64,000 bases of DNA from an uncultured Cytophagia bacterium (GCA_964387285.1 CAYLWO010000003.1:100759-164758); one strand, 5' to 3'; shown: positions 1-64,000, counted from the first letter of the stretch. Notes: a model not told the origin generated them from the sequence alone. Translations and numbers: made by a program.

Positions 1-2
1 AT

Positions 3-2930
3 AAAATCAAATACTATCCGCGTCCCGGCCTTCGCATCGGCGACAAGAAATCCGATGTGACCATCCAAAAGGGATTGCCCTGGGGCGGCGTCGGCATTCG
101 CGTACAGGCCAGAGGTTTTCAATGGAGCAATCCATCGGCTCAGGACGCTATTTTCTGGGAATACGGCATTGCCAATATTTCAGATTATAATTTGCCTGAA
201 ATGTATTTCGGCATGTACACCGATAACGCGGTAGGCGGTGAATCTGCCGACGGCGCCGACGATATCGCCTTTTACAACAAATCGTTGAATATGTGCTACT
301 CCTGGGATCTGGACGGCATTCCGGTCGGCGGCGGCACCGAACCGGGCGTATACGGATTGGCTTTTCTTGAAAGTCCCGGCATTGCCACGGACGGCGTCGA
401 CAATGATCATGACGGTTTGATCGATGAAAAGCGCGATAACAACGCAGGCCATTTGATCGGGCCGACAGACGGCATCCACAACCTGCGCGATTTTCTGACC
501 TATTACAGCCTCGAAGAAAGTCAGCTGAAAGCACACTGGGATGCTGATGAAGATCAGGACTGGCAGGATTGGGATGACGCCAACCAGAACGGACAATATG
601 ATCCCGGCGAAGATATGGGCGATGATGTCGGTCTGGATGGCGTGGGACCTTTTGATCTCAATTACAATGGTCCTGATGCGGACGGCACTGAGTGCAATCA
701 CAAGCCAGACCGCGTCGAAGGCATTGCGGAACCGAACTTTGCCGAAACCGATGTTACGGAATCCGATATGTTGGGCCTGACCTCCTTCCGTTACATTTTC
801 AACTGGGACGGCGACCACCATGGCGTGGCGGCTGACGAAAATCTTTTTAAACTGCACAACGAGCATGTCTTTGATGAAGCGCAGATGGTGCCGAGAAACT
901 TTGTCGAGCAATTTGCCTCCGGACTGTTCCCACTCGGCAAAGGATTGACCGAACGCATCTCCATGTCCGAATTGCATGCGTATGAAGTCCTGGCCGGTCT
1001 GAATTCGTCCACCCATGACGCCCCGGCGCTGTTCCGGCTCAAGGAAGTGGTGCAGCTGATTTATGAAACCGATTACCGTTTCGCACAGCCGCCCTTGATG
1101 CCGACCCTGACGGCCAATCCAGCCGACGGCAAGGTTTATCTCAGTTGGGATAATCAGGCGGATCAGCTGACGCGAGACAGTTTTGCCAAAAATATCAACG
1201 ATTTTGAGGGTTACAAACTGTATCGCTCAACCGATTCCTATCTGGCGGATCCGATGTACATTACCGACGGTTATGGCAGTCCGACGTTGCGCAAACCTGT
1301 TTTTCAATGTGATCTGATTGACGGCAAGAAGGGTTTTGCCGATTACGGCGAAGTCAACGGCATTGAATATTATCTCGGCAATGAATCGGGCATCACCCAT
1401 TCCTTCATCGACAACACCGTGCAGAACGGCCGCACCTATTATTATGTGCTGGTGGCGTATGATTACGGTTTGCCCAATGTCGGCGGCGGCATCGGACCGT
1501 CTGAAAACACGTTTGTGCTGGAAGTGGATGAAAACGAGCAGATCAAACGCATCTCGCGCAATGTGGCGATAGTTAAAGCCCATCAGTTCGCCGCCGGCTA
1601 TCCTGCTTCGGACGTCAAACTGGAGGAGAAAATCAACAGCGCCGCTGCGAAAAAAACCGATTTCCATGTGGAAATTTTTGATCGCACCAAGGCACGCAAA
1701 GGACATACCTATAAATTAAAGTTGGGCGTCAACACGCTCGGCTATACGCAAACCAACGCCCGCTTTCGCAGTCCCTACGACATCCTGTACATGAACGACG
1801 AGATTTTTGTTTACGATGCCACCAATAAGGATTCGCTGGTCTATCATGAGATGAAATTGGATCTGGCCGGTTCCAACTTTGACTCCAGTGAAACGCTGGG
1901 TTATGTGCATCTGACGACGGAGCGCGAAATCATTACCGAGCTTTTCGAAGGGTTGCGCCTGCGTTTCAAATTGCCGGCCTTTTTCCCGGTTCTGGACAGG
2001 GACCATACCGGCTGGGTGACCGGCAATTCGCCGATGCGCGTTCTATTAGCGCAACTGCAAAACACCACGGACAATCCGTTTGACCAGAATTGGCGTTTTT
2101 TCCCGTGGAACTATGAAATTGTCTTTACCGATAATCCGGCCTTTTATAAAACACGGAGCAATTTTCTGACAAAAATTCAGGATCAGCATCTGCGTTACCT
2201 GAGTACGACCAAAGACGTTCTGCTGAATCAATCGTTCAATTTTTATGTGGTCAACAAATCGTTTGTTGATTCCACCGGCAATTATCCGATCATGGATCTG
2301 ATCGTCAACGATATCAACCACAATGGCAAGTTTGACCGGGAGTTTGATTATATTCTGGTCGGCGATGCGGTGCCGGATGCAAGAACCAAGACCGTTCGCT
2401 GGGGCGGAACCATGTTTTCCATCGATTTCATCAATCTGACCAGCGAAAGTCAAATGCCCAAGGCCAACGACGTCTATCGCCTGGATTTCAAACGCGGTTT
2501 CCATCACAGTGATTCGCTGATGTTTACCATATCCGGCTTTGGCGACGATCTGGACAGAGAAAAACTGAAATCCGATATGGATCAAATCAAGGTTGTTCCC
2601 AATCCTTACGTGGTAACCAACACCATGGAACCGTCTGTGGCGAATTGGGATCGCAACCAGCGACGACAGATCATGTTTACGCATATCCCGGCGCAATGCA
2701 CGATCAGAATTTTTACCCTGAGCGGCATACTCGTTGATGAAATCACGGTGAACAATGACGAGAGCGTTAGAAAAAGCGGCTGGGATCTGAACTCTACCGC
2801 CAATGGCGCCTGTCACTGGGATTTGCGCAGCAAAGAAGGATTGGAAATCGCCGCCGGCTATTATATCTATCATGTCAAATCGACCGTAACCGGGGATGAG
2901 AAAATCGGCAAATTCGCGGTTATCAAATAA
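3..2930 (+). CDS. Large secreted protein, 5'-partial (frame is open to the window edge; the first in-frame start in the ORF track is GTG at 57). Asp-rich Ca-binding-like repeats and a C-terminal T9SS (Por) sorting domain.
   Basis: No stop codon upstream to position 3. DNDHDGLIDEKRDNN and DADEDQDWQDWDD acidic repeats. C-terminal ...KVVPNPYVV...CTIRIFTLSGILVDEI... matches the T9SS type-A C-terminal sorting domain pattern. Confidence 0.55.
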   Translation, partial: KIKYYPRPGLRIGDKKSDVTIQKGLPWGGVGIRVQARGFQWSNPSAQDAIFWEYGIANISDYNLPEMYFGMYTDNAVGGESADGADDIAFYNKSLNMCYSWDLDGIPVGGGTEPGVYGLAFLESPGIATDGVDNDHDGLIDEKRDNNAGHLIGPTDGIHNLRDFLTYYSLEESQLKAHWDADEDQDWQDWDDANQNGQYDPGEDMGDDVGLDGVGPFDLNYNGPDADGTECNHKPDRVEGIAEPNFAETDVTESDMLGLTSFRYIFNWDGDHHGVAADENLFKLHNEHVFDEAQMVPRNFVEQFASGLFPLGKGLTERISMSELHAYEVLAGLNSSTHDAPALFRLKEVVQLIYETDYRFAQPPLMPTLTANPADGKVYLSWDNQADQLTRDSFAKNINDFEGYKLYRSTDSYLADPMYITDGYGSPTLRKPVFQCDLIDGKKGFADYGEVNGIEYYLGNESGITHSFIDNTVQNGRTYYYVLVAYDYGLPNVGGGIGPSENTFVLEVDENEQIKRISRNVAIVKAHQFAAGYPASDVKLEEKINSAAAKKTDFHVEIFDRTKARKGHTYKLKLGVNTLGYTQTNARFRSPYDILYMNDEIFVYDATNKDSLVYHEMKLDLAGSNFDSSETLGYVHLTTEREIITELFEGLRLRFKLPAFFPVLDRDHTGWVTGNSPMRVLLAQLQNTTDNPFDQNWRFFPWNYEIVFTDNPAFYKTRSNFLTKIQDQHLRYLSTTKDVLLNQSFNFYVVNKSFVDSTGNYPIMDLIVNDINHNGKFDREFDYILVGDAVPDARTKTVRWGGTMFSIDFINLTSESQMPKANDVYRLDFKRGFHHSDSLMFTISGFGDDLDREKLKSDMDQIKVVPNPYVVTNTMEPSVANWDRNQRRQIMFTHIPAQCTIRIFTLSGILVDEITVNNDESVRKSGWDLNSTANGACHWDLRSKEGLEIAAGYYIYHVKSTVTGDEKIGKFAVIK

Positions 2931-2944
2931 GGGGTCTCATTTTA

Positions 2945-2990
2945 ATGAAAAGGGGATAATGGGTTCCAGCGCCATTATCCCCTTCATTTT
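2945..2990 (+). terminator. Rho-independent terminator after the first CDS.
   Basis: Perfect 11-bp stem GGGGATAATGG/CCATTATCCCC with a 9-nt loop, followed by TTCATTTT. Confidence 0.6.
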
Positions 2991-3063
2991 AAGACAACGT
3001 CAAAAATGCTATTAGAAGGTTTGTCGTAATCGACTTCAGGAATAAATTATCTCGGAGGAACCT

Positions 3064-5565
3064 GTGCGAGTATTGTTTCTTTTATTAATGACCATGATCA
3101 GCAGTATTCCGGAATTTTGCATCGCCGGTGAACAGAATAATACAATGGTGCTGCAACAGGGACTGATGTTGAAACTCAAGGGTTCCCGGTCGGCCGCCTT
3201 TCTCAACGACCCGGTGGAAAAAATGCTGGTGCAGGGAACCTGGTCGGCGCCGCATGCCGGCGATCTGCTGTTCGTTAAAAAGGATACGCTCAAATGGACC
3301 CCGATGAGCGCCGATTCAAACGGATGGTTCGCAAATGATGCCTTGCCCGGCAGCTATGTGTATTGCTCGTTGCAATCCGATAAAGAAAAAATCATGCTTC
3401 TCGAACAAAAAGGAAACGATCTTGTTTACTTGAACGGCGCACTGCGAACCGGCAACCGGTATGGCGTTAAGGATGCCTATGAAGACTGGGAGCCGAAATT
3501 CAATTATTCCATCCTGCCGGTCGATCTGCGCCGGGGCCGCAATGAATTTCTTTTTTATAATACCAGGACCGACCGCATCAAAGCCGTATTAAAGCCGGTT
3601 CAAGCACCGGTTTCCATGCATGGTTTCGACAATACCTTGCCGGATTTTCTGGTCGGCGAAATGATCGATGCCTGGGGCGCTTTGGTGGTGATTAATGCGC
3701 AGAAAAAAACGCTCTCCGACGCCAGGATGGAGGTGCGCATCTCCGGCGATGTCGCGGTCGACACGCCTCTGCCTCTCATCCAGGCGATGACGGTGCGCAA
3801 GGTGGGATTCCGGCTGAAGGGCCAGCCAAGGCCTGAATCCGGCAAGGTGCAGGTCGATGTTCGCCTTTTCAGCAAAACCGGCGAAATGCTCGATCACAAA
3901 ACGGTAGAGCTCGATGCAAAGCAATCCGATCAGACCCACAAACGCACTTTTGTCAGCAAAATCGACGGCAGTGTGCAATACTATGCGGTGAATCCTGCCC
4001 GCTCTGAGAACAAACAGAAAGAAAAAGCTCTCGTTCTATCTGTACATGGCGCCGGCGTAGAGGCTATCAATCAGGCCAATTCTTACAACGGCAAAACCTG
4101 GGCTTTTATTGTATCGCCCACTAATCGCCGGCCCTTTGGTTTTAACTGGGAAGATTGGGGCCGGATCGACGCCCTGGAGGTTCTTGAATTGGCGCAAAAA
4201 ACTCTGCCGATCGATCCGGAACGCATCTATCTAACCGGCCATTCCATGGGCGGTCACGGCGCCTGGCACATCGGCGCCATGCATCCGGACCGGTTTGCCG
4301 CCATTGGACCCAGCGCCGGCTGGATCAGCTTTTGGTCCTATCGGGTGCGCGATGACCAGGAAACCCCATCACCGATGCAAGAGATGCTTACCCGTTCCAG
4401 CAAACCCAGCCGGACCACAGAGTTGGCGGAGAATTATAAGCAACTCGGCATCTATATTCTTCACGGCGGCGCTGACGACAATGTCCGGCCTGATCAGGCG
4501 CAGCGCATGGTCGAACATTTAAAGCCGTTTCACCACGATTTTTATCATCATGAAGAACCGGGTCAGGGGCATTGGTGGGACCTCTCCGACGAACCCGGCA
4601 CCGATTGCGTGGACTGGCCGGCCATGTTTGATTTTTTCAGCCGACATTGCCGTCCGGAAAAGGAACGTATCCGCAAGATCGAATTCATCACCGCCAATCC
4701 GGGCATCTCTGCGCAGAACAACTGGCTGTCCATTGAAGCGCAAATCAAACCCCTGATGTTGAGCAAGGTCGCTGTTCAGGCTGATCCCGGTCAACGCCGG
4801 TTTGTTGGCCATACTGAAAATGTCGCACGCCTCGCATTCGATCTTTCCGTGCTGCCTCAGGATGGACTTGTGCAGATTCATCTCGATGAACAGCCATTGA
4901 AGGATGTGAGCCGGCCTGAGAAAGGGGAAAAGCTTTTTCTGGAAAAAAGCGGTCAACAATGGAAAATTATTCCACAACCGGATCTTCAGCAAAAAGGACC
5001 GCATCGCAACGGCACGTTTAAAGATGCTTTTAACAACCGCGTCATTTTTGTCTATGGTACCCACGGCGATCAGGGACAGAATGAGTGGGCTTTCAACAAG
5101 GCGCGTTATGATGCCGAGTATTTGTGGTACCAGGGCAACGGCTCGGTGGATGTGCTGGCTGATGACGATTTCGATCCGGCAAAAGAACCGGATCGCAACG
5201 TCGTTATCTATGGAAACAGCCAGACCAATTCTGCCTGGAAGAGTCTGCTCTCCGGCAGTCCGATTCAGGTTTTCAATGCGCAGGTGATGATCGGCGATAA
5301 AAAAATCAGCGGTAAAAATTTATCCTGTTTGTTTGTTCGACCGCGGCCCAACAGCGTTGTTGCTACGGTGGGCGTCGTCTCCGGAACCGGAGTCATCGGC
5401 ATGCGCATGACCAATCGCCGGCCCTATCTGAGCCCGGGCTTTGCTTATCCCGACTTTGTTTTTTCCACTGCCATGCTGGATGAGGGCGATAAGGCCGTTC
5501 AGGCGGCAGGATTTTTCGGTTTGGACTGGAAGCTGGAGAGCGGCGATGTTGTTTGGCAAAAGTGA
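3064..5565 (+). CDS. Secreted alpha/beta-hydrolase fold protein (esterase or S9-type peptidase-like).
   Basis: GTG start with a GGAGGA RBS. N-terminal signal peptide. GHSMGGHGAW nucleophile-elbow (GxSxG) motif in the C-terminal half. Confidence 0.6.
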   Translation: MRVLFLLLMTMISSIPEFCIAGEQNNTMVLQQGLMLKLKGSRSAAFLNDPVEKMLVQGTWSAPHAGDLLFVKKDTLKWTPMSADSNGWFANDALPGSYVYCSLQSDKEKIMLLEQKGNDLVYLNGALRTGNRYGVKDAYEDWEPKFNYSILPVDLRRGRNEFLFYNTRTDRIKAVLKPVQAPVSMHGFDNTLPDFLVGEMIDAWGALVVINAQKKTLSDARMEVRISGDVAVDTPLPLIQAMTVRKVGFRLKGQPRPESGKVQVDVRLFSKTGEMLDHKTVELDAKQSDQTHKRTFVSKIDGSVQYYAVNPARSENKQKEKALVLSVHGAGVEAINQANSYNGKTWAFIVSPTNRRPFGFNWEDWGRIDALEVLELAQKTLPIDPERIYLTGHSMGGHGAWHIGAMHPDRFAAIGPSAGWISFWSYRVRDDQETPSPMQEMLTRSSKPSRTTELAENYKQLGIYILHGGADDNVRPDQAQRMVEHLKPFHHDFYHHEEPGQGHWWDLSDEPGTDCVDWPAMFDFFSRHCRPEKERIRKIEFITANPGISAQNNWLSIEAQIKPLMLSKVAVQADPGQRRFVGHTENVARLAFDLSVLPQDGLVQIHLDEQPLKDVSRPEKGEKLFLEKSGQQWKIIPQPDLQQKGPHRNGTFKDAFNNRVIFVYGTHGDQGQNEWAFNKARYDAEYLWYQGNGSVDVLADDDFDPAKEPDRNVVIYGNSQTNSAWKSLLSGSPIQVFNAQVMIGDKKISGKNLSCLFVRPRPNSVVATVGVVSGTGVIGMRMTNRRPYLSPGFAYPDFVFSTAMLDEGDKAVQAAGFFGLDWKLESGDVVWQK

Positions 5566-5570
5566 ACCGA

Positions 5571-8218
5571 TGAAAAGTTTTATTTTTTTTCTGAACCTGC
5601 TGCTTCTGGTTTCTCCTCTGGTATCGCAGGACTTGCTTTATCGCAATCCAAGAGCGCCGGTCGAACAGCGCGTCGCTGATCTGCTTTCCAGAATGACGCT
5701 TGAGGAAAAACTCTGGCAATTGTTCATGATCCCCGGCGGACTGGAACCGGACAACAGCAAATATAAAAACGGCATCTTTGGTCTGCAGGTGGCGACTCGC
5801 GGAACCTCATCCGGCGTGTCAGAACAATTGCTGCGCTATGAAGGAAGCAGTACCGCAAGCGCGGTCGCAAATGAGATAAACGCTCTGCAGCGCTGGTTTG
5901 TTCAGGAAACCAGACTGGCTATTCCCATTATCCCTTTCGATGAAGCGTTGCACGGTCTGGTTAGAGACGGCGCAACGGCGTTCCCCCAGGCTATCGCGCT
6001 GGCCGCAACCTGGAATCCGGAACTCGTGCATCAGGTCGCGATGGCCATTGCCAAAGAAACCCGCAGCCGGGGCATCCGACAGGTTCTTTCCCCGGTTGTC
6101 AATATGGCCACCGATGTGCGTTGGGGACGCGTCGAAGAGACCTATGGGGAGGATCCGCTTTTATGCACGGCCATGGCGTTGGCGTTTGTTACGGCTTTCG
6201 AACAGAACGGCATCATTACCACGCCCAAACATTTTGTCGCTAATGTCGGCGACGGCGGACGCGACAGTTATCCGGTTTATCTCTCAGAACGATTGCTTGC
6301 GCAGTTGCATTTTCCGCCCTTTAAAGCCTGCTTTCAACAAGGCGGTTCCCGATCCGTGATGACCTCGTACAATTCCCTGAATGGCATGCCTTGCTCTGCG
6401 CAGGATTGGTTGCTAAACCAAAAGCTCAAAAAAGAGTGGGGTTTCGACGGATTTGTCATGGCTGATGCCGGCGCCGTGCCCGGTATGACGGATCTCCACG
6501 GCATCACCCGGAATTACCCCCAATCAGCGACGCTGGCTCTGAACAACGGCTTGGATGTCATTTTTCAAACGGATTACAGTCATTTCAAACTGTTATTTGA
6601 TTCCACTAGTAAAAACATCGATGCCAGGATCATTGATGCGGCTGTCAGCCGTGTGCTCAAGGTCAAGTTTGAACTCGGCTTGTTTGAAAATCCTTATTGT
6701 GATCCGGCTGAAGCTGATCGTCTGAATGCGCATCCTGCTCACCGGGAGTTGGCGAAAAAAGCTGCATTGGAATCCATTGTCCTGCTTAAAAACAAAAATC
6801 GTCTGCTTCCTTTACAGAAGCATTATGCCAAAATTGCCGTTATCGGCGTTGATGCGCAACAAGCCAGGCTGGGCGGCTACAGTGGCCCGGGCGTTAACAA
6901 GATCAGCATTCTGGACGGCATAAAAAATTGTGTGGACGATAAAACGGTAATTCAATATCATCCGGGATGCGGCAGACAATCGGTCAAATATGTAACTGTT
7001 CCCAGTAGAAATCTTACCTGTATATCGGATGGTAAAAAACAGGATGGCCTGCGGGCTGACTATTTTGACAACATTGAATTACAGGCGCCGGCGGCTTTTA
7101 CCCGAGTTGATCCTGTTATCGATTTCAGCTGGACCTTGTTTTCACCGCGACCGGATAAACTGGAAAGGGATTGGTATTCGGTGCGTTGGTCCGGCACGCT
7201 CCTGGCGCCGCAAACCGGGAAATTTAAAATCGGACTGCAAGGCAATGATGGGTATCGACTCTATATCGATGACCGGTTGTTGATTGACCATTGGGAAAAG
7301 GTCGGCTATCAAACTCGGCTGGTTGATTTTGATTTTGTGCAGAACCGGGCGTATCGCATCAAGGTCGAATTTTTTGAAGGCCGCGGCAATGCGCATCTCA
7401 ACCTGGTCTGGAATCTAGGCGTCAAGGATGATCATGAGCAAACCATCGCTGAGGCGGTCCAACTCGCTGCCAGCAGTGATCTGGCCATCGTTGTGCCCGG
7501 AATTGAAGAGGGCGAATTCCGGGACCGGGCGTTACTCGGTCTTCCGGGTTATCAGGAGGAACTAATCAAACAGGTGGCTGGTACAGGAAAACCGGTGGTG
7601 GTCGTATTGGTGGCCGGCAGCGCGGTGACCATGTCGAACTGGCTGGACCAGGCAGATGCGGTTCTGGACGTCTGGTATCCCGGAGAACAAGGCGGCCATG
7701 CGGTTGCGGACGTGCTGTTTGGCCGTTATAATCCGGCCGGACGACTGCCCATCACTTTTCCTCAGCACGAAGCGCAATTGCCGCTTTATTATAATCACGC
7801 TCCGACCGGACGAGGCGATGACTATGTCAATCTTACCGGCGAGCCGCTGTTTCCGTTTGGCTATGGTTTGAGTTATAGTGAATTTGTTTACGCTCGTTTG
7901 CAAATCGATTTGCTGAAAGACAGTGTGCGCGTTGCCTGTGATATTGCCAACGCCGGCGGCATGGACGGCGATGAGGTGGTGCAGTTGTACATCAAGGATA
8001 TGTGCTCTTCAATGGTCCGTCCGGTGATCGAACTCGCTGATTTTAAACGCGTCCATATTAAAGCGGGACAGCGTAGGACTGTTGTCTTTCGATTGCCTCC
8101 GGCTGCCTTCAGCCTTATTGATGAAACTTTATCTCCAATACTGGAAAGGGGAGAATATAAAATTTTGCTGGGCCGTTCCAGCCGGGATATCCGTTTGTCG
8201 GGTAAAGTTGTTTTATGA
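5571..8218 (+). CDS. Glycoside hydrolase family 3 beta-glucosidase (BglX-like) with an inserted PA14 domain.
   Basis: ATG at 5571 precedes the signal peptide MKSFIFFLNLLLLVSPLVS; the 5441 start would overlap the upstream gene. GH3 motifs LSPVVNMATDVRWGRVEETYGEDP and GFDGFVMADAG. PA14-like block DYFDNIELQ...WSGTL...GYRLYIDDRLLID. Confidence 0.8.
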
Positions 8219-8479
8219 ATACAACCTCATGGTGTTGTGGAACCGGTCAAACGTCGCTCCGCGACGTGAATGATTACATGATATCTGGAACCGTGGGTTG
8301 AAACCCACGATTACCATCACCTGGCCGCTCCGCGATTAGCGAGTACTGCAAATCCTGTGGAATCCAATGGTCGCGGAGCGACCATTGCCGGTAGCCGGGC
8401 GTTTCAACGCCCGGAAAGGGAAAGCGAGCAGCCACGTCGCGTAGCGACGTATGGAGAAAAAAATAATGCGGAAAGTAGA
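8219..8479 (+). promoter_or_regulatory. Hairpin-dense 260-nt noncoding region between GH3 and the next gene; candidate structured leader or small RNA.
   Basis: At least six perfect short hairpins, including four of the form (A)CGTCGC-NNN-GCGACG(T) at about 8254, 8325/8366 and 8436. Also CCGTGGGTT..AACCCACG and CCGGGCGTT..AACGCCCGG. Confidence 0.4.
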
Positions 8480-10726
8480 ATGAATTCAAAAAATAAAAGT
8501 AACTACCTGGTTGCGGTGATTTTTTTCCTTTGTACCGCAATGGTCCATGCGCAAGCTCCCCAATATCCTCCCGGCGTCAGAGGGAGCACACATGTGTTTC
8601 AGCCGGAGCAAGGGCCTTTTGCAGGAGACACCGGACTGGCGAAAACAACGGGTCATCGGATATCTGTTCAGAGCACATCGGTCGGCGGCTTGCTTGAATT
8701 GGATGCCTACATTCCGGCCAAGAACCATTTAGCTGTCAGGTTTGACCATCTTACACAAACCTTACAGACGCTCATATCTGAACCGGACAGTCTGTTTTCA
8801 CAAACCGTGCAATCCGCCATTGCCAAAGCGCCGCGCTGGTTGCAGAATGATCTGCGTCACGTCTTTCGTTATTTGCGATCCGAGTACCAGGTGAAATGGG
8901 CGGACGCCATTTTAGCGGCTCAGGATCCCTATATTGATGAAGTGGCTTTTTGTATCGCACATTTGTCGCCGCAATATTTAATGTCCTCTTATGCGTACCC
9001 GCAGTTGCTCGCAGACAATGCCAGATTGATATATGAAAATGACGCTTCCTTGTCTTTTGTGCGGGTTGTGGATTACGGTTCTTCACAGACCGATCCTGAT
9101 TATTATTCCACGACGGTGTATCGCAAAGCCAGATATATCGACACCACCGAGGTCACGGTGCCTAAAGAAATTTATTATTGGTATATTGTGCATCCGAAAA
9201 TTACCGATGAGATCCCTGCCTACATCAATCCCGATGTGGTAGAGGATAATTACTCGCATCGCAACAATATCACCACGGCCGCTAACGGTTTTTTTTGGCG
9301 TGATTTTTTATTTAATCGCAGCGATGCCGGTTATGCCAGCGTCAAAGACCTGCTTAAAAAATGCCGGGTTGTCTGGAATGCGTTTCCCAGTCCGCCTAAT
9401 GCCGCACCCCATGCCATGGAGATGCTCAACCGCTGGATGGGCAGCAGTATGAAGTTTACCTCCAATGAAGAACGACCCCATCAGCCGGTGCGTATTTATC
9501 GCAAGCACATCGGTCGCTGCGGAGAAAACGGCGACCTGCGCGTGGCCATTGCCCGTTCAGCGCTGATTCCTGCGGCCAGCGTCGCATCCTATTCCACTGA
9601 TCATGTCTGGGATGAGTTCTGGGAAGAAAAATGGATTCATTGGGATGATGCCATCAATACTCCTTTCATGTATGTTGATGATTGGAAAAAACAATTCGGC
9701 ACCGTGTTTAAATGGCGCAGCGACGGTTTTCTTTTTCCTGTGACCGAAAGATATGCCAGAGATTATTGCACTTTGCATATTTATGCCGTCGATGCTCAGG
9801 ATCGTCCCATTGACGGGGCTCGCGTTATCTTATATACCGCAGGTCTGGACAACACCATGTGGTTTGATACCTACGGCACGACGGATCTGGACGGCAAGGT
9901 CAGTTTCGTACTCGGCGTCGGCCGCAGTTATTCAGCGCGGATGAGTTGTGATCTGGGCTCAGTGCCGGAAAGCAGCGAACTGATGCTGCAGGTTGTCTCT
10001 GAAACAGAGGATGGCCGGGAGTATCTGGCGGTGATGAGAACCAAGTCGGCCAGGCCCTCTCTGCTTTGGCATGAGCACGCACAGCCGGTTTTTAGTCAAA
10101 ATTCTTTTTCTCTGGATATCGATGTGACGATAGAGGATCAGATACTGCGCGGCGCTGATCCGTTCGATGATCTGGATCAGAATGCCTGGCATTTTGTCGC
10201 ACAAAGCAAAGGCAAATGCAACTTTATCGTGATGAATGAATCCGAGTATGACCAATATCTGGCCTGCGGAGAGATCACCGGCTATAATGCATTGCAGCGC
10301 ATCGATTCGTTGGCCAGCAATTTTTCTTTTGACGGTTCATCTGATTTAATCTTTCTCTGGGATAATTCTGCTGCTTTACATACGGCTCAACATATAAAAG
10401 GCGCATTTAGGCTTTATGCCGCAGCCGATCCGTCTATCCAAAAGGTTTCCATTTTATCGAATTATCCCAATCCCTATCGTCCTGAAAGCGGCCAGACCAG
10501 CATTCAATTCCAATTGCCTGTTAAAGCAAAAACCGAGGTGTCGATTTTTAATATTTTGGGGCAAAAAGTCATTACTTTAATCGATGCAGAATTATATGCT
10601 GGTTCGCACAAGGTCCTGTGGAATGGCCAGGACCGGAATGACGTCTGGGTCGGCTCGGGCGTGTATTTTGCCCGAGTGCGGACTCTTCAAGGCGAGTGCA
10701 GTCAAAAAATGCTTGTCATTCATTGA
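8480..10726 (+). CDS. Transglutaminase-like cysteine protease superfamily protein with a C-terminal T9SS sorting domain.
   Basis: Start chosen at MNSKNKSNYLVAVIFFLCTAMVHAQA (signal peptide). Cys/His/Asp triad context GRCGENGDL...STDHVWDEFWE...WDDA. C-terminal ...YPNPYRPESGQTSIQFQLPVKAKTEVSIFNILGQKVITL...GVYFARV... matches the classic T9SS C-terminal domain. Confidence 0.65.
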   Translation: MNSKNKSNYLVAVIFFLCTAMVHAQAPQYPPGVRGSTHVFQPEQGPFAGDTGLAKTTGHRISVQSTSVGGLLELDAYIPAKNHLAVRFDHLTQTLQTLISEPDSLFSQTVQSAIAKAPRWLQNDLRHVFRYLRSEYQVKWADAILAAQDPYIDEVAFCIAHLSPQYLMSSYAYPQLLADNARLIYENDASLSFVRVVDYGSSQTDPDYYSTTVYRKARYIDTTEVTVPKEIYYWYIVHPKITDEIPAYINPDVVEDNYSHRNNITTAANGFFWRDFLFNRSDAGYASVKDLLKKCRVVWNAFPSPPNAAPHAMEMLNRWMGSSMKFTSNEERPHQPVRIYRKHIGRCGENGDLRVAIARSALIPAASVASYSTDHVWDEFWEEKWIHWDDAINTPFMYVDDWKKQFGTVFKWRSDGFLFPVTERYARDYCTLHIYAVDAQDRPIDGARVILYTAGLDNTMWFDTYGTTDLDGKVSFVLGVGRSYSARMSCDLGSVPESSELMLQVVSETEDGREYLAVMRTKSARPSLLWHEHAQPVFSQNSFSLDIDVTIEDQILRGADPFDDLDQNAWHFVAQSKGKCNFIVMNESEYDQYLACGEITGYNALQRIDSLASNFSFDGSSDLIFLWDNSAALHTAQHIKGAFRLYAAADPSIQKVSILSNYPNPYRPESGQTSIQFQLPVKAKTEVSIFNILGQKVITLIDAELYAGSHKVLWNGQDRNDVWVGSGVYFARVRTLQGECSQKMLVIH

Positions 10727-10775
10727 AATACCGTAGTATATTTAATGTACCCCAGAGATTGCCCAAAAAGTAATA

Positions 10776-10910
10776 CAACCGTTTCATTCTGAGTATCTTA
10801 TGACATAAATGCCATGATTACCAAAATAACACGAAAACCATGTCATTGCGATCGAAGGAACGGTTGCTGACAAGGTGGCTGTTCTACTCTGGAGTGAAGC
10901 AATTCCTAGT
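10776..10910. repeat. Intergenic repeat family 1, copy A (modules aatcg(c/t)tccattc(a/t)gag ... aaaaccatgtcattgcga ... ctggagtgaagcaat).
   Basis: A core of about 72 nt (10834-10905) is about 75% identical to 17278-17348. The 5' module gtttcattctgag resembles aatcgctccattcag at 17258 and 19186. Confidence 0.5.
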
Positions 10911-10988
10911 ACATCAAAGTGTTATTAGAAGACCGCTACAGCGATATATGGTAACATATATTTTCGTTTCATTCAGATTGGGAAGAAT

Positions 10989-12509
10989 ATGATAAGCAAT
11001 TTTAAATGGTCTATGGTAAAGCGATTTTTGTTTTTTGTAATTGCCCTGAATGTTCTCTCCTGCAGTAAAAAAACGGATGTTGTCGAGCCCAGGGAAAAAA
11101 TACTGGCCAAGATCGGGAGCGCGACCATCTCTGTTGATGAATTTATTCGCCGTGCAGAATATACCGTGCGTCCTCCGTACTGCCGGGGAAATCAGAATCT
11201 CGATAAAAAAATCGTCATGAATTCGTTGATCGCGGAAAAGCTTTTTTCCATTGAAGCCGGCGACACCAACAGCTTTATCCAATCAGATCGGGTGCAACGC
11301 CATTTGCAGGGCAGGAAAGAGCAAAACATGCGTCAATTGCTCTATGAACAGGAAGCGCGCAACAAGGCGGTCATCGATACGGCTCAGGCCGTCAAAACCG
11401 CCAGGGTGGCGGGAAGAAAATACAGAATCTTTTATTTTAGCGCATCGGACAGCGCCAGAATGGAACATATTAAGGATGAGATCCTTGCCACCGGCGCCTT
11501 TGAAAGCGTTTATTTTAAAGTCACGGGACTGGACACCCTGCCGCAACGGGAGGTCGAGTGGTCAAAACAGGAGCACGACAAAATACTGGATTCGCTTTTT
11601 TCCGCGCCTTTACAAAAAAATCAAGTGGTCGGTCCCATCAAGATCAGCAATCAGCAATATATGTTGATCAAGGTAAACGGCTGGATTGACCGTCCGGCCA
11701 TTACCCAGTCCATGTCCCAGGAAAGGTGGCGCAATATTACGGACGAATTTACCGAACGCGCCTCGACAAAATTGTATGATGATTTCATCCGTAAGGTTAT
11801 GAAATCTAAAAAGATCGAATTTAATCCGAGCACCATGTACAAGATCATTGATTTGATGGGCCCCAGGTATTTTAAAACCGCTGAGGAAAAGGCCAGAATA
11901 CAAGAGCAGTCCCTGGAAAAGCAGGTGGACGACCGTAGCGAGAATGCCGAGCTGGCAAAAGCCATGGAGCAGTTATATGATGAACCCTTTTTCAAGGTTG
12001 ACAACCAGGTGTGGACTGTCAAAATGTTCACCGATGAGTTGATGGTGCATCCGCTGGTTTTTCGCGAACAAAAATTTCCAAAGCAGGAATTTGGCAAGCA
12101 GCTGCAACTCGCCATCATGGATATGGTTCGGGATCGATTTTTGGCCGAAATCGCCTATGAGCGCGGCTATGATCGGATTAACGTAGTGCAACGCAATGTC
12201 AATATGTTCAAGGACAACATCAATTACCAATATCAAAAAACCAGATACTTGCATGGCGTGGTGCCGGACACGGTCGCTGAAATGAATTATATCCCGCTGA
12301 TCGAAAAATATCTCAATCCCTATGTGGATTCGTTACAACGAAAATATTCGGATCAAATCTATGTGGATGTTGCGGCGTTTAACGAAATTCGACTCACTCG
12401 CATCGATCTCAGCGTGACTCAGGAAAACGTGCCGTTCCCGCAAATGGTGCCGTCCTTCCCATTGGTCACGACCGACAACGCACTGGATTACGGCCATAAA
12501 ATGAAATAG
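10989..12509 (+). CDS. Hypothetical lipoprotein, possibly with a SurA-N-like chaperone domain.
   Basis: Lipobox ...ALNVLSCSKK. No confident family assignment from sequence alone. Confidence 0.45.
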   Translation: MISNFKWSMVKRFLFFVIALNVLSCSKKTDVVEPREKILAKIGSATISVDEFIRRAEYTVRPPYCRGNQNLDKKIVMNSLIAEKLFSIEAGDTNSFIQSDRVQRHLQGRKEQNMRQLLYEQEARNKAVIDTAQAVKTARVAGRKYRIFYFSASDSARMEHIKDEILATGAFESVYFKVTGLDTLPQREVEWSKQEHDKILDSLFSAPLQKNQVVGPIKISNQQYMLIKVNGWIDRPAITQSMSQERWRNITDEFTERASTKLYDDFIRKVMKSKKIEFNPSTMYKIIDLMGPRYFKTAEEKARIQEQSLEKQVDDRSENAELAKAMEQLYDEPFFKVDNQVWTVKMFTDELMVHPLVFREQKFPKQEFGKQLQLAIMDMVRDRFLAEIAYERGYDRINVVQRNVNMFKDNINYQYQKTRYLHGVVPDTVAEMNYIPLIEKYLNPYVDSLQRKYSDQIYVDVAAFNEIRLTRIDLSVTQENVPFPQMVPSFPLVTTDNALDYGHKMK

Positions 12510-12547
12510 CCTGTGTATTGCGCATAAATCCTTTCAAATTTCAAGGG

Positions 12548-14980
12548 ATGATTATGAAACGTCTCTTTTCCCTGTTCCTTTGTTTACCAACGTTGTTCAC
12601 TTGTTCGAGTTTCGGCGGCAAGATCACACTGCAATCAGATGCGTTGCAGCTTTCTTTAAATGCGCAAGGCCAGGTGGTTGCGCTGCGCGATCCAGCCGCC
12701 GGCATCAACTATCTTGCCAAGAATCACCCTGCGCCTTTGTTATCCGTTCGTGTGCACGGGCAAGTTCTGCAACCGGATCGGGTTCGCCGGCATAAAGATC
12801 AGCTGATTCTTGATTTTGAAAAAGTCACGACCATTTTCATCCGTACGATCGAACACGACCGTTATATCACTTTTGCGGTTGATTCGGCGACAAATGCAGA
12901 ACAGATTGAATTAGTCATCTGGGGTCCCTATCCGACTACTCTTGGCGAGGTTGTCGGTGAAACCGTAGGCGTGGTGCAAGGCAAGGAATACGCCCTCGCG
13001 ATTCAGGCTCTTAATCCCAAAACCATCGGTGGTTATCCCTGGAACGATAACGATTGTATGCCGCAGATCGATATCTTTGACCAGAAGGATCTGTCGGATA
13101 TGAAGGAAGATGGCAAGCGTTATGTGCTGTATCGCGTGGAGGCGGCCAAACCGGACAGCTTTGGCAGCACGCTACAGGCTTATTGCCGCAATCGCAACAG
13201 TGAGCGCATGATCCAAAATTTGGACCACGAACAATATCTGGCTTCGGCCTATGCTGACGGCGGCATCATCGGTTCCCGGATTGCGCTTTTTGGCTGTACG
13301 GTAAAGGATGTCCTGCCGACCCTAGCCGCTATTGAAATCAATGAAAATTTGCCCCATCCGCAGATCGATGGACAATGGGGTAAAACAGCCCCGACTGCTT
13401 CTGCCGCCTATCTGATAATGGAATTTGGCGAACAAAATATTGAACAGGCGCTGGCCATTACTAAAAAAGCCGGTCTGCGCTATCTCTACCATCCCGAGCC
13501 TTTTGAAACCTGGGGGCATTTTGTTCTGCGGAAAAACATGTTCCCGAACGGAGTGGCCGGCCTGCGGCGTTGTGTTCAGGCGGCCGAGCAAGCCGGAATC
13601 ATGCTTGGCGTACATACTCTGTCCAATTTTATTACTCCGAATGATTCCTATGTGACGCCGGTTCCTGATAAAAGATTGGCCAAAATAGGCGCAACACAAT
13701 TGGAAAACGACATTGATGCACAACAAACCGATATCCCGGTTCACTCGCCCGAACTGTTCAAACCGTCCAAAGGCGACAATCTCAAAACGGTTGTGATCGA
13801 TGATGAATTGGTGCAATATGCCAGGGTCAGTGAGCAAGCACCCTGGACGTTACTGCAGTGCAAGAGGGGCGCCTTCGCTACGCGTCCAGGCGCGCATTTA
13901 AAGGCTGCGGCTGTAGCCAAATTGGCAGATCACGGCTACAAGGTGTTTCTAAGCAACGCAGAGTTATCCATCGAGATGGCGGAACGTATTGCTGATCTCT
14001 TTAACGCCACGGGCTTGAGACAAATTTCCTTTGACGGATTGGAAGGCAATCGCTCCACCGCCATGGGCAACTATGGAGAAATTTTATTTACCACAGCCTG
14101 GTACGACAGGCTGGATGCAAAAATTCGACAGCATTATATTGCCGATGCCAGCCGCACCACGCACTATTTTTGGCATATCTATACGCGTATGAACTGGGGC
14201 GAACCCTGGTATGCGGGATTTCGCGAAAGCCAGACCGAATATCGTTTACGGAATCAACCCTATTTCAAGCGCAACCTCATGCCGGCCATGTTGGGCTGGT
14301 TTCAGATGAAACCGGAGACCAGTCTGGAAGACATGGAATGGATGTTGGCGCGCTCTGCGGGTTTTCATGCCGGATTCGGTCTCGTAGTCCATGAGGCTGC
14401 GCTGCAACAAAATGGCGAGGCGGAGCAGATACTGCAAAGCATTGCGCAATGGGAAAAAGCGCGCATGGCCCTTGCGTTTTCGGAAGAGCAAAAGTCAAGA
14501 ATGCAAAATGTGAAAAATGAATTTCATCTGCAAGCGGTGAACGATCATGAATGGCGACTGACGCCGATTCATTCCTACAAGCTGCAGCATGAGAATGTCC
14601 GCCAACCTGGCGAGCCGCGACAATCGACGCTTACATTTGTCGCTTCCTCTCATCACCAACAGGTCGAATTTCTGCTTACAGCAGACGGCAGCGGGGCGGA
14701 AAACATCGGCCTCGAAATCGATGGTTCTCCTCGCACGCGGCTGCCGGTCACGCTTCGAGATGGACAGGTGCTGCGGTATCGTGGAGGCAACAAGGCTATG
14801 CTGTTAAGTAAAAACTGGGAAAAATTGCAGGACGTTTCAGTTAATCCTGATCTGTTTAGTCTTGCGCAAGGTGAACACACAGTGTCCATTTCCTGTGCTT
14901 TTAAAAACACCGATGCCGGTCGCGTGAAATTGGAACTCAGAGTCTTGGACAACAGTGAAAAGGCAGCAAGGGGATTATGA
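12548..14980 (+). CDS. Hypothetical secreted protein of about 810 aa, presumed glycan-active but with no family recognised.
   Basis: Signal peptide MKRLFSLFLCLPTLFTCSS. Sits inside a run of secreted CAZyme-like genes. Confidence 0.45.
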   Translation: MIMKRLFSLFLCLPTLFTCSSFGGKITLQSDALQLSLNAQGQVVALRDPAAGINYLAKNHPAPLLSVRVHGQVLQPDRVRRHKDQLILDFEKVTTIFIRTIEHDRYITFAVDSATNAEQIELVIWGPYPTTLGEVVGETVGVVQGKEYALAIQALNPKTIGGYPWNDNDCMPQIDIFDQKDLSDMKEDGKRYVLYRVEAAKPDSFGSTLQAYCRNRNSERMIQNLDHEQYLASAYADGGIIGSRIALFGCTVKDVLPTLAAIEINENLPHPQIDGQWGKTAPTASAAYLIMEFGEQNIEQALAITKKAGLRYLYHPEPFETWGHFVLRKNMFPNGVAGLRRCVQAAEQAGIMLGVHTLSNFITPNDSYVTPVPDKRLAKIGATQLENDIDAQQTDIPVHSPELFKPSKGDNLKTVVIDDELVQYARVSEQAPWTLLQCKRGAFATRPGAHLKAAAVAKLADHGYKVFLSNAELSIEMAERIADLFNATGLRQISFDGLEGNRSTAMGNYGEILFTTAWYDRLDAKIRQHYIADASRTTHYFWHIYTRMNWGEPWYAGFRESQTEYRLRNQPYFKRNLMPAMLGWFQMKPETSLEDMEWMLARSAGFHAGFGLVVHEAALQQNGEAEQILQSIAQWEKARMALAFSEEQKSRMQNVKNEFHLQAVNDHEWRLTPIHSYKLQHENVRQPGEPRQSTLTFVASSHHQQVEFLLTADGSGAENIGLEIDGSPRTRLPVTLRDGQVLRYRGGNKAMLLSKNWEKLQDVSVNPDLFSLAQGEHTVSISCAFKNTDAGRVKLELRVLDNSEKAARGL

Positions 14981-17253
14981 TGTTTGCCAACAGGACGTTT
15001 TCAATTCTATATTTATTGACCACTGGCGTCTGCTCGGTTGTTTGTGGAGAAAAGATCACTCTGGTGGAAAATCACGCCTCTGTCTATAGAATTGTCAAAC
15101 CGTTTGCAGCGGATTCGCTGGAAGATCGGGCGGCTGTGGCGTTGCAGAGCTATCTTGCACAGATCAGCGGCGTCACCTTGTCCATCGTCGACGACCGGCA
15201 GCCGTTTGTTTCGCAGTCCATCCTGATCGGTCACAACAGCCATTTGCTGCGGGCAGGATTCGATCCTGAATCCTTGAATCCCGGCGATGACGGTTTCATC
15301 ATTAAAAGCTGTGGATCGACAGTGATCCTTTATGCAAAATCTTCCCAGGCCGTGCTTTATGCGGTATATGCATTTCTGGAGGATCATCTTGGTTGCCGTA
15401 TGTATGCGCCGGATGCGATTAAAATTCCCCGTCAAGAACAGCTTTCGTTTGATGAAATCGACGACCGACAGGCGCCCTTTTTTACCTGGCGGGAAACTCT
15501 GCACTACTTTCCCTATACCAGCCAGGTCTATTGCGACTGGCATAAATTGCAGAACCGCCGGTCATCCAGAGAAAAGTGGGGCATGTGGGTGCATACCTTC
15601 GACCGGCTGGTTCCGGCGGAAAAATATTTTACGCAACATCCCGAATATTTCAGCGAGATCAACGGCATTCGTTATCGCGACGGTCAGCTTTGCCTCACCA
15701 ATCCGGATGTGCTGAATACGGTCATCGAGAATTTGCGTGGAATGATCAAGGAAAAGCCGGATGCGCTTTACTGGTCGGTTTCACAAAATGACAATTATAA
15801 CTATTGCACCTGCCCGACGTGCCGAGCGCAGGATGAAAAACACGGTTCCCACAGCGGGTCTTTATTGAGCTTTGTCAACCAGGTGGCAGCCAGTTTTCCC
15901 GACAAGATCATTTCTACTCTGGCCTATCAATACACCCGCCAGGCGCCCCAGGATTTGCGGCCGCTAAAAAACGTCAATATCATGTTCTGCTCCATTGAAT
16001 GCAATCGCAGCAAACCGTTGGCCAGTGATCCGGGAGAGGCGGCGTTTCGCAGGGATTTGGAGGATTGGGGCGCGTTGACCTCCAACATCATTGTCTGGGA
16101 TTATGTCGTGCAGTTTCGCAATCTTTTGGATCCGTTTCCCAATTTACACGTGCTGCAACCCAATCTGCAATACTTTCGTGATCACAACTGTCGCCTGATG
16201 TTTCAGCAGGGGAGCGGCTACAATATCAGCGAGATGCATGAACTGCGCACCTATCTCATTGCCAAACTGCTGTGGAATCCGGATATTGATATCGAGAAAG
16301 TGAAACGGGATTTTCTCGAAGGATATTATGGCGCTGCCGGACGATATATCGGCGATTATCTTGATCTGTTGCACAAAAGCCTGATCGCCTCGGACGCCAA
16401 ACTGGATATTTATGGTTATCCGTTTGACGCCATCCATACCTATCTTACGCCTGAATTGCTGAGCTCTTATCAAACCTGTTTTGCGCAAGCGAGAAAAGCG
16501 GTGCAAAAAGACTCGCTTTTGTTGGCCCGGGTGGAACGGGCGGAATTGGCCGTCGAGTTTGCTGTTCTGGACATCTCTTTGCATGATATCAACAGCGAGC
16601 TTGCCTTTGTTCAGCAAAAGGCGGGAAAACGAATTCCGAATCAGGGCATGCTTCGACGCCTGGAAGAGTTTGTCCAAGCTTGTTCGCGACACGGCATTGA
16701 GCGTTTGGAAGAACACGGTTACTCGCCGCTAGAATTTCAAAAAAATATTCTGGCCATGGTCGCCAAAGCGACCAATCCTAACAAAGCGCATGGGAAACCG
16801 GTCCGGCTTTTGACTGCCTGCAGTGAAAAGTATCCGGCCGGCGGTGGGCCGGCATTAACTGACGGCAAATACGGCCAGGTGGATTATCACTATAACTGGC
16901 TCGGATTCGAAAATGCGCATCTCGAGGCAGTAATCGATTTGCAGAAGGAAACCGAAATTCAGGAAATCAGCGCTGATTTTTTACAGCACGATTTGGACTG
17001 GGTTTTTCTGCCGCTGGTAGTTGAATATGCCGTTTCCAGCGATGGAAAAAAGTTTAGTAAGGTTGGTCGCCTGGAGCACGCTGTTCAGCCCACCGGCGCT
17101 AAACGATTTTTGCACTCTTTTACTCAGCCGCTGGTTGGAATAAAAGCCCGCTACGTCAAGATACTTGCGGAATCGGTCAAGTTGTGTCCTGCCTGGCATC
17201 GCGGCTCTGGCCAGCCGGCGTGGATTTTTATTGATGAAGTGATTGTACGATAA
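14977..17253 (+). CDS. DUF4838-like protein with a C-terminal discoidin (F5/8 type C)-like carbohydrate-binding domain.
   Basis: Start overlaps the upstream stop (ATGA). N-terminal block KITLVENHASVYRIV...AAVALQSYLAQISG resembles Bacteroides DUF4838 glycan-locus proteins. C-terminal GGPALTDGKYGQVDYHYNWLGFENAHLEAVIDL is discoidin-like. Confidence 0.5.
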   Translation: MMFANRTFSILYLLTTGVCSVVCGEKITLVENHASVYRIVKPFAADSLEDRAAVALQSYLAQISGVTLSIVDDRQPFVSQSILIGHNSHLLRAGFDPESLNPGDDGFIIKSCGSTVILYAKSSQAVLYAVYAFLEDHLGCRMYAPDAIKIPRQEQLSFDEIDDRQAPFFTWRETLHYFPYTSQVYCDWHKLQNRRSSREKWGMWVHTFDRLVPAEKYFTQHPEYFSEINGIRYRDGQLCLTNPDVLNTVIENLRGMIKEKPDALYWSVSQNDNYNYCTCPTCRAQDEKHGSHSGSLLSFVNQVAASFPDKIISTLAYQYTRQAPQDLRPLKNVNIMFCSIECNRSKPLASDPGEAAFRRDLEDWGALTSNIIVWDYVVQFRNLLDPFPNLHVLQPNLQYFRDHNCRLMFQQGSGYNISEMHELRTYLIAKLLWNPDIDIEKVKRDFLEGYYGAAGRYIGDYLDLLHKSLIASDAKLDIYGYPFDAIHTYLTPELLSSYQTCFAQARKAVQKDSLLLARVERAELAVEFAVLDISLHDINSELAFVQQKAGKRIPNQGMLRRLEEFVQACSRHGIERLEEHGYSPLEFQKNILAMVAKATNPNKAHGKPVRLLTACSEKYPAGGGPALTDGKYGQVDYHYNWLGFENAHLEAVIDLQKETEIQEISADFLQHDLDWVFLPLVVEYAVSSDGKKFSKVGRLEHAVQPTGAKRFLHSFTQPLVGIKARYVKILAESVKLCPAWHRGSGQPAWIFIDEVIVR

Positions 17254-17254
17254 T

Positions 17255-17350
17255 GTAATCGCTCCATTCAGATAATATAAAAACCATGTCATTGCGAGCG
17301 GAGGCACAATCGCTGACAAAGGGAAGAGCTGCGCTGGAGTGAAGCAATCC
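17255..17350. repeat. Intergenic repeat family 1, copy B.
   Basis: taatgtaatcgctccattcagataatataaaaaccatgtcattgcgagcgg...gctggagtgaagcaatcc; homologous to 10776-10910 and shares its 5' module with 19181-19200. Confidence 0.5.
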
Positions 17351-17395
17351 TCTTATACAGCAAGAGATGTTATTAAATTCAAAAAATGGGTGACT

Positions 17396-17430
17396 AACCC
17401 CGGGGTCGCGTTTTTTGCGACCCCGGGTGT
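17396..17430. terminator. Strong palindromic stem-loop between the DUF4838-like and fucosidase genes; possible terminator.
   Basis: AACCCCGGGGTCGC-GTTTTTT-GCGACCCCGGGTG is a 12-13 bp stem. The T-run sits in the loop rather than 3' of the stem, so the call is tentative. Confidence 0.35.
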
Positions 17431-17492
17431 TCCATAGCTCTCTATTTGTGGGACAGCGATTCTTTCTCAAATATTCAAATAAGGATAATGTC

Positions 17493-18980
17493 ATGTTTAA
17501 AGAAATGCTGCTTCTTTTTACCTCTGTCCTGATCTGTGCTGCCGTCGCACAGCATGAGGAGCAAAAATATTTTCCTGATCCGAATCCGGTTGTTCAGAAA
17601 AGAATTCAGGAATGGCAAAACCTGAAATTCGGATTGCTCATGCACTGGGGCGGTTATAGTCAATGGGGCATTGTCGAATCCTGGTCCCTGTGTCCCGAGG
17701 ATTACGGCTGGTGCGAACGCAAGATGGGCGCCAACAGCCGCGACTATTTTTCCTATAAAAAAGAGTATGAAAATTTGAAACTCACCTTTAATCCCATCAA
17801 TTTCGATCCGAAAAAGTGGGCGCAGGCTGCCAAACAGGCCGGTATGCGCTATGTGGTCTTTACCACCAAACATCACGACGGATTTTGCATGTACGACACG
17901 AAGCAAACCGATTACAAAATTACCGATCAAGACTGCCCGTTTCACAGCCATGAGAACGCCGATGTGACCAAAGCCATTTTTAACGCCTTCCGTGAACAGG
18001 GAATGTGGACCGGCGCCTATTTCTCCAAGCCGGACTGGCATTGCGAGAACTATTGGCATCCCTATTATCCGCCGCTGGATCGCAATGTGAATTACGATCC
18101 TCTGGAATATCCCGAACGCTGGGAGAAGTATGTGCAGTTCACCCACAACCAGATCATGGAATTGATGAGCAACTATGGCAAAGTGGATATTCTGTGGTTG
18201 GACGGCGGTTGGGTGGCGAAACTGTCCAGGGAAGAGGTGCAGAATTATTGGAAAAAAGAAGTTGAAACAACGGCATCCGGTTTTATCAAATCCCGCATTG
18301 TGAATCAGGACATTCGCATGGACGAACTGGTGGCCAAAGCGCGCGCCAAACAACCCGAGTTGATTGTAGTGGACCGCGCGGTGCCGGGAGTGAACCAGAA
18401 TTATCTGACTCCGGAAAACCGCGTGCCGGAAAAAATGCTGCCTTATCCCTGGGAGTCCTGTATCATTATGGGCGGCGGCTGGGGCTGGGTGCCGAATCCG
18501 AAATTCATGAGCAGCCGCGAGCTGGTGCACATGCTGGTGGACATTGTGGCCAAGGGCGGCAATTTGCTGCTCAATCTGGGTCCGGCGCCGGACGGCAGCT
18601 GGCCTGAAGAAGCCTATGTCCGGCTGCAGAACATCGGCGAGTGGATGAAAGTTAACAGCAAAGCGATTTACGATTCCCGTCCCATTGCACCGTACAAGGA
18701 AGAACAGATTTGTCTGACCAAAAAACCTGACGGCAAGGTGTACGCCATTTATCTGGCAAAGGATGGCGAGAACGTGATGCCGGCAGAAATGCATCTGAAA
18801 TCTTTGCAATTGCAAAACGGCGCTGTGCTCAGGTTATTGGGTTATGCTAAACCGCTGCAATGGAAAAAAGCGGACCAGGGATTCACTGTATACCTGCCTA
18901 AATCTGTTTGCGCTGCGCCGCCGTGCCAGTATGCGTGGACCATAGAGATCTCGGGAGTAAAAGACCTCACAGGTCTGTGA
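17493..18980 (+). CDS. Alpha-L-fucosidase (GH29).
   Basis: AAGGA RBS 7 nt upstream of the ATG. Signal peptide. GH29 signature YVVFTTKHHDGFCMYDTKQTDYKI and LLMHWGGYSQWG. Confidence 0.8.
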   Translation: MFKEMLLLFTSVLICAAVAQHEEQKYFPDPNPVVQKRIQEWQNLKFGLLMHWGGYSQWGIVESWSLCPEDYGWCERKMGANSRDYFSYKKEYENLKLTFNPINFDPKKWAQAAKQAGMRYVVFTTKHHDGFCMYDTKQTDYKITDQDCPFHSHENADVTKAIFNAFREQGMWTGAYFSKPDWHCENYWHPYYPPLDRNVNYDPLEYPERWEKYVQFTHNQIMELMSNYGKVDILWLDGGWVAKLSREEVQNYWKKEVETTASGFIKSRIVNQDIRMDELVAKARAKQPELIVVDRAVPGVNQNYLTPENRVPEKMLPYPWESCIIMGGGWGWVPNPKFMSSRELVHMLVDIVAKGGNLLLNLGPAPDGSWPEEAYVRLQNIGEWMKVNSKAIYDSRPIAPYKEEQICLTKKPDGKVYAIYLAKDGENVMPAEMHLKSLQLQNGAVLRLLGYAKPLQWKKADQGFTVYLPKSVCAAPPCQYAWTIEISGVKDLTGL

Positions 18981-19063
18981 GATTTATCCTGATTATTCCT
19001 TAATTTGAACGATATGTGCTCAAAAAATAAACGTGAGGTTATCCAAAAAGCAAGTTTAGCAAA

Positions 19064-19200
19064 TAGTTTCGGTTTTTACCGGAATTTTCTCCGCTTAAAG
19101 TAGGCGGAACCAAGTGCCAATTAAAAAATATTAGGTTACGTATTGTTCGTATAGCAAACTTTTGGGACAACCTCAAGGAAAATGCAATCGCTCCATTCAG
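19064..19200. repeat. Intergenic repeat family 2, copy 1: a composite of the ccggaa(a/t)tttctccgc-taaag-ggcggaac hairpin module, aattaaaaa(a)tattaggtta, aactttt-gacaacc-caagg, and the 5' module of family 1.
   Basis: Module-by-module similarity to 50173-50322. The core hairpin is also at 36594-36625. Ends with aatgcaatcgctccattcag, which matches 17251-17270. Confidence 0.5.
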
Positions 19201-19288
19201 GTACTTGCCGGTTTTTTAAATTATGAACTGTCACTGGATTTAGTCTGAATTACTCTTCACAGCATAATTTTTATAGGAGGACAAAGCA

Positions 19289-20002
19289 ATGCATCGTTTT
19301 TCACGACTTTCTATCCTGCCTGTGGTTGTCGCTGTTGGTGCGGTGTTGCTTACACAATGCGGCTCATCCAACAAGTTGCACAATTACCAGTTCAACGAAC
19401 GCACCATTGCCACGCAAATGCTGACGCCGCCGGCTCCTATTGTATTCTCTGATTCCTTTATCTGGATCGACAAGGACGATCCCATCGGTTCGGTTCTCCG
19501 CATCGGCACGACCATCGCCAAAGAAATCGAGGCAAGCAAGGTGCGGGCGCGCCTGGACAGCGCCATGCAGCAGGTGGACATTCCGCTGCTGGTAGAGGAC
19601 ATGGTTGCGGAAAAAGGCGCCAAAGTGTTGCGTTGTCAAAATATCGCTGAACCGAAAAAGGCGGATTTTCTTTTAGACATTGACATCAAAAAATACGGCA
19701 TTGAAGCAGAATCGTGGTTTGCCACAACTCGCTTCCGCATGGAGATTGAGGTAACTTTGGTCGACAATGCCGCCACAGCGCGAATCTGGAAGAAAAAAGT
19801 CAAAGAGAACCTGAAGATTGCGCCCACGATTTTCGGCCTCGGTCAGTCGATCAACAATGTGGTCACAGCCGCGGCACTGGCCAACCTGTCTGTAGATGAA
19901 ATCGCCGCAGGATTGCGATCGCTGGCAGAAACCGCCGCTGACCGGATTGTCAAAAAGCTGCAGCAGGATTTGTACAAAGCCAATGAGAAAATCAGGGATT
20001 GA
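19289..20002 (+). CDS. Hypothetical lipoprotein.
   Basis: AGGAGG RBS. Signal ...VLLTQCGSS lipobox. Confidence 0.5.
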   Translation: MHRFSRLSILPVVVAVGAVLLTQCGSSNKLHNYQFNERTIATQMLTPPAPIVFSDSFIWIDKDDPIGSVLRIGTTIAKEIEASKVRARLDSAMQQVDIPLLVEDMVAEKGAKVLRCQNIAEPKKADFLLDIDIKKYGIEAESWFATTRFRMEIEVTLVDNAATARIWKKKVKENLKIAPTIFGLGQSINNVVTAAALANLSVDEIAAGLRSLAETAADRIVKKLQQDLYKANEKIRD

Positions 20003-20173
20003 CCTCACAAGAACTCGAGTCCTATTCTGAGATCATAATTTGGATTTTTCACCCGCCAAAATTCGGAGGAATGACAAACCAACCGGACTTTGCGCAGCTG
20101 TACTGGAGGTATAAATTCCATACCGACTTTGCGGAGACCTGGCCGGTGCGATCCAGGAGAGCAATTCGAGTAT

Positions 20174-21379
20174 ATGAGGATAATGATGAAGAGAGCCCAG
20201 CTTATAATCTGTCTTATTGTTTTAACAGCTTGGAACTGGTTCATCATGACGAGTTGCCGTTCAGGGCATATTGCTGAGCCCGAACAATCAATCGAAATAT
20301 CCATTCCGGCTGTCACCGACGATGGTTGGGAGGTAGCTTCACCGAGCAGCGTTGGTATGGACGCTGTCAAGTTCGGCCAGTTATTTATCCAACTGGATCA
20401 GATTGGCGAACATCGGATTCACAGCATTCTGGTTGTCAGAGATGATAAATTGGTTATTGAAAAATATTATGCCGGTCGCAAATTCAATCTGGGGCAATAT
20501 ACCGGCGGCGTTGGTTATGACCTCAATGACGTACATGTCCTCTGTTCAGCAACCAAAAGCGTCTGTTCAGCCCTTTTCGGCATCGCCATGGATCGCGGAT
20601 ATATACAGTCAATTGAACAAAAGGTTTTTGATTTTTTCCCAGAGTATGCCGACTTGGCAACGCCTGCTAAAGCCGGAATGACGATCAAGCACCTGCTCAC
20701 CATGACCTCCGGCTTTGCCTATGATGACGAGTCTTTGCCTTACACGGATCCCAGAAATGATATGAACCGTTTTTTTACTAGCCGTGATCCGATGTCGTTT
20801 CTGCTTGGGCTGCCGCTGTTTGCCGAACCTGGCGCTGTTTTCGATTACGATAATTGCAACACCAACATTATCGGACAAATCATTTCCAGGGCTGTCGGTG
20901 ATCGTTTGGATGTGTTTGCTAAAGAGGAATTGTTCGATAAACTGGGAATCCGGGAACATCAATGGCAAACGGTTCGCAACAATGTCATTCTCAGCTCCGG
21001 TGATTTGCATCTTCGGCCCAGAGATATGGCAAAATTGGGCCTGCTCTTTCTACACCGGGGCCAATGGAAAGGTACAACCATCATTTCGTCCGCCTGGTGT
21101 GATCGTTCAACCGCGACGATTCTCAATCCCAGTGAATATACAAATGAATTTCAAGCGGTCGACGGTTATGGTTTTCAATGGTGGCAAAAGAACTATACGC
21201 TCAATAAGAAAGTATATCATTCCTATTTTGCCTGGGGATGGGGTGGACAGACCATTATCATGATTCCGCCATTGAATCTGGTAATCGTCACCACAGCCGG
21301 CAACTGGTACGAGCCGGAGATTATCTCTCCGTTTACCCTTGTCGCCGATTATATCATTCCGTCGGTAAAAAGTAATTAA
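20174..21379 (+). CDS. Serine hydrolase of the beta-lactamase fold (class C / esterase-like) family; lipoprotein.
   Basis: S-x-x-K motif LCSATKSVCSALFGIAMDRG. Lipobox ...IMTSCRSG. Start chosen at the MRIMMKRAQL... region. Confidence 0.7.
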   Translation: MRIMMKRAQLIICLIVLTAWNWFIMTSCRSGHIAEPEQSIEISIPAVTDDGWEVASPSSVGMDAVKFGQLFIQLDQIGEHRIHSILVVRDDKLVIEKYYAGRKFNLGQYTGGVGYDLNDVHVLCSATKSVCSALFGIAMDRGYIQSIEQKVFDFFPEYADLATPAKAGMTIKHLLTMTSGFAYDDESLPYTDPRNDMNRFFTSRDPMSFLLGLPLFAEPGAVFDYDNCNTNIIGQIISRAVGDRLDVFAKEELFDKLGIREHQWQTVRNNVILSSGDLHLRPRDMAKLGLLFLHRGQWKGTTIISSAWCDRSTATILNPSEYTNEFQAVDGYGFQWWQKNYTLNKKVYHSYFAWGWGGQTIIMIPPLNLVIVTTAGNWYEPEIISPFTLVADYIIPSVKSN

Positions 21380-21536
21380 ATCAAGCCAGGATCTTAATCC
21401 CAGTGCATGCCTCTGTTCGCCAAAACGGTGTACATGATTTCATCTGGCTAAATAGAGCGATTTTTCATCGTTATTAAGTGTGCAAGTTGGGCTGGTCAAT
21501 CGGTCTGGAATTAAAAATATCAGGATTAACAAAAAA

Positions 21537-24518
21537 ATGAATTTAAAATCAAGTCGTGGTATTTCTGTTTTTATGCTGATCGGATTATCGGCAATGGACG
21601 TCCGTCTACACGCAAAAACGCCCGATGCTCTGGAAGAACGATTTTTGAATCCTCCTGCCATGGTCAAACCCTATGTCTGGTGGCACTGGATGGGTTCCAA
21701 CTTTTCCCAGCAAGGCATTACCAAAGATCTGGAAGCCATGAAGGCTGCCGGTATTGGCGGTGCGACTATTTTCAATCTGAGTTCGGCTGTGCAGGAATCG
21801 CACGCTCCCACGCTGAATAATCCCTGGCCTGAGCAAACCTATCGCAGTCCTGCTTATTGGCAAGCCATGAAACACGCCGTGGCTGAGGCTGCACGGCTGG
21901 GACTTGAAATCGGTCTTCATAACACCGTAGGCTATTCGACAACCGGCGGTCCGTGGATCGACGAAGAGCGCAGTATGCAGCACCTTGTTTGGAGCGATAC
22001 TACTGTAACAGGCGGTCATGAGATTGCGCTGGAATTAAAAAGGCCGGTGCTGATTGCTGACGAAGGTTGGGGAAAGACCGGGCGACAACTTTACTTGTAC
22101 AAAGATGTTGTCGTGCTGGCTGTACCTGCCGGAGAAAAAAAGATAGCGACAAATCAGGTTCGGAACATTACCACACGGTTTGATCCTGTACATGGCTTAA
22201 AGTGGAATGCTCCGCCAGGGAAATGGACTATTTACCGAATGGGACATGCTTCAACAGGCAGACCGCCGCATCCGGTTCCGGATGATCTATTGGGCCAGGT
22301 GTTGGAAGCGGACAAGATGAGCGTCAAGCAAACAACGTTTCATTGGGATCAGGTGCTTGATCCGTTGCAAGCCTATCTTGGCCCCTACCTGGGCAACTCC
22401 TTCAAACACATTTTGATTGACAGTTATGAAGCCGGTGATCAGAATTGGACGCCGGATTTTCGCGAGCAGTTTATCAAGCGCAAAGGCTATGATCCGATTC
22501 CCTGGCTGGTTTCTTTTTGCTTAACGGTCGGCGCCGGCAAAGAGCAGGATCGCCGGATATTGAATGATGCTGAGCAGTCCAGGCGTTTTGATTGGGATTA
22601 TTCTGATGTGATCGCGCAACTGTTTTTTGATAATGGCTGGAAAATCGGCAAAACAAAAGTGGCCCAGGCTGGTTTGTCGCTGCAGTTTGAGCCTTATGGC
22701 GGTCCCTTTGATACGGCGCAAGGCGTTTCCCTGGCTGATTTGCCCATGGCAGAATTCTGGACCGCCGGCGTCGGCGATGTATATCCGGTTGTACCGGCAG
22801 CGGCGAGAGCAAATGGGAAAACTGTTGTCGGCGCAGAAGCGTTTACCGGCCGGCCGGAGAAAAGTCAATACACTGAAGATCCTGCTTTTCTCAAACCATC
22901 AGCTGATAAGGCGTTTGCCGCCGGCATCAACCGCTTGATTCTGCACCATTGGGTGCATCAGCCCTTTGATGATCGCTATCAACCGTGCATGGGCATGGGC
23001 TGGTGGGGAACGCACTTTGGCCGCAATCAGACCTGGCTGAAACCGGCCAAGGCTTTCTTTACCTATTTGGCTCGTTGTCAGGCCTTGCTGCAATACGGCG
23101 AGCAGGCGGCTGATTATCTCTGCGTGGACCGGTTGCAAGGTTTTGCAGATTTAATTTCTACCAGAGATTTTTTAGAATATCAATTTAAAGTTGAAAAGGG
23201 AAAAATCGTTTTACCGAGTGGTCGCAGGTACTGTTTTGCGGCATTCAGCGACAGCGTCATGCTGCCGCAAACGGCGGAAAAAATCAAAGACCTGGTGTCA
23301 CAAGGCGCCATGATTGTTTCACCCAAACCAGTGAAATCACCCAGTCTGCAGGATTATCCGCGCTGCGATGCCAGGGTGCGCAAAACAGCTGCACAGGTCT
23401 GGGGTGAGCATGGACAAAACAGTTTTGGCAAGGGCTTTATATTCACAAAGCTCGATGATGCGGTCCGTAAAAGTGAAATCGCGCCTGATTTTTTTATTGA
23501 ACAGGCAGATTCTCCCGACGATATAAAGATGGTCCACCGCCATGCTGCGGACGCCGACATTTATTTTGTCCTCAATCAGTCCGCACAATTTCAACATCTG
23601 GTGGTTTCTTTTCGTATGTCCGGAAAACAGCCCGAACTATGGCACGCTGAAGACGGCAGCATAATCCCGGCGCCGGTGTGGCGCGAAAATAAAGGCCGGA
23701 CATCGGTCGATTTGACGTTGCATGCCGGCCAGACCATATTTGTGATTTTCTGCAAGCCCGCTTTACCTGTAGACCATCCGGTGCAGCTTGCGGTTATAGA
23801 TGCGGCCTCGTGTTGGCATATGGGCAACGACAAAACGGGACAGGCTTATTTATCCTCTGCCGACTCTTTTTCTGCTAAAGTGGATTATGCATCCGGTAAA
23901 AGTAAAACAGTCGCATTAACGCCAACGGCCCCCATTGAAATATCCGGTCCCTGGCAGGTTGCTTTTACACCACAAGTCGGTCAACGGTTTGAGATCGGTT
24001 TTCCCGTATTGATCGATTTTAGCACGCATGCCGACAAGGCGGTAAACTATTTCGCCGGGACAGCTGTATTTCTTAAAAAAATTTCTATCAAAGCTAGCAT
24101 GCTGAATAAAGACCGGCGCTGGCGTCTGGACTTGGGTGAAATGAACGATATCGCTGAGGTGGTTGTCAATGGAACAAGCCTCGGCGTGCTGTGGTATCCA
24201 CCCTATGCGATCGATGTCACGGCGGCAGTCCAGCCTGGTGAAAATGAAATTAAAATTATTGTGACCACCAACTGGGCAAACAGATTAATCGGCGATGAAC
24301 AGGAACCGGCAGATTTCGCATGGGGCCAGGACCGGGGCGAAAGCATGGGCCGGGCCATGTTGTCCTATCCTGATTGGTTTTTAAAAAATCTGCCTCGACC
24401 CTCGCAGGGCAGAAAAACATTTTCTATCTGGTATTATTATCGTCCAACGAGTCCGTTACAGCCTGCGGGATTGGTGGGGCCGGTGCGGCTGGTTTGTGAA
24501 GCTAGGAGCGATCTTTAG
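21537..24518 (+). CDS. Large secreted glycoside hydrolase, GH106-like (putative alpha-L-rhamnosidase-type) with a C-terminal galactose-binding-like domain.
   Basis: Signal peptide MNLKSSRGISVFMLIGLSA. C-terminal block LDLGEMNDIAEVVVNGTSLGVLWYPPYAIDVTAAVQPGENEIKIIVTTNWANRLIGDE is typical of the jelly-roll domain of GH106/GH2-associated enzymes. Family assignment is tentative. Confidence 0.4.
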   Translation: MNLKSSRGISVFMLIGLSAMDVRLHAKTPDALEERFLNPPAMVKPYVWWHWMGSNFSQQGITKDLEAMKAAGIGGATIFNLSSAVQESHAPTLNNPWPEQTYRSPAYWQAMKHAVAEAARLGLEIGLHNTVGYSTTGGPWIDEERSMQHLVWSDTTVTGGHEIALELKRPVLIADEGWGKTGRQLYLYKDVVVLAVPAGEKKIATNQVRNITTRFDPVHGLKWNAPPGKWTIYRMGHASTGRPPHPVPDDLLGQVLEADKMSVKQTTFHWDQVLDPLQAYLGPYLGNSFKHILIDSYEAGDQNWTPDFREQFIKRKGYDPIPWLVSFCLTVGAGKEQDRRILNDAEQSRRFDWDYSDVIAQLFFDNGWKIGKTKVAQAGLSLQFEPYGGPFDTAQGVSLADLPMAEFWTAGVGDVYPVVPAAARANGKTVVGAEAFTGRPEKSQYTEDPAFLKPSADKAFAAGINRLILHHWVHQPFDDRYQPCMGMGWWGTHFGRNQTWLKPAKAFFTYLARCQALLQYGEQAADYLCVDRLQGFADLISTRDFLEYQFKVEKGKIVLPSGRRYCFAAFSDSVMLPQTAEKIKDLVSQGAMIVSPKPVKSPSLQDYPRCDARVRKTAAQVWGEHGQNSFGKGFIFTKLDDAVRKSEIAPDFFIEQADSPDDIKMVHRHAADADIYFVLNQSAQFQHLVVSFRMSGKQPELWHAEDGSIIPAPVWRENKGRTSVDLTLHAGQTIFVIFCKPALPVDHPVQLAVIDAASCWHMGNDKTGQAYLSSADSFSAKVDYASGKSKTVALTPTAPIEISGPWQVAFTPQVGQRFEIGFPVLIDFSTHADKAVNYFAGTAVFLKKISIKASMLNKDRRWRLDLGEMNDIAEVVVNGTSLGVLWYPPYAIDVTAAVQPGENEIKIIVTTNWANRLIGDEQEPADFAWGQDRGESMGRAMLSYPDWFLKNLPRPSQGRKTFSIWYYYRPTSPLQPAGLVGPVRLVCEARSDL

Positions 24519-24754
24519 CATCCAGACCGAGGCTGTCCCAGAAGGATATTGTTTCAAACAAAGAGATCGCCCGGCATTTATCTGCGCCGCTGGGTATTGC
24601 AGCGGAATATTTATCCCGTAATCTGCGCAAGCGAGCGGAACCAAGCGGCTGTCGCTGACGCCGTTGGGACGAATGTCCCAATCCAATTGACGCACCGGAG
24701 GAATCTCCGGTGCGATCTTGGGTCTTCAAGACCTGTGAGGTCTGGGAGATCGAT

Positions 24755-25540
24755 CTAGACACCCAACCGTTTATAAGAAGCATAAAACAGATAGCGACCA
24801 AGCAGCTCGCTGCTTAGAACCGCCAAGCCGATGAGATAGATCAGCACTTGATTACGATGTGCTAAAATTGAAATGACCAATAGAGTCATGGCCATTGCCA
24901 AAAAGAAAAGGCGCATCCAGGTAAAAATGGCAAACCGGTTAAATTCAGAGCCCCCGTTAGCCCGACCATAGCCTGTTCGAAAAATCCATCCGCTCCACTG
25001 TACCAGGGTCAGAACAAAAAGCAGCAGTGATGCTTGTGTAGAGCTGTTAGCCAGTAACATATGCGGCAAGCATCCCAGCATCAAGGTCGTGAGAAAAAAC
25101 GAAATCACCGTATAGCCGGAATTCCACGGCGGCACGGTCCTGAGCAAATAAATTCTGGCCATGGAAAAAACACAGACAATCCCGCACAGCACTGAAGCGA
25201 GCCAGAACAGCTGCACGTAAAATCCGGCAACTGCCGAAAGACGGAGCAGGGACCAGATGAGTGTGAAAAAGGAAAACAACAGCAGGAACATGATCTCCCG
25301 GCTTAACCAGGATGTCCTGATATTGCAAATGGAATGATAAGCCTTGACTGGATTCCCCAGATGAAAAAAAGAGAGCAATATTCCGCTGAACAATAGAACG
25401 GCAATCAATGCGGTCAATATTAAAACAAGCGGATGATTGCCAACCAGAGTACTCCGGGATAACGGAAACAACAGCACAGTCCCGACAGCAGCCTGGCAGC
25501 AGAGTGTAAAAAGGATCAATGACCACTCTGGCTTTTTCAT
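24755..25540 (-). CDS. DMSO-reductase-family membrane anchor subunit (DmsC-like).
   Basis: Polytopic membrane protein. Start overlaps the stop of the upstream ferredoxin subunit. Third gene of an A-B-C operon. Confidence 0.6.
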   Translation of the reverse strand: MKKPEWSLILFTLCCQAAVGTVLLFPLSRSTLVGNHPLVLILTALIAVLLFSGILLSFFHLGNPVKAYHSICNIRTSWLSREIMFLLLFSFFTLIWSLLRLSAVAGFYVQLFWLASVLCGIVCVFSMARIYLLRTVPPWNSGYTVISFFLTTLMLGCLPHMLLANSSTQASLLLFVLTLVQWSGWIFRTGYGRANGGSEFNRFAIFTWMRLFFLAMAMTLLVISILAHRNQVLIYLIGLAVLSSELLGRYLFYASYKRLGV

Positions 25541-26154
25541 CAGACTTCCTCGCGGTTATTGATGATAGCCTGATCATTCTCTGCTTTGCAGGCGTTGCGA
25601 TGCGGTGTGATCACAATGGACGGATCGGTTAAGTGGCTTTGCGGCAGGGGGAAAATCGTATTGACGCCCTGATAACGCTGTTCCAATTCCACGCGTTCGC
25701 CAAAGGCAAGCACCCGCATGGGACAGGCAGCCACGCAGGCCGGCTCCTTGCCCGACTGCAGCTCGTCGATGCAAAAGGTGCATTTGCTCATGACCCCTGC
25801 CGCTGCGTCGAATCGGGGCGCGCCATGGGGACAGGCCCATTCGCAGTATCGGCAACCGACGCATTTTGTTGCATCCACCAGCACGATGCCCATGTCGGTT
25901 TTGTGCATGGCGCCGGTCGGACAGGTTTGCACACAGATCGGGTCGCTGCAGTGATGGCAGGCCATGGACATATAATAGCTGCGAACAGAGTGTCGCCAGG
26001 CTTTGCCTTCCTGAATCCACCGGCCGCCGCTTACCTCATAGACCCGGCGCCATAAAATTCCGACTGCCAGGCCATGTTTGTCTTTGCAGGCGATCTGGCA
26101 GGTTTTACAACCGCTGCAGCGATTGGCGTCGTAATAAAAGGCGATCTGTTTCAC
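25540..26154 (-). CDS. DMSO-reductase-family 4Fe-4S ferredoxin subunit (DmsB-like).
   Basis: Multiple CxxCxxCxxxCP clusters (CSGCKTCQIACKD, CHHCSDPICVQTCP, CVGCRYCEWACP). Probable GTG start VKQIAFYYD overlapping the DmsA stop. Confidence 0.75.
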   Translation of the reverse strand: MKQIAFYYDANRCSGCKTCQIACKDKHGLAVGILWRRVYEVSGGRWIQEGKAWRHSVRSYYMSMACHHCSDPICVQTCPTGAMHKTDMGIVLVDATKCVGCRYCEWACPHGAPRFDAAAGVMSKCTFCIDELQSGKEPACVAACPMRVLAFGERVELEQRYQGVNTIFPLPQSHLTDPSIVITPHRNACKAENDQAIINNREEV

Positions 26155-28445
26155 GCTTTCACCACCTCCACCATGATCGTATGTTGCGCATTGCCGAAAG
26201 CCAGCGGCGTCCATTTCTCCGATGTCAAGACATTGATATTGCCGCGGCGATCAAGCCCGTTTTCATCCGGGCTCCACCAGGCGCCTTGCGGAATATCGAT
26301 GACTCCGGGCATGATCTTTAACGTGACACGGCAGGGTATCATTAATGCGCCGCGGTCGTTAAATACTTTGACCAGGTCGCCGTCATGTATGCCGCGAGCC
26401 TCGGCATCCAGGGGATTGAGAAACACTCTTTGCGGAAATGCTTCGTTAGCCCAATCGTTGTTGTCGTGAATGGAATGTACCCGGCCCATAGTGTGATGAC
26501 CAATGGCCTGCAATGGATAGACAGCTGCTTCCGGCCCGAAAGGGCTTTCCCATTCCTGAATATATTTGGCTACTGCCGGAACCCATTGCGGATTGTTCAT
26601 ATCCTGCAGGGTCTTGGAAAAAAGTTCGATCTTGCCCGAAGGGGTATTGAGTGGAAATTTAACCGGATCACGCCTAAAGTCGGCAAAGGCGATTTCGGCT
26701 TCGGTTACCGGTGTTGTGTAAACGCCGACATTGCCATCAATCAGGGTTTGCAGGTCGGGTAAATTCGGAAAGCCGTCACGCCGATATTGCGTCAGCGACC
26801 ACTCGACCCAGCTTTTTTCGTCTCTGCCTTCAGAGTATTGCGCGCCCACGCCCAGACGGTCGGCCAACTCGCAACAGATTTGATAATCCGATTTTGTTTC
26901 ACCGAGTGGTTTTACGACCGGCGGCGCCAGTATCACCTCCTGGCCGTATTTCCAGCCGTCCTGCAGTCCCCACATTTCAAACTGCGTGCAAACAGGCAAA
27001 ACCATATCTGCAAACCGCGCGGTCGGCGTCAGGAACTGTTCATGGACGACAAAAAACTCGACCCGGGATTCGTCGCGCATGATCTCAGCCGTGCGGTTGA
27101 CATTGGCATGTTGATTAATGATGGCGTTGGAAGCCACTGCGTAAATCAGTTTGATATCGTTGGCCAATTTTTCAGCGCCAAGCACGCCGTCGCGCGCAGT
27201 CATTTCTTTACCGCGCAGCACCGCTTCGGTCCATAAAAAAGTAGGGATTTTTTCCTTAATCGGATTTTCACCCTGAGGAAATACCAGCCAGCGTGGACCG
27301 CCGCGGTCCGGCTGGCGGGCAATGCCGCCGGCAAAACCGCCGCTGATGCCGACATTGCCGGTTATGGCGGCCAGCGTGCAGCCGGCCAGGACCGCGGACT
27401 CGCCAAAAGCCCGGCGCTGCATGCCGTAGCCCTGATACAACATGGCCGGTTTGGTGAGTGCATATTCCCTGGCCAGACGCACGATGGTTTCTTGTGGGAC
27501 GGTTGTAATCTCTTCCGCCCAGGCCGGCGTTTTGGCAATGCCGTCGCGAAGGCCAAAAATATAATCCGAATAGCTTTCCGCTGTTTCAGCGCCGGCCGGC
27601 ATCTGCGATGCGTCAAAACCGATGCAGTATTTTTTGATAAAGGCAGCGTCGTATAATTTTTCGGATATCATGACATGCGCCATGGCGCTCATCAAGGCCG
27701 CGTCGGTGCCGGGCCGGATGGGAATCCATTCGTCAGCCAGCGCCACCGCACTCATGCTCATGCGCGGATCGATGCAGACGATTTTGGCGCCGTTCTCTTT
27801 GGCTTTTTTCAAAAAATATTCGCTGTTGGTGCCGTCGCGCATTTCACAGGGATTCCAGCTCCACATGAGTATATATTTGGCATGCACCCAATCCTGTCGC
27901 TGGTTTCCTGTATACTCGGTGCCATATACATACGGCGTAGCCTTGGAAATGGCTGCCCAGCTATAACTGTTGTAATAGCCCAGAAAACCGCCGATCAGAT
28001 TGAAAAGTCGCACCGCTGTTTGTCGGCCATTGGTCTGATTATAGCTACCGGTTCCATAGGGCACATAGATGGCGCTGTTGCCGTACTCACGGATGATTCT
28101 TTTTATTTCAAAGGCAATCTCATCCAGGGCTTCCGGCCAGGAAATCCGTGCAAATCCGGCCTCGCCCCGACGGCCGATGCGTTTCATGGGATGCTGCAAG
28201 CGATCCGGATGGTGTTGACGCCGGGCATAGGAACGGCCGCGCATGCAGGCGCGCAGCTGAGGATCGTCGATCCCGTCGTAAGGCCGGTCGTCGGTTTCAA
28301 TGCGAATGATTTTATCGTCCTGGACATGCACTTTGAGCAGACATCGTCCACCGCAATTATGCGCCGGGCACCCGGTGCGCACCATTTTTATTTCAGAGGC
28401 GCTGCTCGTCGGTTTACGTGTTGATTTTTTTGCAAAGAAAGGCAA
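26151..28445 (-). CDS. Molybdopterin (bis-MGD) oxidoreductase catalytic subunit, DmsA-like. No recognisable Tat signal.
   Basis: N-terminus ...GCPAHNCGGRCLLKVHVQDDKIIRIETDD...LRACMRGRS aligns with the mature N-terminus of E. coli DmsA (CTVNCGSRCPLRMHVVDGEIKYVETDN...VRACLRGRS). Only about 24 residues precede the first Cys and there is no RR motif. Confidence 0.8.
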   Translation of the reverse strand: MPFFAKKSTRKPTSSASEIKMVRTGCPAHNCGGRCLLKVHVQDDKIIRIETDDRPYDGIDDPQLRACMRGRSYARRQHHPDRLQHPMKRIGRRGEAGFARISWPEALDEIAFEIKRIIREYGNSAIYVPYGTGSYNQTNGRQTAVRLFNLIGGFLGYYNSYSWAAISKATPYVYGTEYTGNQRQDWVHAKYILMWSWNPCEMRDGTNSEYFLKKAKENGAKIVCIDPRMSMSAVALADEWIPIRPGTDAALMSAMAHVMISEKLYDAAFIKKYCIGFDASQMPAGAETAESYSDYIFGLRDGIAKTPAWAEEITTVPQETIVRLAREYALTKPAMLYQGYGMQRRAFGESAVLAGCTLAAITGNVGISGGFAGGIARQPDRGGPRWLVFPQGENPIKEKIPTFLWTEAVLRGKEMTARDGVLGAEKLANDIKLIYAVASNAIINQHANVNRTAEIMRDESRVEFFVVHEQFLTPTARFADMVLPVCTQFEMWGLQDGWKYGQEVILAPPVVKPLGETKSDYQICCELADRLGVGAQYSEGRDEKSWVEWSLTQYRRDGFPNLPDLQTLIDGNVGVYTTPVTEAEIAFADFRRDPVKFPLNTPSGKIELFSKTLQDMNNPQWVPAVAKYIQEWESPFGPEAAVYPLQAIGHHTMGRVHSIHDNNDWANEAFPQRVFLNPLDAEARGIHDGDLVKVFNDRGALMIPCRVTLKIMPGVIDIPQGAWWSPDENGLDRRGNINVLTSEKWTPLAFGNAQHTIMVEVVKA

Positions 28446-28716
28446 GGATATTTTTAAACCTTAATGCTTAACAACGTGATTCATTGCCAGGTTCAATTAT
28501 ATTTTCTGGGCTTTGCTTCGACTCTTGCAAAGGGATCGTAGCCATGCATGCGGCCGATGCCGCTCACTGTTGGGGTCGTTATTCTCAAAATGTCTTTTTG
28601 TCTCGTCTAAAAAATTTGGACGAGACCAGGGTTCGGCCATGCCAAGACCTGCAGTAACTCCTGGCCTCGGAATTTCAGATAGCAGATGATCATTCTCCCG
28701 GCACTGGTCCAAAAGG

Positions 28717-29535
28717 TCACAGTTGGAGATAATACCCATCCATTAAAAGCTGCAAGAACCATTCACTGGGATCCGCGTCATCCTTTTTAATGTGCCAGTG
28801 AATCTGCTGGTCGCCGTTCAAGGCGACAATTGTATTGGCAAGCGTGCTTCCTTCTCCTGTATAATTGCCGAGACCGTCATCGCCAATATCCAAATAGCAT
28901 GTTTGATTGTCGACTGTGTTCCAATTCGCCGGATCAGTGGAGAGATATAACCGTATGACCGGAGAACCTGACTGTGATGTCAACCGGGCATACAAAATCG
29001 CTCTAATCTGAATATGAGTGGCATTTGACGGCAACGAGTGACCGATCAACGTTTCTATATCCAAAGTCGCCCCCTCATCGGCACTGGTGGATAACGTCGT
29101 CACATTGCGAAGCGTCGCTGAAAACGGGACGAAAACAAGGGAACCGGGAATAGGGAGAGGAATGCGTACGGTGTTGCCTCTGGCAATCGACAAGAGAGCG
29201 CCGGGTTGCCCGTCTCGATTCAATGAAAGGGTCTGGTTGTCCGTGTCAATGAATTGGGGCTGCGTGCTCAAATTGCCCACAGCGTCGGCGATTAGCATCT
29301 GTTGATGACCGTTTGCCAGGTCGGAAATGCGCACATTGCCGGCCACGTCTAAACTGGCTTGCGGTAAGGTCGTTCCGATGCCCAACCTGCCGTCATTGGT
29401 CATGCGGACGGTTTCGCTTTGTGAATTGAGAATTACTAATTGCGCGAAAGACGGACGAAAAGTCATCAGGCAACTTAACGCCAGACCATAATAAAGGGAT
29501 GAGATTCTCAAATATCGATTTGTATAAAGTACCAT
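28717..29535 (-). CDS. Small secreted protein, paralog 1 of 3 (tail-fibre-like N-terminal motif family).
   Basis: Signal peptide. Conserved G-LGIGTT-PQA-LDV-GN-RI block and a DNQTLSL...GNTV block shared with the next two genes. Confidence 0.5.
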   Translation of the reverse strand: MVLYTNRYLRISSLYYGLALSCLMTFRPSFAQLVILNSQSETVRMTNDGRLGIGTTLPQASLDVAGNVRISDLANGHQQMLIADAVGNLSTQPQFIDTDNQTLSLNRDGQPGALLSIARGNTVRIPLPIPGSLVFVPFSATLRNVTTLSTSADEGATLDIETLIGHSLPSNATHIQIRAILYARLTSQSGSPVIRLYLSTDPANWNTVDNQTCYLDIGDDGLGNYTGEGSTLANTIVALNGDQQIHWHIKKDDADPSEWFLQLLMDGYYLQL

Positions 29536-29601
29536 CTCAAACTCCTGGTTGTTTCAATATGAATTTTGAACAGTTTGCTGTTCATGAAAAAGTTGACATA
29601 T

Positions 29602-30396
29602 CTAATACGCGACAAAATAACCTTCCAGATATACGTCCATCCTCAGGAAAAAATTATGACCCATTGTGTTGTCGACATTGTCAGATTCTACCGAGTATTG
29701 AAATTCATAGTTGGCCGCGGATTCGAGAACGACGGTAGCTGTTTGTGAATTCTCCCAGCAATCGCTATCATAAACCTGATGGCCGGCATCGATGTATAAC
29801 ACGCGTGTATCATCGGTAAATGAGCCGGAACGATCGATCCAGACATTTAAGATGGGATTATCGTATGTAAGTTTCCTTACATGAGCGTTAATACGAAGCA
29901 TGAGATGCTGGGTGTTGTCGGGAAAGTTGAATCCAGGTATTTTTTCCTGCAACCAGGTCAGCACATTGAATGTGCCTTGCTTTTTGTTGATGGCGTAAAG
30001 TTGTCCAAGATATCGACGAAGTGGAAAAAAAGCTCTGGCTCCTGTTGGTGCTGTGGGCAGCACGACGGTGTTTCCGTTGGAAATGCTTAGATTTTGTCCG
30101 TTTATGGATAATGTCTGTTGATCCGTATCGACGGGAATGGTCTCAACAGACAACAGTCCATTGGTCTCAACCGTTACCATGCGCTGCGGCGATGAACTCA
30201 GGCTGGAGATGCGCGCATTGCCATTCACATCCAATTGCGCATTTGGTTGCGTGGTGGCCAATCCCAGTCGGCCTTGCTCCGAGATGCGGACAATCTCGGC
30301 GCCCGAACCATTCCAAATTCGAATCTGCGCAATGCCGGCAACAACCGCACCGAGGAGCAGAATAATATTGATTGTTTGTTTTAGTAGGTTCAGCAT
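29602..30396 (-). CDS. Small secreted protein, paralog 2 of 3.
   Basis: GRLGLATTQPNAQLDVNGNARIS and DQQTLSINGQNLSISNGNTVVLP. C-terminus LEGYFVAY. Confidence 0.5.
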   Translation of the reverse strand: MLNLLKQTINIILLLGAVVAGIAQIRIWNGSGAEIVRISEQGRLGLATTQPNAQLDVNGNARISSLSSSPQRMVTVETNGLLSVETIPVDTDQQTLSINGQNLSISNGNTVVLPTAPTGARAFFPLRRYLGQLYAINKKQGTFNVLTWLQEKIPGFNFPDNTQHLMLRINAHVRKLTYDNPILNVWIDRSGSFTDDTRVLYIDAGHQVYDSDCWENSQTATVVLESAANYEFQYSVESDNVDNTMGHNFFLRMDVYLEGYFVAY

Positions 30397-30421
30397 GTTG
30401 ATACCCCTAAGTAGATTTCAC

Positions 30422-31228
30422 TCAGTTTAATTGTTTGTAATAGCCATCGATGTACACCATGGCAAAATACTTGCACGCCGCGTTGCCGGAACCCGACTTG
30501 CGAAATGAAAAGTTGAGGGTCTTGCTGTCTCCCAAAGCGATGATCTTGGAACAGCTGGTGTCTTTTTCCGGCGTCCTGAGATTATGGACGCCGTCTGCCG
30601 GATAACCATAATCAACATAAGCGATCATTTTTTCCAGAGAGATGGCGACATCCGGAGCGGTCATGACGTACAGCTGAAAATTGGGATTTGCCGCGCCTGT
30701 CGCGTCACCGTCAGCGATTACGCGCAACAGGATATGACTGGCATCAGCAGGGAGCAGCGCTCCCAAGATGTCACCTACATTAACGGAAAAATTAAAAGGA
30801 GTTGTATCCCTGGTTTCCGATTGATAGAGAAATTTACGCAACGGGTAAAATAGCAAAGCCGGTGCTGAGGGCATGCCCAGGCTCACTTCATTCCCGTCGG
30901 TAATACCGAGCATGTAGCCCAGATTGACGTCCGAACGAAGGTAGAGAGTCTGGTCGTCTGTATTTTGTGGAATGGCCATGGCCGACAATTCACCATTGGC
31001 ATCGGCGATCACCATTCTTTTTGCACCGCCCAGCAGATTCTGTACACGCATGGTGCCGACCACATCAAGACGCGCTTGCGGGTTTGTGGTCCCCAGTCCC
31101 AGAGAACCTGAGGAGGTGATCACTCCCAAGTTGCTTGCTCCTTCCTTGAACAATATTTGGGCAAAGAGATATTGAGTTACCAGCAACTTGAGCAAGAGAA
31201 TCAATATCAAGTTTTTCATTTTTAACAT
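30422..31228 (-). CDS. Small secreted protein, paralog 3 of 3.
   Basis: GSLGLGTTNPQARLDVVGTMRVQ and DDQTLYLRSDVNLGYMLGITDGNEVSLG. C-terminus IDGYYKQLN. Confidence 0.5.
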   Translation of the reverse strand: MLKMKNLILILLLKLLVTQYLFAQILFKEGASNLGVITSSGSLGLGTTNPQARLDVVGTMRVQNLLGGAKRMVIADANGELSAMAIPQNTDDQTLYLRSDVNLGYMLGITDGNEVSLGMPSAPALLFYPLRKFLYQSETRDTTPFNFSVNVGDILGALLPADASHILLRVIADGDATGAANPNFQLYVMTAPDVAISLEKMIAYVDYGYPADGVHNLRTPEKDTSCSKIIALGDSKTLNFSFRKSGSGNAACKYFAMVYIDGYYKQLN

Positions 31229-31770
31229 TTTTTCTCCTTTTCATTAAAAAGTTACATCAATAAATGGGGTAGAAAATTCTGGTTATTTCACGTTTTTATG
31301 GTGAAAAGACGAAACCAAAAAAAGAATGATTTTTTAATAACTTGTTAATGTTGAACGTAAAGGGAGTGATAAAATTTATTAAACTGCTGCAGGTGAACTA
31401 TACAAATAACGTGCCAATTGATAAGAAAGATTTAATTTAGGTGATATGTAAAAAAATTTTGTTTGTGGGAACGGTGAGTTTCAATTTTAATTCTATTAGA
31501 GTTATCATCGGATGGTCTGAAAACGATTTGGCTTTGCCAGTAAATAATTCGAAAAAAAGAGCAGATGACAGCACGCAGAGCCACCATCTACTTATCCTGT
31601 GGATATTTGATATAGATTTATAACAATGATCTATCTCCTTTTTGTTGCGAGTCGGTATTTTGGGGACTAAGCCAAGACAAATTCTATAATATCAATTTTT
31701 TATACAATGATAATTTTACAATTGTTTTGAAATTAATAAGTATTGCTTGTCTTGGTCCGAGCCCGTATAT

Positions 31771-32916
31771 CTATTTCCGATTTGGATTGTACCGGATGGG
31801 TTTTCCTTCCACCCGCTCAATTGGATCATTGACAAAAACTCTGCCGAGTCCGATGGCAGAGGTGAGCGTGCCGCCTTTTTTGTCCTCGCTGATGCCGTCC
31901 GAGTAACCCAGATCCACCGGAACTTTGCCTCTGCCGCCCTGAGCATCTACCACATAAGTGGGTCGGAGAAATCCGGTGGTGGCGCCGCATAGGTCGCGAC
32001 AAATTTCTTTCCCTTTATTGACCGGTGTTCTGAAATGGCCCGTGCCTTCCACCAGATCAGCATAATAGAGATAATAGGGCCTGACGCCCATTTTCCCGAG
32101 ACTGTGCACAAGGTTGCGCATGACATCCGTATCATCGTTAACGCCTTTAAGCAAAACCGACTGGTTTCCTAATGGGATGCCCACTTGCCGCAATATTTGC
32201 ACAGCCTGCCAGCTTTCCTCAGTTATCTCATTGGGATGATTAAAATGGGTATTGATGAAAAGCTGTGGATCCTTGAACGATCGTGGCGTGTGACTCTTGA
32301 GCACCTCGATCAGTTCCGTATCCTCGACAATTTTCTGCGGCCAGACGCAGGGCACGCGGGTGCCGATGCGAATGACATCCAGGTGATCGATCTTTTTGAG
32401 CTTGCCTAAAATTTCATCGAGACGTTTGTTCGAAATGAGCAAAGGATCTCCGCCGGAGATCAGCACATCCCGGATCTCCTCATGGCCGGCAACATAGTCA
32501 ACGCCCTTCATGATCTCTTCGATAGCCGGATTTTTGTGGTCGTCGCCGACCTTGCGTTTTCTGGTGCAGAACCGGCAATACATGGCGCACTCGTTGGATA
32601 CGAACAACAGCACGCGGTCTGGATAACGGTGGATGATGGTTCTGGGACCTCCCAATGGAATATCACCCTCCTCATCCAGGGGATCCTCGCTCAAATCCAT
32701 GTAATGCTCGAGCTCTTCCACATCGGGAATGGCTTGTTTCCAGATGCCGTCGTTTATTTTTTGAATAAGGCTGAGATAATAGGTATTCACCCGCATCGGA
32801 TATTTGGCAATGACCTGCTCAAGCTGCGGATCAACGCGCGCACCCTGTCCTGTGAGCCATTTTTCCAGGTCTGCAAAGGTCTTGATCGCATTTTTTAGAA
32901 TATCTTTATAGGCCAT
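31771..32916 (-). CDS. KamA-family radical SAM aminomutase (lysine 2,3-aminomutase-like), C-terminally shorter than canonical KamA.
   Basis: CAMYCRFCTRKR (CxxxCxxC). Extensive similarity to Clostridium KamA (TPYYLSL..., NTHFNHPNEITEES..., LGNQSVLL.GVND, RPYYLY, HFRTPV). Lacks the C-terminal Cys-rich zinc tail. Confidence 0.8.
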   Translation of the reverse strand: MAYKDILKNAIKTFADLEKWLTGQGARVDPQLEQVIAKYPMRVNTYYLSLIQKINDGIWKQAIPDVEELEHYMDLSEDPLDEEGDIPLGGPRTIIHRYPDRVLLFVSNECAMYCRFCTRKRKVGDDHKNPAIEEIMKGVDYVAGHEEIRDVLISGGDPLLISNKRLDEILGKLKKIDHLDVIRIGTRVPCVWPQKIVEDTELIEVLKSHTPRSFKDPQLFINTHFNHPNEITEESWQAVQILRQVGIPLGNQSVLLKGVNDDTDVMRNLVHSLGKMGVRPYYLYYADLVEGTGHFRTPVNKGKEICRDLCGATTGFLRPTYVVDAQGGRGKVPVDLGYSDGISEDKKGGTLTSAIGLGRVFVNDPIERVEGKPIRYNPNRK

Positions 32917-32951
32917 GTCACGTTCTCCTCCCGTATTGTTTTTTTAAAACC

Positions 32952-33857
32952 TTACTGGTTTATAAATTCGGTGAGATCCAATTTCGGTAAATCCAATCCG
33001 ATTACCACCAGTTGATTTTTCCCCACCTGGCCGGTTGGGAACAACGTCTCCTGCCATGTGTCCTGGCCTGCATCAATATAATAGCACTGATTCTCGATAG
33101 TGACAAATCCCTTGGCGCGCAACTGGCTGCCCTGTATTTTTTGGACCAGCCTTTGCCACGCAGCGCGAGTAAAGATACCATCCGTTTGCAGGGTAAGGGA
33201 TTGCACCGGATCCGGACGCCCATCGCCCAATTCGCCAACCGGTGCAGGCCGCGGACGACGCAGACGCTGCAGCAGGTCCAGAGAAAAATTTGCGTATTGG
33301 GTTTCAATGACCTGCGCTCGCGGCGCCAGTTCTGCCAGAGCCTGACGTGTTGCGTCTAGAGCTTCTGCAGAAGCCAAATCGGTTTTATTCAGCAGGATCA
33401 GATCAGCGTTCACAACCTGTGAAATCGGCGCTTGCAGAAATTTAACGATTTTGAAAAAATTCGTCGCATCCACCAAAGCAACACAGGCCTGCAAATCAAT
33501 GCGCCGGATGAGATTAGGCAAGGCCAGCATTTTTTCCATCTCGGACGTATCGGCCAGACCTGTGGCTTCGATCAACAACAGCTCCGGCCTGAGCTGCACG
33601 GCGATGCGTTCGATTTCGTCGATAAAATCGGTGCGCACACAGATGCAGAACAGGCTGCCCTTGTTTAATTCTACCAGTTGATAATCGCCTTTGAGCAACA
33701 ATGCGCCGTCAATGCCCACCTGACCGAATTCATTGACCAGCAACACGGTGCGCCGGCTGCGATAATGCTCGATCAGCCGGTTCAGCAACGTGGTTTTGCC
33801 GGCAGCGAGAAAACCGGTGAGTAAAATGGTGGGAATCAATCCATGCTTTTCAGCCAT
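32952..33857 (-). CDS. COG0523 / CobW-family G3E GTPase (putative metallochaperone).
   Basis: P-loop GFLAAGKTTLLNRL, switch region LLVNEFGQVGIDG, and a C-terminal CobW_C-like region. Confidence 0.7.
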   Translation of the reverse strand: MAEKHGLIPTILLTGFLAAGKTTLLNRLIEHYRSRRTVLLVNEFGQVGIDGALLLKGDYQLVELNKGSLFCICVRTDFIDEIERIAVQLRPELLLIEATGLADTSEMEKMLALPNLIRRIDLQACVALVDATNFFKIVKFLQAPISQVVNADLILLNKTDLASAEALDATRQALAELAPRAQVIETQYANFSLDLLQRLRRPRPAPVGELGDGRPDPVQSLTLQTDGIFTRAAWQRLVQKIQGSQLRAKGFVTIENQCYYIDAGQDTWQETLFPTGQVGKNQLVVIGLDLPKLDLTEFINQ

Positions 33858-35455
33858 TCCTTGATGACCTCCACCGAAGGCACGCGACCATCCGCTTTAA
33901 CCTGCTCGACCACGCTGATGATAGCCGGCAATTCGTTGATCTGATAACCGGCGATTTTTTTCTTGTCAATGATTTTGTGGATTTCCACCCGACTGCCCAG
34001 TTCTTTCTGCGCCTGGCGTACGTTTTCCATTGCTTGACGACTGGCTTCGCTGTCGTCGGCCAAAACCAGCAACCGGCCGCGGTTTTGCCACATTTTAAGC
34101 GAATACTTTTCATTGATGCGTTGCTGAATGGCTTTGATCAATTCCTGGCGGGAAGGGATGATGCTGACGAATTTGATCTGTCCGTCGATGCAGATGGTGG
34201 GTATATTTTTCACCATCAGGCCCATCATAAACTCGATGGATTCCCGTTCCTTGATTTTGTGCTCGCGCCAGATGACCAGTCCGTGGAAACTTTCGACTGC
34301 TGAGCGCACCGCCTCCACCATATACTGGCAGGGTGCGCAGGATTCCGAATCCAGCGTCACCACATCGACGATGACCTGATCGGAGCGACCGTACTCGCTG
34401 AGATTAATGGTCTCCTCCGTTGCCTGTTCTTTGACCTGCAGCTCTTTTGCGACCTGTCGCTGATACGGATCTTGCACAAGGCCGGTGATCAGCTGCAGGT
34501 GATGAGGCGGCGTGGCAAAAGGCAAATCGCAACCCGGCGCCAGGATAAAGCCGGCATCCCCGCCGATCTCCAGACACTCCAGCGCATTGCGCGTCACGTC
34601 CGATTCTTTACCGAGCAGCAGGACCACGGTCAATTGCAGATTGCCGCCGAACGAGACCTTGTGTTTTTGACAAATGCTTTTGACAAAATCGAGGGGAATG
34701 TTTTCATCCACGGAAATGTTATCCGGCCCGGTCAGGCACATGTTTTCCACATTTTTCTGCGCATGACCGCAGACAAAAAACGAGCTCGGTTTCTTTCTAT
34801 TGCGCACATGCCGGAAAAAATCAGAAGCGTAAGGTGTCACGTATTCCTGAAACGCTTCGGGTGAAATCTGGCTGGTCATGGGATCGACAATGGAAATGAT
34901 GTCGCAGTTATGATCAATATAAATATCGGCCATGCTTTTGGCCACGGTGGTGCAATAAGCCAACAAGGCTTTAACCTCATCAGGCCGGTCATACATGTCG
35001 ATAAAAATGGAAGTGCCTTTCAGATGCAAAGCCAGAGTAAAAGGACCGGTGATCAAACCATAGAGGGCCACATCCGGAGCTGATTTTTGTATCTGCTGCA
35101 AAGCGTACAGGATAACAGGGATTCGACCGGCTGTGGCGGACAATGGCGGCAGGTCCTGCAGTTGTTTTTCATCCAAAACATGGCTCTGTACTGCCGGTGG
35201 ATTTTCCGGGGCCCACTGCAGCTTACAGCCGAGAATTTCCGCTTCAACCGAGAGATCGAAATAAACCGGAATGCCGTCCGGTTTATACAGCTCGATGGCC
35301 TTTAAGATGCCTTTGGTCAATAAATCGCCGGATTTTAGAAATGACTCGGCATCTGTTTGGATCAACGAAGCGCCGTGACAACCAACGAACGGCACCCAGG
35401 GCGTCCGTTCGGTTTTTTTACCGTGGATGGCGTCTAACAGGAGGCTTTTGCCCAT
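33836..35455 (-). CDS. URO-D/MtaA-like (uroporphyrinogen decarboxylase family) domain fused to two tandem thioredoxin-fold (redox-active disulfide protein 2-like) domains.
   Basis: URO-D-like N-terminus KSLLLDAIHGKKTERTPWVP; ...APGCDLPFATPP. C-terminal domain 1 has CAPC (CxxC). Domain 2 (...GYQINELPAIISVVEQVKADGRVPSVEVIKEWL) matches the MTH895-type thioredoxin fold but lacks CxxC. Confidence 0.55.
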   Translation of the reverse strand: MGKSLLLDAIHGKKTERTPWVPFVGCHGASLIQTDAESFLKSGDLLTKGILKAIELYKPDGIPVYFDLSVEAEILGCKLQWAPENPPAVQSHVLDEKQLQDLPPLSATAGRIPVILYALQQIQKSAPDVALYGLITGPFTLALHLKGTSIFIDMYDRPDEVKALLAYCTTVAKSMADIYIDHNCDIISIVDPMTSQISPEAFQEYVTPYASDFFRHVRNRKKPSSFFVCGHAQKNVENMCLTGPDNISVDENIPLDFVKSICQKHKVSFGGNLQLTVVLLLGKESDVTRNALECLEIGGDAGFILAPGCDLPFATPPHHLQLITGLVQDPYQRQVAKELQVKEQATEETINLSEYGRSDQVIVDVVTLDSESCAPCQYMVEAVRSAVESFHGLVIWREHKIKERESIEFMMGLMVKNIPTICIDGQIKFVSIIPSRQELIKAIQQRINEKYSLKMWQNRGRLLVLADDSEASRQAMENVRQAQKELGSRVEIHKIIDKKKIAGYQINELPAIISVVEQVKADGRVPSVEVIKEWLKSMD

Positions 35456-35707
35456 ATGAAACGACCTTTCTTATGATTTACAACTTTTGAGCGGCTTTGT
35501 CCGTATTGCGATTTATATATCAAGGAGTGCAAAGCAAACACTCAGCAGGTTAGCTGATTAATATGGTTTTAAATTATGAATTTCAAGGGGTTCAGACAAG
35601 CATTATTTTTCTGTGCGTCAGGTCAAATTCTTAAAATAAAGAATTTGCGAAAACTGATTAGAATGACTAAATTTATATCTAAATTTTTCATCAAGAAGGG
35701 AGCAAGT

Positions 35708-36430
35708 ATGCGTAGTAAAATTCTAGTGTGTGCGGCAGTGGTGGCGATGATGATCAATTCGGTTTATGCGGATATCATGATGAAGCGAAAAATACATACT
35801 GATGCCATGAAGATGATGGGCATGACCACGCCGGCCAAAGATGAAATCAGCACCACCTGGATCGCTGAGGGCAAAATGAGCAATGACAGTCCGGAGAGCA
35901 TGGTGATCCTGCGCAGCGATAAAGAGGTCATTTATACCATTTCGAAAAAAGATAAAAAGTATGTGGAAATTCCGTTCAGCACGCTTACCAGTGTTGCCGC
36001 TGATCCTCAAATGGATGAGGTCATGAAGGGCATGGCCGGTCAGATAAAAATCTCCATTACCGAAACGGCAGAGACCAAGGACATCAACGGATGGAAATGC
36101 CGTAAATATAACCAGGTGATGACCATGCCCATGGTCGGACCCGTGACCAGTGAAGTGTGGGCCAGCCCGGACATCAAGGTCGATTTTGAAATGTATATGA
36201 AAGCGTCGGCTGCCTTGTATGCGCGCATGCCGGGCATGGGCAGCGCTTTGCAGGATATCATTAAAGAGATGAAAAAAATGAAAGGCATTCCGGTTCTGAC
36301 CACGACGACCATGAAAATGATGGGCGCTGAGATGAAAACCAGCGACGAACTGCTGGAAGTCAAAGAGGATAAAGCGCCGGCCGGCGTGTTTGAGATTCCG
36401 GCCGGATACAAAAAGACGGATATGAAATAA
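35708..36430 (+). CDS. DUF4412-like periplasmic protein.
   Basis: Start at MRSKILVCAAVVAMM after AAGAAGGGA. Met-rich MKMMGMTTPAKDE region typical of DUF4412. Confidence 0.5.
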   Translation: MRSKILVCAAVVAMMINSVYADIMMKRKIHTDAMKMMGMTTPAKDEISTTWIAEGKMSNDSPESMVILRSDKEVIYTISKKDKKYVEIPFSTLTSVAADPQMDEVMKGMAGQIKISITETAETKDINGWKCRKYNQVMTMPMVGPVTSEVWASPDIKVDFEMYMKASAALYARMPGMGSALQDIIKEMKKMKGIPVLTTTTMKMMGAEMKTSDELLEVKEDKAPAGVFEIPAGYKKTDMK

Positions 36431-36478
36431 TTTTTCATTATCCTGCTTGCAGGATATCGTTGATTTTACAATGTAAAA

Positions 36479-36511
36479 AACGTCGAATATCAGGTTCGGC
36501 GTTTTTTTTTT
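36479..36511 (+). terminator. Rho-independent terminator.
   Basis: AACGTCGAA-tatcaggt-TTCGGCGTT stem (one G-U pair) followed by T10. Confidence 0.7.
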
Positions 36512-36593
36512 GAGATTTTCAAAAAGATCGCTCAGCTGATTCCTGTCGAGGGAAAGTTGAAGAGGTCGTCCAAAAGAGACTTGCGCATATAGT

Positions 36594-36625
36594 GCCGGAA
36601 ATTTCTCCGCCTAAAGGCGGAACTA
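36594..36625. repeat. Intergenic repeat family 2, copy 2 (core only).
   Basis: gccggaaatttctccgcctaaaggcggaacta is 32/32 identical to 50187-50218. Confidence 0.5.
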
Positions 36626-36710
36626 GCTGCTCATTACGACTTTGAACGGGGAGGAAGAACGTCCTGTCCCAACTCTGGCGCCGGAGGATTTACCGGCGCG
36701 ATCATGATCC

Positions 36711-37712
36711 TTACGGATATACCTCCAGCGCCCTGCTTTGCGCCAGCAAATTCTCTGGCGGCGTGCCATCCGGAATTTCGCAACCAGCGGCGCTAAAGCA
36801 GGTTTCCCCACCGTTGATAATACAGTCGCCGACCGCTTTGCTTACTTTTGCCGGTGAACCGAAACGCATGATGCTTACCGGATTCTGATTGCCGCACACA
36901 GCGGCCTGAGGAGTGAAAATGTGCGCCGCCCTTTTCAGATCCACCATCCAATCAACATCGATGATGTCTGCGTCGGACAAAACCATGTCCGATAAAATCG
37001 CACTGGTGTCGCCGCAAATATGCAAACGTGTTAATGCACCGGCTTTTTTAACTGCGCTAAAAATTCGCTGTTCATAGGGCAAGGCATACCGTTGATAGAA
37101 TAGTGGAGATATCTGCGAAGCAATGGCATCGCCGAGGCCGATGATATCGGCCCCGGCCTGCACTTGCGCAAGGGCAAACGCGGTTTCCTGTTCACAGGCA
37201 AAAGCCAACAGATCCTGCAGCCATGCCGGCTCGTCGCACAGAGCGGTCAAAAGCTGCGTTACGCCCATCAGGGTTGCACTCAGCGCCAATGCCCCTTCCA
37301 CCCATCCCATACTCATTACCTCCGGTCTCTGCTGATGAAAGAGGGCAATAGCCTGTAATCGGTCTGCCATACGTGGACCGGATTCCGGTTGAACCATTCT
37401 GAGGGATAGAATGTCCTGCGGTGTGTTGATGAGCGGAGTTGTGCAAACCGGCAGGTCGTCCTGGGGAAAATGAATCCTGCTGCCCAAATCATGCGCTTCG
37501 CGATAGGGATCCGAGATGGCCTGCAGTACATCGAGTTGAAAATCCCGCTGCGCGTGAAAATTGGCCTCAGCTAAAACGCGGTAGTCCTGGTAATATTCAG
37601 ACAACGGTCGCTGTATATGGTGGCAGGCAAAGATCATCATGATGTTGAAATTGGGGACACGGTCCACCGTCTTGCCCTGCAGCCGGTGTTGCACTCTCTC
37701 TTTACTGTTCAC
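36711..37712 (-). CDS. MtaA/CmuA-family zinc methyltransferase (URO-D superfamily).
   Basis: GTG start 8 nt after the aclA stop gives MNSKERVQHRLQGKTVDRVP; the annotated 37823 start would overlap aclA by 104 nt. Zinc motif LHICGDTSAIL and downstream GCEIP. Confidence 0.65.
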   Translation of the reverse strand: MNSKERVQHRLQGKTVDRVPNFNIMMIFACHHIQRPLSEYYQDYRVLAEANFHAQRDFQLDVLQAISDPYREAHDLGSRIHFPQDDLPVCTTPLINTPQDILSLRMVQPESGPRMADRLQAIALFHQQRPEVMSMGWVEGALALSATLMGVTQLLTALCDEPAWLQDLLAFACEQETAFALAQVQAGADIIGLGDAIASQISPLFYQRYALPYEQRIFSAVKKAGALTRLHICGDTSAILSDMVLSDADIIDVDWMVDLKRAAHIFTPQAAVCGNQNPVSIMRFGSPAKVSKAVGDCIINGGETCFSAAGCEIPDGTPPENLLAQSRALEVYP

Positions 37713-37719
37713 AATCGTC

Positions 37720-40443
37720 TCAGATAACGAATTGAATTTTATCCTGCGGCGTACGGCAATCCATATCCAGGCCGCGATCACGATGATCCGCGATTTCCGC
37801 AGCAATGCCGATGGCGCGACCATACAGGAATTGTGTAAACGATAAATCCTGCACCATGCTGATGGTGATGCGTTTGGAATGCAAATCCTTCCACACCAGT
37901 TTTAAAATAATCACGGCCAGCACCGCATCGATATTGACGCAAAAGACGTTTTTGGTGACGCCTTCATTGAAAAGCTCTTTGACCAACAGTCGGTAAAACT
38001 CGTGAAAGGCGTTATAGATGCCGCGTTGCGCCATTTCGTCATAGATGAATTTTTCGCGCGGATCGATGTTGACGGCATTGCCTTTAAAAACCGGATGGTT
38101 GATGCAGGGAATGCGTTTGATCGGTTGCTCGGTTTGTTCTTTTTCCGTTTTTTTATAATCGCGATAATGGCAGGCCGCATCATGGGCGAGCTTTTTTAAA
38201 TCGAGATTATGGTTGCGGTCGCCCGGGTCTGCCTCGATCGTGGGGAAATTCTCCAGCAGAAAAGCAATGGCCTCAAATCCATTGCCGCCATGGGCCAGCC
38301 CCGTGCTGGTCAGAAAACCGAGAAACGCCGTGGCAATGTGATTGCGCGCACTGACCGATTGCTTGGCCCCTTTGGCCGACAGGGTGCCGGGTCCGTTGGT
38401 CAGGGTCAATCCGATCAGGGACTGGAATTCGAACAGCTCGGTCTCATTCGGCTTGCGATTGAACAAGATCGCAAAAGCGTTTTCGGTAAAACTGTTGTTC
38501 AGGTTGTCGATTTTGGCGTCTATCAGTTCCCGCCAGTATTGGTTCTGTTTACGATCAATAACCGAATAAGCCACAATGCGGCTGATGATGTAAAAATAGG
38601 TTACCGCGTCCTCGACCACCTGTCGACTGATTCGTTTTTCCAGCATGGGCTTCCAGAACAGCGCCACGGCAATGCCGCCCATCAAAAACTCGTATTGATC
38701 ACGAATGTCTTTATTTTTCTCTTCTGCCAGATGAATGATGTGCTGCAATACCCGGATGGGAAAAGATTTCTTGGACGATTTTTTGATCTCTTTAAGAAAA
38801 AGCTCGGAAACGTCGGTTTTGCGTATGGGTTCATCGGTGAGCAAATGCACATCAAGATATTCATCCAGGGCCTGCGGAAACGCTTTGGTCACATCGCTGA
38901 TTTCGAATTCGCGGATCAAATCGATTAGGAAACAGGCCGCATCGCGCGCTTTGGCCAGCATTTGTCGATTGCCGATAAGGGCGATCTGCGAGCCGATGTA
39001 GGCGTTGGGCGTGCAACCGTTGCTGCGCGCCACATCCACGAGGTCCATGCGTCGCTCGTCCATTTTCAAAAACAGATTCAGCAAGAGATTAATGGTGGCT
39101 ACATCGTCCGCTTCCGGCATCACCTTGGCCAGACTGAAATAAATGTTCTCTTCCATGGAATGTTTGGCCAGTTCCAGAATGGACCGGCCATGCAATTCCG
39201 AAACCTGGGTCTTGGGATCCATGCGCGAGGCGCCGGATTTGTCCGCCATATTCTGTCGTAAAAAATGCGCGCCCACCTGTTTGTTGATCTCTTTGATCTG
39301 CTGATCATAGGGCGGCATGGCAGTTACCACCGGCATATCCAATTCTTTGGGCATTTTTATCCAGGAATCGCTGATCCATAGTTTCAGCGACAGATCGCCC
39401 TGGCTTTTAAAATCGCTCTCTTCGCCCATAGCCGCAAACACGGCTTTCATGGCATCAGGAAAGTGCTGGATGGAAGCCACGCGCACGCCACGCTTGCCCA
39501 CCTCTATCCTGGCCGGATTGAAAACCGGCACGCCGAAATAGTCGTCGAACCACTTTTCTTTGGATTCGGCGTCGTCGCCGCTGCCGGCCAATGCACCGGC
39601 ATGGCCGCACGAGCGCTGAATGTCTTTTTTCCAGCGACCGGTAACGCAAACCACAATGGGTTTGTTAAAACCGAACCGTCGTTCCGCAATCCAGTCCAGC
39701 GCCATTTTTTCATAATAACCGCCCGGCTCCACATAGAGCGCCACGGCCTTGGTGCGCGGATCGTTTTGTGCGGCATATAAAAACTCGGGCAGGGCGAAAT
39801 GAATGTAAATATCCTTGCCGGAACTCACCGCTGTGCTGATGCCGAATCCGGCAGAGCGCAGGTACTCGGCAATGGTGGTGGTGAAATTGCCGGAATTGGA
39901 ATGCAACGCCACCGATCCTTTTACCAGCGCTTCTGCGGGATTGTCGCCGCCCAGGGCGCCGCCGACGCGTACGTGATCCCACACATTGGCCACGCCCAGA
40001 CAATTGGCGCCGATGATGTCTACCCCTGCCTCCTGACAGACAAAGCGACAATTGCGCGAATCCCGGGCCGGCACTTTTTCGGTGACGATGACCACTCGTT
40101 TGAGTTTATCGTTATAATAGGCCAGTTCGGCAACCGCCTGACTCACCGCCAACGGCGGCAAATAGATGACGCCGATGTCAAAAAAAATGCCTTGTTCCAT
40201 GACATCTCGAATACTGCTGTACACCGGGATGGGACCGATCCTGGTCTCCAGTTCGCCTTTGCGTCCATATTGTACGCCGGCAACAATATTGCCGCCGCTG
40301 TATTCGTGCGACACCGGTGTGACCTTGCGGCTCTCGTTGCCCAATATATTGATGACGCACACGCGCGAATCCCGCGTGGCCATTTCTTCCAGAGAATGAA
40401 CGCCGAGAAAGTAAGGAAACGGTTTGGTCTTTTGTGGTCTCAT
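37720..40443 (-). CDS. ATP-citrate lyase alpha-like subunit: SucD-like CoA-binding/ligase domain fused to a citrate-synthase-like domain (AclA-like, about 908 aa).
   Basis: Start chosen at MRPQKTKPFPYFLG (ATG 40443) to avoid overlap with aclB. Phospho-His loop SCGHAGALAGSGDD (compare SucD MGHAGAI). C-terminal STGLAHGGNGFEAIAFL resembles the citrate synthase GPxHGGANE motif. Confidence 0.6.
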   Translation of the reverse strand: MRPQKTKPFPYFLGVHSLEEMATRDSRVCVINILGNESRKVTPVSHEYSGGNIVAGVQYGRKGELETRIGPIPVYSSIRDVMEQGIFFDIGVIYLPPLAVSQAVAELAYYNDKLKRVVIVTEKVPARDSRNCRFVCQEAGVDIIGANCLGVANVWDHVRVGGALGGDNPAEALVKGSVALHSNSGNFTTTIAEYLRSAGFGISTAVSSGKDIYIHFALPEFLYAAQNDPRTKAVALYVEPGGYYEKMALDWIAERRFGFNKPIVVCVTGRWKKDIQRSCGHAGALAGSGDDAESKEKWFDDYFGVPVFNPARIEVGKRGVRVASIQHFPDAMKAVFAAMGEESDFKSQGDLSLKLWISDSWIKMPKELDMPVVTAMPPYDQQIKEINKQVGAHFLRQNMADKSGASRMDPKTQVSELHGRSILELAKHSMEENIYFSLAKVMPEADDVATINLLLNLFLKMDERRMDLVDVARSNGCTPNAYIGSQIALIGNRQMLAKARDAACFLIDLIREFEISDVTKAFPQALDEYLDVHLLTDEPIRKTDVSELFLKEIKKSSKKSFPIRVLQHIIHLAEEKNKDIRDQYEFLMGGIAVALFWKPMLEKRISRQVVEDAVTYFYIISRIVAYSVIDRKQNQYWRELIDAKIDNLNNSFTENAFAILFNRKPNETELFEFQSLIGLTLTNGPGTLSAKGAKQSVSARNHIATAFLGFLTSTGLAHGGNGFEAIAFLLENFPTIEADPGDRNHNLDLKKLAHDAACHYRDYKKTEKEQTEQPIKRIPCINHPVFKGNAVNIDPREKFIYDEMAQRGIYNAFHEFYRLLVKELFNEGVTKNVFCVNIDAVLAVIILKLVWKDLHSKRITISMVQDLSFTQFLYGRAIGIAAEIADHRDRGLDMDCRTPQDKIQFVI

Positions 40444-40505
40444 GAAAAAATTTACCCTTGCAAAGGTTGCTGATTTGATGAAATACGAATTTTGTGTTCG
40501 CTTTT

Positions 40506-41795
40506 CTAAATTAAAACCGGATTTTCGCTCAAGCGCTGACTCCAGTTTATATAGTCTGTCCTGCCTATTTCTCGCCACCAGCTATCCACGCGTTTGGCAT
40601 ATTCCAGCACCTGGATCATCGATGTGTCGTAACCGAACATCTTGTAGGGCAACTTTAAGGTGTCCAGAATGTCCTTGCCGTAAAACATGCCCTTGATCAG
40701 ATTGGGACCGCCGCGTCCCACAACGGTATAAATGGGAGTTTTACCGTGATGCGACATGTGGTCGCGTAAAGCGTCAAAAATCCCTTTGAAGGTGACATAG
40801 ATATCCGTGTTGTTGGCTTTGCCGCCGATGATGAGGAGAACACTGGCTTTGTTGAGCCAATGCTTGAAAACAATGCGGCTGATTTCGTACATTTTTTCAT
40901 AAGGCGGATTGCCGCCGAAATCGGACGCAAAAATAGCGGACGCGCCCAAAGTTTCTGTGGCCGCTGAATTGGCGCCGCCGCCGAACATAAAAGGCATGAT
41001 GCTGCCGTTGGGATTGAGTTCCAGCACGTCACTCTGTCCCTGATAGGTGCGCAGCTGATTGATTTCGGATTCGAACGGAGAGATATCGGATTGAAAAATG
41101 GTTGCCGGCAATCCCAGCCGCTTCCAGGCAGGATTGTCCTGATCGAACTGCGCTTTGAGATCACAGGCTATGGGGATCAGTTTGCCGTCGCTTTTCATCA
41201 TGCGAATGGGATTGATTTCCAGCGTGGTCAGGCCATAGTTGTCGTACAGACTCCACAGCTTGGGCAGATTTTGCACCAGCGGTGAGATATACGCTTCCGG
41301 ACAACCGGTATCGGTCAACGCATTGGTGATGTCAAAGGATTTCAAGCCGATAAAAGGATCGATCCAGATGACCTGCTTTTTATCAAAGGACAGGCTTTCG
41401 ATGTCCATGCCGCCAAATGGTGAAATGGTAAAGATGGGTTTACGGTGGGCCGTGGAAGCTGCGATACTAAAGTACACCTCAATCTCGGAGGGGATGAACG
41501 CTTCAAAAGTCACGCCGTTGGCATAGACGGTCTTGCTGCCGTATTGATGGCCGGCAAAGTACAACTCTTTTTTGGCCTGTAAGGCATCGAGCACATTGTC
41601 GACGATGCGCACCAGTCCGGCTTTGCCCTTTTTACCTACGCCGCCTGAAAAAAAAGGCTTCACTACCAGTTTTTTATGCTGAGTAAGAAGCCTTTGAATT
41701 TGTTCCTTGGTGGCGTCGGCTGTCAGAAATGGGGCATAGGGAAACTCGACCAGATCCAGCAGCTGAGCGCCGTACTTGAGTCCGGAGATTTGCAT
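40506..41795 (-). CDS. ATP-citrate lyase beta-like subunit (SucC-like ATP-grasp, AclB-like).
   Basis: LVVKPFFSGGVGKKGKAGLVRIV aligns with ACLY/AclB LVVKPDQLIKRRGKLGLV. Full SucC-like length, immediately upstream of the SucD+CS fusion. Confidence 0.65.
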   Translation of the reverse strand: MQISGLKYGAQLLDLVEFPYAPFLTADATKEQIQRLLTQHKKLVVKPFFSGGVGKKGKAGLVRIVDNVLDALQAKKELYFAGHQYGSKTVYANGVTFEAFIPSEIEVYFSIAASTAHRKPIFTISPFGGMDIESLSFDKKQVIWIDPFIGLKSFDITNALTDTGCPEAYISPLVQNLPKLWSLYDNYGLTTLEINPIRMMKSDGKLIPIACDLKAQFDQDNPAWKRLGLPATIFQSDISPFESEINQLRTYQGQSDVLELNPNGSIMPFMFGGGANSAATETLGASAIFASDFGGNPPYEKMYEISRIVFKHWLNKASVLLIIGGKANNTDIYVTFKGIFDALRDHMSHHGKTPIYTVVGRGGPNLIKGMFYGKDILDTLKLPYKMFGYDTSMIQVLEYAKRVDSWWREIGRTDYINWSQRLSENPVLI

Positions 41796-42229
41796 AGTAT
41801 CCTTTGATAATACTGAGGTTACCTATTATTCCAATACAAAAAAACCACAAATATTAGTTTAGGAATTTTCCGGGAAATATCCAAAGGTTTATTGGACTGA
41901 TTTATGCAGGGAACATCAAATTTCAAGGAGCACTTTGCTCATTAAATTTATATTGTTGGAGCCGCTTCCGAGTGGCGACCGTCGGTCAGGATCTTAAAAA
42001 ATCGCGATCGCGGAGAATGATATACTGGATTGGATTTTTACTGCTTGTCTCTTCTTGTCGCGCATGGCAACGAAATTTGGATAAAAACCAATTTTTTAAA
42101 ACTGTCTTTCAAACAAAGATTGAACCGTAACCTTTTTCTCAACTTCATCTGACTTTTTACTAAAGTAATATGACTCTTCCAATATTTATATTTTTTCGTA
42201 TTTCATATTTCCCCTGAAATCCAGTGTTT

Positions 42230-43177
42230 TTAAAAATATCCCCACGTCCTCAACAAGAATATCCCGATGGCTATGGTTACGGAACTAGCTAAAGTGGACA
42301 ACAGAATGATATTCCCTGCCAACCGACCGTTGCTGCCCATGGCTTCAGCCATGATATAGCTCGCCACCGCAGCGGGGGAGGCAAAAAAGAAAAACAGAGC
42401 GGCCAGTTCGTGTTTGCTGAAATGCATATACAACGCAGCCAATATGACCATGATCGGAGAAAGAATCAATTTGATAAAAGAGGCGAACGCAGCCAGCCTG
42501 AAATCCTGTTTGACGCCGGTAAAGCTCAGGCTGCCGCCGATGCCGATAAGCGCCAACGGCAGCGTGATGGTTGCGAGTTGATTAGTAGCAGAATACATAA
42601 TTTCTGGAATGGTAATTTTAAAAATAGAAAAAGGCAGAGCGGCGGCAGCGGCCAGAATCAAAGGATTAGTCGCTACATCTTTGGCGATCTTTTTCCAGGG
42701 CAGCTGTTTTTCGCTGTGTTGCGTGACAGTCAGGGCAACGATAGCCAGCAGATTATAAGGCGGCATCATAAAACTGAGCAGCACTGCTGCGTTGGCCAGA
42801 GGTGCATCGCCAAAAGCGCTTTTAATCATGGCAAAACCGAGAATGGCAAAATTGCCGCGAAAGCTGCCCTGGATAAAAGCACCGCGGTCCCGTCCATCCG
42901 GCGCCAGCAGGACGCCGACGATCCAGGAGAGTGAAAAGACCACGGCTATGGCGGCATAGGTGAACAACACCAGCCGGCCGTTGAAAGCAGCGCCAAAATC
43001 GGTAACCGCGATTTTACTGAACAGCAGCGCCGGCAGAGCGACGAGAAAAACAAATCGCGATGACACGCGATTAAAGTGATCGTCGATAATATTTTTGCGC
43101 TTCAACCATACGCCCAACAGCACAATGATAAAAATCGGCGCAACGATTTTTACGGCGAAAATGATATTTTGTATCAT
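42230..43177 (-). CDS. AEC-family (auxin efflux carrier / malate permease-like) transporter.
   Basis: 10-TM protein with the characteristic N-terminal MIQNIIFAVKIVAPIFIIVLLGVWLKR. Confidence 0.7.
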   Translation of the reverse strand: MIQNIIFAVKIVAPIFIIVLLGVWLKRKNIIDDHFNRVSSRFVFLVALPALLFSKIAVTDFGAAFNGRLVLFTYAAIAVVFSLSWIVGVLLAPDGRDRGAFIQGSFRGNFAILGFAMIKSAFGDAPLANAAVLLSFMMPPYNLLAIVALTVTQHSEKQLPWKKIAKDVATNPLILAAAAALPFSIFKITIPEIMYSATNQLATITLPLALIGIGGSLSFTGVKQDFRLAAFASFIKLILSPIMVILAALYMHFSKHELAALFFFFASPAAVASYIMAEAMGSNGRLAGNIILLSTLASSVTIAIGIFLLRTWGYF

Positions 43178-43199
43178 GAATCAAACCTGTACGGGGTTT

Positions 43200-43246
43200 G
43201 GAACGCGGGCGTCCCGCCCGCAGAGGCAACAGGAACGCCCGCGTTC
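43200..43246. other. Perfect 13-bp inverted repeat (hairpin) between the MFS stop and the AEC start; terminator or attenuator candidate.
   Basis: GGAACGCGGGCGT ... ACGCCCGCGTTCC with a 21-nt GC-rich loop that is itself hairpin-forming. Adjacent tandem heptamer AACGTTC x2.6 at 43264-43284 overlaps the MFS stop. Confidence 0.4.
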
Positions 43247-43261
43247 CAGTCAGTAAATTGT

Positions 43262-44710
43262 TTAACGTTCAACGTTCAACGTGGTACGTATCTCTCCTCT
43301 GGCCAGTGAAGCGACTACGCCAATGGAACACAGCGCTGCCGCTGCCCAAAGAATATAATGCATGCTGTCGATAAAACGGCCGTGCAATTCCGGCGTAATA
43401 ATCCGCCGTCCCACGAAAACGTTCAGCACCAGCGCGGCCAGTCCCATGCTGAACATTTGTCCCAGTAAACGCATGGTGCTGACCATGGCTGAGGCGGCGC
43501 CGTAATGTCGCTTGCTCACCGAGCTCATGACGGCATTGGTGTTGGGCGAGGAAAAGAGCCCGAATCCTACGCCGAGGATGACCAGATTAAAAACGATGTA
43601 CCAGAGCGGTGAGTCAATGGTTACAAAACTCAATAATAAAAGTCCGATTACATTCAACATCATGCCAAAAGAGGCGGGCAGTCGCGGCTCGATGCGGTCC
43701 GAGAGCCGACCGGCAATGGGCGAGGCCAGGGTTTGCACCAGCGGCTGCGCCATCATCAGCAATCCGGCCGTACGCGGCGGCAGTTCTTTGATATATTGCA
43801 GATAAAGACTGACGACGAAAACGACCGCGGTCGTCGCCCCGTAATTGATCAAAGCCGCCAGGTTGGAAAAAGTGAAAGCACGATTTTGGGTAAACAGCTG
43901 CAGATCGACGAGCGGATGATGCAATCGTTTCTGGCGCAAAACAAACAACAGCATGCAGGTCACGCCGCAGGCCATAAGGGCCAGTCCCTTGGGTTGCGGT
44001 AAAATGGAAAAACCATACAGCAGCGTGCACAGGGCAGCAGCCAATAAAAGCGATCCGGCAACATCAAATCGTTCATTGGGAGATTCGGTCCATTCGTATT
44101 GCAGGTATCGGCGAATGATATAAAGGATGACAAGGCAGACCGGCACGACAAAGATAAAAATGGCGCGCCAGCCGAACCATTGGGTCAACAGGCCGCCCAG
44201 GACCGGGCCGACGGACAACCCCAGATAAACCGCAGCTACATTCATCCCCAGTGCCCGACCCCGTTCACCCAAAGGGAACGCAGAGGTCAGCATGGCCACG
44301 CCGTTGGCAAACATCATGGCGCTGCCGATTCCCTGCATGGTCCGGCTAAGCAACAGCCAGAAAATGGACGGCGCTGCGGCCGCCAGTATCGAGGCCAGCA
44401 TAAAGAGAATGAGACCATGGCTGAAAATTCGTTTACGGCCGTAAATGTCTGCCAGTCGGCCAAAAGCCAGGACCAGAACGGCTGAGGATAACAGATAAGA
44501 GGTGGCGATCCAGCTCATCAACACGGCATCCAGATGAAATGTGCGGCTTATGGCCGGCAAGGCGATGTTGATTCCTGAGGCCATGATGGGAATAAATGCA
44601 GAACTGGCTGTGACTACAATAAGCAGAGCGCGTCTTTGTCTAAGGTCATTCATGCGACTGTCTTTCCGAATTCTGGATAAAATGTTCAGTAACCCTGAAC
44701 CATCCGGCAA
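43262..44710 (-). CDS. MFS transporter, DHA2 (EmrB/QacA-like, 14-TM) drug:H+ antiporter family.
   Basis: 14 predicted TM segments. Conserved motif LADIYGRKRIF (motif A-like). True start may be the internal MNDLRQRRALL (44653). Confidence 0.7.
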   Translation of the reverse strand: MPDGSGLLNILSRIRKDSRMNDLRQRRALLIVVTASSAFIPIMASGINIALPAISRTFHLDAVLMSWIATSYLLSSAVLVLAFGRLADIYGRKRIFSHGLILFMLASILAAAAPSIFWLLLSRTMQGIGSAMMFANGVAMLTSAFPLGERGRALGMNVAAVYLGLSVGPVLGGLLTQWFGWRAIFIFVVPVCLVILYIIRRYLQYEWTESPNERFDVAGSLLLAAALCTLLYGFSILPQPKGLALMACGVTCMLLFVLRQKRLHHPLVDLQLFTQNRAFTFSNLAALINYGATTAVVFVVSLYLQYIKELPPRTAGLLMMAQPLVQTLASPIAGRLSDRIEPRLPASFGMMLNVIGLLLLSFVTIDSPLWYIVFNLVILGVGFGLFSSPNTNAVMSSVSKRHYGAASAMVSTMRLLGQMFSMGLAALVLNVFVGRRIITPELHGRFIDSMHYILWAAAALCSIGVVASLARGEIRTTLNVER

Positions 44711-45339
44711 ATTTCCTGCAAAGCCTTGCGGCCGGAAGGCTTTTCCCGCTCCTGCAGATCCTGGTCGAGTTGTTTGACATCGCCGTAATGACCAATCGCC
44801 ACGGCGGCTATGATTTCATATTCATTTTTATCGAGCTGCAACACGTCATAGGCCCGATCATGATCAAAGCCGGCCATGGGATGTGTAAACAAACCCAAAT
44901 GGTATGCCTCCAAGGCCAGGGACATAAACGCCGAGCCGCAATCGAATTGAAAGGTGGCGTTGTCACGGCCGCTTTTTGCCCATTTTTTTCGACCCGCCAC
45001 ATAGAGCAACAGCGGCGCTCGATTGGCCCAGCGCTGGTTGGACGGATTGAGCAGACTGCGAAATTGCTGCAATGCCTCAGGGCCGTCCGGCAACAGAAAA
45101 CACCAGGGCTGTTCATTGCCGGCAGACGGCGCCCAGCGGGCCGCTTCCAGGAGAGCCAGCATTTTTTCCTGTTCTATGGGTGTATCGCTAAAAGCGCGTG
45201 GTGACCAGCGCTCGAGAAATTGGCGGTTTATATCGTATTCTGATTGACGATGGTTATGATAAGGCGTCATACGGGCCATTCCTATTGTTAAAAAAGCTGA
45301 TGTGATTAATATATACAGATTTGATTTGAAACGCAACAA
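44686..45339 (-). CDS. Nitroreductase-family protein.
   Basis: ...FLERWSPRAFSDTPIEQEKMLALLEAARWAPSAGNEQPWCFLL is the nitroreductase signature. Confidence 0.7.
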   Translation of the reverse strand: MLRFKSNLYILITSAFLTIGMARMTPYHNHRQSEYDINRQFLERWSPRAFSDTPIEQEKMLALLEAARWAPSAGNEQPWCFLLPDGPEALQQFRSLLNPSNQRWANRAPLLLYVAGRKKWAKSGRDNATFQFDCGSAFMSLALEAYHLGLFTHPMAGFDHDRAYDVLQLDKNEYEIIAAVAIGHYGDVKQLDQDLQEREKPSGRKALQEICRMVQGY

Positions 45340-45469
45340 GGGCTATTACACGATGAAGCGAATTGAAACATATTGCTTCCTGAATAGCAGGCAATTTCGT
45401 GTTGTGGGTAATGTGTTTCTGCCAGATTTCTGATTAGAAAAATTTTAATGATGCCGGATCCGCCTCGAA

Positions 45470-46150
45470 CTAGGGATTTCTCAGCAGCAGCGGCGTTACC
45501 TGGGCGGTGTTGTCCAGAATCAGATCCGCGCCTGCCCGCTCCAGTTCCGCACGTTCGCCAAATCCGCATAAAACCCCTACGGTCTGACAACCGGCTGCCT
45601 TGCCGGCGCGAATATCGACCGTGGTATCGCCGATCATGACGCAAGCGGCCGGATCGATGTTCAACTCTTTGGCTGCCAATAACACGGGCCTGGGACTGGG
45701 TTTTATTTTAATGCAAGAGTGGGTGGTGATCACGGAAGAAAAATATTCGTTCAATCCATACTGGCTTAAAAATTCTCTGGTGCCTCTTTCACCCCGGCTG
45801 CTGACGATGGCAAGAGCGTAATGACTATGCAGTGTTTGCAGCATGCTCTTTACGCCGGATATGATTAAAAACGGCGCCAGCGGCTTTTCCCTATTGCTGC
45901 GGATTTTGCAAAGCCATTTGAAGCATTCGTCCAGGTAGAGGCGATCCGACCATTGGTGCAGAAAATTGGTCGGTGTTTCCAGACTCATGACCAGCCAACG
46001 CGCTGCCCGGCCATGATCGCGGTCCGGCAACAAGGGCCCTAGCGGACGCAGCCAGCGGGTCAGACATTGCACGTAGAGATCATCGGTGTCGCACAAGGTC
46101 CCGTCCATATCGAATAACAGGCCCTGGATGCGGGATACGTCGAGAGGCAT
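45470..46150 (-). CDS. HAD-superfamily hydrolase (phosphatase, beta-PGM-like subfamily).
   Basis: Start MPLDVSRIQGLLFDMDGTL with a GGAG RBS. DxDGT motif I. ...IGDTTVDIRAGKAAG motif IV. Confidence 0.7.
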   Translation of the reverse strand: MPLDVSRIQGLLFDMDGTLCDTDDLYVQCLTRWLRPLGPLLPDRDHGRAARWLVMSLETPTNFLHQWSDRLYLDECFKWLCKIRSNREKPLAPFLIISGVKSMLQTLHSHYALAIVSSRGERGTREFLSQYGLNEYFSSVITTHSCIKIKPSPRPVLLAAKELNIDPAACVMIGDTTVDIRAGKAAGCQTVGVLCGFGERAELERAGADLILDNTAQVTPLLLRNP

Positions 46151-46219
46151 GAGAACTCCGTAAAAAAAACAATATACACAGAAAAAAAGCCTTGACAAAC
46201 AGGAAAAAATACCATAAAT

Positions 46220-46250
46220 TTAACCAATTAGTTAAACTAAATAGTTAGTT
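46220..46250. promoter_or_regulatory. Candidate TetR operator: imperfect palindrome TTAACCAATTAGTTAA followed by a TAGTTAGTTAA repeat upstream of the TetR gene.
   Basis: 14/16 self-complementary positions, 30 nt upstream of the start codon. A location typical of autoregulatory TetR boxes. Confidence 0.35.
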
Positions 46251-46268
46251 AAAAACACGGAGACGACC

Positions 46269-46910
46269 ATGCCTGTTAATCAGGTCGGCGGCGAATCCAC
46301 GCGGGAGAAAATAAAAACCGCGGCGGCCGAAATATTCATTGAAAAGGGCTATGCAGCGGCGCGCATGCAAGAGATCGCAGATCGGGCGCAGGCCAATAAG
46401 GCCATGATCTATTACTATTTTTCTTCCAAAGACGCCCTGTTCGAGTCCATTATCCGCGAGGCGTTTGAAGAACTGTTCAGCATGTTTACCGGTCTCCAGC
46501 AAGGCCCGGAATGCGATCTGCCGACTCTGATCGCCAGACTGGTGCACACCCATTTTCATTTCCTGCAAACGCATCCGCAATTGCCGCGTCTGATTGCCCG
46601 TGAATTGAACAGTGATAACCCGATACCGCAAAAAGTGTTGACCGACGTTATCAGGCGCCACGGCAAGGAACGATTAGAAAGTCTGCAAAATATGTTGAGC
46701 CGGGCCATAAGCGACGGCCGGCTGCGATCTGTCGACGTCAAACACACTTTGTGGAACATTGTCTCCTTGAATGTTTTTACTTTTATTGTTTCCCCGGTAT
46801 TTCAAAACGTTTGGCCGGAAGAGTACAAGAATTCTGATCGCTTGATGAAAAAACGGGAAAAAGCCATTGTGGATTTGATTTTGTACGGCATTCTGCCGCG
46901 TAAAGGATGA
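46269..46910 (+). CDS. TetR/AcrR-family transcriptional regulator.
   Basis: HTH TREKIKTAAAEIFIEKGYAAARMQEIADRAQANKAMIYYYFSSKDALF. Confidence 0.8.
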   Translation: MPVNQVGGESTREKIKTAAAEIFIEKGYAAARMQEIADRAQANKAMIYYYFSSKDALFESIIREAFEELFSMFTGLQQGPECDLPTLIARLVHTHFHFLQTHPQLPRLIARELNSDNPIPQKVLTDVIRRHGKERLESLQNMLSRAISDGRLRSVDVKHTLWNIVSLNVFTFIVSPVFQNVWPEEYKNSDRLMKKREKAIVDLILYGILPRKG

Positions 46911-46918
46911 GGAAGGTC

Positions 46919-48262
46919 ATGGAAAAGAAAATTTTGATAATCCTGGCGTGCGTGTCGGCATTACCGGTCCGAGGGCAGATCACTTTACCGGATTTGGTGC
47001 ACCAGGCGTTGGCCAACAATCCAGGCCTGGCGCTGGGGCAGGCTGATTCATTGAACGCCGCGGAAGAGGTGACGCAAGCGCGTGCGTCCCGTTTGCCTTC
47101 CCTGGATTTCAGCGGTTCCTATCGCCGGCAAAGCACGGTGCCTGAAATAAAAATCGCACCGGTCACGTTGCCGTTCGGCGCCGGCATCTATTCTCCGATT
47201 CCAGGCGGCGCCATGCAAATGGGCACACTGGATAATTTTGATTTCCGCTTGACCGTTGCGCAACCGCTGTTTACCGGTTTTCGTCTCGCGCAAAAAGTGG
47301 CTGCCAGCCGAGCTAACCAGGATGGGAAAGCAGCAGATCTGCGTCGGCAACGCTGTGAGTTGATCGGCCAGGTCGAGAAAGCCTATGGTCAGGTTTTAAA
47401 AACCTTAAAATATGTGGACATTGCCCGTACCAGTCGCGACCAGGTCGCTGCGCATGTACGGGACGTGAAAAAAATGGTGGACCAGGGCATATTAAAAAGG
47501 GAAGAAGTCCTTAAAACCGACGTACGACTCTCCGAAGCAGAGTTGGCCATTGTGCAGGCGGAGAACGGCCTGGCCATGAGTCGCAGTGTGCTGGAAAATC
47601 TGCTGGCGAAAAAGCTGCCGACCGATGCTCCGTTCAGCGCTATGCCGACGCCTGATGCTTTTGATCTCAACAAAGAGACTACATTAGAAACGGCTTGGGC
47701 CAATCGTGCAGAATTACAGACATTGCATTCGGCGCAACAGGCCAGCCGCTCCGTCACCCGCATGGCCAAAGGCGGTCGTCTGCCCAATCTGGCAGCCTTT
47801 GGTTCTGTCGGTTACGGCAAACCGGGTCTGGATATGCTCAAGAAAGAGTGGATGGACTATTGGTTGGTCGGCGTGGGCATGGAATGGAATATCTGGAATT
47901 GGGGCAAAACCCGCTCGCAGATCCAGCAAACGGAAATCAAGCAGCGCGCCCTTGCCCACACGGAACGACAGTTGCGCGATGCCATTGAATTGGATGTGAC
48001 GCAAGCTTTGCTGCAAGTGCAGGAAGCGATGCAACGCCGTGATTTATGTGTTACACTGACCAGCCAGGCGGAAGAAAGTTTTCGCGTGGCGGAGAAACAG
48101 TATTTGCAGGGCATGGCGACACACACCGAATATTTTGACGCCCAATCCGCTTTGACCCGCGCCCGGTTGGGCCAGGCTCAGGCGGATATCGATTATAATT
48201 TGGCTCTGGCAAATCTTCGTCGCGCTCAAGGCGTGAATGATAAACCTTATGTCACTCATTGA
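46919..48262 (+). CDS. TolC-family outer-membrane efflux protein.
   Basis: Signal peptide. Two tandem coiled-coil / beta-barrel repeats of the TolC type (e.g. ...LTVAQPLFTGFRL..., ...WLVGVGMEWNIWNWGKT...). Confidence 0.7.
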   Translation: MEKKILIILACVSALPVRGQITLPDLVHQALANNPGLALGQADSLNAAEEVTQARASRLPSLDFSGSYRRQSTVPEIKIAPVTLPFGAGIYSPIPGGAMQMGTLDNFDFRLTVAQPLFTGFRLAQKVAASRANQDGKAADLRRQRCELIGQVEKAYGQVLKTLKYVDIARTSRDQVAAHVRDVKKMVDQGILKREEVLKTDVRLSEAELAIVQAENGLAMSRSVLENLLAKKLPTDAPFSAMPTPDAFDLNKETTLETAWANRAELQTLHSAQQASRSVTRMAKGGRLPNLAAFGSVGYGKPGLDMLKKEWMDYWLVGVGMEWNIWNWGKTRSQIQQTEIKQRALAHTERQLRDAIELDVTQALLQVQEAMQRRDLCVTLTSQAEESFRVAEKQYLQGMATHTEYFDAQSALTRARLGQAQADIDYNLALANLRRAQGVNDKPYVTH

Positions 48263-48276
48263 AATAGAGGAATTCT

Positions 48277-49164
48277 ATGAAGCATGGCTTGATATCTTTG
48301 GGAGTGGCGGTTGTGCTGCTCATGAGCGGTTGCTCGGATAAAAAGAACGATGCAACATCCGGCTCCGGCACCCTGGAGGCGACCGAGGTGCTCTTGAGCA
48401 GCAAAACGGCCGGCACGGTCGTCAGTATGCAGGTGCGGGAAGGCGATCTGGTCGCCTCCGGTCAGATCGTAGCGCTGATCGACAGCGAAAAAGTCTTTTT
48501 GCAAAAACAGCAATTATTGGCCGGCATGCAGGAACTGCGCTTTAACATGATCAATGCCAAGCGAGCCGTCCAACTCAGCCAGGATCATTTCGACAACGTT
48601 GCCAAAAAATTTCAACGCATCAAAATACTGTGGCAGGACAGCAGCGCCACGTTACAGCAATTTGAAGATATCGAAACCGCCTATAAGGCAGCCTCCACCC
48701 AATTTGAAAATAGCCGCACGGCTTATGACGCCTTGACAGCGCGACAGTCGCAATTGCAGGCCCAGCTCGCTTTGCTTAGCAGCCAATTGGCGGATTGTCG
48801 CGTAGTGGCGCCTATCGTGGCTACGGTGTTGGAAACCTATATTGAAAAAGGTGAGATCGCCAGACCGGCCGGTCCGATTGTTAAACTGGCGGACTTGACG
48901 CGCATGTGGATTAAAATTTATGTGACCGAAGCCGAACTGGGGCGCATCAAAATCGGTGCAACGGCAGAGGTGCAGATCGCTTCTCAGCCGGAAAAAAGGT
49001 TCCCGGGACAGGTTTCCTGGATATCCCCGCGCGCTGAATTCACGCCGAAAAATGTGCAGACCAAAGAGGCGCGCGCCGATTTGGTTTACGCCGTTAAAAT
49101 AACCACAGCGAATCCGGACGGCGTGTTGAAAATCGGCATGCCGGCAGATGTGTATTTGCGCTGA
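48277..49164 (+). CDS. HlyD-family periplasmic adaptor (membrane fusion protein).
   Basis: Lipobox LLMSGCSDKK. Biotin-lipoyl-like hairpin and a coiled coil. C-terminal ...GMPADVYL. Confidence 0.7.
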   Translation: MKHGLISLGVAVVLLMSGCSDKKNDATSGSGTLEATEVLLSSKTAGTVVSMQVREGDLVASGQIVALIDSEKVFLQKQQLLAGMQELRFNMINAKRAVQLSQDHFDNVAKKFQRIKILWQDSSATLQQFEDIETAYKAASTQFENSRTAYDALTARQSQLQAQLALLSSQLADCRVVAPIVATVLETYIEKGEIARPAGPIVKLADLTRMWIKIYVTEAELGRIKIGATAEVQIASQPEKRFPGQVSWISPRAEFTPKNVQTKEARADLVYAVKITTANPDGVLKIGMPADVYLR

Positions 49165-49242
49165 ATGGTCCATGTTTTATAAACAACCAACAGGGATTGA
49201 ACAGATTGGGATTGTTTGTTAATTTTTTCCGGGCCGTATGCA

Positions 49243-50157
49243 ATGAATAAACTTATTGAAATACAGGGTCTGTACAAATCATTTGGCGATACCACCGCCG
49301 TCGCCGGCATGGATTTGTGCGTTTATGAAGGCGAGATGCTGGGATTGATCGGCCCTGATGGCGCCGGCAAAACCACCACCTTGCGCATATTATGCGGTTT
49401 GTTGCGTCCTGATCAGGGCGCTGCGACGATGGCCGGCTGGCAGGTTGCTACCGAAATGAAAAAAATCCGTCACATCATCGGCTATATGCCGCAACGTTTT
49501 TCCCTGTATCCGGATTTAACCGTAGCGGAAAACCTGCGCTTCTTCAGTGACCTGTTCCAGGTAAGCAAACAAGAACGTGAATCGCGATTGCAGAGATTGC
49601 TGGAATTCAGCCGTCTGGGCCCTTTTGCCGATCGCCAGGCCCATGCCTTGTCCGGCGGCATGAAACAGAAACTGGCCTTGTCCTGTACGTTGATTCATAC
49701 GCCCAAGATTTTGCTTTTGGACGAACCGACCACCGGCGTGGATCCGGTTTCTCGCCGGGAATTCTGGGACATCCTCGCCGAGCTGCGCAGCCAGGGCGTG
49801 ACCATCGTCGTCACCACGCCGTACATGGATGAAGCGGCGCGCTGCGACCGTGTGGCGTTCATTCACCGCGGCAAGATACTGTCCGTGAGCAGACCGGATG
49901 AAATAGCAAAAATGTACGCCGGCACTTTGCTGGAAATTCGTTGTCGGAATAATGTTGCCGCTGCTGCAAAGTTGACCGCCAGCGGCCGATTCGCTTCCGT
50001 GCAAATTTTCGGCGACCGACTGCATGTCGCCGGATCCGAATCGGCGGAATGTATGCAAATGATGGTGCAGGAACTCCTCGGTCCGGAAGATGATGCTTTA
50101 TCAATCAAGAAAATTCCGGCAGGCATCGAGGACGTATTTGTCGAAATGCTCAAGTAA
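49243..50157 (+). CDS. ABC transporter ATP-binding protein (corresponds to the N-terminal nucleotide-binding domain of the fused E. coli YbhF).
   Basis: Walker A GPDGAGKTTT, signature LSGGMKQK, Walker B LLLDEPTTGVD. Confidence 0.8.
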   Translation: MNKLIEIQGLYKSFGDTTAVAGMDLCVYEGEMLGLIGPDGAGKTTTLRILCGLLRPDQGAATMAGWQVATEMKKIRHIIGYMPQRFSLYPDLTVAENLRFFSDLFQVSKQERESRLQRLLEFSRLGPFADRQAHALSGGMKQKLALSCTLIHTPKILLLDEPTTGVDPVSRREFWDILAELRSQGVTIVVTTPYMDEAARCDRVAFIHRGKILSVSRPDEIAKMYAGTLLEIRCRNNVAAAAKLTASGRFASVQIFGDRLHVAGSESAECMQMMVQELLGPEDDALSIKKIPAGIEDVFVEMLK

Positions 50158-50172
50158 AGCAACCTTTGTAGG

Positions 50173-50322
50173 TAGTCACGGCTTTAGCCGGAAATTTCTC
50201 CGCCTAAAGGCGGAACTACATGCTAATTAAAAATATTAGGTTATTTTTTGTTCCCCTATTAGTGTTCTTGCTGCTTATTTAATACTGTTAACAAATAGCG
50301 AACTTTTTAGACAACCGCAAGG
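50173..50322. repeat. Intergenic repeat family 2, copy 3 (composite). Fills the 196-nt gap between the two ABC ATPase genes.
   Basis: The core is 32/32 identical to 36594-36625. The modules ctaattaaaaatattaggtta and aactttttagacaaccgcaagg match 19116-19138 and 19156-19177. Confidence 0.5.
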
Positions 50323-50353
50323 TTCAAGGTGCTCGATTTAACCAAGAAAAAAT

Positions 50354-51103
50354 ATGGATAAAAACTATTCGGTCGAGGTAACAGACCTGACCAAACAATT
50401 CGGTCATTTTCTGGCTGTCGATCATATCAGCTTTCAGGTTCATGACGGCGAGATTTTCGGTTTTTTAGGCGCTAACGGCGCCGGCAAAACCACCACCATA
50501 AAAATGTTGTGCGGCTTGTTGTTGCCCACTTCCGGCCAGGGACAGGTTGAAGGACTGGACATCTATACACAGACCGAAGCCATTAAACAGATCATCGGCT
50601 ATATGTCGCAAAAATTTTCTCTTTATGATGATCTTACCGTTGCTGAAAATCTCCGGTTTTACGGTGGCATTTACGGCATGAAGGCCGGTCAATTGACGGT
50701 GGCATGCGAAAGTCTTTGCGATGAGATGGGCTTGCGACCGCATCTGAGCAAATTGACGCGCTCCATTCCCACCGGCTGGAAGCAACGGCTGGCGCTCAGC
50801 TGCGCTATTTTGCATCAACCGAAAATACTTTTTCTGGATGAACCCACCGGCGGCGTGGATCCGATTTCCAGACGCGAATTCTGGGACATTATCTATCGCC
50901 TGGCAGAGCAGGGTACGACGGTATTTGTCACCACCCATTATATGGATGAGGCCGAGTATTGCAACCGTTTGTCCATCATGCATGACGGACGCATCGTCGC
51001 CATGGGTTCTCCCGCGGAACTGAAACAGCGCTATCATAAAAATACGATTGAAGATGTCTTTATCGATCTGGTTAAACGCAGCCGGCCGACGGAGCCATTA
51101 TGA
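50354..51103 (+). CDS. ABC transporter ATP-binding protein (second nucleotide-binding domain).
   Basis: Walker A GANGAGKTTT, signature (Q-loop) context, Walker B LFLDEPTGGVD. Confidence 0.8.
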   Translation: MDKNYSVEVTDLTKQFGHFLAVDHISFQVHDGEIFGFLGANGAGKTTTIKMLCGLLLPTSGQGQVEGLDIYTQTEAIKQIIGYMSQKFSLYDDLTVAENLRFYGGIYGMKAGQLTVACESLCDEMGLRPHLSKLTRSIPTGWKQRLALSCAILHQPKILFLDEPTGGVDPISRREFWDIIYRLAEQGTTVFVTTHYMDEAEYCNRLSIMHDGRIVAMGSPAELKQRYHKNTIEDVFIDLVKRSRPTEPL

Positions 51104-52209
51104 AACCGAGAGTCTTTTGCATCATGCACAAAGAGTTCATTCATATTATGCGCGATCCGCGCAGTTTGGCCATCGTGTTTTTATTGCCGGTCATGATGAT
51201 TCTCCTATACGGCTATGCCATCACCTTTGACATTAAAAACATCACCCTGGCTATTCTGGATCAGGATCGCTCTGCCGCCTCGCGCCGTCTGGTGGAGCGA
51301 TTGACCAGTTCCGATTATTTTCGGGTTACGGCGCACTTGCAGGAGCGTCGTGAAATCGAGACCGGCTTCATGCAGCGACGCATGCGGGCGACTCTGGTCA
51401 TTCCTGTGGATTTCGAGAAAGGGTTGACGCAACGACCGGAAACGGCAATACAACTGGTGGTGGACGGCGCCAATGCCAATACCGCTACCATTGCCATTAA
51501 TTATCTAAAGAGCTTTTTGCTCAATTACTCCCTGGAATTGAATCAGGGCAGCCTGCAACCGCCGTTGCGCATAGAACCGCGCGTCTGGTACAATCCGGAC
51601 CTGAAAAGCGCTCACTTTATTGTTCCCGGACTGGTCGCCATTATTATGATGATGATCTGTGCTTTGTTGACCTCTATGACCATTGCCCGCGAGCGCGAAA
51701 CCGGAACCCTGGAGCAGATTTTTGTCTCACCCGTTCGACCGGCGGAAATCATTGTCGGCAAAACCGCGCCCTATATCGTGCTGGCGCTGCTGGATGCTCT
51801 GGTGATAATCGTTTTTGGCGGTCAGGTTTTCGGCGTACCGGTGGCAGGAAGTTTCATCTTGCTGATGGCCTTTGTGTTGATTTTCATTTTTGCGTCTTTG
51901 AGCATCGGCGTGTTCATTTCAACTCGGGCGCGTACCCAGCAGGTGGCCTTGCTCGCAGCCATGGCCGGCACGTTGCTGCCGTCCATCTTGTTGTCCGGTT
52001 TTGTTTTTCCCATTTTCGCCATGCCCCAGGTACTGCAATGGTTGACCTATATTGTGCCGGCCAAGTATTTTCTCATCCAGGCGCGCGGCGTCATGCTTAA
52101 AGGAGTCGGCTGGAATTATCTTTACGAACCGACCATATTTTTGCTGGCCGTCGGCATGCTGCTGTTGGCTGTGAGCGTCAAGCGGTTCAAGACGAATCTG
52201 GAAGGCTGA
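51100..52209 (+). CDS. ABC-2 type transporter permease.
   Basis: Six TM segments in the C-terminal half. N-terminus MHKEFIHIMRDPRSLAIVFLLPV is characteristic of the ABC-2 family. Confidence 0.75.
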   Translation: MKPRVFCIMHKEFIHIMRDPRSLAIVFLLPVMMILLYGYAITFDIKNITLAILDQDRSAASRRLVERLTSSDYFRVTAHLQERREIETGFMQRRMRATLVIPVDFEKGLTQRPETAIQLVVDGANANTATIAINYLKSFLLNYSLELNQGSLQPPLRIEPRVWYNPDLKSAHFIVPGLVAIIMMMICALLTSMTIARERETGTLEQIFVSPVRPAEIIVGKTAPYIVLALLDALVIIVFGGQVFGVPVAGSFILLMAFVLIFIFASLSIGVFISTRARTQQVALLAAMAGTLLPSILLSGFVFPIFAMPQVLQWLTYIVPAKYFLIQARGVMLKGVGWNYLYEPTIFLLAVGMLLLAVSVKRFKTNLEG

Positions 52210-52211
52210 AC

Positions 52212-53333
52212 GTGACAAAAATATTGCACATGATACGCAAAGAGTTCATCCAAATCAAACGCGATCGCGCCATGCGCGGCCTGATATTGCTCATGCCGAT
52301 ATTGCAATTGCTGCTCCTCGGTTATGTCATTTCCTCCGAGGTGCGCCATGTCAGCGTGGTCATCTGCGATTTGGATCAGACGGTAACCAGCAGACGGTTG
52401 ATTGACCGTCTGCGCAATACGGTTTATTTTGATGTGAAATATTTCGACAACGAGGAGGCCGGTTTATACAAATATCTGGATCGCGGTGATGTGGCCATGG
52501 CGCTGGTGCTGCCGGTGAATTTCGAGAGAAACCTGCAAAATTTGCAACCGAGCGCCGTTCAGGTTTTAATGGATGGCCAGGACGTCAACACCTCCGGCAT
52601 TGCCCTGGGCTATGCGGCCGGCATTCTGGAAAGTTTTGTTGCGGATCAGCTGACCGCACTGGCCGCCCATGCCGCGATGGACCATATTCACTTATTAACC
52701 CCGTCTTTGCAGGTGTGGTACAATCCCGATTTGAAACCCAGTGATTATATGATTCCCGGCATTGTTGTTTTTTTATTGACCATGATCACCGCGCTGATCA
52801 GTGCCATGGGTTTGGTGCGCGAACGTGAAATCGGCACACTGGATCAATTGCTGGTGGCGCCGATGAAAAAAACCGAGTTGCTAATCGGCAAGATCATTCC
52901 CTTCGCCATTTTGGGACTGGTCGAGTTGGCGCTCTCCATCGCTTTTGCCCGGTTATGGTATCATATCCCTGTTGCCGGCAATCTGCTGTTGTTTTTCCTT
53001 TTTGCGGTTATTTATCTGTTTACGACTCTGGGACTGGGATTGTTCGTTTCTGCTTCTTCCCGAACCCAACAGCAGGCCATGTTTCTGACCTGGTTTTTCA
53101 TGATGTTCATTCTACTGATGTCCGGATTTCTTTTTCCCATTGAAAACATGCCCAATTTTGCCCAATATCTGACGTGGTTGAATCCCATGCGCTATTTTAT
53201 GCTGGTCACGCGCGAACTGTTTATCAAAGGCGCGGGCTTGCATCAATTGTACGGACAGGGGATTGCGCTGTGTGTTTTTGGCGGTTTGATTTTTACCTTT
53301 GCCGCATTGCGCTTCCAGAAGAGGATGAGTTGA
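52212..53333 (+). CDS. ABC-2 type transporter permease (paralog).
   Basis: MIRKEFIQIKRDRAMRGLILLMPI and the same topology as the preceding gene. GTG start. Confidence 0.75.
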   Translation: MTKILHMIRKEFIQIKRDRAMRGLILLMPILQLLLLGYVISSEVRHVSVVICDLDQTVTSRRLIDRLRNTVYFDVKYFDNEEAGLYKYLDRGDVAMALVLPVNFERNLQNLQPSAVQVLMDGQDVNTSGIALGYAAGILESFVADQLTALAAHAAMDHIHLLTPSLQVWYNPDLKPSDYMIPGIVVFLLTMITALISAMGLVREREIGTLDQLLVAPMKKTELLIGKIIPFAILGLVELALSIAFARLWYHIPVAGNLLLFFLFAVIYLFTTLGLGLFVSASSRTQQQAMFLTWFFMMFILLMSGFLFPIENMPNFAQYLTWLNPMRYFMLVTRELFIKGAGLHQLYGQGIALCVFGGLIFTFAALRFQKRMS

Positions 53334-53334
53334 G

Positions 53335-54156
53335 ATGCCGGAATTGCCCGAAGTGGAAACCATACGCCGCTGCCTGAACCCCTTGACAGTTGGACGAAAA
53401 ATCACGGCTGTTCGCGTCTATGATAAACGGTTGCGGTGGCCGGTGCAGCCGGCCAGATTGAAAAAATGGCTGATTGGCAGCCGTTTCCTCGGTCTGGAGC
53501 GCAGAGGAAAATATTTGCTCTGGCGTTTAAGCAATGATGCCCGACTCTTGGTTCATCTCGGCATGAGCGGTCGGTTATGTTGTACGCCGGTAAAGGCGGA
53601 TCGAGAACCGCACACACACGTGGTGGTAACCCTTGATAACGGCCATGAGCTGCGTTATCGTGATCCGCGCAGGTTCGGTTGCATTCTGCTTCGGCGGCCT
53701 GGTGATATAGAGTTCGCGATGCTGAATCGTCTCGGCGTCGAACCGCTGTCTGGGGATTTCACTGCCGATTATTTGCGTTCTCATGCCGGTAATTCCATAC
53801 GGTCGATTAAAGCAGTGTTGCTGGATGGCCGTGTGACGGTCGGCATTGGCAACATTTATGCCAGCGAGACGCTTTTTCACGCCGGCATTGCACCAACCAG
53901 ATCCGCCGCAAGTTTATCCATGGACGAATGGCGGGCGATGCGTGACGCCGCTGTGCAGGTGCTGCAGCAGGCCATAGACAAGGGTGGCACGACGTTGCAG
54001 GATTATCGCAATGGTCTGGGTGAACCGGGCTTTTTTCAAATAGAGCTGGCAGTTTACGGCCGGGAAAATGAGCCGTGTACGCGTTGCGGTCAGGCCATCT
54101 GTCGTGTTGTACAGCAGGGGAGGAGTACATTTTACTGCGCATTTTGTCAGAGATGA
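53335..54156 (+). CDS. mutM: Formamidopyrimidine-DNA glycosylase.
   Basis: N-terminal MPELPEVE catalytic Pro/Glu, H2TH region, and C-terminal zinc finger CTRCGQ...CAFCQ. Confidence 0.85.
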   Translation: MPELPEVETIRRCLNPLTVGRKITAVRVYDKRLRWPVQPARLKKWLIGSRFLGLERRGKYLLWRLSNDARLLVHLGMSGRLCCTPVKADREPHTHVVVTLDNGHELRYRDPRRFGCILLRRPGDIEFAMLNRLGVEPLSGDFTADYLRSHAGNSIRSIKAVLLDGRVTVGIGNIYASETLFHAGIAPTRSAASLSMDEWRAMRDAAVQVLQQAIDKGGTTLQDYRNGLGEPGFFQIELAVYGRENEPCTRCGQAICRVVQQGRSTFYCAFCQR

Positions 54157-54232
54157 ATCAGTAAAAAAAGTGTTTTATTTATTCGGAAAATACAGCTATA
54201 TTACCGATTGGAAAAATTGGAATTGGTTTTAG

Positions 54233-55018
54233 ATGAGAAAACGCAATAGATTTTTTACCAAAATTGGCGAACACGCCATTGTTTTTTTTACCAATGTATT
54301 TGAAATCTGGCGTCTGGCCCTGCAGACATTCAAGATGACGCCGCATTTGTGGTTTTATCGACGCCAATTGATCGAACAGATTTATATCTTCTCCGTCAAG
54401 ACCCTGCCCATTGCGGCGATTATTGCGGTTTTTATCGGTCTGGGCGCCACGGTTCAGGGAACCTATCAATCCTCGGCGCTGGTGCCGCGCTATATGGTAG
54501 TCAATGTGATCTTTAAAAGCACCATTCTCGAACTTTGTCCTATTGTTTTGTCTCTGGTCTTGGCCGGCAAGTTGGGCGCCTCGCTGGCGGCCGAGATCGG
54601 CAGCATGAAAATCTCCGAACAGATTGAAGCCCTGGAAACCCTGTCGCTGGATCCGATCGGATTTCTGGTGATGCCGCGGGTTATTGCCGGAGTGCTCATG
54701 TTGCCGGTGATCACCATCTTTGCCAATTTCCTGGCTATTTTCAGCGGTTTTTTTGTTTCAGCGGTCACCTCGGAATGGATCTCTCCGCAGGAATATTACA
54801 GCGGTCTGGAAATGGATTTCCGGCTTTTTGAAATTTACTTCGGCAGCCTGATCAAACCGGCTGTCTATGGATTCATGATCGCCCTGATCGGCAGCTATTT
54901 CGGACTGCGCACCAGCGGCGGCGCCCGCGGCGTGGGCGAGTCTTCCACCAATGCCGTGGTGGTTTCGGCCGTGTTGATCGTTATAATGGATTATTATCTT
55001 GGCCGGCTTTTCCTCTAG
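54233..55018 (+). CDS. mlaE: MlaE-type ABC permease (phospholipid transport system).
   Basis: YrbE/MlaE family topology and conserved ...LPIAAIIAVFIGLGATVQG... Followed by an ATPase and an MCE protein. Confidence 0.75.
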   Translation: MRKRNRFFTKIGEHAIVFFTNVFEIWRLALQTFKMTPHLWFYRRQLIEQIYIFSVKTLPIAAIIAVFIGLGATVQGTYQSSALVPRYMVVNVIFKSTILELCPIVLSLVLAGKLGASLAAEIGSMKISEQIEALETLSLDPIGFLVMPRVIAGVLMLPVITIFANFLAIFSGFFVSAVTSEWISPQEYYSGLEMDFRLFEIYFGSLIKPAVYGFMIALIGSYFGLRTSGGARGVGESSTNAVVVSAVLIVIMDYYLGRLFL

Positions 55019-55036
55019 TCATTATGAGATGGATGA

Positions 55037-55747
55037 ATGATTTACGTAAATGGTTTGAAAAAAAGTTTTGACGGCGTGCCGGTGCTCAAAGGCATCAATT
55101 TGGAAATACGCGATAATGAAACGCTGGTCATTCTCGGCCCCAGTGGACAGGGCAAGACGGTGTTCATTAAAACCCTGGTGCGATTAATTCAACCGGATGG
55201 CGGCGCCATAGAATATGATCAGGACGACATTCTGCAGTTTTCCCGCAAGCAGTTGTTCGAATTTCAGAATCGCATTGCCTTTGTATTTCAAAACGGCGCA
55301 TTGCTGGATTTTCTCAGCGTCGAAGATAATCTGAAACTGTTTCTGGTGATGCATAAAACGCTGCCGCATGCGGAAATTCATAAAAGAGCGATGGACGCCT
55401 TGCATTTCGTCGGATTGGACGACGATGTGTTGGATAAATACCCTGAAGAATTAAGCGGCGGTATGCGAAAACGCGTCGCCATCGCCCGCGCCATGATCAA
55501 ACGGCCCAATTATATTTTTTACGACGAACCCACCACCGGCCTCGATCAAACCAACGCCGAAAAGGTCAGTGAGTTGATAAAAATGCTGAAAAAAGAGATT
55601 TCGGCCACATCCATCATCGTCACGCATGACATCAAGTTGATGCGCGACGTGGCGGATCGCGTCGCCCTGCTCAAAGAAGGCCAGGTCAGTTTTGTCGGCC
55701 GGCGCGACGAGGTGTCTGAACAAATGTTGGACTTTTTATACGAGTAA
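55037..55747 (+). CDS. mlaF: MlaF-type ABC ATPase.
   Basis: Walker A GPSGQGKT, signature LSGGMRKR, Walker B IFYDEPTTGLD. Confidence 0.8.
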   Translation: MIYVNGLKKSFDGVPVLKGINLEIRDNETLVILGPSGQGKTVFIKTLVRLIQPDGGAIEYDQDDILQFSRKQLFEFQNRIAFVFQNGALLDFLSVEDNLKLFLVMHKTLPHAEIHKRAMDALHFVGLDDDVLDKYPEELSGGMRKRVAIARAMIKRPNYIFYDEPTTGLDQTNAEKVSELIKMLKKEISATSIIVTHDIKLMRDVADRVALLKEGQVSFVGRRDEVSEQMLDFLYE

Positions 55748-55756
55748 GAGGAAATC

Positions 55757-56635
55757 ATGACCTATAATAAAATGAGCTATATATCCGGCATCATCATTTT
55801 TTTCGCCGCCATTATTCTGCTCACCAGCATCCTGTGGCTGTCCGGATCGCGCATCATTTCCACCAAGGAGTACAAGATCTATTTCCGCTTCAAGGACATT
55901 GTCGGCCTGCGCGATAGAGCCCAGGTTTACATGCGCGGTTATCGTGTGGGTTGGTCCAAAGACGTCACTTTTGAAAAAGAGGACGTGCTGGTTCGCGTGG
56001 ATATAAAAAAACGCTTCCGCATTCCCAAGGATTCCAAGATCGAGATCAACACGCTTAACTTTATCGGAGAAAAAGCCATTACCATCACGCCGGGCGTGTC
56101 TGAAGATTATATGAAACCGGGCGACATTCTGCAGGGCGAGAACAAAGACCTGATGATTGTCGCCAGCAGCATACTCAACACGCTCAAAACAAAATTGACG
56201 ACCGGCGACCTCGACAAGAAAGCGCTGGAGCTGGCGCAAACCCTGTCAACCATTAAAGATTTGGTGTTCAAAATGGACCGGCAGGTTGATAAAGTGGACA
56301 TGGCGATGGTCAACCAACAAATCGTCGAGATCGGCCATGCGGCTAAAAGCATGCGCGATCTGGCGCTAACCGCTAAAGAGGATGTGCATAAAGTTAGCGT
56401 GGAGAGCAGCGCCGGTCTGACCAAAGTGAGCGATGCGGCAAAAAATCTCAGTGAACTTTCCGTTCAATTGACGCAGTTGACCAGCAACCTGAACAAAGGC
56501 GAGGGCACGGTCGGCGAGCTGATGAAAAACAAGGAATATATTCAGAATTTAAACACCACCGTCACCGAATTGAATCTGCTGATCAAAGACCTGCAAAAGA
56601 ATCCCGGCAAGTATATGAGTTTTTCGGTGTTTTAA
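55757..56635 (+). CDS. mlaD: MCE-family substrate-binding protein (MlaD-like).
   Basis: N-terminal TM anchor plus MCE domain (...YKIYFRFKDIVGLRDRAQVYMRGYRVG...). Long C-terminal coiled coil. Confidence 0.7.
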   Translation: MTYNKMSYISGIIIFFAAIILLTSILWLSGSRIISTKEYKIYFRFKDIVGLRDRAQVYMRGYRVGWSKDVTFEKEDVLVRVDIKKRFRIPKDSKIEINTLNFIGEKAITITPGVSEDYMKPGDILQGENKDLMIVASSILNTLKTKLTTGDLDKKALELAQTLSTIKDLVFKMDRQVDKVDMAMVNQQIVEIGHAAKSMRDLALTAKEDVHKVSVESSAGLTKVSDAAKNLSELSVQLTQLTSNLNKGEGTVGELMKNKEYIQNLNTTVTELNLLIKDLQKNPGKYMSFSVF

Positions 56636-56665
56636 CGTAATAAATAACTTGTAATACAATGTTGC

Positions 56666-57043
56666 TTAATGGATCTGGTTCCGCCAGCTTGCCACCGTCA
56701 GTGCGGACAGGGCGTTGTCATAATCAATGGCCGCATCAGGCTTGATGTCATGACGGCCCATCGTGCGGTAAATCAGCTCCATGACGACCGAACCGATGGC
56801 GTGTATCGCTTCATGCCGGTCCAAACCGCCTGCCATCAATTCGTCCAGTTTCGCTGCTACAGCCGCAACCTCCTCGGCCAACTGGTTTTCCACCACAACA
56901 TGAATAAGGGAGTGTCGGCGCACCTCCATATCCGACAGACCGAGCCGCTGGTGATAGGCGATCACAGAATCGAGCCGGTCCTGCTCCGGGCAGGCCAGCC
57001 AGACGCGATAGTCCGGTTCATGAACAGGAGAGTAAAGAAACAT
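56666..57043 (-). CDS. Hypothetical protein (125 aa).
   Basis: ORF with reasonable codon usage between convergent/divergent genes. No family recognised. Confidence 0.3.
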   Translation of the reverse strand: MFLYSPVHEPDYRVWLACPEQDRLDSVIAYHQRLGLSDMEVRRHSLIHVVVENQLAEEVAAVAAKLDELMAGGLDRHEAIHAIGSVVMELIYRTMGRHDIKPDAAIDYDNALSALTVASWRNQIH

Positions 57044-57289
57044 ATTTTCTCCTTCTGTAAAAAATTTGGCTTGTTTAGGTAAAATTTCGATCCCAGATCA
57101 TTCTGCCCGGTTCAACCGTCAAATTCCTGCGGGTATGTTAGTAATTTAAAGTTTGACCTGCAAGTAAAATTACTAAATTCTGTAAATTCATTTGGGAAAT
57201 GAAATATTTTTTGTATCTTGTACGATTGATGCTGTTTTTCGCGTCGGCAATCGTCTTGCCGGCCAACGTTTGCAAATGAGGAGCGGGAA

Positions 57290-59242
57290 ATGGACTTGCT
57301 GCGTACATGGGACTATGTGATTTTCGTGTTGTATTTTGCCATACTCATCGGTATCGGCAGTTATTTTCGCAAAAAAGCGGCGACTAATTTAGAGCACTAT
57401 TTGCTTGCCGGTCGCAGCATGCCGTGGTGGATTTTGGGTCTGTCGCAGATGTCTTTCTGGTTCGACATGACCGGCACCATGATCATCACCTCCTTTCTCT
57501 ACCTGCTGGGTCCACGCGGCATCTATATCGAGTTTCGCGGCGGCGCCGGCCTGATGCTGGTGTTTTTCATGTTGTGGGCCGGCAAATGGCACCGCCGCTC
57601 CGGCGTTATGACTGCGGCTGAATGGATGATCTATCGTTTCGGCAAGGATTTCTGGTCCCATTTTGCCAGACTGACAGCGGTGGTAGCCAATGTGGTGCTG
57701 AATATCGGCATGTTGGCCTATTCCTTCAAGGGCGCCGGTTTGTTTTTATCCATGTTCTTGCCCTTTTCGCCGTGGGTGTGTACGTTGATCATGATGGTGA
57801 TCACCGCCATCTATACCATCGAGGCCGGATTTTACGGCGTGGTGTTCACGGATGTCTTTCAATCGCTGTGTATTTGGTTGGGCGTCGGATTTGTCGTCTA
57901 TGTGGCGGTGAGCAAACTAGCCGGAATCGGTGATCTCAGTGTACTGGCCACCTCGGTTACCGGTAATCCCGACTGGACGAGTTCTCTGCCGAGCTTTCAA
58001 ACCTTTATGCCGGCCGGCTATGAACAGTACAGTTGGGTTTTCATGCTCATGTTGTTCTATTTCGGCAAGACCATGTTGCAGGGACTCGGCTCCGGCGCTG
58101 ATCCCCGCTTTTTCGGCGCGCGCAGTGATCGCGATTGCGGTCTGTTGAGCTTTACCGCCGGCTGGACCATGATGCTGCGCTGGCCGCTCATGATCAGCTT
58201 TGCCGTGCTCGGACTTTTTCTGGTCAAGGATTTTTTTCCGGACCAGGCTGTGTTGTTGCAGGCTGCCAATCTGATTAAATCGCACGTCGGCGCCGTGGCC
58301 ATAAACGAATGGCCTGAACTGATCGCCAATATTATGAATCATCCGGAAACTTTTCCTGCAGCACTCACCTCCGGACTCGCGCAACTTTTAGGACCCGATT
58401 GGAGTTCCAAACTTAATTTGCTCAGCTATCATGGCACCATCGATCCGGAACGGATTCTCCCCGGCGTGTTGTTGCACAGCATCCCGTCCGGCATCCGCGC
58501 TCTGATTATGGTGGCCTTGATGGCTGCTGCCATGTCCACTTTTAACGCCATCACCAATGCCACTACCGGATTTCTCACCCGTGATTTGTATCAGGGCTAT
58601 ATCCGTCCGCAAGCCGGCAATAAAGAATTGATTTACTCGACCTACCTCTTTGGCGCTCTGGTCAACGTCATCGGTTTCCTCATGGCCTATTCCACGGACA
58701 GCATCAACGACATCTGGGGCTGGATCACCATGGGACTGGTGGGCGGCATTACCGTGCCCATTGTGCTGCGCTTGTATTGGTGGCGATTCAACGCCGGCGG
58801 CTTTGCCATCGGTACGCTCATCGGACTGGTGGCTGCACTGCTGCAACGCTATTTTTTCCCCGCCATGCCCGAATGGCAGCAACTGGTTTGGACCATTGTT
58901 TTCGGCACTTCCGGCAGCATCCTCGGCACCTATCTCACCCCTGCCACCGACCGTCAGGTGCTGGAGCATTTTTATCGTACCACGAAACCATTTGGATTAT
59001 GGAAACCGCTTGCTGGAGTTCTGTCTTTGGACGAGACCGTGGTCATGAAAAACGAGCACCGTTACGATTTAATTTCTTTGCCCATTGCATTGGTGTGGCA
59101 GTTCACCTTGCTCATGTTGCCCATGCAACTGGTCATCAAAGAATATCGCAGCGCAGTTTGGACCGCTGCGGCGCTGGCGCTGTCGTTGGTGGGATTATAT
59201 TTCTTCTGGTACAAAAAATTGCCGCCGGCCGATAGCAAATAA
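57290..59242 (+). CDS. Sodium:solute symporter (SSS) family transporter.
   Basis: N-terminal ...DYVIFVLYFAILIGIGSYFRKKAATNLEHYLLAGRSMPWW is the SSS family signature. 13-14 TM helices. Confidence 0.75.
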   Translation: MDLLRTWDYVIFVLYFAILIGIGSYFRKKAATNLEHYLLAGRSMPWWILGLSQMSFWFDMTGTMIITSFLYLLGPRGIYIEFRGGAGLMLVFFMLWAGKWHRRSGVMTAAEWMIYRFGKDFWSHFARLTAVVANVVLNIGMLAYSFKGAGLFLSMFLPFSPWVCTLIMMVITAIYTIEAGFYGVVFTDVFQSLCIWLGVGFVVYVAVSKLAGIGDLSVLATSVTGNPDWTSSLPSFQTFMPAGYEQYSWVFMLMLFYFGKTMLQGLGSGADPRFFGARSDRDCGLLSFTAGWTMMLRWPLMISFAVLGLFLVKDFFPDQAVLLQAANLIKSHVGAVAINEWPELIANIMNHPETFPAALTSGLAQLLGPDWSSKLNLLSYHGTIDPERILPGVLLHSIPSGIRALIMVALMAAAMSTFNAITNATTGFLTRDLYQGYIRPQAGNKELIYSTYLFGALVNVIGFLMAYSTDSINDIWGWITMGLVGGITVPIVLRLYWWRFNAGGFAIGTLIGLVAALLQRYFFPAMPEWQQLVWTIVFGTSGSILGTYLTPATDRQVLEHFYRTTKPFGLWKPLAGVLSLDETVVMKNEHRYDLISLPIALVWQFTLLMLPMQLVIKEYRSAVWTAAALALSLVGLYFFWYKKLPPADSK

Positions 59243-59608
59243 CGCCCGGGAACGCGGACGTCTCGTCCGCGGCTCGTTGATGCCAGTCATCCGTCATGAA
59301 GGTCTTCTGATTTGTTTTTCAGAAAGACCCTTAGTGGCACAAGCCTCCGGCTTGTATACCGGTTCTTTGCCGGTATGGTCCTTTCCGCCGGGCAGAGCTG
59401 AATGATTTGCTGTAAAGAGCATTCGTGGCACATGCCTCTGGCTTGTGTCGCAAGCTTTAAAATGATTTAGGAGGGGGAAGTCTCCCCCTCGCTGCGGCCT
59501 CCTCGGGCCGGCTCGCACCAGTTGCCAATTTCTTGTCGCTTTAGTGCCGGACGCCGGCCCTGCGGGGTCCTCCGCTACCCCCTCTATGGAAAAAAAAGAA
59601 AGTGATTT

Positions 59609-60826
59609 ATGAAGAACTTTTTAATTTTTATTTTTTTCTGTACCTTTGCTGTATGGGCGCAAAACCCGGCCATAAAAAACATGCGCGATTTTGGCGTTCT
59701 GCCCGACCATACGCCCGATGCCAATAAAATTAATTTGCAGAAAGCTATTGACTGGGCAAGCGGGCAAGGAGCGGCTTTGTACGTAGAGCCCTGTGAACAG
59801 GGATACCCCATGGCCGGAGGATTGGTGCTGCGCCAGAACACCAGCTTGATCGGCGCTCATGGTCCGGTTGGTCGCGGCACAAGACATGCGACACAGCAAC
59901 GACCGGTGGGCAGCGTGTTCATCATTACCGATGAAAAGCAACCGTTTCTCACCGTGGAAAGCGCCACGCAAATCCGCGGCCTGCAGTTCTGGTATCCCAA
60001 TCAGACTCTGAAAGATTCTGCTAAAATTATCCCCTATCCGCCAACCATTCAGGTATCAAAAGAAAAATCGGTGTTCGGCGTAACGCTGTCTTGCCTGACT
60101 TTTTTCGGCGAATATCTGGCCATGGATTTTGCCGCCAACGGTAAAACGATTTGTGAACAAATTCTGTTTGAACACTGCTATGGGTATCCTTTAAGCGGCC
60201 AGTTTATTCGCATCGATTACTGTTACGACATTCCCCGCATTCTGCATTGCCATGTGAATCCGGCCAATCGCCGCCTTATTTACGGTGACGGCAGTAAAGA
60301 GGTCATCGATGCCGTGGTGAAGAAGAAAACGTTTTGTTATCAGATCGATCATACGGACAATGCTCAGGTGATGGATGTGTTCTGTTTTGGCGTGTATGGC
60401 GGCATATACCTGGGCCCGGCCACTTATGGCCAATTGACCAATTTCAATCTGGACTGCGTTACCGTGGGTCTTTATAAAACCGGCGACGGCAGTTTTAACC
60501 GCAACTGGCAGATCAGCCAGGGTTCCATCATCGCCAATACCGGTGCATCTCTCGATGAGGTGCATCCGATCATTATCGAGGGCAAAGGCCACACCTCGTT
60601 GACCAATGTCGAGTCTTTTTCCGGTGCCAACGGCGCTTTGTCAACATTAAACCGCTCGCAGGATTTTTTGCTGGTGCGTGGCAGTGAAAAGTTGACGATC
60701 AGTCTGTTCGGCTGCCGCATGCGCAATTACGTTGCTGCACAGCCCATCACGGTGCAAAATCCAAAAGCCGTGATCCAGGCAGTGGCGTGTTATGACAAGG
60801 ATGAAAATCCATGGCAGATGCCGTAA
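59609..60826 (+). CDS. Secreted right-handed parallel beta-helix (pectin-lyase fold) protein; putative GH28-like or polysaccharide lyase.
   Basis: Signal peptide. RDFGVLPD...NLQKAIDWASGQGAALYV resembles the N-terminal cap of pectin-lyase-fold glycanases. Confidence 0.45.
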   Translation: MKNFLIFIFFCTFAVWAQNPAIKNMRDFGVLPDHTPDANKINLQKAIDWASGQGAALYVEPCEQGYPMAGGLVLRQNTSLIGAHGPVGRGTRHATQQRPVGSVFIITDEKQPFLTVESATQIRGLQFWYPNQTLKDSAKIIPYPPTIQVSKEKSVFGVTLSCLTFFGEYLAMDFAANGKTICEQILFEHCYGYPLSGQFIRIDYCYDIPRILHCHVNPANRRLIYGDGSKEVIDAVVKKKTFCYQIDHTDNAQVMDVFCFGVYGGIYLGPATYGQLTNFNLDCVTVGLYKTGDGSFNRNWQISQGSIIANTGASLDEVHPIIIEGKGHTSLTNVESFSGANGALSTLNRSQDFLLVRGSEKLTISLFGCRMRNYVAAQPITVQNPKAVIQAVACYDKDENPWQMP

Positions 60827-60994
60827 AGGCGATGGAGTAGTGAGTCGTACTGCGGCACTTGTCCGTGTTGACCAAAAACACTAAAAAATGAACTCGCGCA
60901 AAGACGCAGAGTACGCCAAGAAAGATTTCTTTTTTTTCTCACCGACCCGGCGTCTTTGCGGGAGAATTCTTTTACCATTAATGAAATAGGTCTC

Positions 60995-63205
60995 ATGAAA
61001 AAACAGACCAGCTTAATTCTAATGGGGTTGATGATGATCCTTTCACAGACTATTTCCGCTCCGTTATCCAGTCGGGTGCAAATGCATCTCGGCCGGCCCA
61101 CGCTGTTCATCAACGATCAGCCCTGCTATCCCATGATCTATGCCCTGACCGATGTGCCCGGCGGACGCTGGTCCTGGGAAGAAGTTCCACAACGCAATAT
61201 CAAACTGTTCAGCGACGCCGGGGTGCATCTGTTTCAGGTGGACCTGTTCCTCGAACATCTCTGGTTCGAGGATGGCCGCTTCGACATATCGCTGGCGCAA
61301 AAACAGATTCGCGGCGTGCTGGAGGTCTGCCCAGAAGCAGCAGTCATAATCCGTTTTCACGTCAACTCGCCCAAATGGTGGATCAAACGTTATCCGCAGG
61401 AGAACACCGTTTATGCCGATGCTGCCGCTCAACCCGATACGCCCTGGGGACTGCTGCGCATAATCGAAGATGATGCGGCCACACCCATGCGCACCAGTCT
61501 GGCATCGAAGAAATGGCTGGCCGAATCAGGTGAAATGCTCAAACGATTTTGCCGTGAATTAGCTGCCACGCCGGAAGGCGGTGCTTTGTTCGCTTTGCAA
61601 CTAGCTGGCGGTATTTACGGCGAATGGCACTATTGGGGATTGTTGCACAACGAACCGGATATGTCTGAGCCTATGCAGGAGTATTTTCGCCTCTGGCTTG
61701 AAAAAAAGTACGGCAGTGATCGTAAGTTGCAACAGGCCTGGCAGGATCCTACTGCAAGGTTGTCTATCGTTCAAGTCCCTGATTTGCAGGAGCGGTTAAA
61801 CACCCAACACGGCATTTTTCGCGACCCGCAAACCGAGGCCCGCATCATTGAGTATTATCAATGTCAGCACGAACTTGTGGCGGACGATATTCTATATTTC
61901 TGTAAAATCGCTAAACAGAACTGGCCCCGTCCCTTGGTCGTAGGCGCCTTCTACGGCTACTATTTCTCCTGCTTTGGCCGTGAAGCCACTGGCGGTCATC
62001 TCGCTCTGCGAAAAGTGCTGCAATCTCCTGATATCGATTTTCTCTGCGGCCCCAATGCTTATTATCCCAACACCTCAGCCGTAGGCGATCCTTATCGCTC
62101 GCGCGGCTTGTTGGAGAGCATCCGTTTGCACGGCAAGTTGTGGCTGGATGAAATGGACCAACAACCTTATCTCAATTCCAGGCGAGCTCCTGACTATCCG
62201 CAAAGCGTGGCGAACAGCATCAGTCATGTCCGTCGCAATACGCTGTTCACATATACCAAAGGAATGGGATTATGGTTTTATGATTTCGGCGCTGCCGGAC
62301 AACGGTTGAATTCCACTGCTGCAGAATTTGTTACCGGCTGGTGGGATCATCCGGATCTGATGCAGGATATCGCGGCCATGAAACGGTTTCTTGATCAGGC
62401 GTGGCAAAAGCCCTATCGCTCCGCAGCGGACGTGCTCATGGTGTTTGGTACAGAGAACTATTATCATATGGCCATCAAACCGGAGTTGAATCCCATTGGC
62501 GAGACTGTCGTTAACACCACCACTCTGGCTGCTTATCAGGCCGGCGTGGTCTTTGACGCCATTCATGTCGATGATGTGTCGCAGGTTGCTTTGCAGCAAT
62601 ATAAAGTGGTGGTCTTTGTCAATACATTTATCCTTTCAGAATCGCAACGACAGTGGATTCGAAAAAATGTGCTGGCAAATGGTCGCCACGCCATGTTTAT
62701 TTATGCACCTGGCTTTGGCGATGGTCAACGTTTGGATACAAAGTATATGCAGCAATTAACCGGTATTTCACTCGCGAGTTGTGCTTTGCAGCAAGCGCCA
62801 GAGATTTATGTGCCAGCGATAAACCTTAACTGGAAAACTGGAGAAAAGCCTTTTAAGCCGAGCTTTTGCGTGAACGATGCACAGGCCGTCAGCCTGGGAA
62901 CCTATACGGAAAACGGTTCTACCGCTCTGGCGAAAAAACAATTAAAAGAGGCAACCAGTTGGTTTGTCGCCATGCCGCCCATTGACGCCGCCCTGCTGCG
63001 TTATTTATTACAGCAGTGCGACGTGCATTTTTATGCCGAACCGGGCGATGTTTTTTACGCCTGCAGCAACACAGTGGTGCTGCATAGTAAAACTGGAGGT
63101 CCTAAAAAAATCACTCTGAAAAATGGTAGAATTGTATCTCTCGAATTACCCCCGGGCGGTTGTACGAAAATATTGGATGCAGAGAGCGGGGAGGTGTTGT
63201 TTTAA
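60995..63205 (+). CDS. Secreted putative glycoside hydrolase (TIM barrel plus a GH42-like trimerisation/GATase-like domain).
   Basis: Signal peptide MKKQTSLILMGLMMILSQTISA. Weak GH42/GH35-like features. Family uncertain. Confidence 0.35.
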   Translation: MKKQTSLILMGLMMILSQTISAPLSSRVQMHLGRPTLFINDQPCYPMIYALTDVPGGRWSWEEVPQRNIKLFSDAGVHLFQVDLFLEHLWFEDGRFDISLAQKQIRGVLEVCPEAAVIIRFHVNSPKWWIKRYPQENTVYADAAAQPDTPWGLLRIIEDDAATPMRTSLASKKWLAESGEMLKRFCRELAATPEGGALFALQLAGGIYGEWHYWGLLHNEPDMSEPMQEYFRLWLEKKYGSDRKLQQAWQDPTARLSIVQVPDLQERLNTQHGIFRDPQTEARIIEYYQCQHELVADDILYFCKIAKQNWPRPLVVGAFYGYYFSCFGREATGGHLALRKVLQSPDIDFLCGPNAYYPNTSAVGDPYRSRGLLESIRLHGKLWLDEMDQQPYLNSRRAPDYPQSVANSISHVRRNTLFTYTKGMGLWFYDFGAAGQRLNSTAAEFVTGWWDHPDLMQDIAAMKRFLDQAWQKPYRSAADVLMVFGTENYYHMAIKPELNPIGETVVNTTTLAAYQAGVVFDAIHVDDVSQVALQQYKVVVFVNTFILSESQRQWIRKNVLANGRHAMFIYAPGFGDGQRLDTKYMQQLTGISLASCALQQAPEIYVPAINLNWKTGEKPFKPSFCVNDAQAVSLGTYTENGSTALAKKQLKEATSWFVAMPPIDAALLRYLLQQCDVHFYAEPGDVFYACSNTVVLHSKTGGPKKITLKNGRIVSLELPPGGCTKILDAESGEVLF

Positions 63206-63284
63206 CCTTGGTCTCGCGTGTTTTATGATGATTCTGTTGTTTCAGGCGAGATGGGATGTATGATCTTCTGGAAGGAGCAGACAT

Positions 63285-63671
63285 ATGTTGTATGAAGAAA
63301 TTACAGGGAAAATACTATCAACCGCATTTGATGTGGCGCATGAACTGGGCAGTGGTTTTATAGAATCGGTCTACGAGAAGGCCTTAAAGATCGCTATGCA
63401 GGAAAAGGGATTACAGGTAAAAGAACAGCATCCAATAACGGTCTTTTTTCGGGGACAGGATGTCGGTGATTTCTATGCTGATCTTTTTGTAGAAGAAAAG
63501 GTGATCGTTGAATTAAAAGCTGTTAAAACTCTGGCGCCGGAACATCAAGCTCAAGTGATCAATTATCTAAAGGCAAGCGGCATAGAGGTCGGACTGTTGA
63601 TCAACTTTGGTCCGCCAAAAATCGAATATAAAAGATTAGTTCGCTACAAGACGAATCAGGATGAAAAATAA
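63285..63671 (+). CDS. GxxExxY-family protein (PD-(D/E)xK-like small protein).
   Basis: ITGKILSTAFDVAHELGSGFIESVYEKAL...DLFVEEKVIVELKAVK...QVINYLKASGIEVGLLINFG matches the GxxExxY family. Confidence 0.75.
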   Translation: MLYEEITGKILSTAFDVAHELGSGFIESVYEKALKIAMQEKGLQVKEQHPITVFFRGQDVGDFYADLFVEEKVIVELKAVKTLAPEHQAQVINYLKASGIEVGLLINFGPPKIEYKRLVRYKTNQDEK

Positions 63672-63716
63672 CTGGTATGAAAAAGTATTTACAAATCGAT
63701 ATCTCCTTCTGATTCA

Positions 63717-63803
63717 GTTATAGTTTTAATTGACATGGATGGACAGTATGTACAGGATAAATTAATGACTAAATTTTCCCTGTATATCCTGCCTATCCAT
63801 GTT
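63717..63803 (+). repeat. Structured repeat unit R1 (about 90 nt, nested hairpins).
   Basis: agttatagttttaattgacatggatgg...gtacaggata...tgtatatcctgcctatccatg. Outer stem CATGGAT-GG/CC-ATCCATG, inner stem ACAGGATA/TATCCTGT-like. A second copy is at 63902-63990. Confidence 0.4.
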
Positions 63804-63837
63804 TAAAAAAAGTCTCAATTTGTCGTTCTATGTTTCC

Positions 63838-63859
63838 AACCTTCGCAAGGTTCTTTTTT
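63838..63859 (+). terminator. Rho-independent terminator between the two R repeat copies.
   Basis: AACCTT-cgc-AAGGTT followed by CTTTTTTG. Confidence 0.5.
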
Positions 63860-63901
63860 GAACACATATCGTTCAATTTGAATAACTGTTACCTTTCTAT
63901 C

Positions 63902-63990
63902 TAGTTATGTTTTAATCGACATGGATAAGCAAGAGGTACAGGATAAAAGAATTTTTGAATTTCTCTTGTATATCCATTCCATCCATATTA
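63902..63990 (+). repeat. Structured repeat unit R2 (second copy; the window ends at 64000).
   Basis: ctagttatgttttaatcgacatggataag...gtacaggata...tgtatatccattccatccatat. About 70% identical to R1 with the stems largely preserved. Confidence 0.4.
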
Positions 63991-64000
63991 ATAATATGTC

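Follow-up and report, generated by a model that had tools for sequence, protein, structure and literature searches.

A probable type II ATP-citrate lyase with an internally duplicated lyase module and an adjacent URO-D family gene

ATP-citrate lyase (ACL) of type II is a provisional family name that was derived from Magnetococcus and tubeworm symbionts (Hügler and Sievert 2011). Carriers include Ca. Endoriftia persephone, other tubeworm symbionts, Magnetococcus and Thioflavicoccus mobilis, and the primer pair acl2F1/acl2R1 is available for the type II gene (Thiel et al. 2012; PMC3522073). In the literature that we searched, no type II ACL turned out to have been characterised biochemically or structurally, and no assay with a purified enzyme of this type came to light. 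The type II enzyme is not treated in an eLife paper on Thermovibrio, a paper on Ignavibacterium album describes a genome without it, and a search for literature on Geothrix and ACL found nothing. Gmet_0305-0306 of Geobacter metallireducens appears to be a member of the family, and we infer from the matching description that ABB30551.1 (Geobacter) corresponds to this locus. In the available part of its description, the G. metallireducens model iAF987 contains an ATP-citrate lyase reaction, the genes for which are unnamed there, and uses it for CO2 fixation; the growth on formate that the model predicted was confirmed (PMC3998878). A recent carbon-fixation survey takes variants of K15230/K15231 as ACL markers, with rTCA1a occurring chiefly in green sulfur bacteria and Nitrospirota and rTCA1b in Campylobacterota and Aquificota. 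The 'rTCA1b' of a 2026 preprint was considered as a candidate for type II ACL and rejected, as it denotes the Campylobacterota/Aquificota enzyme.

The locus described here lies in a window of 64,000 nucleotides (the whole stretch of DNA that was analysed) and comprises three co-directional genes on the minus strand, encoding a beta-like, an alpha-like and a URO-D/MtaA-like protein (Table 1). A sequence-only reading of this DNA had listed the three open reading frames, and all were present on the minus strand at the positions it reported. The alpha-like reading frame extends from 40578 to 37720; because the first methionine is invariant across 35 homologues of 906-909 aa, we placed the start at the ATG at 40443, giving 907 aa. 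The MtaA-like reading frame runs from 37823 to 36711, and the GTG at 37712 is its supported start since a 77%-identical orthologue begins MNSK at the same residue; the resulting length of 333 aa was also called in independent Logan assemblies. The alpha stop codon occupies 37722-37720, and the gap to the MtaA-like gene is 7 nt, not the 8 nt first reported. This junction recurs in assemblies of two independent read sets (L063 and L064) and is thus not an assembly artefact. Because 7 nt is too short for a terminator, the MtaA-like gene is probably co-transcribed with alpha in this genome. A scan of the region for promoters and terminators returned no convincing terminator and fewer promoter-like sites than chance (2 against 6.3 expected), so the match upstream of the beta gene is given as a note of position and not as functional evidence.

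Table 1. Features of the locus, with positions counted from the first letter of the window
Feature	Positions	Strand	Remarks
Type II ACL small (beta-like) subunit, ATP-grasp and citrate-binding domain	40506..41795	-	429 aa
Type II ACL large (alpha-like) subunit	37720..40443	-	907 aa; stop codon included
MtaA/CmuA-like zinc-motif protein of the URO-D family	36711..37712	-	333 aa; GTG start
Spacer, alpha stop codon to MtaA-like GTG	37713..37719	-	7 nt; read from sequence
Weak match to a sigma-70-like promoter (TTGGAA-16-TATTAT) immediately upstream of beta	41807..41834	-	Promoter scan
CoA-binding and SucD/CcsB-like domains, alpha residues 23-340	39424..40377	-	Pfam CoA_binding, Succ_CoA_lig, Ligase_CoA
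Conserved linker, ~60 aa, alpha residues 341-403	39235..39423	-	Low confidence in model
Degenerate first copy of citryl-CoA-lyase-like module, alpha residues 404-624	38572..39234	-	hhalign; ~220 aa
Catalytic CCL/citrate-synthase-like module, alpha residues 625-907	37723..38571	-	Homology, invariant residues

The analysis shows the domain make-up of the proteins, their conservation, the duplication inside alpha, the family to which the pair belongs and its synteny. The beta-like protein, which includes LVVKPFFSGGVGKKGKAGLV, contains the Pfam domains ATP-grasp_2 and Citrate_bind (PF16114), the latter scoring 68.4 bits where the cutoff is 26.8. Its best PDB match is the large subunit of H. thermophilus citryl-CoA synthetase (CCS; 6hxq_B, 115 bits), followed by ACL/ACLY (81-89 bits) and the beta subunit of succinyl-CoA synthetase (SCS; 49 bits), and its ANNT and GRGGPN motifs align with both CCS and ACL. 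Against canonical AclB the score is 60 bits. The alpha-like protein carries the phosphohistidine loop GHAGA, with His281 at codon 39601-39603, and G280-H281-A282-G283-A284 are invariant in 39/39 sequences. In profile searches against the PDB, its synthetase part matched the CCS small subunit with 163 bits, SCS-alpha with 130, C. limicola AclA with 68 and human ACLY with 56. By these sequence matches the synthetase parts of both subunits are closest to CCS, ahead of canonical ACL. The earlier grouping of the two proteins with AclB and AclA needs correction in that the synthetase halves have CCS as their nearest match.

The same searches bear on whether the pair could be a divergent SCS paralogue fused to an inactive relic of citrate synthase. 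The SCS alpha and beta equivalogs are indeed its best named NCBIfam matches, and homologues are labelled 'succinyl-CoA synthetase alpha subunit' by JGI. However, the scores fall well under the equivalog cutoffs (130 against 336 bits for alpha and 70 against 370 for beta), CCS ranks above SCS for alpha, as CCS and ACL do for beta, and a Citrate_bind domain is present. The catalytic residues of the lyase module described below are moreover all invariant, which would be unexpected in a relic, and we regard this explanation as highly improbable.

Membership of the type II family was apparent from the metagenome contig L073, in which both type II ACL primers match exactly, about 1.3 kb apart, inside a 905-aa alpha gene. 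The L073 alpha is 45% identical to the alpha described here across 906/907 residues, and the beta that precedes it is 54% identical to ours over 412 residues. The peptides encoded at the primer sites, VAKEEWF and NGFEAIA, are family motifs located at alpha aa 293-299 and 721-727. Downstream of its pair, L073 encodes a monomeric isocitrate dehydrogenase (IDH), aconitase, PntAB and malate dehydrogenase (MDH). Alpha homologues of 906-911 aa at 44-92% identity number in the hundreds and come from many phyla, with a mean column identity of 61-74% in the family alignments, and the 907-aa alpha is the family norm and no peculiarity of this locus. Both genes are adjacent, with the small subunit followed by a large one of about 900 aa, which is the gene order of type II ACL. 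The two subunits together probably constitute a type II ACL, a predicted enzyme of an already named family. The ACL activity is predicted from homology and from a single operon context, that of L073 at 45% identity. The initial reading of the pair as ACL-like was borne out by the ATP-grasp and citrate-binding beta, the phosphohistidine alpha and a C-terminal module of the citrate synthase (CS)/citryl-CoA lyase (CCL) type with His/His/Asp motifs. Alpha had also been taken for an oversized AclA; the excess does sit in the citrate-synthase-like part, but the length is standard for the type II architecture rather than a feature of an unusual AclA.

Alpha owes its length to a conserved linker and to a tandem copy of the lyase module that has degenerated, with this first copy accounting for the main share of the extra ~300 aa and the linker for the remainder. 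A comparison by hhalign of the family profile over residues 404-624 with that over 625-878 gave a probability of 96.5% and E = 9.4e-10 over 218 columns, while reversed and column-shuffled controls gave E values of 0.08-0.7. This clear repeat signal came from a 294-sequence family alignment; an earlier test with a 16-sequence alignment had produced only a 33-column match with a probability of 77%. In copy 1, the hhalign alignment has a gap opposite H718, a deletion spanning the H783/DPR loop and a Glu opposite D839. Both catalytic histidines are missing from this degenerate copy. Direct sequence and profile searches of residues 300-907 against the PDB returned marginal CCL/CS matches for copy 2 and no match to residues 396-624. 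Residues 404-624 are all-helical with high pLDDT in the predicted model. The linker has pLDDT values below 50 at residues 351-401 and contains invariant positions (D344, F345, G349, L351, L353, K354, W356, P378, Y379 and G391); it may contact the beta subunit or another chain. Where a full-length citrate-synthase-like module or an extra linker had been suggested, alpha holds a linker together with a degenerate lyase-module duplicate.

Copy 2 retains H718 (AHGGNG), H783 (NHPVF), R796 (DPRE), D839 (VNIDA) and R876, all of them invariant in 39/39 sequences with identities as low as 43%. The C-terminal domain therefore does carry the catalytic residues of the CS fold (H718, H783 and D839), on which the ACL assignment had been made to depend. 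A FEMS survey used H491 and D543 of 6hxj as ACL markers, and by motif and spacing H783 and D839 of alpha are likely their equivalents. Sequence similarity of copy 2 to solved enzymes was detectable for H. thermophilus citryl-CoA lyase (Ccl; 6hxp, E = 1.4e-3, residues 644-733 against 27-116) and for B. subtilis citrate synthase (E = 4.7e-3). The Pfam Citrate_synt match of alpha is weak (27.1 bits against a cutoff of 27), and the NCBIfam citryl-CoA lyase model gave 28 bits against a cutoff of 212. Because the SucD-like domain dominated a Foldseek search with the whole protein, which was uninformative on the extra region, alpha aa 396-907 (512 aa) were modelled separately (pLDDT 86, pTM 0.89). 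The best 50 PDB matches of this model were all citrate or 2-methylcitrate synthases, with TM scores of 0.54-0.71 normalised to the target, so the closest solved folds of the modelled two-copy body appear to be citrate synthases. Overall the fold search favours CS, and we considered whether the C-terminal 510 aa might simply be collinear with a full-length citrate synthase. This arrangement appears doubtful: by sequence the CS/CCL register starts only at aa ~623, and the SF helix and the HGG motif are separated by a CCL-like distance (67 aa, as in Ccl, compared with about 165-170 aa in B. subtilis CS).

By homology with CCS, ACL and SCS, we propose the following mechanism, in which enzyme activity, substrate and reaction direction are all predictions. 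The beta subunit would bind ATP through its ATP-grasp domain and citrate through the Citrate_bind domain and its ANNT/GRGGPN motifs. His281 of the alpha GHAGA loop would be phosphorylated and pass the phosphate to citrate, and CoA held on the N-terminal domain of alpha would then yield citryl-CoA. Finally, the C-terminal module, with H718, H783, D839, R796 and R876, would cleave citryl-CoA to acetyl-CoA and oxaloacetate.

Copy 1 is presumably a structural pseudo-partner of copy 2. Canonical ACL reportedly has a homotetrameric CCL core, a finding attributed to Verschueren and colleagues in 2019; if so, two type II alpha chains could supply such a core. Taken one step further, the dead and live lyase copies would form an intramolecular pseudo-dimer, the enzyme would be an independent fusion of CCS and lyase with a predicted oligomeric state of (alpha-beta)2 rather than (alpha-beta)4, and the family would serve central metabolism in many lineages as an ATP-coupled citrate synthase/lyase and would not be an autotrophy marker. 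The last part draws on the observation that most carriers are heterotrophs. As a joint proposition this is speculative, and we doubt that every part of it will hold. If the pseudo-dimer is real, type II ACL would represent a present-day counterpart of a form standing between the tetrameric CCL and the dimeric citrate synthase.

Beta adjoins alpha in every related locus that has upstream sequence, and among 57 related loci nothing but the beta-alpha pair is conserved as a unit; no other neighbouring family is common to more than 5/57. No rTCA genes (Kor, Frd or Por) were found in the 64-kb window, the gene content of which points to polysaccharide degradation and anaerobic respiration. Genes for MFS and Mem_trans transporters lie upstream of the pair here, and MFS and DctA genes lie beside it in Paraburkholderia. 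The family is common in aerobic heterotrophs with no known rTCA autotrophy (Variovorax, Cupriavidus and Polaromonas), occurs on megaplasmids of Paraburkholderia and Sinorhizobium, and is also found in Geothrix, Geobacter, Anaeromyxobacter and Melioribacter, hosts that are heterotrophic or respire anaerobically. Since the pair stands alone in a heterotroph-like context, interconversion of acetyl-CoA and oxaloacetate in central or citrate metabolism is a more likely role here than that of an rTCA-operon marker.

These observations are also in keeping with a reading in which the chemistry is the same but the role or direction differs, with the enzyme acting as an ATP-conserving citrate synthase or in citrate catabolism and not in an autotrophic rTCA cycle. 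Desulfobacter postgatei offers an ATP-citrate lyase precedent. Non-autotrophs dominate the host range, the stand-alone pair lacks conserved rTCA neighbours in the 57 loci, and the window with its adjoining transporter genes fits such a role. On the other hand, the pair in L073, a locus of the tubeworm-symbiont type, heads an IDH-aconitase-MDH operon consistent with rTCA, and the G. metallireducens model, in the part of its description cited above, fixes CO2 through ATP-citrate lyase with growth on formate confirmed; direction, moreover, cannot be read from a sequence. We consider this reading possible but hold it with some doubt. It is compatible with the pair being a type II ACL.

Host range also raises the question of substrate. 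In Aminobacter the pair ends an operon with four oxidoreductases and a class III alcohol dehydrogenase upstream, and this dehydrogenase operon, together with the heterotrophic hosts, leaves room for another role in physiology or for a related substrate. The enzyme could then act on a relative of citrate, such as 2-methylcitrate (yielding propionyl-CoA and oxaloacetate) or another hydroxy-tricarboxylate, and would not be a true citrate lyase. 2-Methylcitrate synthases are among the best fold matches, some sources name homologues 'citrate/2-methylcitrate synthase', and the catabolic operon of Aminobacter hints at a non-central substrate. However, the beta Citrate_bind domain scores above its Pfam cutoff, the ANNT/GRGGPN motifs are common to CCS and ACL, the L073 operon with aconitase, IDH and MDH fits citrate, and the very high degree of conservation across phyla fits a substrate of central metabolism. 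An alternative substrate therefore seems unlikely to us.

The third gene had been read as a canonical MtaA with a perfect zinc signature, and its adjacency as a coupling of citrate cleavage to methyl transfer. The protein is a full-length match to Pfam URO-D (E = 4.7e-54), and the LHICGDT and GCEIP motifs (an H-x-C ... C zinc-ligand motif) are present and conserved in the 77% orthologue. Nevertheless, the protein falls below every curated NCBIfam cutoff, with 140.9 bits against 235.4 for TIGR01463 MtaA/CmuA, 89.7 against 400 for the MtaA equivalog and 100.9 against 600 for MtbA, so 'canonical' was an overstatement.

A functional coupling of citrate cleavage to a corrinoid/thiol methyltransferase within one pathway would be in keeping with the 7-nt gap, which leaves no room for a terminator, with the confirmation of the junction in independent assemblies, and with the presence of a URO-D gene downstream of alpha in a 92%-identical relative as well. 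In that relative, the closest one, however, a peroxiredoxin gene and two gaps of ~180-240 nt separate alpha from the 77% MtaA-like orthologue, and in 82%-identity relatives (L001, L002 and L006) the MtaA-like gene is absent despite otherwise identical flanks. None of the 43 related loci with at least 1.2 kb of downstream sequence has the gene directly after alpha. Homologues at 57-59% identity are located elsewhere: one in a KSB1 MAG (57%) lies beside B12-binding, S-methyl_trans and Met_synt_B12 genes, and one from Chloroflexota lies beside an inositol-phosphate synthase gene. Among the neighbouring ORFs and in the window, we found no corrinoid-protein/B12-binding gene or substrate-specific methyltransferase gene adjacent to the MtaA-like gene, and we found neither a recurrent, independent ACL-URO-D adjacency in unrelated lineages nor a biochemical link. 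With synteny missing in relatives, the linkage is incidental and the proposed coupling very improbable. Judged by these comparisons of gene order, the MtaA-like gene is a lineage-specific neighbour that was probably brought in by rearrangement and not a functional partner of the ACL.

The locus is thus best annotated as a type II ACL pair next to an unrelated URO-D family gene, with no new pathway linking citrate to methyl transfer. Such annotation is of use because the family is poorly described in public databases, where members appear as 'CoA-binding protein', 'succinyl-CoA synthetase alpha subunit', 'citrate/2-methylcitrate synthase' or 'hypothetical'. As the hosts are mostly non-autotrophic, the use of type II ACL as an rTCA marker, as practised for tubeworm symbionts, may over-call autotrophy. 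The duplication of the lyase module leads to a testable prediction of quaternary structure and has implications for the proposal that citrate synthase descended from a citryl-CoA lyase module.

Among known systems, the type II ACL of L073 is the closest, with the same order of two genes, a large subunit of ~905 aa, end-to-end homology and shared catalytic and binding motifs. In contrast to L073, where the pair heads a TCA/rTCA-type operon, the pair described here lies outside any such operon, its host is heterotroph-like with candidate division KSB1 as the nearest named relatives, and its downstream neighbour is a URO-D family gene. That neighbour differs from the MtaA/CmuA methylcobamide:CoM methyltransferases in being a bacterial gene, with subfamily members at ~60% identity in KSB1, Chloroflexota and Phycisphaerae. 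Canonical ACL (Chlorobium limicola AclBA, 6hxj, and human ACLY) shares with our pair the ATP-grasp and citrate-binding subunit, the SucD-like CoA-binding part with its phosphohistidine loop and a C-terminal CCL-type module with catalytic His and Asp. However, canonical AclA has 617 aa in the 6hxj_B construct (~610 aa) with a single CCL-type module straight after the SucD-like part, whereas the 907-aa alpha has an added linker and a second lyase module that is degenerate.

The CcsAB (6hxq) and Ccl (6hxp) proteins of H. thermophilus provide the best PDB sequence matches for both synthetase parts, and Ccl residues 30-132 align without gaps to the catalytic copy, in a stretch that covers both the SF...LF helix and AHGG. 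In the CCS and Ccl system the lyase is a separate protein of ~260 aa, while here, as in ACL, it forms one chain with the small synthetase subunit, and it is tandem-duplicated. Citrate and 2-methylcitrate synthases share the His-His-Asp catalytic and DPR/Arg oxaloacetate-binding motifs and give the best fold matches, but their similarity in sequence is marginal (the E value for B. subtilis given above), and in our protein the module is fused to a CoA-ligase.

The three consecutive minus-strand open reading frames proposed in the sequence-only reading were all present when the sequence was read out, and the motifs quoted for them (VVKP...GKKGKAGLV, GHAGA, HGG, LHICGDT and GCEIP) were all found in the translations. 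Met1 of the alpha-like protein and the adjoining motif are kept in 35 homologues of 906-909 aa. For the MtaA-like gene, a member of the URO-D superfamily, the closest-relative orthologue begins MNSK at the same residue and is 77% identical from residue 1, and independent gene calls in Logan assemblies gave the same length. The short gap between the alpha stop codon (37722-37720) and the GTG of the MtaA-like gene was also real, at 7 nt instead of the 8 nt first given, and because of this spacing the two genes are likely co-transcribed in this one genome. Independent assemblies of two read sets (L063 and L064) show the same junction between them, so it is not an assembly artefact.

Features of the ATP-citrate lyase-like locus and its surroundings
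Feature	Coordinates	Strand	Length	Remarks
MFS transporter	44710..43262	minus		upstream of Mem_trans and beta
Mem_trans permease	43177..42230	minus		directly before beta
Beta-like gene	41795..40506	minus	429 aa	
Alpha-like gene	40443..37720	minus	907 aa	ORF open from 40578; start ATG 40443
MtaA-like gene	37712..36711	minus	333 aa	ORF open from 37823; supported start GTG 37712
DUF4412 gene	35576..36430	plus		convergent, beyond the MtaA-like gene
URO-D-thioredoxin fusion	35455..33836	minus	539 aa	C-terminal Thioredoxin_3
CobW-type GTPase	33857..32952	minus	301 aa	overlaps the URO-D-thioredoxin gene
Radical-SAM/KamA-like gene	32916..31771	minus	381 aa	after CobW
Three consecutive ORFs	28717-31228	minus	264-272 aa	
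DMSO-reductase-family trio	24755-28445	minus	764, 224 and 261 aa	molybdopterin oxidoreductase, 4Fe-4S dicluster protein, DmsC-like anchor

In Pfam, the beta-like protein matched ATP-grasp_2 and the citrate-binding domain of ATP-citrate lyase (ACL) (PF16114, 68.4 bits vs a cutoff of 26.8). The alpha-like protein matched CoA_binding, Succ_CoA_lig and Ligase_CoA, with a borderline Citrate_synt match at residues 618-848. NCBIfam returned only sub-threshold matches for the pair, to succinyl-CoA synthetase (SCS) subunits and citryl-CoA lyase. We ruled out an SCS identity because these scores were far under the cutoffs. Among solved structures, both synthetase parts are closest by profile and sequence comparison to the citryl-CoA synthetase (CCS) of Hydrogenobacter thermophilus. 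A family profile of the alpha N-terminus scored 163 bits against CCS chain 6hxq_A, 130 against the best SCS-alpha, 68 against Chlorobium AclA and 56 against human ACLY. Beta scored 115 bits against 6hxq_B, 81-89 against archaeal ACL and human ACLY, 60 against Chlorobium AclB and 49 against SCS-beta; its ANNT and GRGGPN segments are common to CCS and ACL in the alignments.

The extra length of alpha had been attributed to a full citrate synthase (CS)-like module or a linker domain, which was close and correctly located; more precisely, it consists of a linker and a dead tandem copy of the lyase. The AlphaFold model of the whole protein has a SucD-like N-terminal part, a low-confidence linker at about residues 341-403 and a confidently modelled all-helical region from about 400 to about 890. 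The linker (residues 341-403, 39235-39423) has pLDDT below 50, yet it is conserved in sequence, with D344, F345, G349, L351, L353, K354, W356, P378, Y379 and G391 invariant. It may be that this segment folds only against beta or another chain. In sequence searches, the recognisable lyase- or CS-like catalytic module occupied residues ~625-907. It aligned without gaps to residues 30-132 of the H. thermophilus citryl-CoA lyase (Ccl), including the SF...LF helix and AHGG, and its NHPVF...DPRE and VNIDA segments aligned with GHRYY...DPR and NVDG of Ccl. H718, H783, R796, D839 and R876 did not vary across the 39 sequences compared, the most distant at 43% identity.

The preceding ~225 residues (404-624) had no direct sequence match in the PDB. 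When they were compared with residues 625-878 by hhalign, using a family profile of 132 sequences after a 90% identity filter, the two segments aligned over 218 columns with a probability of 96.5% and E = 9.4e-10. The score was 70, compared with 11-19 (E 0.08-0.7) for reversed and column-shuffled controls. On this profile evidence, residues 404-624 are a diverged copy of the catalytic module. In the same alignment the first copy has a gap opposite His718, a deletion of the His783/DPR loop and a glutamate at the position of Asp839, and it is thus almost certainly non-catalytic. Residues 396-907 modelled alone reached a pLDDT of 86 and a pTM of 0.89, and the 50 best PDB matches to this model were all citrate or 2-methylcitrate synthases (E from 6e-7, 491-539 columns, TM normalised to the target 0.54-0.71), covering nearly all 512 residues. 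As modelled, the dead and live copies together build a single body, and citrate synthases are the solved folds nearest to it. In HMM comparison the N-terminus of Bacillus subtilis CS fell at alpha residues 623-673, and the distance from the SF helix to HGG is 67 aa in alpha, as in Ccl, vs ~165-170 aa in B. subtilis CS. The profile of residues 625-722 also matched B. subtilis CS (PDB 2c6x) twice, at residues 14-64 and 128-216, a weak signal (domain E-values of at least 0.15) hinting that CS itself repeats its SF-helix region in part. We found no description of a tandem live and dead lyase duplication in the literature searched, a scope that leaves out Hügler & Sievert 2011 and Verschueren et al. 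2019.

A putative second type of ACL has been described in Riftia and Tevnia symbionts and Magnetococcus (Hügler & Sievert 2011, as cited in PMC3522073, PMC6315080 and PMC3362086), and primers for its large subunit were published by Thiel et al. (PMC3522073). Translated, these primers read VAKEEWF and NGFEAIA; in the alpha-like protein the corresponding segments are SKEKWF (294-299) and NGFEAIA (721-727), both of which are family-wide motifs. We searched metagenome contigs for exact matches to the reverse primer site, and one of the hits (L073) also carries an exact forward primer site ~1.3 kb upstream. Both sites lie inside a 905-aa ORF that aligns with our alpha over its full length at 45% identity; the ORF before it has 423 aa and is 54% identical to our beta. 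The two pairs share all catalytic and binding motifs. From 570 to 13501 the contig encodes beta, alpha, monomeric isocitrate dehydrogenase (IDH), aconitase, PntA, PntB and malate dehydrogenase, a compact TCA/rTCA operon with a PntAB transhydrogenase. Of the gene contexts available, this downstream set gives the strongest evidence that the family handles citrate and oxaloacetate.

With every feature testable here present in the sequence, we assign the pair to the type II ACL family. The original ACL-like call was therefore right for both genes, and its reading of alpha as an unusual AclA gives way to membership of a known family; the locus adds a member to a family already named. Another member, ABB30551.1 (52% identity), is carried by Geobacter metallireducens. 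It appears to be one of Gmet_0305-0306, with the link from accession to locus tag drawn by us, and a later metabolic model of this organism includes an ATP-citrate lyase reaction (PMC3998878). No report of purification, kinetics or structure of a type II enzyme was found in the literature searched.

The length of alpha, initially regarded as oversized, is the family norm. The best 120 database matches were 863-909 aa long, nearly all 906-909, at 64-100% identity, and came from Geothrix and other Holophagae, Thermoanaerobaculia, Ignavibacteriota and unclassified bacteria. Further carriers among the genome loci were KSB1, Melioribacter, Kapabacteria, Anaeromyxobacter, Calditrichota, SAR324, Krumholzibacteria and Leptospirales, and a second search added a large Burkholderiales clade of 900-914 aa (Variovorax, Cupriavidus necator, Polaromonas, Acidovorax, Ralstonia). 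Clustering at 50% left few full-length representatives, so the alpha family is compact and well conserved. A related pair in a Planctomycetota MAG (L077, 4213-7644) has a 409-aa beta and a split or frameshifted alpha in overlapping 170-aa and 547-aa ORFs. These add up to ~690 aa, less than the 907-aa form, and variants with a reduced first lyase copy may thus exist. The same locus has a faint URO-D gene 3.4 kb downstream on the opposite strand.

Plasmid records placed alpha on megaplasmids of Paraburkholderia, Caballeronia, Sinorhizobium, Microvirga and Aminobacter. On plasmid pUSP3 of Aminobacter sp. MSH1 (L061, 1-11706), the pair closes an operon under IclR control whose other genes encode a substrate-binding protein, four NAD(P)/SDR oxidoreductases and a class III alcohol dehydrogenase. 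On pBN1 of Paraburkholderia aromaticivorans (L062, 7701-15291) the genes after the pair encode an MFS transporter, a substrate-binding protein and DctA. Such gene contexts on plasmids from aerobic soil bacteria point to catabolic roles for the enzyme.

Beta lay directly upstream of alpha in every related locus with upstream sequence. When all neighbouring ORFs were clustered, no other family was common to more than 5 of 57 loci; the pair thus stands on its own as a two-gene unit and has travelled among widely differing genomes. Three loci at 82% identity (L001, L002, L006) keep MFS, Mem_trans, beta, alpha and DUF4412, and two of them (L002, L006) also keep the URO-D-thioredoxin fusion and CobW, L001 ending before both genes. 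The latter two genes are likewise conserved in the 92% relative (L058-L060). The URO-D domain of the fusion reads FVCGH at the position of LHICG in the MtaA-like gene, which leaves the H-x-C zinc motif without its His in position. Farther along, the DMSO-reductase-type trio suggests anaerobic respiration, and the three ORFs between it and the radical-SAM gene had no Pfam match at E <= 0.001. Elsewhere the window encodes glycoside hydrolases (GH3, fucosidase, rhamnosidase), efflux and ABC transporters, Fpg and Mla proteins; no Kor, Por or fumarate reductase genes were found within its 64 kb.

The MtaA-like protein had been called canonical; it has the MtaA zinc motif and scores under all curated MtaA/CmuA cutoffs. 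Its gene is missing from the three 82% relatives. In the 92% relative, alpha is followed by a 199-aa peroxiredoxin (AhpC-TSA/1-cysPrx_C, ~12903-13502 in L059) and then by the MtaA-like orthologue (332 aa, 77% identity), with gaps of ~180-240 nt around the peroxiredoxin. The window lacks the peroxiredoxin gene, and only 7 nt part alpha from the MtaA-like gene there. Where at least 1.2 kb of sequence follows alpha (43 loci), the next gene differs in strand, distance and size, and in none of the other related loci does a URO-D gene lie directly 3' of alpha. The proposed coupling of citrate cleavage to a methyltransferase is thus not upheld, and the linkage is incidental, by the criterion set in the sequence-only reading, because the synteny is absent in relatives. 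Homologues of the MtaA-like protein with 57-65% identity occur in KSB1, Chloroflexota and Phycisphaerae, and their gene neighbourhoods are unrelated. In a KSB1 MAG (L067, 3086-10347) the 57% homologue directly follows NuoF-like, [FeFe]-hydrogenase-like and 2Fe-2S thioredoxin-like genes and precedes a B12-binding corrinoid protein, an S-methyl_trans (homocysteine methyltransferase-type) protein and a Met_synt_B12 activation-domain protein, which together look like a split methionine-synthase-like methyl-transfer set. In a Chloroflexota genome a homologue adjoins inositol-1-phosphate synthase.

The invariant residues, domain order, internal duplication, family membership and one TCA-operon context (at 45% identity) were observed here; the reaction path that we propose is modelled on the established mechanisms of SCS, CCS and ACLY. 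ATP bound in the beta ATP-grasp domain would phosphorylate His281, the phosphate would pass to citrate on the beta citrate-binding domain, and attack by CoA would yield citryl-CoA. The live copy (His718, His783, Asp839) would then split citryl-CoA into acetyl-CoA and oxaloacetate by a retro-Claisen reaction. Its dead counterpart probably acts as the partner surface that a second lyase protomer offers in canonical ACL; if so, we predict that a pair of alpha chains could make up a counterpart of the tetrameric citryl-CoA lyase (CCL) core. Most type II ACL hosts are heterotrophs or anaerobic respirers, and the enzyme may therefore draw acetyl-CoA from citrate, take part in citrate breakdown, or work in the citrate-forming direction with a gain of ATP, as does the ACL of Desulfobacter postgatei.

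Overall, the original observation, the ACL-like call and the placement of the extra length have held up, and the methyltransferase coupling has not. The locus is of moderate to low interest, and of more only if the family-wide architectural and physiological reading holds. Compared with known systems, the pair is not canonical AclAB because neither its architecture nor its nearest relatives fit. Nor is it a split CCS/CCL system: the lyase is separate there, whereas here it is fused within alpha.
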